A DNA stretch of 24,345 nt from Acutalibacteraceae bacterium (GTDB lineage: Bacteria; Bacillota; Clostridia; Oscillospirales; Acutalibacteraceae): positions 1-24,345 of the forward strand of contig JAZUQA010000010.1 in the NCBI GenBank assembly GCA_045605425.1, read 5' to 3'. A program made the position numbers and the translations under genes. Under the pieces are notes generated by a model. That model did not search any database and had not been told where the DNA came from. It saw only the letters and a list, made by a program, of their open reading frames with translations. How positions within the stretch are numbered: position 1 is the first letter of the stretch; each line of letters begins with the position of its first letter. Below are positions 1 to 24,345 of this stretch, one piece after another.

Positions 1-665
1 ATGGCTGGTCAGATTTCACTAAAAATCCTGATGCACAGAACACCCAAAGACTGATTTCCATCTGGGAACAAGTAGCAGAGAGATATGCCGATTACAGCGA
101 AAAGCTTTGGTTTGAGATATACAATGAGCCAAACAATGACAGCGGTAAAATAAGCGATGAAAAGTGGAATTACATTCAGCTTTCCGCAGTTGCCGCCATA
201 AGAAAAATTGATGAGGACAGAGTGATTTGTCTTTCACCGATGAACTTCAACAGTGCACATAAGCTTTCTTCAATGCTCGTCAAGCGTTCAGATAAGCATA
301 TTGTTGCAGACGTACATAATTATGCACCTATGAGGTTTACACATCAGGGTGCTGAATGGATGGATGAAACATATCAAAAAGAAATCCCGTTTTCACAAGA
401 TATGATGAACGACTTTGAACAGGCGTTGATAGTTGCAGAAGAATATCAGAAGAAAACAGGAATCAAGGTTATCATCGGGGAATTCGGCGTATACGAGAAA
501 CAGGTTTCAGAAGAAGATGTTTCACAATTCCTCAGCGGAGCGGTTGTTCTTATGAAAAAGCATAACCTTTCTTGGGGCTATTGGGAATACAATGCAGGCT
601 TCGGCGCTTATGATTATGCAAAAAAAGAATGGAAACCGTTCGTTACAGATGCCTTGTTGCAATAA
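1..665 (+). CDS. Glycoside hydrolase family 5 endoglucanase (cellulase), C-terminal portion; the 5' end lies outside the window
   Basis: Frame 3 is open from the window edge to TAA 663-665. The translation contains ...EKLWFEIYNEPNND... (GH5 NEP acid/base Glu), ...KVIIGEFGVYE... (GH5 nucleophile Glu) and ...LSWGYWEYN.... The ORF-track entry 222..665 is only the part after an internal GTG. Confidence 0.85.
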   Translation, partial: GWSDFTKNPDAQNTQRLISIWEQVAERYADYSEKLWFEIYNEPNNDSGKISDEKWNYIQLSAVAAIRKIDEDRVICLSPMNFNSAHKLSSMLVKRSDKHIVADVHNYAPMRFTHQGAEWMDETYQKEIPFSQDMMNDFEQALIVAEEYQKKTGIKVIIGEFGVYEKQVSEEDVSQFLSGAVVLMKKHNLSWGYWEYNAGFGAYDYAKKEWKPFVTDALLQ

Positions 666-703
666 GTTCTTAAAAATGTGAAATCACTATAGATTTATAA
701 TGA

Positions 704-721
704 CAAATTCCAATTTGTCGA
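704..721. repeat. 18-nt direct repeat, copy 1 (CAAATTCCAATTTGTCGA); lies within the perfect palindrome GACAAATT-CC-AATTTGTC (702-719)
   Basis: The exact 18-mer recurs at 2774-2791. Copy 1 is a perfect 8+8 inverted repeat with a 2-nt spacer. Confidence 0.7.
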
Positions 722-762
722 ACGGATATTGATGCATAGTTAGGTTATAAGGAGTGATGTTG

Positions 763-942
763 ATGTCACTGCAGGATTATAATAATAGATTAAACGCAAT
801 CAAAGTAGCTGATGCTATAAATAAAATTGAAGGTGTTCCTGTATCGCAGTACGCAAAGGAGCTTTCTGAAAAATGGGCGAAGGGAGAGGTAACCGGAGCC
901 CAAATGAAATCAGCACTAATTTCCGTTCACAAGAAAAAATAA
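763..942 (+). CDS. VbhA-like small antitoxin-domain protein (class I Fic-antitoxin type); no Fic gene in the window
   Basis: RBS AAGGAG at 749-754 favours ATG 763; alternative starts are 754, 757 and 760. By eye, NAIKVADAINKIEGVPVSQYAKELSEKWAKGEVTGAQMKSAL aligns with Bartonella VbhA (...ASQRLEGLEPDPQVVAQMERVVVGELETSDVIKDL...). The EG...GE spacing is identical at 17 residues. The inhibitory Glu is kept, but the Ser/Thr four residues before it is Ile. Confidence 0.55.
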   Translation: MSLQDYNNRLNAIKVADAINKIEGVPVSQYAKELSEKWAKGEVTGAQMKSALISVHKKK

Positions 943-972
943 CTATTGTTTTGTGCGGTACTTGTGTGTTAT

Positions 973-1025
973 TTGTCAAGTAAATCATAAAATTACTTGA
1001 CAAAATATTAGAGTCTTTTTATAAT
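973..1025 (+). promoter_or_regulatory. Consensus sigma-A promoter (TTGACA 997-1002, 17-nt spacer, TATAAT 1020-1025) overlapped by a perfect 11-bp inverted repeat (TTGTCAAGTAA 973-983 / TTACTTGACAA 993-1003)
   Basis: Read directly from the sequence. The right arm of the palindrome contains the -35 hexamer. It lies 33 nt upstream of the TTG start at 1058, which has RBS AAGGAGG at 1041-1047. Confidence 0.7.
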
Positions 1026-1057
1026 AAAATCAAAAAATATAAGGAGGTGTAGAGAGT

Positions 1058-1765
1058 TTGAAAAGCAATGCTATTGTAAAAAATGCTGTTTTAGAATTCA
1101 ATGAAAATGAGTTGATTCTTGCAAGTAAACTTTATAGAGAAAAATTATCGGAATATGTCAGCGAAGCAGCATTTTACAAAACGCTTCAAAGAATGTGTGA
1201 GTCCGGAGAACTCTTAAAAATAGCCAAGGGAACTTATCATTTACCAAAGTTCAGTAAATATGGTATTGTACCACCGTCTGAAAAGGAAATAGTGTCAGCT
1301 TTTATCGAAAATAAAACAGGTACTATCATAGGCTATTCTTTATATAATTCATTGAATCTTACAACGCAGATTCCTAAAACTGTTGTAGTTGTATCTTCTT
1401 CAATTGACAGCTTTACTAAGTCAATTCGAAATGTTATTGTACATCAAATGCCGGTTGAGTTTTCTGAAGAAATTCAAAATATGGTTCATGCTTTAGATGT
1501 TTTACAAAACTTTAATTCAATACAAGATATCAATTATACTGCTTTTTTAAATTATACAGAAGAATTGGCATCTCGTTTCAATGCAGCTGCTTTTGAAAAA
1601 ATTATTTCTGTTAAGTCGTATAAAAAATCTACGATTTCGTTTTTGCATGAAATTCTTAATTTTTATAATGTACAAAACAATTTAAGCAAATATCTTTCTA
1701 CACTGTCTGATTATAAGCATCCTAAAATGGAGGAACTTTTTGAAACTGCACGAATTTCCCAGTGA
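1058..1765 (+). CDS. AbiEi / DUF6088-family protein (type IV TA antitoxin-like transcriptional regulator)
   Basis: TTG start with a strong RBS. The N-terminal segment ...AFYKTLQRMCESGELLKIAKGTYHLPK... matches the AbiEi_4-type winged-helix signature (L..L...G.L.r...G.Y). ...IIGYSLYNSLNLTTQIPKTVVVVSS... matches the DUF6088/AbiEi 'LGLTTQVP' block. No AbiEii nucleotidyltransferase gene follows. Confidence 0.6.
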   Translation: MKSNAIVKNAVLEFNENELILASKLYREKLSEYVSEAAFYKTLQRMCESGELLKIAKGTYHLPKFSKYGIVPPSEKEIVSAFIENKTGTIIGYSLYNSLNLTTQIPKTVVVVSSSIDSFTKSIRNVIVHQMPVEFSEEIQNMVHALDVLQNFNSIQDINYTAFLNYTEELASRFNAAAFEKIISVKSYKKSTISFLHEILNFYNVQNNLSKYLSTLSDYKHPKMEELFETARISQ

Positions 1766-1780
1766 ATTTAAGGATTTGAT

Positions 1781-2122
1781 ATGAAACGTTATATTAAAGA
1801 AATCATCATATTGATATTACAGCTTTTTATGTTTTATGTTTTCCCTTTGTTTGTAGGACCGACTGATGCAATGGGAATGGTGGTATTGATTATATTAGCA
1901 ACCTTGTTCCTTTCGTTTGTTATCGGTGTTCTGTCAAACAATATGATAAAATATTCATACCCGTTTGTTACGTCAGTTGTGTTTATACCTTCGGTGTCTA
2001 TTTACTATAATGAATCAGCGTTAATACATTCACTCTGGTATCTGGTGGTTTCAGGTGTCGGTTTATTAATTGGGTCGGGTATAAATGCAATCATTTATAG
2101 CCTTAAGCAAAGAAATAAGTAA
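1781..2122 (+). CDS. Small hypothetical integral membrane protein (3-4 predicted TM segments), co-operonic with the AbiEi-like gene
   Basis: Starts 16 nt after the upstream stop. Hydrophobic stretches include IIILILQLFMFYVFPLFV, MVVLIILATLFLSFVIGVL, FVTSVVFIPSVSIYY and LWYLVVSGVGLLIGSGINAIIY. I recognise no family. Confidence 0.6.
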   Translation: MKRYIKEIIILILQLFMFYVFPLFVGPTDAMGMVVLIILATLFLSFVIGVLSNNMIKYSYPFVTSVVFIPSVSIYYNESALIHSLWYLVVSGVGLLIGSGINAIIYSLKQRNK

Positions 2123-2206
2123 TTAAATCCGATTGTTCACAGCAAAAATAATGTAGAGTAAAGTAATAAAGCGTTAAACAGCTATGCAGAACATCTTGCT
2201 TTGCTC

Positions 2207-2262
2207 TTATTCGCAATACTTATCTAAACCCTCAATAGCCTTAATTTTTGCTTCTGAAAATA
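2207..2262 (-). pseudogene. Remnant of the last ~18 codons of a tyrosine integrase gene (copy 1)
   Basis: The minus strand reads ...FSEAKIKAIEGLDKYCE*. This is homologous to the C-terminus ...IQKQKIKAIEDLDKYCV* of the larger remnant at 2821-3357. About 60 nt of DNA similarity is visible (TACTTATCTAAAyCCTCAATAGCCTT...). Confidence 0.6.
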
Positions 2263-2321
2263 ATACCAATTTCAATAGGTCGAACAGTTAGGAAAATAAG
2301 AATTTGTGGAGGTAACATTGT

Positions 2322-2735
2322 ATGTGGTTTGTATTCGCATTACTGTCTGCAATTTTTGCAGCACTTACTTCTATACTGGCCAAGGTCGGTATAGAAGGGG
2401 TCAACTCGAATCTTGCAACAGCTATAAGAACTGTTGTTGTAGTTGCTATGTCATGGGGAATGGTATTCCTCACGAATGCACAAAACGGTATAACAGAAAT
2501 TAGCAGAAAGAGCTGGATATTCTTGATTTTGTCAGGATTGGCAACAGGTGCATCATGGCTGTGTTACTACAAAGCATTGCAGATTGGTGATGCATCAAAA
2601 GTTGTACCGATAGATAAATTAAGTGTAGTAATTACCTTAGTGTTGGCGTTTGTATTTTTGCACGAAGAGTTTACAATCAAGTCATTGGTAGGATGTATTC
2701 TGATTGGAATAGGAACATTAATAATGGTTATGTAA
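2322..2735 (+). CDS. Single-domain EamA/DMT-superfamily transporter (COG2510-like small membrane protein)
   Basis: RBS GGAGG lies 9 nt upstream of ATG 2322. The 137-aa protein has four hydrophobic helices. The N-terminus WFVFALLSAIFAALTSILAKVGIEGVNSNLATAIRT and ...YYKALQIGDASKVVPIDKLSVV... are typical of EamA-domain proteins. Confidence 0.75.
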   Translation: MWFVFALLSAIFAALTSILAKVGIEGVNSNLATAIRTVVVVAMSWGMVFLTNAQNGITEISRKSWIFLILSGLATGASWLCYYKALQIGDASKVVPIDKLSVVITLVLAFVFLHEEFTIKSLVGCILIGIGTLIMVM

Positions 2736-2773
2736 TCATGCACAGTACATAAACTTTCAGTTTGGCGAAGCAT

Positions 2774-2791
2774 CAAATTCCAATTTGTCGA
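2774..2791. repeat. 18-nt direct repeat, copy 2 (CAAATTCCAATTTGTCGA)
   Basis: Exact match to 704-721. It lies 30 nt from the stop codon end of the integrase pseudogene. Confidence 0.7.
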
Positions 2792-2820
2792 GTTGAATAA
2801 TGATTAGCTTTTACTGCTTT

Positions 2821-3357
2821 TTATACACAATACTTATCTAAATCCTCAATAGCCTTTATTTTCTGCTTTTGAATAATATGAATATATGTATTTTCAGTAA
2901 CCCTTGTATCGCAGTGTCCGAGTAATTCGGACACTATTTTTATTGAGCAGCCATTTTAAAAAAGCATAGTCGCAAAGGTATGCCTGAGCGAATGAGCTCC
3001 ACGGGTTTCATCTTTTCCTATGATTCCGGCATTTCTCGCCATTCTGGTCAACGATCTGCCGATAGATGCTCTTGTGGGCGATTTACCGTTTGATGCAATA
3101 ATAATAAAATCACTGTTATCGGACATCTCTTTAAGTTGTATCAGAGACTTTTTACCCTTTGATGACATTGGAATAATACGCATACTGCTATCAGTTTTAA
3201 GATTATTCTGTATGACTACTTTGTATCTTCCGTTAACAGGAATATATACAGAGGATTTGTTTATATCAATCAGGTTTTCGCTGAAATCTATATCGTCCCA
3301 AGTTAACGCTAATGCTTCACCAATTCGTATGGCCGTCTATAGCGCACAAAACGTCAT
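2821..3357 (-). pseudogene. Tyrosine recombinase/integrase pseudogene: catalytic domain only, with an in-frame TAG and a homopolymer frameshift
   Basis: The minus strand reads MTFCAL*TAIRIGEALALTWDDIDF...RGAHSLRHTFATMLF*. After a +1 slip in a T6 run (plus-strand A6, 2958-2963) it continues NGCSIKIVSELLGHCDTRVTENTYIHI...DLDKYCV*. The R, H-x-x-R, H and Y catalytic blocks are recognisable. The TAG is at 3337-3339. No N-terminal core-binding domain is present. Confidence 0.85.
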
Positions 3358-3454
3358 ATTTGTAAACTCACAGTAACAGCAGCTATTGTAATATTGAAAT
3401 TTAGATTGCTTACGATATATAATTATATAAAAATGTGAAAAAGGGGCAGATTAA

Positions 3455-4375
3455 ATGAAAAGAATAATTTGTTTAATTATTTGTATTCTTATCGTCAGTA
3501 TGCCGTTTACTGTTAAAGCAGACAGCGCGTTGAATTCGTCGTCGGAGGATTTTTCTATGAACATATGGAATGTTAAAACTGAAGAAATAAATCCGGAAAT
3601 ACGTTTTGTCGGCAATCTTATTCGTATCATACTTCCTTCAATGAACGAAAGTTTTTTCAAGCTTGCAAATGCTTTTATGGATAATATCGGTTTGCCCGAT
3701 TTAACACGTAACATAACCCGTGAGGAAGTTTTTGTTGAGCGTGAGGATGGCTCAAAATTGCGTTTGTGCGTATACACTCCGAAAGAAAAGAAGGATAACG
3801 TACCGGGTTTACTGTGGATTCACGGCGGCGGTTACGGGCTTGGCTGTCCGGAGCAGGATTTCAGTTTTATTCAGAGCTTTATTGATGCAACAGGCTGCGT
3901 CATTGTAGCACCTGACTATATTAATTCAACAACTGCGCCGTATCCGGCAGCTTTTCAGATGCCTCTCTATCCAATGCTTGACGACAGAATGACAACTGAA
4001 TCCATGCGGGGGAACGATGCACCAATCTGGAATGAAAAGTCCAATATAAATGCTTGGAAGCTCTACCTTGGCGCTGATTATGAAACGGATAACGTTTCAA
4101 AATACGCAGCACCTGCCAGAGAAACGGATTATTCTTCTCAGCCGCCTACACTTACGTATATCGGTACGGTTGATCCGTTTTATGATGAAACCGTGATTTA
4201 TGTGGAAAACCTTAAAAATGCCGGTGTAGAGGTCAGCTTTAAGACTTTGGACGGTTGCTTCCACGGCTTTGATTTGCTGAGTTATTCCACTCCTGCAAAG
4301 CAGGCACGAGAGTTCCTTGTTGAAGGCTTTGTTTATGCAGCCGAAAACTATACAGCACCGCAACCGGCTAAATAA
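3455..4375 (+). CDS. Secreted alpha/beta-hydrolase fold-3 (HSL-type esterase/lipase) homologue lacking the nucleophile-elbow segment
   Basis: Signal-peptide-like N-terminus MKRIICLIICILIVSMPFTVKA. The oxyanion motif LLWIHGGGYGLG is present, along with C-terminal ...VDPFYDE... and ...CFHGFD (Asp and His of the triad). No G-x-S-x-G motif occurs anywhere. ...APYPAA runs directly into FQMPLYPMLDDR. Confidence 0.75.
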   Translation: MKRIICLIICILIVSMPFTVKADSALNSSSEDFSMNIWNVKTEEINPEIRFVGNLIRIILPSMNESFFKLANAFMDNIGLPDLTRNITREEVFVEREDGSKLRLCVYTPKEKKDNVPGLLWIHGGGYGLGCPEQDFSFIQSFIDATGCVIVAPDYINSTTAPYPAAFQMPLYPMLDDRMTTESMRGNDAPIWNEKSNINAWKLYLGADYETDNVSKYAAPARETDYSSQPPTLTYIGTVDPFYDETVIYVENLKNAGVEVSFKTLDGCFHGFDLLSYSTPAKQAREFLVEGFVYAAENYTAPQPAK

Positions 4376-4435
4376 ACTTGAAATACAATTTATGATTATA
4401 GGTTTTGTTAATATAAGAATTGAATCTGAACATAT

Positions 4436-4458
4436 GAGCTCTGATTAATTCAGAGCTC
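4436..4458 (+). terminator. Hairpin GAGCTCTGA-ttaat-TCAGAGCTC downstream of the esterase gene; possible weak intrinsic terminator
   Basis: Perfect 9-bp stem. It is followed by an A/T-rich tract (TATTAAATTT), not a clean T-run. Confidence 0.4.
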
Positions 4459-4466
4459 TATTAAAT

Positions 4467-4518
4467 TTGTCAGTAAATTGTCAATCATTTGTCAGTGATT
4501 TGGTATTGACATTGTCAG
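4467..4518 (+). repeat. Helically phased TTGTCA(G/A) direct repeats at 4467, 4478, 4489 and 4512, plus TTGACA at 4506
   Basis: Read directly: ATTTGTCAGTAAATTGTCAATCATTTGTCAGTGATTTGGTATTGACATTGTCAG. The first three copies are spaced exactly 11 nt apart. Confidence 0.55.
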
Positions 4519-4562
4519 AAATTTCTTGGATACTTCTTTTGAAAACTCAAGGGAGGCATTTT

Positions 4563-4716
4563 TTGGATAGTAAAAGTTCGCAGTCACACAGTTTATCAGC
4601 GGAAGGACGGCAAATATAAGTGTGAGATTTGGTACATAAATGATAAAGGTGAAACAAAGCGTATTACGCGTACAGATACATCCAAATGCCGGGGTGCGTT
4701 TACGGTGTACCGTTAA
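4563..4716 (+). pseudogene. 5' fragment of a phage-type integrase gene (Arm/AP2-like N-terminal DNA-binding domain), frameshifted and truncated
   Basis: RBS AAGGGAGG (4549-4556) is followed by TTG 4563. After an A4 run (4572-4575) the +1 frame reads VRSHTVYQRKDGKYKCEIWYINDKGETKRITRTD.... This resembles the 'kRkdGkw.a.i.y.d..Gk.k' pattern of integrase N-terminal domains. It stops at 4714-4716 and no catalytic domain follows. Confidence 0.45.
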
Positions 4717-4772
4717 TTGAAAATTTGAGATGAAAAGAATATAACTTACCGGAATTTTGAGGAGAGGACAAT

Positions 4773-5744
4773 ATGTTAGAAAATAATTTTTTAAAAGGTC
4801 CTAAAATAGATCTGCATTGCCATTTGGATGGTTCTATGACACTGAACAGCATTTCTGAAATTTTGGGAAAAGATGTTTTTGGCTCAGAGGTGCAGGTGCG
4901 TGATGATTGTACAAGTCTTTCGGAATATCTTGCAAAGTTCGGCTTACCAATTGAATGTATTCAAACAGAAGCCGGAATAAAAAAAGCAGCAAAAGATTTT
5001 CTTATTGATTTACAGAACGATAACGTGGCTTATGTAGAGGCACGTTTTGCACCGGCACTTTCTATGAGCAATGGCTTAAAATGCAAACAGATTATGGAGT
5101 CCGTACTTGAGGGCTTGGAAGAAGCCAGCAAAGAATGCGGCATTATGTATCAGGTGATTATTTGCTGTATGCGCCACCATAACGAGGAGACGAATCTTAA
5201 GGTCTTAAAGGACTGCAGAGAATTTTTAGGTTCAGGCTTATGCGCAGTTGATCTTGCTGGTGATGAAGCAGCGTTTCCGACAAAGAATTTTTATAATTTA
5301 TTTGAATATGCAAGAAAAGCAAACTATCCTTTTACAATTCATTCCGGAGAATGCGGCAGTATTGAAAATATTTTATTGGCAGCAGAATGGGGCGCAAAAC
5401 GTATCGGCCACGGAATCGCTATGATGAACAGACCTGATGTAATGAATGTGATTGCTGATAAACGTATAGGCGTAGAAATGTGTCCGATCAGCAATTATCA
5501 GACAAAATCATTAGCTCCCGGTAGTGTGTATCCAATTAGAGAATTTTCAAAAGCAGGTGTATTGGTTACCGTTAATACAGATAATCGACTTGTAAGCAAT
5601 ACAAGTATTGCCAAAGAAATGGAATTCTTAAATAATCACTTTGGAATTACAGAAGATGAGCTTTGTCAATTCCGGAAGAATGCTGTTGAAGTGGCATTTT
5701 GTGATGATACGATGAAGCATAAACTCTGGAAATTGTTTAATTAG
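4773..5744 (+). CDS. add: Adenosine deaminase
   Basis: RBS GAGGAGAGG. Canonical motifs are present: KIDLHCHLDGS (metal-binding HxH), FTIHSGE, RIGHGI and VTVNTDN. The length of 323 aa is typical. Confidence 0.9.
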   Translation: MLENNFLKGPKIDLHCHLDGSMTLNSISEILGKDVFGSEVQVRDDCTSLSEYLAKFGLPIECIQTEAGIKKAAKDFLIDLQNDNVAYVEARFAPALSMSNGLKCKQIMESVLEGLEEASKECGIMYQVIICCMRHHNEETNLKVLKDCREFLGSGLCAVDLAGDEAAFPTKNFYNLFEYARKANYPFTIHSGECGSIENILLAAEWGAKRIGHGIAMMNRPDVMNVIADKRIGVEMCPISNYQTKSLAPGSVYPIREFSKAGVLVTVNTDNRLVSNTSIAKEMEFLNNHFGITEDELCQFRKNAVEVAFCDDTMKHKLWKLFN

Positions 5745-5789
5745 GAGCAGGTTCTGAACTTTGTACAAATATTTGATGAAAAATATATT

Positions 5790-5900
5790 CCTTGTATCGC
5801 AGTGTCCGAGTAATTCGGACACTTTTTTATTTTTGCGCCTGTTTTTAAAAAAGCATTGTTGCAAAGGTGTATTTGAACGAGGGGTGCTACCGGTTTTGTA
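5790..5900 (-). pseudogene. Degenerate 3' remnant of a tyrosine integrase gene (copy 3)
   Basis: DNA is homologous to 2901-3010 (CCTTGTATCGCAGTGTCCGAGTAATTCGGACAC...AAAAAAGCAT.GT.GCAAAGGT). The minus strand reads ...QQCFFKNRRKNKKVSELLGHCDTR..., compared with ...ATMLFKNGCSIKIVSELLGHCDTR... in the larger pseudogene. Confidence 0.7.
5802..5828 (+). terminator. Intrinsic terminator for add: GTGTCCGA-gtaat-TCGGACAC followed by T6
   Basis: Perfect 8-bp stem and T-tract, 58 nt after the add stop. The hairpin is the reverse complement of the integrase 'SELLGH' coding remnant. Confidence 0.65.
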
Positions 5901-5970
5901 TTCTATTTAGTTTTTAAAGTGAAATAAGGGAAATGTTATTGTTTTTTTTAAAATTTTTACGAAAAATACA

Positions 5971-6026
5971 AAAAGTTTGCACTAAAGTACGGTGTGCGGA
6001 AGATAAAATTATGATATTGTTATTAT
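5971..6026 (+). promoter_or_regulatory. Box A: conserved 28-nt element AAAAGTTTGCACTAAAGTACGGTGTGCG (5971-5998) plus -10 region (TGATATTGT / TATTAT 6021-6026)
   Basis: The 28-mer is identical to 12055-12082 and 17178-17205. The 22-nt distance from the box end to the second -10 hexamer is the same in all three copies. It lies upstream of the gene at 6089. Confidence 0.7.
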
Positions 6027-6088
6027 GTAAATTTGTTTATTTACGGATTTACCTGTGAATTTATAATTTGTGAAAGGAGAAAAATTCT

Positions 6089-8239
6089 ATGAAATTTTTC
6101 AAAAAACCGTTAGCTGTTTTGCTGACACTTGCAATGGTTATCGGTATCTTTGCGGCAGTTGGTGTTAACACCTCTGCGGCAGAACCGGGACTTTGGGTAG
6201 GCGGTGTTGAGATGAACGATGGCGACTACCTTGCAAACGGTGCAACCGCAACCACAACAACCGAGCCTTCGGGCGGCTATGCTTATTTTAAAGACGGCGT
6301 GCTTACTCTCAACAACTATGTGTATGAGGGCGCCGGCGTTCCTCAAACTAACGGTCATGTGACATGGGCTGAGTTGATCAGTTATAAGATACCGCTGACA
6401 CTCAATCTTAAGGGCGATAATAAGCTTATTTTCGCTCCTGATTCAGAAGAAATCTCCACTTGCTATGCTGTCAGCAGTTACGATGCATATGACAGTAACC
6501 TTACGGTTGAAGGAGACGGCAAGCTGAGTACAAATGCTAGAAGGATACTTTATTCAGACGTATCTGATATAACTGTCAACGGCGGCATAATTGAAGGCAC
6601 TATATACGCGCTGAATAAAAACATTACTATCAATGATGGTTATATTATAGGTATTATATATGCAAACGGCAGAATTGTAATCAACGGCGGTACAGTTTAT
6701 GGTGGAGATATCTCTTCATACAATGCTATTACTATCAACGGCGGTAATATTCTCGCTGTAAACCGCACTGAATATGATGATGATACAGATAGATATGCAA
6801 TACAGGTTGAAGATGAAGAACCTGCTGATTCTATCACTTTCGCTCCCTCACTTGTAATCAAGGCTTCAACAGAGCCTTACGGCGAGCTTGTTGATTACGT
6901 AGCAGAAAATCATAAGGATTACGATATGATAGTAATCGGCGATATTCACTTCTGTGATGTCGCACTTGTTGAAGGTACAGAGGCTGACTGCGAAAACGAC
7001 GGCTACAAGCCATACTACGAGTGCGAGTGCGGCAAGTGCTATCTTGACGAAAACTGCGAAGAAGAGATTGCAGACATTAACGAATGGAAGTCGGGCGACG
7101 GTTTAATCCCCGCACTCAATCACCCCGAAAGAACAGACACTGTTGTAACAGAGGCCACCTGTAGCAAGGAAGGCGTTATTGAAACAACCTGCGATATCTG
7201 CGGTGACGTTATTGCCACAACTGCTATTGAAAAGCTTCCTCACGCTGAAACTATCGACGTGCCCACAACAAAGCCCACCTGCACGGATGCAGGCATTATC
7301 GAAACCTTCTGCACAGAGTGCGGCGAAAAGACAGCTACAAAGCCCGTTGAGTCCACAGGACACGACGAAGGAATCTGGAAGGTCGATTTTGAAGCAACAG
7401 CAGAGCACGACGGTCAGATGACACGTTACTGCACAAAGTGTAATGCAGTGCTTGAAACCAAGACATTTGAGAAGCACACACATACAGAGGGCTATACAAA
7501 GACAATCCCCGCAACCTGCACACAGGATGGCGAAAAGGCTACATTCTGCGCTGAATGCGGCACATGCTACAAAACAGAAGTAATCGAAAAGACAGGTCAC
7601 GGTGAAACAGTTGAAACAGTTTCCGTTAAGCCCACCTGCACACAGGCAGGCGAAAATGTCAAGTACTGTAAGGATTGCGGCGTTGCAGTTGAAACAGTGG
7701 TTGTTGAAGCAACAGACCATGCATGGAGTGGTTACAGCACAAATGCTAACGGCTCACACTCCAAAACCTGCTACAACTGCGGTGTTGAGGAAAAAGAAAA
7801 CTGCACATACACAGCAACTTCAACTGCATCAACCTGCCTTGAAAGCGGCTACACAAAGCACGAGTGCGACGTTTGCGGTCACAGCTACATTGACAGCGAA
7901 ACTCCGGCTCTCGGTCACAAGTGGGGTAAGTGGACAGACGACGCTAACGGTACAACTCACACAAGAGTATGTGATGCTTGCGGCGAAAAAGAAACTCACG
8001 ACCACGAGTGGGGTGAGTGGATATATAACGAGGACGGTACTTTCACAGAAAACGGCACCAAGACAAGAGCTTGTGCAATCTGCGGTGCTGAAGAAACTGA
8101 TACAGCTCACCACACATCCGATATCTGCAGATTCTTCTATCCCATAATCTGCTTTGTTGGTAACATTGTTCACAAGATTCTTTATACCCTTACACTTGAT
8201 TGGCTCTTCCCCGAAATTACAATCAAACCCGAGTTTTAA
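6089..8239 (+). CDS. Secreted/cell-surface protein: signal peptide, beta-helix-like N-terminal domain, ~10 Cys3-His repeat units, C-terminal hydrophobic tail
   Basis: RBS AAAGGAGA. Signal peptide MKFFKKPLAVLLTLAMVIGIFAAVGVNTSA/AEP. The segment from residues ~150-230 is rich in 'I.INGG.I' repeats. From ~6950 to 8110 there are repeats of the form H-x(10-13)-C-x4-G-x4-C-x2-CG, for example HAETIDVPTTKPTCTDAGIIETFCTECGEKTATKPVESTG. The tail is ...ICRFFYPIICFVGNIVHKILYTLTLDWLF. Confidence 0.8.
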   Translation: MKFFKKPLAVLLTLAMVIGIFAAVGVNTSAAEPGLWVGGVEMNDGDYLANGATATTTTEPSGGYAYFKDGVLTLNNYVYEGAGVPQTNGHVTWAELISYKIPLTLNLKGDNKLIFAPDSEEISTCYAVSSYDAYDSNLTVEGDGKLSTNARRILYSDVSDITVNGGIIEGTIYALNKNITINDGYIIGIIYANGRIVINGGTVYGGDISSYNAITINGGNILAVNRTEYDDDTDRYAIQVEDEEPADSITFAPSLVIKASTEPYGELVDYVAENHKDYDMIVIGDIHFCDVALVEGTEADCENDGYKPYYECECGKCYLDENCEEEIADINEWKSGDGLIPALNHPERTDTVVTEATCSKEGVIETTCDICGDVIATTAIEKLPHAETIDVPTTKPTCTDAGIIETFCTECGEKTATKPVESTGHDEGIWKVDFEATAEHDGQMTRYCTKCNAVLETKTFEKHTHTEGYTKTIPATCTQDGEKATFCAECGTCYKTEVIEKTGHGETVETVSVKPTCTQAGENVKYCKDCGVAVETVVVEATDHAWSGYSTNANGSHSKTCYNCGVEEKENCTYTATSTASTCLESGYTKHECDVCGHSYIDSETPALGHKWGKWTDDANGTTHTRVCDACGEKETHDHEWGEWIYNEDGTFTENGTKTRACAICGAEETDTAHHTSDICRFFYPIICFVGNIVHKILYTLTLDWLFPEITIKPEF

Positions 8240-8258
8240 TTTAACAGCATAACCCCAA

Positions 8259-8286
8259 GGCGGCGGAGAAATCCGCCGTCTTTTTG
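8259..8286 (+). terminator. Intrinsic terminator GGCGGCGGA-gaaa-TCCGCCGTC followed by T5
   Basis: 9-bp GC-rich stem with one G-U pair, a GNRA-type loop and a T-tract, 20 nt after the stop at 8239. The identical hairpin recurs at 12004-12031. Confidence 0.85.
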
Positions 8287-8425
8287 TGAAAGGTTCAAGT
8301 GTTTCTCTGGAACAGGTCTCTTACCAATTGACCGGGTATTGATTATTATAAACTTTTTGTCAATTGTGGATTTTTAACTTTTTTTATGATATATTTGTAA
8401 TCGGTATAAGAAAGGAGGCGTTAAT

Positions 8426-10087
8426 TTGGTCAGAACAAAGTACAAAACCGTTATTTATTTAACCGGCGCACTTGTTTTGTCTATGTTCGGTATTGTTTAT
8501 AACGGTATAGATTTCCCGCTTTCCGATTCTTATATGAAAAATACATTTACTCTTATTCCTCATCTTATTTTTATTACATTGCAGGTTGGTTGGGTTATAT
8601 CTCTCCAACGCCGCATTATTAACAAGCGAATACGCATTTACCTGATTGCTGTCGGTTTGCTTATGGCGTTCTGGTTAACGGTGCGCACCTGTAAGTGGTT
8701 TTTTGTTTCCGATATGGAGGTTTTGTGCCGCTATTTGTGGTATGCGTTTTATATTCCTATGGTTCTTATTCCTCTTATAGGTGTGTTTATTACAACGTAT
8801 ATCGGTAAATCCGACAGCTATAAAATGCCAAAATGGCTCAATTTGTTTTTTATTCCTGCCGCAGCTCTTCTTGTACTGATTTTCACAAATGATTTTCACA
8901 ATCTCGTTTTTGAATTTCCGCACGGAATTGAGTTTTTTAATGACGATTATACCTACGGTGTCGGTTTTTATATCACTGCGTTCTGGTTTATTGCTCTCGG
9001 CTTCTATTTTGTTACAATGCTCATTATTAAAAGCCGTGTGCCCGGCAGCAAGACAGTTCAGACCCTGCCCTTGGTAATAATGGCCTGCGCCGTTGTTTTC
9101 TGGCTTCTTTATTCATCGAAAATTATCAATGTTGACCTTACCGCTGTTGACTGTCTTATTATTACTCTGCTTCTTGAAAGTGCGATACAAAGCGGACTTA
9201 TACGCTCAAATACGGGCTATAACGAGCTTTTTGAGATTTCAACTGTTGCCGCACAGGTTGTTGACAGAAATTATCAGACCTGTTACATATCTGCTTATGC
9301 CGATGATTATCCTGAGGATGTAATGAAAAGTGCAGCCGAGAAGGCTGTCGACCTTGGCAAAACAATACTTCACAGTAAGCCTGTTTCGGGCGGATATTTC
9401 CTTTGGCAGGATGATGTAAAGCAGATAAAAAGCCTTATGAAAACGCTTGAAGAAACTCAGGAAAGATTAAGCGAAAACAACTTTCTTTTAAGAGCTGAAA
9501 TTGAAATCAAGGAGCAAAAGGCACGCTTTGATGAAAAAAACCGCCTGTATGACCGTATTGCACAGGATGTTGCAATGCAGCTGTCATTGGCGGATGACTT
9601 GATTGCACAGGCTGAAAAAAATCCGGAGAGCGCTAACAAAGCCTTGGCGCAGGTTTGTGTAATCAGCGCATACATAAAGCGCAGAAGTAACCTTCTTTTA
9701 CTCGGGGAGGAAAACAACTTTATTTCAGCAGGCGAGCTTGAATTTTGTCTGCATGAATCGCTTGATAATCTTCGTTTGCTCGGTGTTTTTACATCGGTTA
9801 ACAGCAGCTGTAACGGCTTAGTCAGCGTTGAAAATGCCGTTGCGGTGTACGATTTGTTTGAACAGATGGTTGAATGTATAATTCACGCTGTAAATGCGTT
9901 TATGGTTAATATAAAGAGCAGCGACGGTGTTATCAGCCTTTCACTTCAGGCGGGTGTTGATGAAGACGCTGATCTTTCGGGCTTAACTAATCTTCAAATT
10001 AACGGTGGTAATGTCAGTGTTGATATTGACTGTAACGACATTACGGTAGATATTCTTCTGCCTGCAGGGGGTGAAGAATATGCTTGA
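8426..10087 (+). CDS. Polytopic (7-8 TM) sensor-kinase-like protein, apparently a pseudo-kinase (no phosphoacceptor His, no G1/G2 ATP-lid boxes)
   Basis: RBS AAGGAGG (8412-8418) with a TTG start at 8426. The N-terminal ~260 aa contain 7-8 hydrophobic helices, like the HisKA_7TM-type N-terminal region. A coiled-coil segment EQKARFDEKNRLYDRIAQDVAMQL aligns by eye with the H-box of the next gene (KIRIHSELGQAL), with Tyr in place of His. The C-terminus has a GHKL-like layout but no DxGxG or GxGL motifs. Confidence 0.65.
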   Translation: MVRTKYKTVIYLTGALVLSMFGIVYNGIDFPLSDSYMKNTFTLIPHLIFITLQVGWVISLQRRIINKRIRIYLIAVGLLMAFWLTVRTCKWFFVSDMEVLCRYLWYAFYIPMVLIPLIGVFITTYIGKSDSYKMPKWLNLFFIPAAALLVLIFTNDFHNLVFEFPHGIEFFNDDYTYGVGFYITAFWFIALGFYFVTMLIIKSRVPGSKTVQTLPLVIMACAVVFWLLYSSKIINVDLTAVDCLIITLLLESAIQSGLIRSNTGYNELFEISTVAAQVVDRNYQTCYISAYADDYPEDVMKSAAEKAVDLGKTILHSKPVSGGYFLWQDDVKQIKSLMKTLEETQERLSENNFLLRAEIEIKEQKARFDEKNRLYDRIAQDVAMQLSLADDLIAQAEKNPESANKALAQVCVISAYIKRRSNLLLLGEENNFISAGELEFCLHESLDNLRLLGVFTSVNSSCNGLVSVENAVAVYDLFEQMVECIIHAVNAFMVNIKSSDGVISLSLQAGVDEDADLSGLTNLQINGGNVSVDIDCNDITVDILLPAGGEEYA

Positions 10088-11360
10088 TTTATATAGCCTT
10101 GCTATGGTGCCAAGAGCGCTGTTTATGACGGTTTTGTTTTTACTTTCAACTTTTAATGTATGCTGTCTGCCGAATGTTTTCAGGCGTGGGTATAAGCTGA
10201 TAACCAAGCTGCTGACGGTTGTTTTTATTGTGTTCAGCTTTTCATTTTGTGTTATTCTGACTACCGGGATATACGCCTTGCTTGATGGGAAAGAAATTCC
10301 GCAGTTAAGTCTGAAATTCGGAAGTAATGCGGAATATGTTCTGTTTTTTATGCTTGTGAACAGTGTTTTCCTTGTTCTTATTGTTGTCGGCGAGTACAGA
10401 TATATTAGAAACAGCGTTTCTACATTGTCAATTAAAGAAAGCTTTGACCATCTGCCGACAGGTCTTTGTTTTTCAAAAGCAAACGGTACGGTTCAGCTTG
10501 TTAATCACAAGATGAATGAATTAAGCCATATTATAACCGGTGAAGAGCTGCAGAACGCCAACCGATTCTGGAGAATTCTGTGCAACGGTTCGGTTTTAGC
10601 TGATGTTCAGCGTTTATCCAAGGGAAAGCAACCGGAATTCAGACTCAGCGACGGTACAATTTATACCTTTGCCAGAGAAAAGGTTGAAAATGTTTTCCAG
10701 CTGACAGCCACCGATACAACCGGACTTCATAAGCTCAAAAACCGCTTGCAGAGCAATAACGAAGAGCTTGAGGAAATGAACGCAAGGCTTCGTGCTTACG
10801 GTGAAACGGTTGATGAAACGACAAGGGCACGAGAAAGACTTGAAACAAAAATACGAATTCACAGCGAGCTTGGTCAGGCTTTGCTTGCAACACGCCATTG
10901 CCTTCATCAGCCCGATGCGGATTTGCAGCCTGTACTGAATGCGTGGAAAAGAAATATTGCCGTTCTTCGTACGGAGGCTGAACCCTCGCAGAATACGGAT
11001 TTGCTTCAGTCGCTTATTGCGGTTGCGGAGTCTGCCGGCGTAAGCGTTGAGATTAACGGCAGCATTCCGCAGGATGAAACTGTGGCTTCCGTTATGACCT
11101 CTGCGGCTACCGAAGCACTTACCAACGCCGTGCGTCACGCTCAGGCAACAACACTTTTTGTTGAGTTTACCGAGTCGGATGAGTTTTATTTTGCCCGCTA
11201 TACCAACGATGGCAATGTTCCCGATAAAGAAATTAATGAGGGCGGCGGTCTTGGCTCGCTGCGGAATAAAATTGAACGCTGCGGCGGCGAAATGCATATT
11301 CAGTCTGTTCCGAAGTATGTTCTCGATATATCTTTACCAAAAGAGGTGAGCGGGTTTTGA
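10080..11360 (+). CDS. Membrane sensor histidine kinase, HisKA_3 / NarX-LiaS-DesK class
   Basis: ATG 10080 lies 7 nt after GGGGGTG. GTG 10071 is an alternative start, and either start overlaps the upstream stop at 10085-10087. The protein has 3-4 N-terminal TM helices and a PAS-like segment (FDHLPTGLCFSKANGTVQLVNHKMNEL). The H-box is RIHSELGQALL, the N-box TEALTNAVRHA, the G1-like box YTNDGNV and the G2 box GGGLGSLRNKIE. Confidence 0.85.
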   Translation: MLDLYSLAMVPRALFMTVLFLLSTFNVCCLPNVFRRGYKLITKLLTVVFIVFSFSFCVILTTGIYALLDGKEIPQLSLKFGSNAEYVLFFMLVNSVFLVLIVVGEYRYIRNSVSTLSIKESFDHLPTGLCFSKANGTVQLVNHKMNELSHIITGEELQNANRFWRILCNGSVLADVQRLSKGKQPEFRLSDGTIYTFAREKVENVFQLTATDTTGLHKLKNRLQSNNEELEEMNARLRAYGETVDETTRARERLETKIRIHSELGQALLATRHCLHQPDADLQPVLNAWKRNIAVLRTEAEPSQNTDLLQSLIAVAESAGVSVEINGSIPQDETVASVMTSAATEALTNAVRHAQATTLFVEFTESDEFYFARYTNDGNVPDKEINEGGGLGSLRNKIERCGGEMHIQSVPKYVLDISLPKEVSGF

Positions 11361-11992
11361 TTAAGGTTCTGATAGTAGAAGACGACCCTATGGCACGTAA
11401 GCTCCTTGAAATTTACGTCAACGACAGCTTTGATTACATTCTTTCTCATTCAATAGAAAGCGCAGCAATGGCAGAGCTCTATTGTATGAAAAACGATGTT
11501 GATCTGATTCTTATGGACGTCTGCACGGCAATGGACGCAAACGGACTTGACGCTGCTGCAAAAATCAAGAAGAGCTTTCCGAAAATTAAAATAGTTATTG
11601 TAACAAGTCAGCCGGAGTTCAGCTATATTGACAGAGCACGTGCGGCAGGAGTTGAAAGCTTCTGGTATAAGAGTGCCTCTGCTGAGGAAATAATTGAGGT
11701 TATGGACAGAACAATGGCAGGGGAGTCCGTTTACCCGGACACTACGCCTACACTCAGGCTCGGTTCAGCAATGAATATTGACCTTACCGAAAAGGAGCTT
11801 GAGGTTCTGCGTGAGGTTATAAACGGAGAATCCGATGCGGGAATAGCCGAAAAGCTGCATATGTCTCTGCGTACGGTAAAGGGACATATACAGAGTATGC
11901 GTGACAAAACAGGCTTCCGTAACCGCACAGAGCTTGCCGTAAGAACACGGGAAAGCGGAATTATAATCAACGACCATAAAAAAGAACAATAA
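11357..11992 (+). CDS. Response regulator, NarL/FixJ (LuxR-type HTH) family
   Basis: The TTG start overlaps the kinase stop (TTGA, 11357-11360). Receiver motifs are present: VLIVEDDP, DLILMDV (Asp54), IVIVTS and WYKS. The C-terminal LTEKELEVLREVINGESDAGIAEKLHMSLRTVKGHIQSMRDK is a LuxR/GerE HTH. Confidence 0.9.
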   Translation: MIKVLIVEDDPMARKLLEIYVNDSFDYILSHSIESAAMAELYCMKNDVDLILMDVCTAMDANGLDAAAKIKKSFPKIKIVIVTSQPEFSYIDRARAAGVESFWYKSASAEEIIEVMDRTMAGESVYPDTTPTLRLGSAMNIDLTEKELEVLREVINGESDAGIAEKLHMSLRTVKGHIQSMRDKTGFRNRTELAVRTRESGIIINDHKKEQ

Positions 11993-12003
11993 CTTGCATT
12001 TGT

Positions 12004-12031
12004 GGCGGCGGAGAAATCCGCCGTCTTTTTT
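12004..12031 (+). terminator. Intrinsic terminator GGCGGCGGA-gaaa-TCCGCCGTC followed by T6 (duplicate of 8259-8286)
   Basis: Hairpin sequence identical to 8259-8280, 12 nt after the response-regulator stop. Confidence 0.85.
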
Positions 12032-12054
12032 ATGAAAAAAACTTCAGAATTACG

Positions 12055-12110
12055 AAAAGTTTGCACTAAAGTACGGTGTGCGAAGGAAAACAAATTGATA
12101 TAATTATAAT
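12055..12110 (+). promoter_or_regulatory. Box B: the 28-nt element (12055-12082) plus an extended -10 TGaTATAAT (12096-12104) overlapping a second TATAAT (12105-12110)
   Basis: Exact 28-mer. The downstream 19-mer TTGATATAATTATAATGTA is identical to copy C. It lies upstream of the gene at 12139. Confidence 0.75.
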
Positions 12111-12138
12111 GTACGATTATATAAAAGAAGGTGAATAA

Positions 12139-13806
12139 ATGGCATTTCGCAGGAAAGAGTTTTTGCAGGATGATTTCGGTGAAGAACATATTTCCTCAAG
12201 CGAGCACGTTATTTCCGACGAATATTCTTATCTCGATGAAACATCGGAATATGATGAACGCTTTTTTCATTCTGATGAATATAACCAGGAGTTTACTGCA
12301 GGCTTAAAAGAAAAAGAGCAGGAAGACGAGGGTGAGGAAGAGGCTGAAACTGAAGAAAAGCAAAAAATCAGCTTTCTCAACAAGACAGCCGATGCTGTTA
12401 AGAATATCGGAATTGTTCTTGCTGTCGGCGCAACGGTTGCCGTCAGCCCCATAGGTGACAGGCTGACGCAGTCCTTTACCGAGCCTGTGACTGAACACGA
12501 GCATATTATTTCTTCGGAATGGACATTACATAATGCCGCAAGCTGTTCTGCGGCGGGTGAGGAAGTGTTACTGTGTACCCTTTGCGGAGAAACACTTGAA
12601 ACAAGAATAGTTCCGCAGCTTGAACACGAGGCAGGGGACTGGACAGTCAGCGTTAATGCGGACTGTGTTAACAGCGGTATTGAAATTATACCGTGTATTC
12701 ATTGTAATGAGGCACTCGAAGAAAGAGAAATCCCTGCCGGTGAGCACGGCTCAAGTGACTGGATAATTGATACGGAGAAAACCTGTACCGTTGACGGAGT
12801 AAGGCATAAGGAATGCTCGGGCTGCGGTATGGAGCTTGAACGGGAAATAATCCCCGCAGCACACACCGTTGTAAAGGATCCGGCTGTTAAGGCAACCTGT
12901 AAAAAGGACGGCAAAACAGAGGGCTCACATTGCTCGGTTTGTAACAAGGTTCTGAAAGCACAGACTGTTGTTAAGGGCACGCACGTTGAGGTTGAAGACC
13001 CTGCTGTTCAGGCAACCTGCCAGAAGGACGGTCTTACAAAGGGTAGCCACTGCTCGGTGTGTAACAAGGTGCTTGTTGAACAAAAGGCTGTAAAAGGCAC
13101 TCACGTTGAAGTTGTGGATGCTGCAATAGCGACAACCTGCACAACCGACGGTAAAACACAGGGTAGTCATTGCTCAGCCTGCGGTAAGGTAATAAAAGCG
13201 CAGACCGTTATTTCCAAAACGGGACATAAAACTGTTAAGGATGCGGCTGTAGCGGCGACCTGTACAACAGAAGGTAAAACAGAAGGCAGCCATTGCTCGG
13301 TTTGTAACACGGTTATTACCGCACAGAAAATAATTCCCAAAACAAACCACAATGAAGTAATTGACCCAGCCGTAGCGGCAACTTGTTCCAAGACAGGTCT
13401 TACTGAAGGCAGTCATTGCTCCGTATGCCGTGAAATAATCATTGCGCAGAGTACCGTTGCAAAGAAAGCACATACCCCCGTAACAGATGCGGCTGTTGAA
13501 GCAAGCTGTACATCAGCAGGTAAAACACAGGGCAGCCACTGCTCAGCTTGCGGCACTGTTATAACGGCTCAGCAGACTATTCCTGCATTGGGACATACCA
13601 GAGTAGTAAGAGAAGGCAGTGAACCCACCTGCGACAGTGACGGATATACTGACTATATCTTCTGCCAGACTTGTAAGGAGATTATTCAGGAGCAGGAGGT
13701 TATACCTAAGCTCGGCCATCAATGGAAGGGTGAGCCGTTTACCGGTCCTAACGGTGCTCAGGTACTTACCTGTGAACGATGTGGCGAATCCAAAGAAGAT
13801 TTGTAA
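12139..13806 (+). CDS. Type II membrane-anchored protein: acidic N-terminal tail, one TM helix, 11 tandem Cys3-His repeat units
   Basis: RBS GAAGGTG. Residues 1-85 are very acidic (...KEKEQEDEGEEEAETEEKQK). The TM helix is IGIVLAVGATVAVSPIG. Repeats follow, for example HVEVEDPAVQATCQKDGLTKGSHCSVCNKVLVEQKAVKGT, with the pattern H-x11-C-x9-HC-x2-C. Confidence 0.8.
   Translation: MAFRRKEFLQDDFGEEHISSSEHVISDEYSYLDETSEYDERFFHSDEYNQEFTAGLKEKEQEDEGEEEAETEEKQKISFLNKTADAVKNIGIVLAVGATVAVSPIGDRLTQSFTEPVTEHEHIISSEWTLHNAASCSAAGEEVLLCTLCGETLETRIVPQLEHEAGDWTVSVNADCVNSGIEIIPCIHCNEALEEREIPAGEHGSSDWIIDTEKTCTVDGVRHKECSGCGMELEREIIPAAHTVVKDPAVKATCKKDGKTEGSHCSVCNKVLKAQTVVKGTHVEVEDPAVQATCQKDGLTKGSHCSVCNKVLVEQKAVKGTHVEVVDAAIATTCTTDGKTQGSHCSACGKVIKAQTVISKTGHKTVKDAAVAATCTTEGKTEGSHCSVCNTVITAQKIIPKTNHNEVIDPAVAATCSKTGLTEGSHCSVCREIIIAQSTVAKKAHTPVTDAAVEASCTSAGKTQGSHCSACGTVITAQQTIPALGHTRVVREGSEPTCDSDGYTDYIFCQTCKEIIQEQEVIPKLGHQWKGEPFTGPNGAQVLTCERCGESKEDL
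12862..13593 (+). repeat. Six in-frame tandem coding repeats of 120-123 nt (units 4-9 of the Cys3-His protein)
   Basis: Units of 40, 40, 41, 41, 41 and 41 codons begin with His codons at 12862, 12982, 13102, 13225, 13348 and 13471. DNA strings such as GGTAGCCACTGCTCGGTGTGTAACAAGGT recur. Confidence 0.85.
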
Positions 13807-13846
13807 GATTTTTTAAAGTTAAATATACTGAAAGGATATTAGAATT

Positions 13847-14764
13847 ATGAGTAAAAAGAATAGTGCAAAAAAGGTTATCGGTTTAGTGTTTTCTGTTGTT
13901 GTTATTGCGGTTGTAGCTGCAGTTTTCAATATTTCACGTTTTACGTTCCTGCCTGAAGGCTTAAGGGCAAGTGTTAGCGGCTTTGTTGATACATATTTTT
14001 CAAATGCATCTGCTGTAATCAGCCTTAAATCAGTCGGCGCAGCGTTGCTTTCACTTGTTGCTGCCTTTGTTGTCGGCTATGTTGTTAAGTTTATTATAAA
14101 CGCAATTAAACTGAAGAATAACCGTTCACAGACGCTTCTTCAGCTTTTCGGCAAGTTCCTGGTTTATGCAATTTATATTGCCGGTATCGTTGTTGCTCTT
14201 GGCTGCTTCGGGATTGATACAACAGCAATTCTTGTCGGCGCAGGTGTGGTAGGTATTGTTGTCGGCTTTGGCGCACAGTCACTTGTTGAGGATATTATTA
14301 CAGGCTTGTTTATCGTTCTTGAAGGTGAGTTTGTTATCGGCGATATTATTACTATTGACGGATTTCGTGGTGAGGTTAAATCAATCGGTCTGCGTACAGT
14401 CAGCATTGAAGACCTTGGCGGCAATGTCCGTATTATCAACAACAGCGAAATCGGCTCTCTTGTTAACCTTTCCGATAACGTATCGGTTGCTGTTGTTAAT
14501 GTGCCTGTAAGCTATGATGATGAGCTTAAGGTTGCTGAGGCGGCAGTACAGGAGGCTCTTTCAGAACTTCCGAGCGAATATCCCGATATTTTCAAGGAAG
14601 CTCCGGTTTATAAGGGTGTTGATACGCTTGCCGAAACACATATTGAGCTTATGGTTGTTGCAAACGTTGCTGAAGAGAATATCTATAACGCACGCAGGAT
14701 TATGCAGCGTGAAATCCGCTATTCCTGTGAAAAGGCAAAACTGAATAAACCGTGTAACGATTGA
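13847..14764 (+). CDS. Small-conductance mechanosensitive channel (MscS family)
   Basis: Three N-terminal TM helices are followed by the MscS signature region ...GVVGIVVGFGAQSLVEDIITGLFIVLEGEFVIGDIITIDGFRGEVKSIGLRTVSIEDLGGNVRIINNSEI.... Confidence 0.85.
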   Translation: MSKKNSAKKVIGLVFSVVVIAVVAAVFNISRFTFLPEGLRASVSGFVDTYFSNASAVISLKSVGAALLSLVAAFVVGYVVKFIINAIKLKNNRSQTLLQLFGKFLVYAIYIAGIVVALGCFGIDTTAILVGAGVVGIVVGFGAQSLVEDIITGLFIVLEGEFVIGDIITIDGFRGEVKSIGLRTVSIEDLGGNVRIINNSEIGSLVNLSDNVSVAVVNVPVSYDDELKVAEAAVQEALSELPSEYPDIFKEAPVYKGVDTLAETHIELMVVANVAEENIYNARRIMQREIRYSCEKAKLNKPCND

Positions 14765-14787
14765 TTAAATTAATGGAGCGATATCTT

Positions 14788-15291
14788 ATGGCTAAAATAT
14801 ATAATGAGCATGAAATCAGAAAAGATTACCATATGCTTACAAAAAAGCTTATTGAAAATAATATTTCAATCACCACAATGGAAAGCTGCACATCGGGTCA
14901 GCTTGCCTCGTTGATAAGCGATACCGAAGGTGCATCGGGAATAATGAAGGGTGCATTTGTTACATACAGCAACGAGGCGAAAATCAAACAGGGCGTACCG
15001 GAAGAAATTATTGATAAATATTCCGTGTATTCTTCTCAGACCGCAAAAGCAATGGCGCAGGCGTGCAGTAAAACCTATAATGCCGATATTGGTATCGGAG
15101 TAACCGGTTCAATGGGTAATGTTGACCCGGCAAATGCGGCGGCTTCCGTGCCCGGTCAGGTCTGGTTTGCTTTCTGTATTAACGGCGAGATGTTCGAGTA
15201 TTATATTGAACTTGAACCTCAACCGACACGCTTTGAATATAAGATGGCTGTTGCCAAGGAAATAGTTGACGAGCTAAATAAGCTCATATAA
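14788..15291 (+). CDS. pncC: CinA C-terminal-domain / PncC-family nicotinamide-nucleotide amidohydrolase
   Basis: GGAG lies 9 nt upstream of ATG 14788; the ORF track starts at TTG 14761. The protein contains ...ISITTMESCTSGQLASLISDTEGAS..FKGAFVTYSNEAK...IGIGVTGSMG..., the standalone CinA/PncC (COG1546) pattern, and is about 167 aa. Confidence 0.75.
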   Translation: MAKIYNEHEIRKDYHMLTKKLIENNISITTMESCTSGQLASLISDTEGASGIMKGAFVTYSNEAKIKQGVPEEIIDKYSVYSSQTAKAMAQACSKTYNADIGIGVTGSMGNVDPANAAASVPGQVWFAFCINGEMFEYYIELEPQPTRFEYKMAVAKEIVDELNKLI

Positions 15292-15312
15292 ATGATCTTT
15301 GAGGAGAAGTCT

Positions 15313-15654
15313 ATGTTAAAACCGGTTACAAAGGATTATTCGGACCGCTCAACTTTAAAAGAATTTGAATTTGAATTTTATTGTGATTGCTGTAAAAAAG
15401 CAATTAAAACTCCGATAATTGAATTTAACTCCGGGTTTAAAGGAAAGTTTTTAAGCAAGGAAGTTAAAAAGGCGAGAGACATTATTTATGCAGCAGACCA
15501 CAGCAGTGCTTTTGAAAGAGCAAATATTGAAGCTTTATATGAGCTGAACAGATGTGAAATCTGCGGAGATATGGTTTGTGATGACTGTACTGTTTACGGT
15601 GAAAATTTAAACGGAGGATTTTGCTGCAAAAAGTGTGCAAAGAGTGAAGGATAG
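15313..15654 (+). CDS. Small Cys-rich hypothetical protein (probable zinc-binding)
   Basis: RBS GAGGAG lies 6 nt upstream of ATG 15313. It contains YCDCCKK and a C-terminal CEICGDMVCDDC...GGFCCKKC cluster. I recognise no family. Confidence 0.55.
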   Translation: MLKPVTKDYSDRSTLKEFEFEFYCDCCKKAIKTPIIEFNSGFKGKFLSKEVKKARDIIYAADHSSAFERANIEALYELNRCEICGDMVCDDCTVYGENLNGGFCCKKCAKSEG

Positions 15655-15658
15655 AAAT

Positions 15659-17125
15659 ATGAATAAATTTAAAAAACTTACAATTCTGCATTCTAACGAT
15701 TTGCATGGTGATTTCCTTGCAGAAAATGTAAATGATGACCTTATCGGCGGAGTCAGTATGCTTTCGGGATATGTCAATAAGGTCAGAAATGAAGTACCGA
15801 ATACGCTTTACTGCATTGCCGGTGATATGTTCAGAGGCTCTGTAATTGACTCCGAATTCAAGGGTACGAGCACAATAGAAATAATGAACGCTATTGCGCC
15901 CGATGTAGTTACGCTTGGCAACCACGAAACAGATTACGGAATAGCTCATCTTCTCTTCCTTGAAAAATGTGCTAAGTTTCCGATAATAAATGCAAATCTC
16001 TATATTAAATCCAATTCTGTCCGCCTTTTTAAGCCGCATAAAGTGCTTGAGGTGGACGGAATGAAGATTCTGTTTATCGGCATTATCACCGAAAGTGTTA
16101 TGAAGCAGGCGAGAAACGAGGGTCTTGTTGGCAGTTTTCTTGATGTACACGAGGCTGCCGAAGAAGTCGGCAGAATATGCGATGCATATAACGCAACTGA
16201 TATTGACCTGACTGTTCTGCTCACGCATATAGGCTTTGAAGAGGATAAACAGCTTGCCGCTATGCTTGACCCTGCGTGGGGTGTTGATATTATTATCGGC
16301 GGTCACTCCCATACTTTTATAGAAAACCCTGAAATTGTCAACAATATTGCCGTTGTACAGGCGGGAATAGGTACGGACCAGATAGGAAGATTTGACCTGA
16401 CAATTGATACGGATAATAACTGCCTGAATGATTTTGAATGGCGGTATGTAAAAGTCTGCCCTGAAAACTGCCCGAATGATGAGGCTATTGATAAAATTCT
16501 TGCATCTTATAAGAACGTAACTGATGTCAAGTATAGCCGTGTTATAACCCGTCTTAAAAGAAAGCTTACTCATCCCGGACGATATATGGAAACTGAACTT
16601 GGCGATTTGTTCTGCGATATTCTTGCCGAAAGTCTTGCTCTTGATGTGATGCTGCTCGCATCGGGTGCTATCAGAAATGATTCACTCGGACCTGTTGTTC
16701 AGGTTTCTGACCTTGCGGAGTGTTTCCCTTACGACGGGGACGTAAGACTGCTTTATATAACCGGTAAGCAATTAAAAGCAATGTTTACTTATGTGTTCCG
16801 GGACGAAGTATGGCAGGGGGGCGCAAGCGGATTCTTCCAGATTTCAAAACGTCTGCGTGTCAAGTATGACGTAAAGCAAAGAAAAATTTCAGATTTTACT
16901 TTTGACGGTGAACCGATTGAGGATGATAGGCTTTATAAAGTCGGTATGCAGCAGTTTCATTACAGAAGCTTTCAAAAATATTTCAATTTCCCGCTGAGCG
17001 AAATTGAGGAAAACCATCCGACCAGGGTGGTTGCAACTTCAGCGCGTGTTGTGATTGAGGAGCGTTTGTCTGAATGTCAGAACATTGATAAGGAAATTGA
17101 CGGAAGAATTATTATAAAAGAATAA
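15659..17125 (+). CDS. Cytoplasmic bifunctional metallophosphatase / 5'-nucleotidase-family protein (paralogue 1)
   Basis: ATG 15659 gives MNKFKKLTILHSNDLHGD. Motifs are present: GDMFRGS, GNHETDYG, LTHIGFEEDK and GGHSHT. The C-terminal 5'-nucleotidase substrate-binding domain is present. There is no signal peptide. Confidence 0.85.
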   Translation: MNKFKKLTILHSNDLHGDFLAENVNDDLIGGVSMLSGYVNKVRNEVPNTLYCIAGDMFRGSVIDSEFKGTSTIEIMNAIAPDVVTLGNHETDYGIAHLLFLEKCAKFPIINANLYIKSNSVRLFKPHKVLEVDGMKILFIGIITESVMKQARNEGLVGSFLDVHEAAEEVGRICDAYNATDIDLTVLLTHIGFEEDKQLAAMLDPAWGVDIIIGGHSHTFIENPEIVNNIAVVQAGIGTDQIGRFDLTIDTDNNCLNDFEWRYVKVCPENCPNDEAIDKILASYKNVTDVKYSRVITRLKRKLTHPGRYMETELGDLFCDILAESLALDVMLLASGAIRNDSLGPVVQVSDLAECFPYDGDVRLLYITGKQLKAMFTYVFRDEVWQGGASGFFQISKRLRVKYDVKQRKISDFTFDGEPIEDDRLYKVGMQQFHYRSFQKYFNFPLSEIEENHPTRVVATSARVVIEERLSECQNIDKEIDGRIIIKE

Positions 17126-17130
17126 GTAAA

Positions 17131-17176
17131 AGAGCTGATTTTTTTAACTTTTTTGTTAAAAATCAGCTCTTTTTTA
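17131..17176 (+). terminator. Intrinsic terminator: 13-bp stem AGAGCTGATTTTT / AAAAATCAGCTCT followed by T5
   Basis: Long perfect stem 6 nt after the stop at 17125, followed by TTTTTT. It is flanked by A-runs, so it is potentially bidirectional. Confidence 0.8.
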
Positions 17177-17177
17177 T

Positions 17178-17233
17178 AAAAGTTTGCACTAAAGTACGGT
17201 GTGCGGGGGATTTTAAGTTGATATAATTATAAT
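17178..17233 (+). promoter_or_regulatory. Box C: the 28-nt element (17178-17205) plus an extended -10 TGaTATAAT (17219-17227) overlapping TATAAT (17228-17233)
   Basis: Exact 28-mer with the same 22-nt spacing to TATAAT as copies A and B. It lies upstream of the gene at 17265. Confidence 0.75.
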
Positions 17234-17264
17234 GTAAAGCTATAAAAATAAGGAGAACTGATTT

Positions 17265-18728
17265 ATGAAAAATTTAAAAAAGCTTACAATTCTTCACTCC
17301 AATGACCTTCACGGAGATTTCCTTGCGGAAAATATTGACGACAATCTTGTCGGCGGCGTTTCAATGCTTTCCGGTTATGTGGATAAGGTAAGAAACGAAG
17401 AGAAAAACACAATTTACTGTATCGCAGGCGATATGTTCAGAGGCTCTGTTATCGACTCAGAGTATAAAGGCATTTCAACAATCGAGATTATGAATATGCT
17501 TTCACCTGATGTTGTAACAATCGGTAACCATGAAACAGATTACGGCATTGCACACCTTCTCTTCATCGAAAAGTGCGCTAAATTCCCGATTATCAATGCT
17601 AATTTACATATCAAAACAAACGGCGCAAGACTTTTTAAGCCCCATTATATAGCTGAAATTGACGGTATGAAGGTGCTGTTTATCGGTCTTATCACTGAAG
17701 AAGTTCTTTCACAGACCAAGAATGATGGCATTATCGGTACTTTCGTTGACATTGATGAGGCTGCTGCTGAGGTCGGTAAAATATGTAACTCATATAATGC
17801 AACAGATATTGATTTTACGGTTCTTCTTACACACATCGGCTTTGAAGAGGATAAGAAGCTTGCTGCTTTGTTAGACCCTGCTTGGGGTGTTGATATTATT
17901 GTCGGCGGTCACTCTCATACATTCATTGATGAGCCTGCTGTTGTCAACGATATCGTTATTGTTCAGGCCGGTACAGGTACTGACCAGATAGGTCGATTTG
18001 ATATTATGGTTGATACAGACAACAACTGTATTGACAGCTACACATGGAAGAGTGTTCCGATAAATGCCGAGCATTGTCCCAAAGACGAGGCTTTGGAGAA
18101 TATTCTTAAGCATTATAAAGAGAAGACTGACGAAAAATACGGCAGACTTGTTACACGCTTCAAGAAAAAGCTTACTCACCCTGAGAGAACGAGGGAAACT
18201 GCACTTGGCGGTCTGTTCTCCGATATTATGCGTGAGAGTCTGGGCCTTGATATTATGCTTCTCGGCTCGGGTAGTGTCAGAAGCACTCAGCTTGGTCCGA
18301 TTGTCCTTTTCGCCGACCTTTGCGAATGCTTCCCGTATGATGATGCTTGCTATATGATCAAGGTTACGGGTGAGCAGTTCAAAAGGATGATAAAGCATAT
18401 GGTCCGTGATGGCGTATGGCAGGGTGAACATTGTGAGTTCTATCAGCTTTCAACGGGCTTACGTGTTGAGTATGACAGAGCAACACACACCTTTACACGC
18501 TTTGATATTAACGGCGAGCCTATGGATGACGAGAAGATTTACAAAGTAGGACTCCAGCAGTTCCATTACAATAATCTTGATGACTTCTTCAATATTCCCT
18601 TTGACGAAATTAAAGCTAACGGTGCTCCTGTTATGGTTTCAACATCATGCCGCAGTATATTTGATGAATACCTTTCAACTCATCAGAATCTTGACCGTGA
18701 TATTACAGGCAGACTTGTTATCAACTGA
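17265..18728 (+). CDS. Cytoplasmic bifunctional metallophosphatase / 5'-nucleotidase-family protein (paralogue 2)
   Basis: RBS AAGGAGA. It starts MKNLKKLTILHSNDLHGD and has the same metallophosphatase motifs as 15659-17125. By eye it is very similar in the N-terminal half and clearly more diverged in the C-terminal half. Confidence 0.85.
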   Translation: MKNLKKLTILHSNDLHGDFLAENIDDNLVGGVSMLSGYVDKVRNEEKNTIYCIAGDMFRGSVIDSEYKGISTIEIMNMLSPDVVTIGNHETDYGIAHLLFIEKCAKFPIINANLHIKTNGARLFKPHYIAEIDGMKVLFIGLITEEVLSQTKNDGIIGTFVDIDEAAAEVGKICNSYNATDIDFTVLLTHIGFEEDKKLAALLDPAWGVDIIVGGHSHTFIDEPAVVNDIVIVQAGTGTDQIGRFDIMVDTDNNCIDSYTWKSVPINAEHCPKDEALENILKHYKEKTDEKYGRLVTRFKKKLTHPERTRETALGGLFSDIMRESLGLDIMLLGSGSVRSTQLGPIVLFADLCECFPYDDACYMIKVTGEQFKRMIKHMVRDGVWQGEHCEFYQLSTGLRVEYDRATHTFTRFDINGEPMDDEKIYKVGLQQFHYNNLDDFFNIPFDEIKANGAPVMVSTSCRSIFDEYLSTHQNLDRDITGRLVIN

Positions 18729-18745
18729 TTTAAGGCGGTATTTAT

Positions 18746-19027
18746 ATGAAGAAAAGGCCACGGGTTAACGGCGGATTTTTTGCTGCACTCGGAATAAATC
18801 TTATTTTTGACCTTGAATGGACAATTCCTGCTTGGATTCTGCTTGTGGTTCATTTCATATTCAAAATATCAATCTGGTGGTTTTTCGGTGCTTTACTTGT
18901 GTGGGTTATAGGCGTTGCAATTAAAACAGCAGTCTTTTCGTGGCTCATAAGAGAGGGTAACCGACCTGACCCGCCTAAAGAAAACAAAAATCCTTATTCT
19001 TCAACTGAATATAAACCGAATAAATGA
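18746..19027 (+). CDS. Small hypothetical membrane protein (2-3 TM helices)
   Basis: Starts 18 nt after the upstream stop. Hydrophobic segments are GFFAALGINLIF, IPAWILLVVHFIF and WWFFGALLVWVIGVAI. The C-tail is basic and Pro-rich. Confidence 0.55.
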   Translation: MKKRPRVNGGFFAALGINLIFDLEWTIPAWILLVVHFIFKISIWWFFGALLVWVIGVAIKTAVFSWLIREGNRPDPPKENKNPYSSTEYKPNK

Positions 19028-19040
19028 GGAGGTAATGCCA

Positions 19041-20126
19041 ATGAAAAAATTAACAGCCGTTATACTTGCTCTGATTATGATGCTTACATTTGCAGCCTGC
19101 GGCGGCAAGGATAAGGCTGAAACAACAACCGAAGCTCCTTCGCAGACCGAAGAATCAAAAACAAAAGATAACAGCTCTGCAAACGACAAAGGCGGAAATA
19201 AAGAGGATGATGGCGGCGATTTGCTGATGACTCTTTATATTGACAGTGCTTCTGAAGATTATCAGAGCCTGAAGGGCAAAATCGAAACCATAAACACGGG
19301 CATAGACCCTCAGACTTCAGCCGGCTGTTTCAGGTTTATTTCGCCAAAAAACGGTGTTAAGGTCAGACTTGAAGCAATTATGTGGTCACCGATTGTTGAT
19401 GAGTTTGAGGTAACCGAAACAATATTCGAAATCTCAACCGATAAAGGCAGGATTTACGAATTTGACTGCTACGTAACCGAAACAATTCCCGATTACAGAA
19501 TTGTTGCCGAGTACGGTGAAATGAACGCCGACTATTATCTGGCTATGGATGGCTATGAGGTTGTTACAAAGCTGCTGATGGTTGACGAAGGCTTTGCCCC
19601 CGAAGAAATAACCGAAGATTCACCCTTCTATAACCTCTGCGTTGCCCGTGCGACATCGGATGTGTTTTACAATGACAGGCATGTGAAATATGAACCTCCC
19701 GTTGTGTGGGACACTATTGCTTACGCAGTAACGCTCAATGAGTTCAAAATGAACGGCACGGAAGACTATGTCAATATGATTGGTCTTTCCGAATGGGAGG
19801 CGGATGCTTATTTCAGTACCCTTTATCCCACACTTATTGAAAGTGATACGGAGCTTCCCGAAAACGGCAACGTTGTGGCAGCCCACTTCAGCACCGGTGA
19901 AAAATATCTTGTTCAGCCGTATGCTTTTGAACGCTTCAGTACCAACGAATTCTACGGCGTAGAAGATAACGGCGACGGAACGTATTCCGTTAAAATCAGG
20001 ATTGATGATTACAGATATGAGGGCTATGAGGAATTTGGTCTTGCGGTAATCGTTAAACCCGATGCAAATAATCCTTTCGGCTACGTAATCACTGAAGTTG
20101 TTGATTGCGATTTGCCTGTAGGATAA
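19041..20126 (+). CDS. Hypothetical lipoprotein
   Basis: RBS GAGGAGG (19026-19032) favours ATG 19041. MKKLTAVILALIMMLTFAACGG has a lipobox-like FAAC, followed by a Ser/Thr/Glu/Lys-rich linker. I recognise no family in the remainder. Confidence 0.65.
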   Translation: MKKLTAVILALIMMLTFAACGGKDKAETTTEAPSQTEESKTKDNSSANDKGGNKEDDGGDLLMTLYIDSASEDYQSLKGKIETINTGIDPQTSAGCFRFISPKNGVKVRLEAIMWSPIVDEFEVTETIFEISTDKGRIYEFDCYVTETIPDYRIVAEYGEMNADYYLAMDGYEVVTKLLMVDEGFAPEEITEDSPFYNLCVARATSDVFYNDRHVKYEPPVVWDTIAYAVTLNEFKMNGTEDYVNMIGLSEWEADAYFSTLYPTLIESDTELPENGNVVAAHFSTGEKYLVQPYAFERFSTNEFYGVEDNGDGTYSVKIRIDDYRYEGYEEFGLAVIVKPDANNPFGYVITEVVDCDLPVG

Positions 20127-20167
20127 AAAGTAATTAATAAATGAATTTCTGAAAGGAGAAATTTTAT

Positions 20168-21523
20168 ATGGGACTTATTAAAGCAGGAATAGGAGCACTC
20201 GGCGGTGTACTTGCTGACCAGTGGAAGGAATTTTTCTACTGTGATTCGCTTGAAAACGACGTGCTTATGGTTAAAGGACAGAAGCGAGTAGGCGGACGTT
20301 CTTCCAACACAAGAGGCAGTGATAACATTATCTCCAACGGCTCGGGTATTGCTGTTGCTGACGGTCAGTGTATGATTATCGTCGAGCAAGGTAAGGTTGT
20401 TGAGGTTTGTGCAGAACCTGGTGAATTTACCTATGATTCTTCAACAGAGCCTTCAATCTTCTCCGGTAAGCTTGGCGACACAATCAAGGAAACCTTCAAG
20501 CAGGTCGGTAAGAGATTTACATACGGCGGTGATACCGGCAAGGACCAGAGAGTTTATTATTTCAACACAAAGGAAATTCTCGATAACAAGTTCGGCACAC
20601 CCAATCCCTTTATGTTTGAGGTTGCCAACAAAAGACTTGGTATGTACCGTTCCGTACAGGTAAGATGTAACGGTGTATATTCCTACAGAATTACAGACCC
20701 GCTTCTTTTCTATACAAAGATTGCAGGTAATGTGGGCGATGAATACAGAAGAGAAGAAATTGACAATCAGCTCAAAACAGAGTTTATTTCGGCTCTTCAG
20801 CCTGCATTCGCAATGCTTACAGAGCTTGAGCTTCGCCCTGCACAGATTCCTGCGCACACAACTGAGCTCAAGGATGCTCTCAATAAGGCTCTTGCTGTTG
20901 ACTGGACAGACCGCAGAGGTATCTCCGTTGAATCCATTGCTCTTAATCCGATTACTCTTACTCCCGAAGATATGCAGAAGATTAATCAGATGGAAGATGC
21001 TGCAACAATAGGCTCAAATCCGTTTATGATGGCAGGCAGAATGACAGATGCACAGGCAAACGCAATGGAGGCTGCTGCCAACAATCCCAACGGAGCAATG
21101 ATGGGCTTTATGGGAATGAATATGGCAATGGGCGCCAACGGCGGCTTCAACGCTGCACAGATGTATCAGGCAGGCATGCAGCAACAGCAGCAAATGGCAC
21201 AACAGCAGGCTGCACCCGCACCTGCACCTGCACAGGCAGCTCCTGCAGCACCTGCAACGGGATGGAAATGTGCTTGCGGTGCAACCGTAAGCGGTAACTT
21301 CTGCACAGAGTGCGGAGCAAAGAAGCCTGCAGAAGAAGGCTGGACCTGTTCATGCGGTGCAGTGAATAAAGGTAAGTTCTGCCCCAACTGTGGCGGCAAA
21401 AAGCCTGCAGGCGCACCTCTTTACCAATGTGACAAGTGCGGCTGGAAGCCAGAAGACCCCCACAATCCTCCGAAGTTCTGCCCCGAATGCGGTGACATCT
21501 TCGACGAAAGCGACGCAAAATAA
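20168..21523 (+). CDS. SPFH-domain protein of the YdjI / COG4260 type with a low-complexity linker and three C-terminal zinc ribbons
   Basis: RBS AAGGAG. The N-terminus MGLIKAGIGALGGVLADQWKEFFYCDSL...NIISNGSGIAVADGQCMIIVEQGKVVEVCAEPGEF is the characteristic start of COG4260 SPFH proteins. The linker reads ...GMQQQQQMAQQQAAPAPAPAQAAPAAPA. The ribbons are WKCACGATVSGNFCTECG, WTCSCGAVNKGKFCPNCG and YQCDKCGW...KFCPECG. Confidence 0.8.
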   Translation: MGLIKAGIGALGGVLADQWKEFFYCDSLENDVLMVKGQKRVGGRSSNTRGSDNIISNGSGIAVADGQCMIIVEQGKVVEVCAEPGEFTYDSSTEPSIFSGKLGDTIKETFKQVGKRFTYGGDTGKDQRVYYFNTKEILDNKFGTPNPFMFEVANKRLGMYRSVQVRCNGVYSYRITDPLLFYTKIAGNVGDEYRREEIDNQLKTEFISALQPAFAMLTELELRPAQIPAHTTELKDALNKALAVDWTDRRGISVESIALNPITLTPEDMQKINQMEDAATIGSNPFMMAGRMTDAQANAMEAAANNPNGAMMGFMGMNMAMGANGGFNAAQMYQAGMQQQQQMAQQQAAPAPAPAQAAPAAPATGWKCACGATVSGNFCTECGAKKPAEEGWTCSCGAVNKGKFCPNCGGKKPAGAPLYQCDKCGWKPEDPHNPPKFCPECGDIFDESDAK

Positions 21524-21567
21524 TTTAACAAAAAATATAATTATAATTTTTAAAGGAGATTTTTATT

Positions 21568-22599
21568 ATGGGACTTTTTGATAAGAAATTCTGTGACATC
21601 TGCGGTGAGAAAATCGGCCTTCTCGGCAACAGAAAACTTGAAGACGGCAATATGTGTAAGGACTGTGCAAAAAAGCTTTCACCCTTCTTCAGCGACAGAA
21701 GAAGCTCTACGCTTGAAGAAATCAAGCAGCAGCTTGCCTACAGAGAGCAGAATAAACAGACTCTTGCATCCTTCAGACCGAACATCACTTTCGGCGACAG
21801 CAAGAAAATCTATGTAGATACAATTAACGGCAACTTTGTTGTTTCCAACTACAGCCCCAATAACTGGGATGAAGAAAATCCTGATGTTATGCCTCTTTCA
21901 ACAATTATGAGCTGCAACCTCAAGATAGATGAGGATAAGGATGAAATCTTTACTCAGGGTAAGGATGGTCAGAGAGTAAGCTACAATCCGCCCAGATACA
22001 AGTTCTACTATAACTTTATCCTTGAATTTAATGTTAACAACCCCTATTTTGATGATTTCAGAGTTCAGCTCAATAACTTCCGTATTGAAGGTATGGGCAC
22101 AATGGAATACAACAAATATCAGCAGATGGCTATGGAGGTTATCAACACTCTCACACCCGGCAGAGGCGCAATGCCCAATACGGGTATGAATCCCGGTATG
22201 GGCATGAATATGGGCGGTATGAATATGGGTATGAATAACGGTATGCCTATGAATCAGGGCTATGCTCCCGCAAATGCTTATGGCCAGCCCAACCCGTATG
22301 CACAGCAGAATCCTTATGCACAGCAGCAGCCCAACCCCTACGCACAGCAGAATCCTTATGCACAGCAGCAGGCTAACCCATATGCACAGCCCAATCCCTA
22401 CGGTCAGCCTCAGGCTAATACTTATGCACAGCAGAATCCTTACGCACAGCAGCAGGCTAACCCCTATGCACAGCAGAATGCTTACGCACAGCAGCCTGCA
22501 CAGGCTCCTGCTTCACAGAGCTGGGTTTGCCCTGCTTGTAATGCAGCAAATGAAAGTGGTGCGTTCTGCGCTTGCTGTGGTTCTCCCAAGGCTAACTGA
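21568..22599 (+). CDS. Zinc-ribbon protein (DUF4428-like N-terminus) with a Met/Gly/Asn-rich and NPYAQQ-repeat low-complexity region and a C-terminal zinc ribbon
   Basis: RBS AAAGGAGA. The N-terminus is FCDICGEKIGLLGNRKLEDGNMCKDCAKKLSPFF. The middle reads ...GMNPGMGMNMGGMNMGMNNGMPMNQG... followed by about 9 degenerate copies of (Q)(A/P)NPYAQQ. The end reads WVCPACNAANESGAFCACCG. Confidence 0.7.
   Translation: MGLFDKKFCDICGEKIGLLGNRKLEDGNMCKDCAKKLSPFFSDRRSSTLEEIKQQLAYREQNKQTLASFRPNITFGDSKKIYVDTINGNFVVSNYSPNNWDEENPDVMPLSTIMSCNLKIDEDKDEIFTQGKDGQRVSYNPPRYKFYYNFILEFNVNNPYFDDFRVQLNNFRIEGMGTMEYNKYQQMAMEVINTLTPGRGAMPNTGMNPGMGMNMGGMNMGMNNGMPMNQGYAPANAYGQPNPYAQQNPYAQQQPNPYAQQNPYAQQQANPYAQPNPYGQPQANTYAQQNPYAQQQANPYAQQNAYAQQPAQAPASQSWVCPACNAANESGAFCACCGSPKAN
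22262..22500 (+). repeat. Imperfect coding tandem repeats (18-24 nt units, CAGAATCCTTATGCACAGCAG-type) encoding NPYAQQ repeats
   Basis: Read directly from the sequence. The repeats are in frame within CDS 21568-22599. Confidence 0.8.
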
Positions 22600-22618
22600 T
22601 TAATGCTTTGATATTTCT

Positions 22619-23152
22619 ATGAATAAAAAGATGAAAGTTGCGATAATCGTGATTTTGGTCGGTGCTGTTGTCGTTGCCGCCGCAGTCGGTGTGTGGTATT
22701 ACAAAACAAAATTCTACGTGCCCGATAAAGATGGTATGGTGCGTGATATGGCAGATACCGTTATATCCTGCTCATATTCAACGGGCGGCGGAATGGACGG
22801 CGGCTCAATGAATATGAGAATATATCTCAACGGGAAAAACGAGGTATGGTTTGAATATTATAATCAGCCGTATATCGGTGCTGAAGAAGAATCCGCAAGT
22901 TTTCAGATTGAGGATGATGCAATTCTAAAAATAAGGCAGAAATGCAGTGAATACGGTGTTCTCGGTTGGGGTGAACTCAAGTACAGCGAGGAACAGCTTC
23001 TTGATGCACCCACAACTTCCGTGAGCTTTGTTTACGGCGACAACGAATATTATTCTGTAAGATCAGACTATGACCTTCCCGAACAAGGAGACGGTTTCTT
23101 TTCGGCGTTCTATAAAATTCTTGAACAATACAAAACGCAAGGAGGTAATTAA
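22619..23152 (+). CDS. Hypothetical N-terminally membrane-anchored protein
   Basis: A single TM helix (VAIIVILVGAVVVAAAVGVWYY) is followed by a ~140-aa soluble domain. I recognise no family. The RBS is weak, but the gene is tightly packed with its neighbours; its stop lies 3 nt before the next start. Confidence 0.5.
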   Translation: MNKKMKVAIIVILVGAVVVAAAVGVWYYKTKFYVPDKDGMVRDMADTVISCSYSTGGGMDGGSMNMRIYLNGKNEVWFEYYNQPYIGAEEESASFQIEDDAILKIRQKCSEYGVLGWGELKYSEEQLLDAPTTSVSFVYGDNEYYSVRSDYDLPEQGDGFFSAFYKILEQYKTQGGN

Positions 23153-23154
23153 CC

Positions 23155-24234
23155 TTGTCAACATTACTTGAACAGAAATGTCCGTGCTGCGGCGGTGCGG
23201 TTGAATTCAACGTCGGTGCACAGCGGCTTAAATGTCCATATTGCGATGCAGAATTTGATATTGCTGCTATGCAGCAGGCAGAAGATTTTGCCGCAAATAC
23301 GGTTGAGCAGATTAACTGGAATTCACAGGGCAGTCAGTGGGGTGCAGGCGAAACAGACGGAATGAGCGTTTATGCCTGCAAATCCTGCGGCGGTGAAATC
23401 GTTGCCGATGCAACAACGGGTGCAACAAGCTGTCCTTACTGCGGCAATCAGGTCGTTATGCAGGGTCAGTTCTCGGGTGCTCTCAGACCCGACCTCGTGA
23501 TTCCCTTCAAGCTCGATAAAAAAGCCGCAAAGGAAGCTCTCAAAAAACATTTCAAGGGTAAAAAATTCGTTCCGAAGGAATTTTTATCAGATAACAGACT
23601 TGATGAAGTAAAGGGTGTTTACGTTCCCCATTGGCTTTTCAGTTGCGATGCGGTTGTCAACGCAACATATCAGGCTGAAAAATATAAGCATTGGTCGGAC
23701 AGTAAGAACGAATACACCGAAACAACCGCTTACAATGTTTACAGAAGCGGCTCAATCGGCTTTGACAATGTTCCCGTTGACGGCTCAACAAAAATGCCCG
23801 ACGACCTTATGGAGTCAATCGAGCCCTTCAATCTCAACGAAGCCGTACCTTTCAACACGGCGTATCTTGCAGGCTACCTTGCAGATAAATATGACGTTGA
23901 CGTAAACCAGAGTATGGGCAGAGCAAACGAGAGAATTCAGGCAAGCGCACTTGATGCGTTTGAAGATACCGTTGAGGGCTACAATGCCGTAACTCCCATG
24001 CAGGCGGCAATGCAGGTTGCAAACGGCTCATATAAGTATGCTCTTTATCCCGTGTGGATTCTCAATGTAAAGTGGAAGGGTCAGAATCACACCTTCGCAA
24101 TGAACGGTCAAACGGGTAAATTCGTCGGCAATATCCCCACGGAAGAAAAGAAAGCCAAGCTCATCGGCGGTCTCGGCGGTGCGGCTGTGGGCGCACTTAT
24201 CTACATAATTATCAACATTATTTCATCACTTTAA
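23155..24234 (+). CDS. Double zinc-ribbon protein with a C-terminal TM anchor (YdjG-like)
   Basis: RBS AAGGAGG (23139-23145) with TTG start at 23155. The ribbons are KCPCCGGAVEF...LKCPYCDAEF and YACKSCGGEI...SCPYCGNQV. The C-terminal helix is LIGGLGGAAVGALIYIIINIISSL. The equivalence to B. subtilis YdjG is from memory of that family's architecture. Confidence 0.6.
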   Translation: MSTLLEQKCPCCGGAVEFNVGAQRLKCPYCDAEFDIAAMQQAEDFAANTVEQINWNSQGSQWGAGETDGMSVYACKSCGGEIVADATTGATSCPYCGNQVVMQGQFSGALRPDLVIPFKLDKKAAKEALKKHFKGKKFVPKEFLSDNRLDEVKGVYVPHWLFSCDAVVNATYQAEKYKHWSDSKNEYTETTAYNVYRSGSIGFDNVPVDGSTKMPDDLMESIEPFNLNEAVPFNTAYLAGYLADKYDVDVNQSMGRANERIQASALDAFEDTVEGYNAVTPMQAAMQVANGSYKYALYPVWILNVKWKGQNHTFAMNGQTGKFVGNIPTEEKKAKLIGGLGGAAVGALIYIIINIISSL

Positions 24235-24249
24235 GGAGGTGCGGAAGAA

Positions 24250-24345
24250 ATGACTAAAAAGATTTTTGCAATTCTCATTGCGGCTACGGTCTGCCTTTCA
24301 ATGGCGCTTTCCGCATCGGCTTATACAAGCCAGTATGTTTATGAC
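24250..24345 (+). CDS. N-terminus of a secreted/membrane protein, possibly TPM-domain (YdjH-like); the 3' end lies outside the window
   Basis: RBS AAGGAGG lies 8 nt upstream of ATG 24250. The signal peptide MTKKIFAILIAATVCLSMALSASA is followed by YTSQYVYD, which resembles the start of TPM domains (v.D.agll...). Only 32 codons are visible. Confidence 0.4.
   Translation, partial: MTKKIFAILIAATVCLSMALSASAYTSQYVYD

Follow-up and report, generated by a model that had tools for sequence, protein, structure and literature searches.

A conserved 28-nt box as the candidate operator of three promoters beside a LiaR/VraR-like two-component system in Acutalibacteraceae

Class II activation is exemplified by LuxR, whose lux box is centred at -42.5, and by CRP, with sites at -41.5. 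In Firmicutes, cell-envelope stress is the province of the LiaFSR, VraTSR and CesSR systems, whose response regulators are LiaR, VraR and CesR. The LiaR consensus is T(X)4C(X)4G(X)4A; its guanines are contacted by Lys177 in the LiaR-DNA crystal structure, the E. faecalis LiaR sites lie at -77 to -120, counted as in the cited paper for the region upstream of liaXYZ, and VraR is reported, in work cited there, to contact sigma (PMC4482077). The CesR motif is hCTnnAGd, and an A-run has been reported to flank the LiaR motifs of S. mutans and B. subtilis (PMC4447274). Here we describe a locus with likenesses to both kinds of system in a 24,345-nt stretch of an Acutalibacteraceae genome (contig JAZUQA010000010.1, positions 1 to 24,345; hereafter the window). 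Its sequence suggests that a 28-nt box is probably the operator through which the neighbouring two-component system activates three sigma-A promoters dependent on it.

A search of the window found three exact copies of the box, AAAAGTTTGCACTAAAGTACGGTGTGCG, all on the + strand (box A, 5971-5998; box B, 12055-12082; box C, 17178-17205), just as an earlier note on this DNA had stated; allowing up to three mismatches gave no fourth match in the window, and 100 dinucleotide-preserving shuffles gave none either, with 0 expected by chance. The repeat is built of two blocks, the box being followed by 13 variable nucleotides and then by TGATATAATTATAATGTA, in place of which copy A ends in TGATATTGTTATTATGTA. 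A TG-extended hexamer begins 16 nt past each box: TGaTATAAT at promoters B (12096-12104) and C (17219-17227), where the earlier note had seen it, and likewise TGaTATTGT at promoter A (6012-6020), an assignment that draws on the conservation across sites of TG, TAnnAT and a purine at box position 57 (all on the + strand). The predicted transcription starts are the G residues at 6027, 12111 and 17234 for promoters A, B and C, respectively. A TATAAT/TATTAT hexamer does begin 22 nt past every box (6021, 12105 and 17228), as the note said, but across sites the conserved hexamer is the one at 16 nt and, judged by this conservation, the -10 element is the first hexamer and not the second. At a distance of 17 bp on the 5' side of the first hexamer, the -35 slot reads GTGTGC (5992-5997, + strand, in box A) and matches TTGACA at two of six positions, which agrees with the earlier view that none of the promoters has a good -35 and that the box, at about -29 to -56, is placed over it; TGTGC at box positions 23-27, within this slot, may be what remains of a -35 or may provide a further contact.

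Each box in the window directly follows a terminator: a hairpin at 5801-5823 lies 5' of box A, the regulator-operon terminator (12004-12030) ends 24 nt ahead of box B, and a hairpin read by eye, GAGCTGATTTTT...AAAAATCAGCTC plus a T-run (17132-17175), stands directly 5' of box C (all + strand). The start codons at 6089, 12139 and 17265 follow the ends of boxes A, B and C by 90, 56 and 59 nt, close to the 60-90 nt given before. On the + strand, the promoter A unit is the gene of a 716-aa Cys-rich protein (6089-8239); the promoter B unit (12139-17125) encodes a 555-aa Cys-rich protein, an MscS channel, CinA, a 120-aa protein and the first 5'-nucleotidase; and the promoter C unit (17265 to at least 24234) encodes the second 5'-nucleotidase, a 93-aa protein, a 363-aa lipoprotein-like protein, an SPFH/Band_7_1 protein, a DUF4428 protein, a 177-aa protein and a 359-aa zinc-ribbon protein. 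The gene calls behind the earlier description of a second 5'-nucleotidase paralogue and SPFH operon hold (paralogues at 15635 and 17265, SPFH protein at 20168).

The box core, GCACTAAAGTAC, is kept across species. A genome scan placed it in at least 117 blocks and in at least 82 assemblies, from Acutalibacteraceae and the gut Clostridia related to them; among the core blocks listed, Acutalibacteraceae, Ca. Fimenecus and other gut Clostridia account for about 100, and about 17 are chance matches in other phyla that have no -10. Among the matches listed, a TAnnnT hexamer stands exactly 16 nt past the box in 77 of 84 non-redundant sites, as against 2 of 23 chance matches from unrelated phyla and phages, and the copies in the window and in box-bearing related loci are all co-oriented with the downstream gene; the box is thus associated with promoters, as had been proposed, rather than being a dispersed repeat. 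Also among the matches listed, the genes 3' of the sites in different species encode Cys-rich proteins (41) and 5'-nucleotidases (38), and p363-like proteins, p120, p93, CinA, SPFH and the sensor operon itself recur as well. A position matrix of the 114 non-redundant sites listed, collected with the 12-mer at box positions 9-20 as anchor, is conserved at T6, T8 and positions 21-27 and, beyond a 13-nt spacer without conservation, at the TG of positions 42-43 (T42 in 91 of 114, G43 in 70), TAtAAT at 45-50 and a purine at 57. Because the 12-mer was the anchor of this matrix, its invariance rests instead on the metagenome loci described below and on four species fetched solely through their sensor protein (50-67% sensor identity), each of which carries the core at 2-6 sites co-oriented with genes. 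In these four species GCACTAAAGTAC is unchanged, bar one weak site with T13G, while the flanks and the 13-nt spacer diverge around it, which bears out the claim that the box is under selection.

We propose that a signal would reach a membrane pair, formed by a 553-aa 7TM kinase-like protein and a 426-aa HisKA_3 kinase, that the kinase would phosphorylate the response regulator at Asp54, and that a dimer of the regulator would then bind the 16 bp of box positions 7-22, an imperfect inverted repeat with half-sites TTGCACTA and AAGTACGG. The centre of this site would lie about 42.5 bp 5' of the predicted start, as in class II activation, and the site would therefore overlap and replace the -35 element, so that the bound regulator would recruit RNA polymerase to the TG-extended -10 exactly 16 nt past the box and turn on three units together: the Cys-rich gene, the Cys-rich/MscS/CinA/5'-nucleotidase operon and the 5'-nucleotidase/SPFH/DUF4428/zinc-ribbon operon. 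The same regulator at the same site might instead be a repressor that covers the -35 region of self-sufficient TG-extended -10s until the signal removes it, an option also raised in the earlier note and one that we consider unlikely. A TG-extended -10 can work without a -35, so a protein at the position of the box could also repress; the TG is present in about half of the non-redundant sites (44 of 84 among the matches listed), and hrcA is repressed by S. mutans LiaR (PMC4447274). However, roughly half of the sites have neither the TG nor a usable -35, LiaR, VraR and CesR are chiefly activators of their regulons, and the spacing between box and hexamer is rigid to one base pair across species and subfamilies, as contact with polymerase requires, whereas occlusion would allow looser positioning.

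The proteins on which activation would depend are encoded on the + strand by a three-gene operon. The first, the 553-aa membrane protein (8426-10087; Pfam), has a 7TM region (HisKA_7TM) followed by PAS-like, DHp-like and CA-like domains; its cytoplasmic part shows no conserved histidine, the invariant columns containing no His past residue 158, and its AlphaFold2 model (pLDDT 71) has Foldseek matches to DesK, WalK and DivL, a combination that probably marks a sensor pseudokinase. The HisKA_3-type histidine kinase (10071-11360; PDB and NCBIfam matches to DesK, DevS, VraS and UhpB) likely starts at the ATG at 10080, which gives 426 aa, and its translation contains an H-box, RIHSELGQ, an N-box, EALTNAVRHA, and three or four N-terminal TM helices. 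The third product (11357-11992) is a NarL/LiaR-type response regulator with REC and GerE HTH domains (Response_reg and GerE in Pfam), in keeping with the LuxR/NarL-type regulator that the earlier note had placed between copies A and B. Its HTH domain is best matched by the LiaR DNA-binding domain, and its recognition helix, SLRTVKGHIQ, hardly varies over 31 distinct orthologous sequences. In the window no box precedes the sensor operon, as already remarked in the note, although in other species this operon does carry one.

Across species, the box adjoins this same module of 7TM kinase-like protein, HisKA_3 kinase and NarL/LiaR-type regulator, and in a set of metagenome loci gathered by their sensor homology, without regard to the box, it is present in all 10 that share the recognition helix and include sufficient flanking sequence. 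Seven more distant subfamilies of the module have another 16-bp inverted repeat instead, set at the distance from the -10 that the box repeat also has, 22 nt (part of one subfamily has 21 nt), and in some of them it occurs in two or three copies per locus; over the eight subfamilies, a handful compared by ungapped helix alignment, the repeat co-varies with the recognition helix of the regulator. Every subfamily with Lys at the position of LiaR Lys177 keeps C6/G11 in the repeat, the subfamily with Asp there has G6/C11, and of the two Arg subfamilies one has A6/T11 and the other keeps C6/G11. Co-occurrence and co-variation thus support the assignment of the box to the adjacent regulator, and the product of 11357-11992 is its proposed binder. 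When aligned to the box, the repeats of the other subfamilies fall on positions 7-22, with the centre between 14 and 15 (5977-5992 in box A, 12061-12076 in box B and 17184-17199 in box C), and this 16-mer, centred near -42.5, is most likely the functional dyad; the GCAC-N11-GTGC dyad centred on GTAC that had been put forward before is less supported, as its right arm is the variable part of the box (G26 in 78, C27 in 71 and A28 in 64 of the 114 sites listed). The 16-mer fits the LiaR consensus, except that the window box has G, not A, at position 22, and its centre, ACTaaAGT, fits the CesR motif. That another protein binds the box, either a global factor or a membrane-tethered 7TM-GerE protein, seems to us improbable: one related locus has an extra gene for a HisKA_7TM plus GerE protein beside the module (cf. 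L013, 15204-16169), and further box copies may lie elsewhere in the genome, but this gene was seen in one of the four sensor-fetched species, no DNA-binding protein other than the response regulator is consistently found beside the boxes in related loci, and it is with the helix of this regulator that the repeat co-varies.

The earlier note also argued for selection on the box rather than duplication. Both flanks of A, B and C do diverge here; yet duplication also contributes, because two sister strains carry a duplicated terminator-plus-box cassette ahead of an inserted 490-aa gene. These strains would suit a promoter cassette multiplied by recent duplication or gene conversion, or else a small mobile repeat, in either case without specific regulatory meaning, as would the identity of the 27-nt terminators at 8259-8285 and 12004-12030, the greater likeness of box flanks within a genome (0.70) than between genomes (0.59), and the box identity spanning 28 nt in this species against about 20 nt in common in others. 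We nevertheless hold this reading to be very improbable, since the core is unchanged at 42-67% sensor identity while adjacent bases vary, the orientation is always the same and the distance to the -10 fixed, neither terminal repeats nor a transposase are present, and phage contigs yield chance matches only. It is scarcely credible that the box is an upstream element of an alternative sigma-factor promoter, given that TTGCAC resembles the sigma-54 -24 element but lacks its GG and that what is conserved downstream is the TG-extended TATAAT of a canonical sigma-A promoter, or that it is part of a 5' leader RNA, whose outer arms TGCAC and GTGCA could pair as a hairpin but whose right arm changes while the left arm, being invariant, does not compensate, with no Rfam match in the window and no obvious promoter to transcribe the box because of the terminator directly 5' of each copy.

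Taken as the activating operator of its neighbouring two-component system, the box defines a regulon that is solid but conceptually ordinary, because the same design is common to many uncultured gut Clostridia; the earlier description of this regulon as compact and local is plausible. Like LiaFSR, VraTSR and CesSR, the system has a REC plus GerE regulator, here with VraR and LiaR as its closest solved relatives, a core that is a 16-bp imperfect inverted repeat of the form T(X)4C(X)4G(X)4A with a central CTnnAG (PMC4482077, PMC4447274), a three-gene module with an extra membrane protein encoded ahead of the kinase, and a small regulon adjoining the regulator gene; as in the LiaR motifs, an A-run lies next to the repeat in this species. 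Unlike in those systems, the half-site sequence is different, the accessory protein is not LiaF but the 553-aa 7TM kinase-like protein without a phospho-accepting histidine, no PspA/LiaH homologue is found here, and the targets are SPFH, DUF4428 and zinc-ribbon proteins, MscS, CinA, two 5'-nucleotidases and Cys-rich proteins. The site lies at about -42.5, over the -35, whereas the E. faecalis LiaR sites lie further upstream, and the class II geometry is therefore not simply inherited from LiaR. With the class II promoters of LuxR and CRP, the locus shares a dyad-symmetric site for a dimeric regulator, a poor -35 overlapped by that site and a rigid -10 spacing. LuxR is a one-component, ligand-binding protein, whereas the proposed binder here is a response regulator controlled by phosphorylation and a putative activator. 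Finally, the 553-aa protein resembles DivL-type pseudo-histidine kinases in having a histidine-kinase fold with the phospho-accepting His replaced: its Foldseek matches include DivL 4q20, and it has LYDRIAQ where DesK has LHDTLGQ, a Tyr-for-His alignment that is based on the motif only; HHalign of the protein with its partner kinase gives 23% probability, in a register that differs from the motif alignment. It differs from DivL in its 7TM input domain and in being paired with a separate HisKA_3 kinase.

The analysis supports reading the 28-nt box as a putative operator for a LiaR/NarL-type response regulator, placed in a class II position. A search of the window bore out that the 28-mer AAAAGTTTGCACTAAAGTACGGTGTGCG occurs in three exact copies, all on the + strand, at 5971-5998 (copy A), 12055-12082 (copy B), and 17178-17205 (copy C); the window holds no additional match at up to three mismatches, and 100 shuffles gave none. 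In each copy, repeat detection and a three-way alignment resolved two conserved blocks, the box and, after 13 unconserved bases, TGATATAATTATAATGTA (TGATATTGTTATTATGTA in copy A). A terminator hairpin lies upstream of each box (3/3), and the gap from box to start codon is 56 to 90 nt. The earlier note had the spacings right, a TG-extended hexamer following at 16 nt and another hexamer at 22 nt, and it rightly saw no good −35, the slot reading GTGTGC in the window promoters; its choice of the −10 has to be corrected, the conserved −10 being the hexamer 16 nt past the box. With this hexamer set at −12 to −7 and position 57, counted from the first base of the 28-mer, as the predicted start (+1), the box covers −56 to −29, and the dyad centre falls 30 nt upstream of the conserved hexamer; the predicted starts are then at 6027, 12111, and 17234. 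If transcription starts 7 nt past the hexamer, as assumed here, the geometry is that of class II: a site over a weak −35, centred at about −42.5 and at a fixed spacing from the −10.

This arrangement recurs in related genomes. Scanning a genome collection with YTGCACTAAAGTACNNTGT yielded at least 117 blocks of up to 8 kb, about 100 of them from Acutalibacteraceae, Ca. Fimenecus, 'Ruminococcus sp.', and unclassified Clostridia MAGs of ruminant and human guts, and about 17 of them chance matches in unrelated phyla, without a −10. The sites are found in at least 82 assemblies, with up to seven per assembly among the matches listed, and almost all real blocks listed encode homologues of the window's target genes or of its three-gene sensor module (a 553-aa 7TM protein, a HisKA_3 kinase, and the regulator). 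Among the matches listed, the first open reading frame after the site is most often a Cys-rich protein (41) or 5'-nucleotidase 2 (38), followed by relatives of the window's 363-aa (11), 120-aa (7), and 93-aa (5) proteins, CinA (5), the sensor (4), and SPFH (3), with DUF6935 proteins, a 128-aa receiver-like protein, and secreted and membrane proteins making up the other families. A position matrix of 114 non-redundant sites, anchored on a 12-mer for which a full-text literature search returned no paper, showed conservation at T6, Y7, T8, R21, A22, T23, G24, T25, G26, and C27 of the box and, beyond an unconserved 13-nt spacer, TG at 42-43, TAtAAT at 45-50, and a purine at 57. After a second de-duplication, TAnnnT stood exactly 16 nt past the box in 77 of 84 sites and 15 nt past it in three more, compared to 2 of 23 chance matches at 16 nt. 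The association with promoters claimed in the earlier note is thus upheld by matches that adjoin the same gene families at a fixed −10 spacing. Many scan matches are located at contig ends, and the scaffolds of two related loci (L005 and L008) carry runs of N exactly at promoter C, so that the repeated promoter appears to break assemblies and cause contig breaks in these MAGs. Separately, a Portibacter lacus contig (L036, 5811-6690) holds three identical scan-pattern matches within 900 nt, with no −10 downstream; these are part of a longer repeat, tandem or dispersed, that has nothing to do with the box.

Positions 7-22 of the box read T-TGCA-C-TAAA-G-TACA-A, with their centre between 14 and 15, that is, at −42.5 from the predicted start. 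They fit the E. faecalis LiaR consensus T(X)4C(X)4G(X)4A (PMC4482077), and their centre, ACTaaAGT, fits the CesR motif TCAGHCTnnAGDCTGA (PMC4447274). Across the 114 sites the 16-bp inverted repeat T-N4-C-N4-G-N4-A is well kept (T/C7 in 69/44, C12 in 114, G17 in 114, and A22 in 93); in the window copies, position 22 is G. For S. mutans LiaR, a 16-bp inverted repeat alone is insufficient and a flanking A-run is needed, and the predicted B. subtilis LiaR motif spans 28 bp (PMC4447274); positions 1-4 of the window box are AAAA. The dyad named in the earlier note, GCAC-N11-GTGC, is downgraded, its right arm being less conserved (G26 in 78, C27 in 71, and A28 in 64 of 114), and the inverted repeats of distant helix classes align with positions 7-22 and not with this dyad.

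The regulator encoded at 11357-11992 (211 aa) is indeed of the LuxR/NarL type, with a receiver that has the phospho-accepting Asp (Response_reg, 7e-15), a C-terminal GerE/LuxR HTH domain (2e-13), and conserved DDP and MDV motifs. Its closest solved relatives in a PDB search are S. aureus VraR (1e-23) and enterococcal LiaR (5hev, 1e-19), and the HTH domain alone is matched best by the DNA-binding domain of E. faecalis LiaR, from crystals with DNA (4wt0/4wul). The recognition helix SLRTVKGHIQ aligns with LiaR TLKTVKTHVS, conserves the equivalent of LiaR Lys177, which contacts consensus guanines (PMC4482077), and hardly varies across 31 distinct orthologous sequences (65 to 100% identity). To follow operator and helix together, we used 80 metagenome loci fetched via the sensor-family alignment, down to 30% identity. 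All 10 loci with the window's helix class and enough flank contain the box; this helix type, SLRTVKGH, is paired with the repeat TTGCACTA|AAGTACAA, and helix SVSTVKQHIQ with the variant TTGTACGAAAGTATGA, in three copies in one locus. Six more distant helix classes lack the box and have a different 16-bp inverted repeat in the promoter directly after the regulator gene, from which we read the motifs (a listing of exact repeated 12-mers was too noisy). These pairs are helix ISVRTVKYHVSNIL with CTGTCCTT|GAGTACAG, ISLRTVKFHISNIL with CTGTCCAT|GTGGACAG, VSVPAIRYHITQLL (the SVPAIRYH type) with CTATCATT|TCTGATAG, NISVAGVDKHIREL with GTAAGGAA|ATCCTTAC, IAPGTVKNYIQYML with TGTGCCGT|TTGGCACA in two copies per locus, and LSAITVRNHIQNML with TGGTTCAT|TTGTACCA; the repeats lie 22 nt upstream of the −10, or 21 nt in part of one class. 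The operator thus tracks the recognition helix, eight helix subfamilies having eight different repeats. All classes with Lys at the LiaR-177 position keep C6/G11, the Asp class has G6/C11, and of the two Arg classes one has A6/T11 and the other keeps C6/G11. That the module's own regulator would recognise the box and contact RNA polymerase from a fixed position is a prediction that finds its strongest support in this co-variation, together with the constant geometry.

Two further observations concern related loci. Across subfamilies, the most widely conserved first module target is a protein of about 128 aa (M..IV.N.QNGLL.EAI) that resembles a receiver, matches nothing in Pfam, and is absent from the window; it is encoded by the first gene past the regulator in L027, L067, L071, L083, L096, L102, L106, L114, L124, L128, and L194-L215. 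Beside a distant module homologue in L214 (about 6590-7530) lies a CRISPR-like array of about 15 copies of a repeat of about 36 nt (GTTTGAGAATAGTGTAAATCTATAAGGTAGTAAAAC) with a period of about 66 nt.

The 553-aa protein has orthologues at 71% down to about 50% identity, and four species were fetched via this sensor protein, not via the box, at 67, 61, 52, and 51% identity. All four keep the three-gene module and have two to six box-like sites each, all co-oriented with the downstream gene, with a TAnnAT hexamer at +17 to +22. The core common to them is T(T/C)TGCACTAAAGTAC(R)(R/T)TGT, in which GCACTAAAGTAC is invariant except for T13G in one weak site. Three of the four also have a site in front of the sensor operon, suggesting that the operon is autoregulated in these species; in the window the sensor operon has no box, as the earlier note had seen, and autoregulation of this kind would be absent from the window's species.

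An identical regulator is encoded in ten contigs, from Acutalibacteraceae-labelled MAGs and gut metagenomes, and all ten have boxes at the same places; one close strain keeps a perfect box C despite strongly diverged flanks. The core is invariant across species beside freely varying neighbours, which shows selection on it. The less constrained box positions are more similar within genomes than between them (0.70 compared to 0.59, and 0.71 compared to 0.41 at positions 21-22), whereas the spacer is without such an effect (0.34 compared to 0.39); identity over all 28 nt in the window's species suggests lineage-specific tuning or homogenisation besides selection. Two strains have a fourth box copy, with two mismatches at its 3' end, before an inserted gene for a 490-aa secreted protein, followed by TGATAAAAT or TGATATCAT at the same +13 spacing. 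Since its upstream terminator and spacer are those of box B, terminator-plus-box cassettes evidently get duplicated, and promoter cassettes seem to be copied when cargo genes are added. Judged from these comparisons, selection and duplication both contribute: the earlier argument for selection rather than duplication stands in its first half, through the invariant core, and needs qualifying in its second, through the fourth-copy cassette. The duplicated terminator-spacer-box module is located at 9081-9158 of L002 and 8680-8757 of L003 (two sister strains). In the window, identical 27-nt terminators at 8259-8285 and 12004-12030 follow the Cys-rich gene and the regulator operon. In one strain (L010, 8870-8915), about 19 nt of the promoter C spacer and −10 are duplicated in tandem.

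A dispersed repeat or miniature mobile element was rejected because all real copies are co-oriented with the downstream gene and have a −10 at a fixed distance, viral contigs giving chance matches only (all six in phage contigs). A structured RNA leader or riboswitch has no Rfam match, and the box lies upstream of the conserved −10; likewise, the right arm of a possible RNA hairpin varies without compensation. A sigma-54 or ECF promoter is dismissed, as the box has no GG/GC elements and what is conserved downstream is an extended −10 of the sigma-A type.

All genes of the window are on the + strand, and Rfam and tRNA scans of it gave no match. Box A precedes the gene for a 716-aa Cys-rich repeat protein, after which comes the translationally coupled sensor operon. 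Box A's downstream cargo is variable: in two strains a 1076-aa GH3 fusion (L001 2233-5463 and L002 2085-5315), the N-terminal part of which resembles the 716-aa protein, replaces it. The box B unit encodes a 555-aa Cys-rich protein, an MscS channel, CinA, a 120-aa protein, and a 5'-nucleotidase; the box C unit encodes the second 5'-nucleotidase, a 93-aa protein, a lipoprotein-like 363-aa protein, an SPFH (Band_7_1) protein, a DUF4428 protein, a 177-aa protein, and a zinc-ribbon protein. A PADLOC scan of the target proteins found no defence families, and a literature search for DUF4428 found only an unrelated phage-defence preprint. The C-terminal part of the DUF4428 protein contains an Asn/Pro/Tyr/Ala/Gln-rich run encoded by degenerate 18/24-nt tandem repeats (22243-22495). 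Unrelated to the box, an intergenic segment of about 90 nt, made up of a terminator hairpin and TTTTAAAAAAGCAT.GT.GCAAAGGT, occurs twice at 82 to 84% identity (2902-2991 and 5790-5880), once after an EamA fragment and once after the adenosine deaminase gene. Direct repeats of 42 nt, 90% identical (2207-2248 and 2821-2862), flank a 137-aa EamA-family open reading frame that looks like half a transporter, and they may be a rearrangement remnant.

As judged by sequence, the sensor operon encodes an undescribed three-gene module that is widespread in gut Clostridia. Its kinase (10071-11360; 426 to 429 aa) is a divergent HisKA_3 histidine kinase with an H-box RIHSELGQ, an N-box EALTNAVRHA, and PDB matches to DesK, DevS, and VraS. 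The 553-aa membrane protein (8426-10087) has a HisKA_7TM region, a domain that the literature search met in two papers only, both on archaeal (and eukaryotic) kinases. In an AlphaFold2 model (pLDDT 71), seven to eight TM helices are followed by a small PAS-like domain, then by long DHp-like helices, and then by an alpha/beta domain; Foldseek matched it to the cytoplasmic parts of WalK, DesK, YF1, and DivL. Only structure prediction with Foldseek revealed this kinase fold: BLASTP of the C terminus against the partner kinase showed no similarity, a PDB sequence search found nothing, and HHalign of the two families gave a weak alignment with an ambiguous register for the His position. The invariant LYDRIAQ resembles the H-box LHDTLGQ with Tyr replacing His, and 16 orthologues have no invariant His past residue 158. 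From the kinase-like fold, this Tyr, and the lack of an invariant cytoplasmic His, we infer that the protein is probably a sensor pseudokinase; it may be a DivL-like one that partners the adjacent true kinase. In one species, L013 (15204-16169, − strand) encodes, inside the island, a 321-aa protein in which a HisKA_7TM membrane region is joined directly to a GerE HTH, and which would be a one-component membrane-tethered relative. We consider it possible, at somewhat less than an even chance, that the trio makes up a three-component signalling family of gut Clostridia not described before: a His-less 7TM pseudokinase would gate a true kinase, and the system would control a conserved island. That island may then comprise genes for membrane integrity (SPFH, DUF4428, and MscS), nucleotide/NAD-salvage-like functions (two 5'-nucleotidases and CinA, joined in one related locus by a nucleoside hydrolase), and Cys-rich surface proteins that vary.

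Overall, the promoter-operator interpretation of the earlier note is supported, with two corrections, to the dyad and to which hexamer is the −10. Almost nothing is known of gene regulation in these uncultured Clostridia, and the present work provides a concrete, testable regulon, with operator, spacing, predicted starts, sensor pair, and targets, for a two-component system that has so far turned up only in uncultured Clostridia of rumen and gut. Its conserved targets suggest that the system responds to membrane or envelope stress in fibre-degrading bacteria abundant in the gut, perhaps in connection with nucleotide scavenging. The co-variation of helix and operator in eight subfamilies could help to predict NarL/LiaR-type binding sites, and, if the three-component family is real, its subfamily-specific 16-bp operators, each at a fixed promoter position, would make a natural data set from which to read how NarL-type helices recognise DNA.

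Compared to LiaFSR/VraTSR, the module does not have the marks of an orthologous system. Pfam and NCBIfam scans found no effector of the PspA/LiaH or LiaX type in the window regulon and no PspA family in any window ORF, SPFH, DUF4428, and zinc-ribbon proteins being present instead. The upstream protein matches only HisKA_7TM, with no LiaF-like domain found, and folds as 7TM-PAS-DHp-CA, whereas LiaFSR/VraTSR have an inhibitor of the LiaF/VraT type; the kinase is HisKA_3-like but has three to four TM helices and an extra cytoplasmic domain, in contrast to the intramembrane-sensing kinase of the LiaS type. Because the activator-operator arrangement is a standard one, these results extend known biology without changing it.

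Follow-up and report, generated by a model that had tools for sequence, protein, structure and literature searches.

A membrane pseudo-histidine-kinase encoded with a DesK-like sensor kinase and a NarL-type response regulator: a putative three-gene signalling module

Envelope-related genes are controlled by the three-gene system LiaF-LiaS-LiaR, in which a kinase of HisKA_3 type and a regulator of NarL type are accompanied by an accessory protein of the membrane. In Escherichia coli, the adjacent genes of the UhpC-UhpB-UhpA system code for a non-catalytic polytopic membrane receptor whose signal goes to a kinase (HisKA_3 class) and a regulator (NarL class). Besides, partnerships between a pseudokinase and a kinase have been described for RocA and CovS (PMC7028121), for the FasB-FasC heterodimer (PMC12675982), for RetS and GacS (PMC8498467) and for DivL (PMC4211667). 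In Streptococcus pyogenes, RocA is polytopic, with 6 transmembrane (TM) segments and a catalytically inactive DHp/CA-like tail; it interacts with the bona fide sensor kinase CovS and modulates the phosphorylation of the regulator (PMC7028121). The Fas system of the same species comprises, in a single operon, two kinase-like membrane proteins that heterodimerise and a regulator; one of the two, FasC, has an indispensable sensing half and is proposed to be a pseudokinase (PMC12675982). In Pseudomonas aeruginosa, RetS forms DHp-level heteromers and disrupts the normal homodimer (PMC8498467). Finally, DivL of Caulobacter crescentus (PMC4211667; summarised in PMC12963549) is a histidine-kinase homologue in which Tyr replaces the acceptor His and which serves as a non-catalytic regulator of another kinase.

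The three genes considered here, g1, g2 and g3 (Table 1), come from a gut Clostridia genome and lie in a window of 24,345 nucleotides, this being the whole stretch of DNA analysed. An AAGGAGG is found at 8412-8418, 5' of the TTG start of g1. The g1 stop codon TGA (10085-10087) overlaps the beginning of g2 (ATG at 10080) by 8 nt, and g2 and g3 share the 4 nt TTGA (11357-11360), which holds the stop of the one and the start of the other. These ORFs, and the codons re-read in the sequence, match the coordinates and the three overlapping genes given by the first-pass annotation, and its suggestion of translational coupling gains from comparable start/stop codon overlaps, of 1-8 nt, at homologous loci, the exceptions being the g2-g3 junctions of loci L005, L090 and L091. 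The order g1-g2-g3 on a single strand is kept in 85/85 loci with enough sequence, and likewise, regulator gene included, at the distant loci L087, L090 and L091 (~30% identity); at two further distant loci, L086 and L089, the sequence stops within the kinase gene. The occurrence of a membrane pseudo-kinase, a kinase and a regulator as a set is confirmed, hundreds of related genomes carry the set in unaltered form, and the interpretation first proposed for it is supported, with the caveats given below.

Table 1. Coordinates, within the window, of the three genes and of their associated features
Feature	Position	Strand	Basis or remark
g1, membrane pseudo-histidine-kinase (HisKA_7TM family)	8426..10087	+	ORF, 553 aa, TTG start
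g1 polytopic membrane domain, aa 1-259	8426..9202	+	hydropathy peaks; AF2 helices 2-255
g1 PAS-like alpha/beta linker, aa 263-330	9212..9415	+	AF2 secondary structure; Foldseek
g1 DHp-like helical hairpin, aa 366-429	9521..9712	+	AF2 helices 353-398, 400-429; hhalign to g2 H-box helix
g1 Tyr375 codon TAT, phospho-acceptor position	9548..9550	+	codon read in sequence
g1 signature Y-I-K-R-R-S-N-L, DHp helix 2, aa 416-423	9671..9694	+	family alignment
g1 degenerate CA-like alpha/beta domain, aa 431-546, short lid	9716..10063	+	AF2 strands and helices
g2, DesK-like sensor kinase	10080..11360	+	ORF, 426 aa (429 aa if start 10071)
g2 phospho-acceptor His261 codon CAC	10860..10862	+	invariant in 22 homologues; aligned to DesK H-box His ('dlHdtlGqkL')
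g2 N-box Asn349 (EALTNAVRHA)	11124..11126	+	invariant; aligned to DevS, DesK N box
g2 atypical G1 box N376-D377-G378	11205..11213	+	N376, G378 invariant among close homologues
g2 G2 box E-G-G-G-L-G	11238..11255	+	E387, G389, G390 invariant
g3, NarL/LuxR-type response regulator (REC + GerE)	11357..11992	+	ORF, 211 aa, TTG start
g3 Asp54 codon	11516-11518	+	read in sequence
Promoter box copy 1	5972..5998	+	upstream of 716-aa Cys-rich secreted protein gene (6089-8239)
Promoter box copy 2	12056..12082	+	directly 3' of g3, upstream of 555-aa Cys-rich protein gene (12139-13806)
Promoter box copy 3	17179..17205	+	upstream of 5'-nucleotidase-like gene (17265-18728)
Intrinsic terminator after g3	12004..12030	+	identical 27-mer also at 8259-8285

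In agreement with the polytopic domain of 7-8 TM segments initially attributed to it, g1 has 8 hydrophobic segments by hydropathy and matches Pfam HisKA_7TM with 40.1 bits for a cut-off of 28.6, the only other Pfam matches being two sub-threshold ones of coiled-coil type; HisKA, HisKA_3 and HATPase_c were not found in it by Pfam, even at E<=1. The AF2 model of g1, of moderate confidence (pLDDT 73; input alignment of 19 sequences), has as its best Foldseek matches in the PDB histidine-kinase-type modules exclusively, namely WalK, YF1, ThkA, DesK, the ChpT phosphotransferase and DivL, with E from about 1e-8 to 1e-5, and the alignments with PAS-containing kinases span 360-480 columns. The cytoplasmic part, already described as kinase-shaped, is thus predicted by the model to adopt a PAS-DHp-CA kinase fold. 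Across the family, conserved positions include the polar residues R63, R87, K90, R102, N155, D156, H158 and E251 of the membrane domain, and N262, Y265, D280, G323 and W327 in the region of the PAS-like linker.

The g1 family is large, with 928 homologues in one search and, in a second one, 3065 clusters at 50% identity matching at E<=1e-3, 1581 of them at E<=1e-30. In an alignment of 143 sequences (g1 and 142 representatives), the acceptor column holds Tyr in 135, Phe in 5, Leu in 3 and His in none, the Tyr usually preceding an Asp; an outlier member, P0349, has His at this position ('NRLHD'). The pairing of this Tyr with the His of g2, first made by eye, is returned by BLASTP and by two profile-profile alignments, and no cytoplasmic His conserved family-wide was found. 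Similarly, the N, G1 and G2 boxes reported as missing from g1 were found neither there nor family-wide in the alignment, where DxGxG occurs in 3/143 sequences, a G2-like motif in 8/143, and the lid columns are mostly gaps. In the hhalign comparison with g2, the N-box Glu pairs with E483 of g1 and the N-box Asn with residue 487, which is a His in g1 and D/E/P/S across the family. Among 83 diverse members, 80 match HisKA_7TM and none matches HATPase_c or HisKA in Pfam, and K418 and R419, present in 142/143 aligned sequences, are invariant. The dN/dS of g1 against near-identical orthologues is 0.06-0.09, its most constrained part being the DHp-like segment, with 0 non-synonymous changes. Judging from these data, g1 cannot act as a kinase, yet is under strong constraint.

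As for its partner, g2 comprises 3 TM segments followed by PAS, DHp and CA domains and is, by its profile matches, a divergent DesK-like kinase, of the HisKA_3 class that had been proposed. PDB profiles of DevS, DosT, DesK and VraS match it with E of 1e-11 to 3e-6 (1e-9 to 1e-11 for the DesK/DevS-like matches), its best NCBIfam match is UhpB (E 6e-8, over the C-terminal 85 residues), and Pfam HATPase_c stays below threshold. Its AF2 model (pLDDT 81.5) matches DesK and YF1 in Foldseek, and the model of its ATP-binding (CA) domain superposes on ATP-bound DesK-CA 3ehg (TM 0.77, rmsd 2.7). The initial statement that g2 has all the boxes stands for His261, the N box and the G2 box but not fully for G1, where N376 takes the place of the adenine-binding Asp of DesK, DevS and DosT. 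Three distant partner kinases also keep Asn there (NNG or NDG), and this replacement throughout the family casts some doubt on ATP binding. In turn, g3 has the third gene's expected NarL-type domains, Response_reg (7.4e-15) and GerE (2.3e-13) in Pfam, with NCBIfam matches of NarL, MctR and UvrY type, and residues E8-D9-D10, D54, T83 and K105 are read in its sequence; it is classified on these grounds as a canonical NarL-type regulator.

The view of g1 as a degenerate paralogue of the kinase holds for the kinase fold devoid of motifs, but the paralogy would be only distant: hhalign gives a probability of 16.7% with close-homologue profiles; with a profile of the diverse family this rises to 70.9% (E 3.8e-5), Tyr375 then facing His261. 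No alignment was found between the CA-like parts taken separately. More telling as to function, the partner kinases of L087, L090 and L091, that is 3/5 distant loci (~30% identity), have 0 hydrophobic segments, measure 318-366 aa and begin at the PAS motif KESFDNLPSG, so that the 7TM pseudokinase is the sole membrane component there, an indication that sensing in the module falls to g1. At L005, a single protein combines a g1-type 7TM domain directly with a LuxR-type HTH, as a signal-input domain would do.

Compared with the systems above, g1-g2-g3 is a three-gene set of the same classes as LiaFSR, and the resemblance noted in the first-pass annotation stands as an analogy; however, LiaF is not kinase-like, g1 has no Pfam match besides those listed above, and neither the gene order nor the inhibitor role of LiaF need apply to g1. 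UhpCBA is likewise a receptor/kinase/regulator set, and its kinase is the one that NCBIfam relates best to g2, but UhpC, unlike g1, is a transporter paralogue without a kinase fold. RocA-CovS-CovR is close, by description, in having an inactive polytopic kinase-like accessory in Firmicutes; rocA nevertheless lies apart from the covRS operon, the His246 that RocA retains is dispensable, neither CovS nor CovR belongs to the HisKA_3/NarL class, and no Streptococcus protein is among the g1 matches listed. The operon of FasB-FasC-FasA, with two kinase-like membrane proteins and a regulator, resembles ours, whereas FasC retains an acceptor His (H246) that it lends to its partner, g1 having no such His, and the Fas proteins are of AgrC/LytTR rather than HisKA_3/NarL type. 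RetS, as proposed for g1, is a kinase-family protein controlling another one, but it is a Gram-negative hybrid kinase, is not encoded with gacS and retains catalytic-type domains. DivL shares with g1 the Tyr at the acceptor position, and its structure (4q20) matches the g1 model with E 3e-5; it is of HisKA type, with a more intact CA domain, and is encoded away from its partners. According to PMC12963549, DivL further differs in being alphaproteobacterial, in having multiple PAS domains and in controlling CckA. No publication on the g1 family was found, which agrees with the arrangement having been noted as not known to be characterised, but pseudokinase helpers as such are known (RocA-CovS, PMC7028121; FasBCA, PMC12675982), and only the g1 family and the arrangement appear unstudied. 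The locus has the appearance of accessory-pseudokinase signalling in a form as yet unstudied.

We hold it somewhat probable that the three proteins form a single signalling module in which g1 is a dead, kinase-shaped receptor acting via g2. The polytopic domain of this catalytically dead protein would sense a membrane or envelope-associated cue, and its PAS-like, coiled-coil and DHp-like parts would touch g2, most plausibly in a hetero-oligomer formed via the DHp helices; this putative contact would set the kinase/phosphatase balance of g2. The latter would autophosphorylate at His261 and pass the phosphate to Asp54 of g3, and phosphorylated g3 would bind the conserved box TTTGCACTAAAGTAC(a/g)ATGTGC and, the direction being presumably activation, switch on sigma-A promoters in front of genes that code for secreted surface proteins or are otherwise envelope-related.

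It is rather unlikely that g1 acts instead on g3 or its phosphorylated form, as a scaffold, a sequestering decoy, a phosphatase co-factor or a DivL-like reversed sensor feeding back on g2. The phosphatase motif of HisKA_3 proteins, DxxxQ, is not kept after Tyr375, position 380 being variable, and the soluble partner kinases found alongside g1 would be left unexplained; yet conservation in the cytoplasmic part of g1 is highest at Y375-D376 in helix 1 and K418-R419 in helix 2, which stand at kinase-regulator contact sites, and DivL, present among the Foldseek matches and likewise with Tyr at its acceptor position, uses its DHp-CA core to bind DivK~P (PMC4211667; quoted in PMC12963549). In the window, g2 itself carries 3 TM segments and a PAS domain and could sense alone, g1 then being a separate co-expressed 7TM protein, e.g. 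transporter-like or enzymatic with a structural tail, whose conserved polar set in the membrane might just as well serve catalysis or transport. Such a separation is improbable in view of the adjacency and overlapping codons retained down to ~30% identity, of the soluble kinases of some branches, of the constraint peaking in the DHp-like segment and of the fusion at L005.

A low probability is also given to both g1 and g2 being non-kinases, the Asn of the G1 box abolishing ATP binding, g3 being phosphorylated by acetyl phosphate or another kinase, and g2 serving only as a phosphatase or phosphotransfer protein. The invariance of N376 in the close family, its persistence in distant members and the sub-threshold HATPase_c would fit, but if g2 bound no nucleotide, it would be difficult to account for its invariant His261, its N-box Glu and Asn and its G2 box EGGGLG, and the CA model superposes on an ATP-bound structure. 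Least probable of all, Tyr375 would be a functional phospho-acceptor, modified in trans by the CA domain of its heterodimer partner g2 or by a different kinase, as a Tyr-based branch of, or brake on, the phosphorelay: the Tyr, usually with its Asp, is kept more tightly than a dead site requires, and the His of P0349 makes the site positionally equivalent to a real acceptor, but 8 representatives have Phe or Leu there, the Tyr of DivL is dispensable for DivL function, and we know of no productive Tyr phosphorylation by a histidine-kinase CA domain.

Returning to the reading in which g1 acts via g2, the candidate output is the box, whose 15-mer core TTTGCACTAAAGTAC is conserved at related loci. 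An identical 27-mer occurs three times in the window for a chance expectation of 0; none of the copies lies upstream of g1, a point against this reading. With <=2 mismatches, 105 matches were counted in the window and the 85 loci (~0.8 Mb), compared to about 1.6 expected by chance according to our own arithmetic; 97/105 are on the operon strand, most upstream of an ORF. The box starts 39 nt before a TATAAT in 66/99 distinct contexts; 24 nt separate the end of the 15-nt core, and 17 nt that of the full box, from the consensus -10 element downstream, a spacing that brings the box up against or over a poor -35. From its position and co-occurrence, the box probably marks target promoters of g3, and the genes downstream of it are mostly those of secreted surface proteins.

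The three genes of the sensor operon, which encode a membrane pseudo-histidine-kinase (g1), a DesK-like kinase (g2) and a NarL-type regulator (g3), overlap as the first-pass annotation had reported, and the two codons that it had singled out are indeed TAT for Tyr375 of g1 and CAC for His261 of g2 (see table). The locus is 98-99% identical to L006-L008, related loci from animal gut MAGs labelled Acutalibacteraceae. Among the 85 loci fetched through g1 homologues of 46-99% identity, g1, g2 and g3 succeed one another on one strand in every locus with enough downstream sequence, and the flanking genes vary between loci while the order of the module stays. Besides, when five g1 representatives at about 30% identity were looked up as distant loci, the three-gene order was found unchanged in the three that reach the regulator gene, the two others ending within the kinase gene. 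The three proteins very probably act in one pathway.

Features of the window and of related loci (L handles: loci fetched for comparison)
Feature	Position	Strand	Remarks
Promoter box, 27-mer AAAGTTTGCACTAAAGTACGGTGTGCG, three exact copies	5972-5998; 12056-12082; 17179-17205	+	None expected by chance; each copy precedes a gene (6089, 12139 and 17265)
Cys-rich repeat protein, 716 aa	6089-8239		N-terminal signal-like hydrophobic segment; behind box
Terminator hairpin GGCGGCGGAGAAATCCGCCGTCTTTTT, two identical 27-nt copies	8259-8285; 12004-12030		3' of the 716-aa protein gene and of g3
g1	8426-10087	+	ORF, 553 aa; TTG start, 8 nt past AAGGAGG
g1/g2 overlap, ATGCTTGA	10080-10087		
g2	10080-11360	+	ORF, 426 aa from ATG; GTG at 10071 gives 429 aa
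Atypical G1 box of g2, N376-D377-G378	11205-11213	+	Aligns with DDG of DesK and DosT and with DNG of DevS
g2/g3 overlap, TTGA	11357-11360		
g3	11357-11992	+	ORF, 211 aa; TTG start
Cys-rich repeat protein, 555 aa	12139-13806		Acidic N-terminus; behind box
MscS-type mechanosensitive channel gene	13847-14764		Follows the 555-aa surface-protein gene; overlapped by CinA-like gene (14761-15291)
5'-nucleotidase/metallophosphoesterase-like genes, tandem	15635-17125; 17265-18728		Box before the second only
SPFH/Band-7, DUF4428 and zinc-ribbon protein cluster	19035-24234		
Soluble partner kinases of related loci	L087 7662-8762; L090 7674-8630; L091 7689-8684		318-366 aa, no hydrophobic segment

The HisKA_7TM domain (PF16927) is recognised by Pfam at residues 51-251 of g1 with 40.1 bits against a gathering threshold of 28.6, and eight hydrophobic segments are found by hydropathy. 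HisKA, HisKA_3 and HATPase_c gave no Pfam match on g1 even at E<=1, nor did an NCBIfam scan of the protein return any match. The AlphaFold2 model of g1 (pLDDT 73, with 19 homologues as input) has membrane helices as far as residue 255 and then a small PAS-like unit of alpha/beta type (263-330); a long helix (353-398) with its return helix (400-429) leads to an alpha/beta domain (432-545). A DHp four-helix-bundle hairpin and an alpha/beta CA fold are thus predicted to be present. When this model was compared with the PDB by Foldseek, nearly all of the top 50 matches were histidine kinases or kinase-derived proteins, among them WalK, YF1, ThkA, DesK, the phosphotransferase ChpT and DivL, at E values between 1e-8 and 1e-5.

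The sequence evidence for kinase homology of g1 is weaker than these structural matches. A direct BLASTP of g1 against g2 was not significant, phmmer and hmmsearch with g1 and g1-family profiles against PDB sequences returned chance matches only, and local as well as global hhalign of g1 sub-regions (the cytoplasmic part, DHp plus CA, or CA alone) from close-homologue alignments gave weak results or nothing. With the close-homologue alignment of g1, hhalign against the g2 family reached a probability of 16.7%; a usable alignment came only from a profile of 83 diverse g1-family representatives, which gave 70.9% (E 3.8e-5), with 166 aligned columns that begin at the end of the PAS unit and reach into the CA domain. 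In this better alignment, E483 of g1 stands opposite the N-box Glu, and residue 487, a His here and D, E, P or S in the family, stands opposite the N-box Asn and is followed by a five-residue deletion. To the first-pass annotation, g1 had looked like a degenerate paralogue of the kinase: the kinase-like fold and the lack of catalytic residues were borne out, and the homology of g1 and g2 is distant rather than close as judged by these comparisons.

The family in which these residues are missing is large. Homologues of g1 number 928 in the 90% clustered database, the best 120 of which are all about 553 aa long; in the 50% clustered library, 3065 clusters were found at E<=1e-3, of which 1581 remain at E<=1e-30, with almost all of the best 150 of the 3065 at about 550 aa, and species-representative genomes yielded 348 matches. 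Ruminococcus, Blautia and Roseburia are among the genera with homologues. In an alignment of g1 with 142 full-length representatives (27-46% identical to it), the acceptor column holds Tyr in 135 sequences, Phe in five and Leu in three, and never His. No invariant cytoplasmic His was found in the family either, the only His-rich cytoplasmic column being position 324 in the PAS-like part. K418 and R419 are essentially invariant ('AYxKRRxNL'), and the CA-like domain conserves E437, L438, C441, E444, S445, Y475, D476, F478, E479 and E483. None of the N, G1 and G2 boxes is conserved in this domain over the 143 aligned sequences: DxGxG occurs in three of them and G2-like motifs in eight, and the ATP-lid segment is deleted in most members, its columns being mostly gaps. 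In the same way, Pfam detects HisKA_7TM in 80 of the 83 diverse representatives and a kinase domain, HATPase_c included, in none. Pfam, hhalign and the family alignment therefore agree with the earlier observation that g1 lacks N, G1 and G2 boxes, and neither of the two features named beforehand as telling against it, a conserved His and intact ATP-lid motifs in a profile alignment, was found.

Two other readings of g1 were weighed. According to one of them, a gene devoid of catalytic motifs would be a decaying pseudogene; the dN/dS of g1 against its 98-99% identical orthologues is 0.06-0.09, and the DHp-like segment shows zero amino-acid changes in the same comparison, so that g1 is not decaying, and this dN/dS together with the family-wide conservation rules the pseudogene out. 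The other concerns the register of the H-box: 'EKNRLYDRIAQDV' also fits 'ERxRIARELHDxV' by eye in a second way, with Ala379 at the His position. This register was rejected because BLASTP and both hhalign runs place Tyr375 opposite His261 of g2, and because it is the Tyr-Asp pair that is conserved and the family member P0349 has 'RLHD' exactly there; in either register, His is absent from the acceptor site of g1. The Tyr that the first-pass annotation had put at the acceptor position thus stands. P0349 (L089, 395-2713) is a long outlier of 772 aa with two tandem HisKA_7TM domains. It reads 'EKNRLHD' at the acceptor site, with His for the Tyr of the family, which supports the positional equivalence of this Tyr with the H-box His, and its CA-like domain is equally degenerate. 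With high confidence, g1 can be considered a non-catalytic protein of kinase fold; on computational grounds, it would share with accessory pseudokinases of the RocA, FasC and DivL type a kinase fold without catalytic capacity.

As for g2, Pfam gives no significant match, and the failure of its HisKA_3 model to match indicates a divergent member of the HisKA_3 class. The g2-family profile retrieved DevS and DosT from the PDB by their CA domains, and DesK by both DHp and CA, with E values of 1e-11 to 1e-9; the DesK alignment (E 1.4e-9) spans both domains and pairs His261 with the phospho-acceptor His of 'LHDTLGQ'. The AlphaFold2 model of g2 (pLDDT 81.5) comprises three membrane helices, a PAS domain, a long DHp helix and a CA domain, the latter superposing on ATP-bound DesK-CA with a TM score of 0.77 and an rmsd of 2.7 Å. 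His261 is invariant among 22 g2 homologues, as are, entirely or nearly, the N box EALTN349AVRHA and the G2 box EGGGLG; both boxes align to those of DevS and DesK. The protein was said to possess all the boxes, which holds for His261 and for the N and G2 boxes but not for a canonical G1 box, as the adenine-binding Asp of DesK, DevS and DosT is replaced by Asn376; the distant partner kinases read NNG or NDG at this motif. Asn376 could reflect either an altered use of nucleotide or a shifted register, and, because of this Asp-to-Asn replacement, g2 may, as a minority possibility, bind nucleotide unusually or not at all. The preferred reading is that of a divergent DesK/NarX/LiaS-like sensor kinase of the HisKA_3 class, for which autophosphorylation and phosphotransfer are predicted. 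Finally, g3 displays the receiver pocket and C-terminal GerE/LuxR HTH of a NarL/FixJ-type response regulator: Pfam reports Response_reg (7.4e-15) and GerE (2.3e-13), NCBIfam gives full-length matches to NarL, MctR and UvrY, and the receiver landmarks E8-D9-D10, D54, T83 and K105 are all present.

The division of labour between g1 and g2 can be approached through loci in which it is organised differently. Of the five distant loci, L086 and L089 have partner kinases with three TM helices, as does the window; in the three others, L087, L090 and L091, the kinases start straight at the conserved PAS motif 'KESFDNLPSG' and keep the H, N and G2 boxes. The g1-type pseudokinase is the only membrane protein of the module in these three loci and is therefore the obvious site of signal input. 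In L005, the kinase and regulator genes of the module are separated by a gene (7961-8941, minus strand) that encodes a 326-aa protein in which HisKA_7TM is fused directly to a GerE/LuxR HTH, hence a membrane-bound one-component regulator, and such a fusion fits a role of the 7TM part as input domain. From the soluble partner kinases and this fusion, we infer that g1 senses and g2 catalyses. By analogy with FasB-FasC and RetS-GacS, a putative contact between them would most likely involve the DHp-like helices or the PAS units. That g1 acts as the sensor subunit of a heteromer with g2 is, on balance, the reading towards which we lean. Going further, and more tentatively, one might see here a large class, so far unrecognised, of gut Clostridia sensor kinases that obligately consist of two subunits, in which a sensing 7TM pseudokinase with the acceptor His fixed as Tyr, in parallel with DivL, and a separate, often soluble DesK-like catalytic subunit with an Asn-for-Asp G1 box would function as a heteromer only, with a mixed DHp bundle in place of the homodimer, and would signal to a NarL-type regulator and the box of secreted surface proteins; this we hold to be possible rather than probable.

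The trio had initially been likened to LiaFSR. LiaF is not kinase-like, and the comparison with its type of accessory protein finds no echo in g1, on which Pfam at E<=1 gives HisKA_7TM and two sub-threshold coiled-coil-type matches only. Within the HisKA_3/NarL class, the closest case is UhpC-UhpB-UhpA, in which UhpC is a transporter paralogue, unlike g1 with its kinase fold. Several non-catalysing kinase-fold proteins are known to steer a real kinase, namely RocA, which acts on CovS (PMC7028121), FasC, the partner of FasB in a three-gene operon including FasA (PMC12675982), RetS, which acts on GacS (PMC8498467), PsmA (PMC12963549), and DivL, whose acceptor position is occupied by Tyr as in g1 (PMC4211667). 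The arrangement had been presented as one not known to be characterised, which appears right for the g1 family and the module, absent from the literature searched, but not for the general concept of a dead kinase-like protein steering a live kinase, which is already known. Searches on HisKA_7TM returned only census or review papers that name it as a sensor domain and nothing on the g1 family, and those on a pseudokinase with HisKA_3, or on three-component systems with NarL, returned nothing relevant to it. What appears undescribed is the family combining a HisKA_7TM membrane domain with a Tyr-bearing dead DHp-CA part, the constant operon in which it is joined by a NarL-type regulator and by a divergent DesK-like kinase that some loci at least encode in soluble form, and the box of the module.

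This box recurs in L001, L003, L005-L008 and many other related loci. An exact copy of its 15-nt core is present in 32 of the 85 loci; with up to two mismatches, the core gives 105 matches, 97 of them on the operon strand, and it is kept across genomes whose g1 is only about 50% identical. The consensus reads TtTGCACTAAAGTACaaTGTgc - 17 nt - TAtAAT, the box starting 39 nt (and its core ending 24 nt) before the -10 TATAAT in 66 of 99 distinct contexts, which is how an activator site that abuts a weak -35 is laid out. Most often, the box directly follows the regulator gene, and in L003 a variant lies upstream of the g1 homologue gene itself. From this co-occurrence, g3 is probably the box-binding protein and the box its putative operator. 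A transcribed RNA element could be discarded, since a scan of the whole window (1-24345) brought no Rfam family up to its gathering score and the -10 element is downstream of the box.

When the genes behind the box are counted by copies per locus, the largest class (35 of 87) consists of large secreted, Cys-rich or Flg_new-type surface proteins, followed by 10 5'-nucleotidase-like phosphoesterases and 10 DUF6935 proteins, the others including lipoproteins and zinc-ribbon proteins. In the window, the genes of the 716-aa and 555-aa proteins, which belong to this largest class, have a repeat period of about 120 nt with CxxC-type motifs, on which Pfam gives spurious repeat-driven matches only. The identical terminators and the duplicated promoter box suggest that a duplicated surface-protein cassette flanks the sensor operon on either side.

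Histidine kinases are usually regarded as self-contained homodimers. To our knowledge, the cases in which a dead kinase steers a live one are few, and each concerns one system in one pathogen or model organism; here, such steering would be hard-wired in a three-gene module of about 1,600 clusters at 50% identity (E<=1e-30). Should the heteromer model be true, the family would offer a broad natural data set on partner choice in DHp bundles and on the use of a Tyr-bearing dead H-box, and would show sensing and catalysis split over two polypeptides. Among the source names listed for the g1 and g2 families, members are called 'hypothetical protein', and precomputed Pfam domains flag g1 homologues by the 7TM domain only and g2 homologues almost never; two-component censuses of gut Clostridia may therefore miss them. 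Besides, the conserved box provides a ready predictor of the regulon, which, in these commensal gut bacteria, would consist mainly of large surface proteins that are secreted and either Cys-rich or of the Flg_new type.

Some neighbours of the module are also encountered elsewhere. The 5'-nucleotidase-like family recurs among the box targets of other loci, with 10 cases, and MscS and CinA genes lie near the module in L005 and L003 as well. DUF4428 is present in the cluster that immediately precedes the module in L005 and in a gene downstream of the module in L003.

Follow-up and report, generated by a model that had tools for sequence, protein, structure and literature searches.

The closest described relatives of the repeat unit reported here lie in the IgA protease of Thomasclavelia ramosa, whose ZBD/CTD domains were proposed in 2025, from predictions only, to represent a possible new zinc-binding rod fold (PMC12237041, PMC12415215). 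AF2 and AF3 predict tetrahedral zinc sites in these modules, with either 2His+2Cys or 3Cys+1His ligands and no disulfides, and the subdomains are three-stranded, measure ~110 Å (11 nm) per three and appear as an extended rod by SAXS (PMC12237041, PMC12415215). A distant zinc-ribbon resemblance has been noted for one subdomain, and the 9QA6 model ends at N876, ahead of the ZBDs (PMC12237041). A third paper on the protease likewise contains no structure of the ZBD domains. Literature searches on zinc periscope repeats in Firmicutes and on CxxC surface repeats in Clostridia returned only the IgA-protease papers and a review of periscope proteins (PMC9704523), and nothing relevant was found on tethered or operon-linked MscS channels.

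Here we compare with these systems a locus of an Acutalibacteraceae bacterium (GCA_045605425.1, contig JAZUQA010000010.1), analysed in a window that is the whole stretch of 24,345 nucleotides. The locus encodes REP, a protein that we judge, with fair but far from full confidence, to be a metal-stapled envelope rod that cooperates with an MscS channel as a stalk or spacer.

Architecture and topology of REP

The gene and the N-terminal part of its product comprise the following features.
12139..13806, + strand: REP gene, whose 555-aa product combines a signal-anchor-like segment with 11 Cys/His units
12139..12393, + strand: acidic N-terminal region (aa 1–85), predicted to be cytoplasmic, low-confidence/disordered
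12253..12312, + strand: motif DERFFHSDEYNQEFTAGLKE (aa 39–58) inside the acidic tail, conserved in orthologs
12388..12456, + strand: hydrophobic segment (aa ~84–106), a putative N-in signal anchor

REP contains 32 Cys, 24 His and 11 CxxC motifs, which are spaced 34–41 aa apart (40–41 aa in nine of the ten intervals); a look-up returned no exact-sequence record for the full-length protein. The first 85 residues are acidic and look disordered, as the initial annotation had it, with 28 D/E against 9 K/R and AF2 pLDDT values below 50 across aa 1–118 (29–35 in the acidic region), yet they hold a motif, ERFFH-x-DEYN, that is invariant among orthologs. Residues E40, R41, F42, F43, H44, D46, E47, Y48, N49, G55, L56 and E58 are identical in four orthologs at 35–45% identity, and the ERFFHxDEYN motif is likewise present in loci L003–L013. 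By sequence, this newly recognised motif, predicted to face the cytoplasm, is common to REP orthologs in Acutalibacteraceae and Oscillospiraceae.

The transmembrane helix first assigned to REP exists as a segment, but its hydrophobicity is only marginal (Kyte-Doolittle 19-aa mean 1.56–1.71, best 1.71); AF2 places a low-confidence helix at aa 77–93, and Lys residues precede the segment. From hydropathy and flanking charge, REP is probably a single-pass protein with its N-terminus inside and its C-terminus outside. The N-terminal 106 aa might instead be a long export leader that is cleaved to leave the repeat rod released or wall-bound, as would suit a segment that is weak, short, rich in Ala, Gly, Ser and Thr and modelled without confidence by AF2. 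However, Sec leaders bear no resemblance to an 85-aa, strongly acidic n-region, Lys residues lie on the cytoplasmic flank, and the invariance of ERFFHxDEYN at 35–45% ortholog identity speaks for a cytoplasmic segment that is kept and has a function; we regard cleavage as unlikely and favour the signal anchor.

The repeat array and its variation in length

The remainder of REP consists of three groups of units, and a second protein in the window carries the same module.
12499..12855, + strand: units 1–3 (aa 121–239), membrane-proximal Trp-type subtype H-x5-W...C-x9-C-x2-C, kept in orthologs
12856..13587, + strand: units 4–9 (aa 240–483), regular subtype H-x11-C-x9-HC-x2-C, the copy-number-variable core
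13588..13803, + strand: a variant unit (10) and the distal cap (unit 11; H-x-W...CxxCG, lacking Cys1), the cap motif being conserved in orthologs
6089..8239, + strand: REP2 (716 aa, secreted), which combines an adhesin-like domain at its N-terminus with 10 units of the same family

The module array first described is confirmed, as is the presence of units in a second protein, REP2. The strict pattern H-x11-C-x9-H-C-x2-C has exactly six matches (aa 242, 282, 322, 363, 404 and 445), which are units 4–9, and C-x10-C-x2-C occurs seven times against 0.15 expected (maximum 3 in 2000 ectodomain shuffles). Two details of the earlier description change: all 11 units are present, but only 10 have three Cys, the cap having two; and units 1–3 form the Trp-containing subtype with C-x9-C-x2-C spacing. 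AF2 gives units 1–3 pLDDT values of 79–89 and three long strands each. Among units 4–9, pairwise identity is 42–68% at the amino acid and 51–72% at the nucleotide level, and TRF detected no DNA-level tandem repeat in the REP gene and no array of ~120-nt period. We observe also that a four-ligand site does not account for His(-1) of units 4–9.

Orthologs of REP were collected by motif mining and by a genome scan with N-terminal alignment; a protein search with the N-terminal 125 aa alone, a query too weak at that database size, gave one fragment. Unit number among the orthologs ranges from 6 to 11, and close, near-identical strains encode proteins of 514 and 555 aa that differ by an in-register 41-aa indel of exactly one unit. 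Such variation, with exact one-unit differences between close strains, is described here for the first time.

Genomic neighbourhood

The features that surround REP are listed in order.
5971..5998, + strand: box copy 1, AAAAGTTTGCACTAAAGTACGGTGTGCG, upstream of REP2
8426..11992, + strand: two-component system identified by Pfam (7TM sensor, second kinase, LuxR/NarL-type response regulator at 11357-11992), the candidate box regulator
12004..12033, + strand: intrinsic terminator at the end of the upstream two-component-system operon, a GC hairpin (9-bp stem, 7 GC pairs) followed by the T-run TTTTTTAT
12055..12082, + strand: box copy 2, AAAAGTTTGCACTAAAGTACGGTGTGCG, upstream of REP, a putative activator site centred at ~ -42
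12096..12104, + strand: extended -10, TGATATAAT, without a good -35, a putative promoter assigned by eye
13847..14764, + strand: MscS-family mechanosensitive channel gene (Pfam MS_channel_2nd 7e-14, MS_channel_1st 4e-7)
14761..17125, + strand: putative remainder of the REP operon, overlapping or abutting ORFs assigned by Pfam
14761-15291, + strand: CinA, in the putative operon
15292-15654, + strand: small Cys-rich protein, in the putative operon
15635-17125, + strand: 5'-nucleotidase a, in the putative operon
17128..17175, + strand: AT-rich terminator hairpin with U-run at the operon end (-20.4 kcal/mol, z = -6.75)
17178..17205, + strand: box copy 3, AAAAGTTTGCACTAAAGTACGGTGTGCG, upstream of 5'-nucleotidase b (17265-18728)

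REP orthologs lie directly upstream of an MscS-type gene in every locus whose sequence extends downstream, which is a new observation. The two genes adjoin in all 10 such loci (nine distinct contigs, loci L001 and L008 being on the same one) and in three of three further metagenome loci reached through MscS relatives, while the other neighbours of the pair rearrange between loci. The 40-nt gap between REP and the MscS gene contains no terminator. Because all of these loci come from one order, the synteny could partly reflect shared ancestry.

REP had been described as the first gene of a box-controlled operon adjoining the two-component system. Of this, the box and the multi-gene operon are real, and control by the box is putative. 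A window-wide k-mer comparison found three exact copies of the 28-mer (0 expected by chance), which contains GCAC-N11-GTGC and is conserved in loci L003–L007. TGATAT and an A/T-rich -10-like stretch are common to all three box promoters and the exact TGATATAAT to those of REP and 5'-nucleotidase b only; a Sigma-70 promoter scan gave no + strand match upstream of REP. The adjacent two-component system, a candidate regulator of the box, is not a conserved neighbour of REP: its linkage is clade-specific, occurring upstream of REP in close strains only, sometimes with a gene inserted between, and the distant clade lacks it. What stays with REP throughout is the downstream MscS gene. The terminator at 12004..12033 is kept upstream of REP in close strains, whichever gene precedes it.

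Fold and kinship of the unit

Structure prediction of three units, suggested at the outset as a check, yielded confident three-stranded beta units: AF2 modelled aa 236–372 with a pLDDT of 96.2 and nine strands in a 3+3+3 pattern, at positions 9–12, 27–30 and 36–38 and recurring every 40 aa, and in the full-length model all 11 units are folded. Foldseek found nothing in the PDB at E ≤ 1e-3, the best neighbours, 4fum, 4wve and 8deo, being non-significant (E 0.04–0.07), and only two matches in BFVD, both from the same repeat family in SLH/LRR proteins.

On sequence similarity, the REP unit is the same module as ZBD1/ZBD2 (CTD2/CTD4) of the T. ramosa IgA protease (UniProt Q9AES2). A phmmer search with REP matched residues 847–924, 937–998 and 1104–1132 of chain 9qa6_A (E = 3.6e-7), and a profile search matched its ZBD regions (E = 3.8e-5). 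The REP units share with these modules the ~35–40-aa three-stranded antiparallel up-and-down sheet and the four conserved Cys/His ligands per subdomain (invariant H, C, C and C). The earlier inability to match the unit to a named domain family thus holds for the domain databases, Pfam and NCBIfam having no model for it, but not for the literature, in which the module has been described since 2025.

The initial annotation also considered such a unit unusual for an outward-facing domain, which is not so in this lineage. At 50% identity, at least 50,868 representative protein clusters contain the module; the proteins that carry it are as long as 7,211 aa, and it co-occurs with SLH, dockerin, cohesin, LRR_5, Big_2 and Flg_new domains; it is among the commonest extracellular repeats of anaerobic (gut) Firmicutes. 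The extracellular placement of homologs is suggested by SLH, dockerin, cohesin and LRR_5 domains, and that of REP itself is read only from hydropathy and flanking charge.

Metal site or disulfides

In an alignment of 54 sequences of three-unit segments, only the boundary His, the three Cys and one Gly are (near-)invariant, joined in the first unit alone by a Thr before Cys1. Cys1 is present in 94% of 5,086 units, and in units without it, His at -3/-2 is ~4-fold enriched (Fisher p = 5e-10). This tendency for Cys1 loss to be met by a nearby His favours metal binding over disulfides and, together with the conservation of the ligand columns and the zinc sites predicted in the homologous modules, supports the metal reading put forward at the outset. 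The Cys3-His units of REP probably bind a metal, most likely zinc.

If metal is bound, REP could also be an extracellular buffer or sensor of zinc or another metal, whose output is metal occupancy rather than length and which might report zinc status to the neighbouring two-component system or channel. Each molecule has 10–11 putative sites, a promoter box is common to REP and other genes beside the sensor-kinase system, and the authors of the IgA-protease study (PNAS) speculate that environmental zinc may regulate the function of the fold. The two-component-system linkage is, however, missing from the distant clade, and thousands of unrelated surface proteins use the module as a spacer. A Cys3His site that is fully coordinated is typically a tight structural one and not exchangeable, a point also argued in PMC12415215. 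We have little expectation that buffering or sensing is the role of REP, and we retain a structural metal.

Disulfides are the usual state of Cys-rich extracellular domains, and the units have local similarity to the disulfide-rich Kazal domains, as would be expected of modules stabilised by cystines within or between units and devoid of a metal site. Against this stand the odd number of Cys (three) and the invariant His in each unit, the replacement of Cys1 by His without joint loss of a partner Cys, and the strictly anaerobic lifestyle of the hosts, which are gut Clostridia; in the homologous IgA protease, no disulfides are seen or predicted and monodispersity is better with reducing agent (PMC12237041). 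We consider disulfide stabilisation very unlikely and metal coordination the better account of the conserved residues.

Two above-cutoff Pfam matches were judged to be artefacts. RNase_II_C_S1 (PF18614) scored 44.5 bits, but only profile positions 13–42 were matched; the family is a five-stranded S1/OB barrel whereas AF2 gives open three-stranded units, Foldseek found no OB match, and a PDB profile search returned no RNase II/Dis3L2 chain at E ≤ 1. The other is Kazal_1 (PF00050; 25.2 bits against a cutoff of 21), and a reading of the array as a serine protease inhibitor with several Kazal-type heads can be set aside as scarcely credible, since the top PDB profile match to ovomucoid (E = 1.9e-5), the C-x10-C-x2-C spacing equal to Cys24-Cys35-Cys38 of OMTKY3 as read from the alignment, and a Gly/Thr-rich hairpin are outweighed by per-domain E-values of 0.39–5.8 that make the score a sum of partial matches, by three Cys per unit where six in three disulfides are needed, the three partner Cys (half the cysteines) being missing along with the reactive-site loop context, by a different predicted fold with a beta strand after CxxC where Kazal domains have an alpha-helix, and by the lack of any Kazal structure among the Foldseek PDB matches listed.

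Proposed working of REP and its significance

The overall interpretation offered at the outset is borne out for the metal-like signature, the absence of a Pfam or NCBIfam model and the box and operon, but not for the unit being unusual in an outward-facing protein or for the adjacency to the two-component system, which is not conserved. The reading that we favour is that REP would be a single-pass envelope protein whose entire ectodomain is a stiff rod, with 11 three-stranded beta modules in tandem. These would be without a real hydrophobic core, and in each of them one structural metal ion, most likely Zn2+, would hold the module together and lock it to its neighbour; its ligands would be the boundary His, Cys1 and the CxxC knuckle, which sits where beta2 turns into beta3. 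Scaling from the 11 nm published for three subdomains of the IgA protease gives ~3.7 nm per module and would make the rod ~40 nm long, enough to cross a Gram-positive wall, and its length would be tuned between strains in whole units. The conserved ends (units 1–3, the cap and ERFFHxDEYN) and the invariant, putatively co-transcribed MscS gene suggest that REP and the channel cooperate. REP would act with the channel as an envelope-spanning stalk or spacer and does not look like the bearer of an enzyme or adhesin head; it has no evident functional domain at the distal end, and the stalk role thus comes without an obvious cargo to project.

A more specific version, to which we give low odds, is that REP would serve the MscS channel as an extracellular subunit or tether made from a gene of its own, and would couple wall strain or wall-membrane distance to gating or placement. 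The ~40 nm rod would stand beside the channel, held by the transmembrane segment and ERFFHxDEYN, and reach through the wall, with its length adjusted to envelope thickness in 3.7-nm steps. If true, this would be a 'force-from-filament' element for a channel family thought to sense membrane tension only.

Among the extracellular repeats of anaerobic Firmicutes that lack annotation, the module ranks with the most abundant, and it is mislabelled by two unrelated above-threshold Pfam families (PF18614 and PF00050). If each unit does hold a Cys3His zinc, anaerobes would have a general route to surface rods that are stiff but need neither hydrophobic cores nor disulfides, with consequences for the zinc demand of gut communities and for the annotation of cellulosomal, S-layer and adhesin proteins. 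REP, a rod alone with 11 units, offers a clean minimal model, and its invariant pairing with MscS is a concrete starting point, open to testing, for a function that goes beyond spacing.

Comparison with known systems

With the IgA protease, REP shares units of ~35–40 aa, a three-stranded up-and-down sheet and sets of four Cys and His, and it would also resemble the protease in forming an extended rod outside the cell. In the protease, however, 3+2 subdomains are part of a stalk between the metalloprotease and a C-terminal sortase anchor, whereas the 11 units of REP are its entire ectodomain, anchored N-terminally and lacking an enzyme or adhesin head. The putative ligand sets are mostly 3Cys+1His plus the extra His(-1) in REP and mostly 2His+2Cys in the protease, and the conserved cytoplasmic motif and MscS synteny also set REP apart.

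Periscope proteins (the G5-E repeats of SasG/Aap; reviewed in PMC9704523) resemble REP as single-chain rods of core-less, single-layer beta sheets, a likeness that extends to the non-significant Foldseek neighbours 4fum, 4wve and 8deo and to whole-unit length variation between close strains. Periscope repeats are near-identical in DNA, whereas REP units are only 51–72% identical, and the length of REP changes by a mechanism other than the near-identical repeats of canonical periscope proteins. Those proteins also have a functional domain at the distal end and are anchored by sortase, whereas REP has an N-terminal hydrophobic segment as its putative anchor, no sortase motif and, by Pfam and AF2, no domain besides the units in its extracytoplasmic part. 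In Aap, two molecules are bridged by Zn with His/Asp/Glu ligands, whereas each REP unit would be stapled through Cys.

Zinc ribbons such as the TFIIS C-terminal domain likewise have a three-stranded sheet in which the turn of a beta-hairpin bears a CxxC knuckle. A classical ribbon requires two such knuckles, whereas the REP unit has one, its remaining putative ligands being the lone Cys and the boundary His; REP units are also tandem, predicted to be extracellular and rod-forming, and have no significant PDB fold match.

MscS channels of the MscK/MscM type have large extracytoplasmic extensions, and REP would resemble them in associating an MscS-type pore with a large domain beyond the membrane. 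In those channels the extension belongs to the channel protein itself and is no Cys/His repeat rod, whereas REP is a separate gene product whose association with the channel is putative.

Unit architecture and predicted fold of REP

The REP gene (12139–13806, + strand) encodes a protein of 555 aa with 32 Cys and 24 His residues. REP contains 11 CxxC motifs at intervals of 34–41 aa, nine of the ten intervals being 40–41 aa, and the pattern H-x11-C-x9-H-C-x2-C occurs exactly six times (aa 242, 282, 322, 363, 404 and 445), in units 4–9, so that both the open reading frame and the regularity described in the initial annotation were borne out. The spacing C-x10-C-x2-C was observed seven times, compared with 0.15 expected in the shuffled ectodomain. 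The units are as follows:

Units 1–3: Trp-containing subtype, spacing C-x9-C-x2-C
Units 4–9: regular subtype, mutual identity 42–68%
Unit 10: variant
Unit 11: cap, with the boundary His and CxxC but without Cys1 (the first Cys of a unit)

The proposed array of 11 units with three Cys each therefore stands for the number of CxxC units, but not for unit 11. The N-terminal 85 residues are strongly acidic, as noted earlier (28 Asp/Glu and 9 Lys/Arg), and precede a segment of only marginal hydrophobicity (best Kyte–Doolittle mean 1.71). The second unit-bearing protein, REP2 (6089–8239), was also confirmed; this secreted protein of 716 aa has a signal peptide, a hydrophobic C-terminus, an N-terminal domain with weak adhesin-like matches (pAdhesive_15, choice-of-anchor A) and ten units of the REP Cys/His family, some of them 2His+2Cys-like.

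Structure prediction of the kind suggested for one to three units was performed with AF2, using a 54-sequence alignment of three-unit segments. The model (mean pLDDT 96.2) shows three β-strands per unit in strict repetition, with the CxxC motif at the β2–β3 turn. In the full-length model all 11 units are folded (pLDDT about 70–89), while residues 1–118 have pLDDT <50 and contain a single helix (77–93). Foldseek against the PDB gave no match at E ≤ 1e-3, the closest weak neighbours being the core-less G5-E rods of Aap and SasG. In BFVD, the only two true matches were REP-type repeats fused to SLH or LRR domains.

Probable metal coordination by the units

Columns of the three-unit alignment average 42% identity. 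Full or near-full invariance is limited to the boundary His, the three Cys and a single Gly of the hairpin, joined in the first unit, but not in the others, by the Thr that precedes Cys1; the His immediately preceding Cys1, His(-1), is not conserved. Cys1 is retained in 94% of 5,086 well-formed units, which were drawn from 271 proteins. Units without Cys1 are approximately four-fold enriched in His at -3/-2 (Fisher p = 5e-10), the arrangement of the 2His+2Cys sites of the T. ramosa IgA protease, and often end their array, as unit 11 of REP does. With Gly(-7) at the centre of the β1–β2 turn, the hairpin would bring positions -11 and -3 opposite one another, so that either could reach the same ion. 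Because of the odd number of Cys per unit, the invariant His, the Cys-to-His swap and the anaerobic hosts, a structural metal is favoured over cystines, in agreement with the initial annotation, although zinc itself is putative. Disulfide modules are accordingly unlikely, and a role of REP as a zinc buffer or sensor is also judged unlikely.

Relation to known domains

Neither Pfam-A nor NCBIfam contains a model for the REP unit. Two Pfam profiles nevertheless exceeded their gathering thresholds on the repeat, although its fold is unrelated to theirs: RNase_II_C_S1 (PF18614, 44.5 bits) and Kazal_1 (PF00050, 25.2 bits). The Kazal score is an artefact summed from partial matches (per-domain E 0.39–5.8), which arise because both have a Gly/Thr-rich hairpin and the spacing C-x10-C-x2-C is identical. 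The units have no counterpart of the remaining three Kazal cysteines, and the helix of Kazal domains is replaced by a strand in the AF2 prediction, so that a Kazal inhibitor array is unlikely. An S1 domain is likewise unlikely; the match is an artefact limited to profile positions 13–42, and a profile search of PDB sequences found no RNase II-type chain. Many database homologs are labelled PF18614, PF00050 or A24_N_bact, with a consequent risk of systematic mis-annotation.

The informative match (E = 3.6e-7) was to the IgA protease of Thomasclavelia ramosa, PDB chain 9qa6_A. The matched segments are C-terminal domains named ZBD1/ZBD2 (PMC12237041) or CTD2/CTD4 (PMC12415215), which have been described solely on the basis of AlphaFold models; in 9QA6 the coordinates end at N876, before the ZBDs (PMC12237041, PMC12415215). 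These domains are chains of 35–40-aa subdomains, each a three-stranded up-and-down sheet, with putative tetrahedral Zn sites (2His+2Cys or 3Cys+1His) at the junctions; three subdomains span ~110 Å, SAXS of the protease is consistent with an extended rod, and disulfides were neither seen nor predicted (PMC12237041, PMC12415215). Their authors proposed a possible new metal-binding or 'periscope' fold, with validation pending (PMC12237041, PMC12415215). A third paper on the protease likewise contains no structure for the ZBD/CTD domains. The earlier statement that the unit matches no named family thus holds for Pfam-A and NCBIfam, but the module was described in 2025 in this one enzyme.

The module is also far from rare. 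A protein search saturated at >7,500 matches, with dockerin, cohesin, SLH, LRR_5, Big_2, Flg_new and trypsin-like protease as partner domains. An exhaustive profile search over 1.84 billion cluster representatives identified 50,868 unit-bearing representatives at E ≤ 1e-3 and 14,130 at E ≤ 1e-30, the longest of 7,211 aa and the richest with 40 matched stretches of three units. In anaerobic Firmicutes the module thus belongs to the mainstream of extracellular building blocks; what is unusual is not, as first thought, its presence in an outward-facing domain but its missing annotation.

REP orthologs and the MscS partner

True orthologs were defined by an N-terminal ERFFH[SP]DEYN motif followed by a hydrophobic segment. 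The genome scan yielded 11 REP loci, in MAGs of Acutalibacteraceae and Oscillospiraceae, and all loci with a named host are from ruminant gut. Proximal units 1–3, the distal cap (H-x-W...CxxCG) and the cytoplasmic motif are kept, and with this motif at the N-terminus a cleaved leader is unlikely. The central unit number varies, giving totals of 6–11 units, and the difference between strains with N-termini 88–98% identical is precisely one in-register unit of 41 aa.

An MscS-family gene lies directly downstream of REP at all ten loci with downstream sequence (nine distinct contigs, L001 and L008 being the same contig), with MscS identities of 66–100% and rearranged flanking genes. In the reverse search from MscS, REP adjoined the channel gene in 3 of 3 additional MscS relatives (63–93% identity). 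At locus L016, a more divergent Cys/His-rich protein (1–1079; many CxxC, Tyr/Trp/Asp-rich) precedes a 65%-identical MscS relative, which suggests that the proteins partnering MscS extend beyond those REP orthologs that carry ERFFHxDEYN.

Promoter box and operon

The regulatory elements of the window are as follows:

5971–5998: box copy 1, before REP2
12004–12025 plus T-run: terminator between the LuxR-type response regulator gene and REP
12055–12082: box copy 2, before REP
17128–17175: strong AT-rich hairpin terminator, end of the REP transcript
17178–17205: box copy 3, before 5'-nucleotidase b

The box reported in the initial annotation is real: an exact 28-nt sequence, AAAAGTTTGCACTAAAGTACGGTGTGCG, in three copies before three genes, with 0 expected by chance. 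Each copy directly follows a terminator or T-rich tract, and a TGATAT-containing -10-like element lies ~13 nt 3' of it, reading TGATATAAT at REP and the 5'-nucleotidase gene. Because these promoters have no good -35, the box would lie at about -42, a position that fits a class II activator site. Close strains keep the box at the same three promoters and it is conserved in L003–L007, whereas it is absent from the distant clade. The three genes may form a small regulon, for which the LuxR-type response regulator encoded next to REP is a possible controller.

From REP to 5'-nucleotidase a the ORFs abut or overlap, and we infer one transcript comprising REP, MscS, CinA, a small Cys-rich protein and 5'-nucleotidase a. 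The Cys-rich gene (15292–15654; 120 aa, CDCC..., CEICGDMVCDDC..., CCKKC; no Pfam match) overlaps the 5'-nucleotidase start and is conserved in close strains. The two 5'-nucleotidase/metallophosphoesterase genes are tandem paralogs, one (15635–17125) being the last gene of the operon and the other (17265–18728) following the terminator at 17128–17175 with its own box copy.

The box and a putative multi-gene operon were thus recovered, but the position of REP next to the two-component system is limited to the closest relatives. In four of these, other DNA intervenes: L005 (6372–7844) and L007 (6360–7844) carry an extra gene for a secreted protein of ~490 aa between response regulator and REP, and L003 and L004 have non-homologous sequence of the same kind upstream of REP. 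The window (at 11993–12138) and L006 have no insert there, and the terminator-box-promoter cassette stays with REP in the window and L003–L007. The two tandem sensor genes (8426–11360) have overlapping ends; one product (553 aa) is HisKA_7TM-like in its N-terminal region but has no kinase domain that was recognised, and the other (429 aa) has no Pfam match and by eye resembles the C-terminus of a NarL-family kinase.

In the distant clade, REP is preceded by an XpaC-like gene. The SPFH/DUF4428 cluster, located 6 kb downstream of REP-MscS in the window (20168–24234), lies upstream of the pair in that clade, directly so in L001 (1–2646, plus the XpaC-like gene). Its products are an SPFH/Band-7 protein that ends in three zinc ribbons, a DUF4428 protein containing a long low-complexity tract of the NPYAQQ type, and two more proteins of membrane or zinc-ribbon type.

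Discussion

The best-supported reading of REP is that of a type II membrane protein with a rod of putatively Zn-stapled β modules as its ectodomain, and of co-expression with an MscS channel; scaled from the published 110 Å per three subdomains, the rod would be ~40 nm long. REP is probably linked functionally to the channel, but a role for the rod as its extracellular tether or accessory subunit is a long shot. The initial interpretation is largely right, but not new throughout, since a description of the module in one enzyme, based on predictions alone, appeared in 2025. The new points are how large the family is, that its Pfam labels are false, the evidence for ligand swapping, a minimal architecture of nothing but the rod and a conserved cytoplasmic motif, the polymorphism in unit number and the constant pairing with MscS.

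The unit-number variation resembles that of periscope proteins. However, that class is defined by near-identical DNA repeats, whereas the REP units share only 51–72% nucleotide identity and TRF detected no tandem repeat in the REP gene. Architecturally, REP is best regarded as a new variant of the barely characterised ZBD-type module of the IgA protease, with strain-variable length and no distal head.
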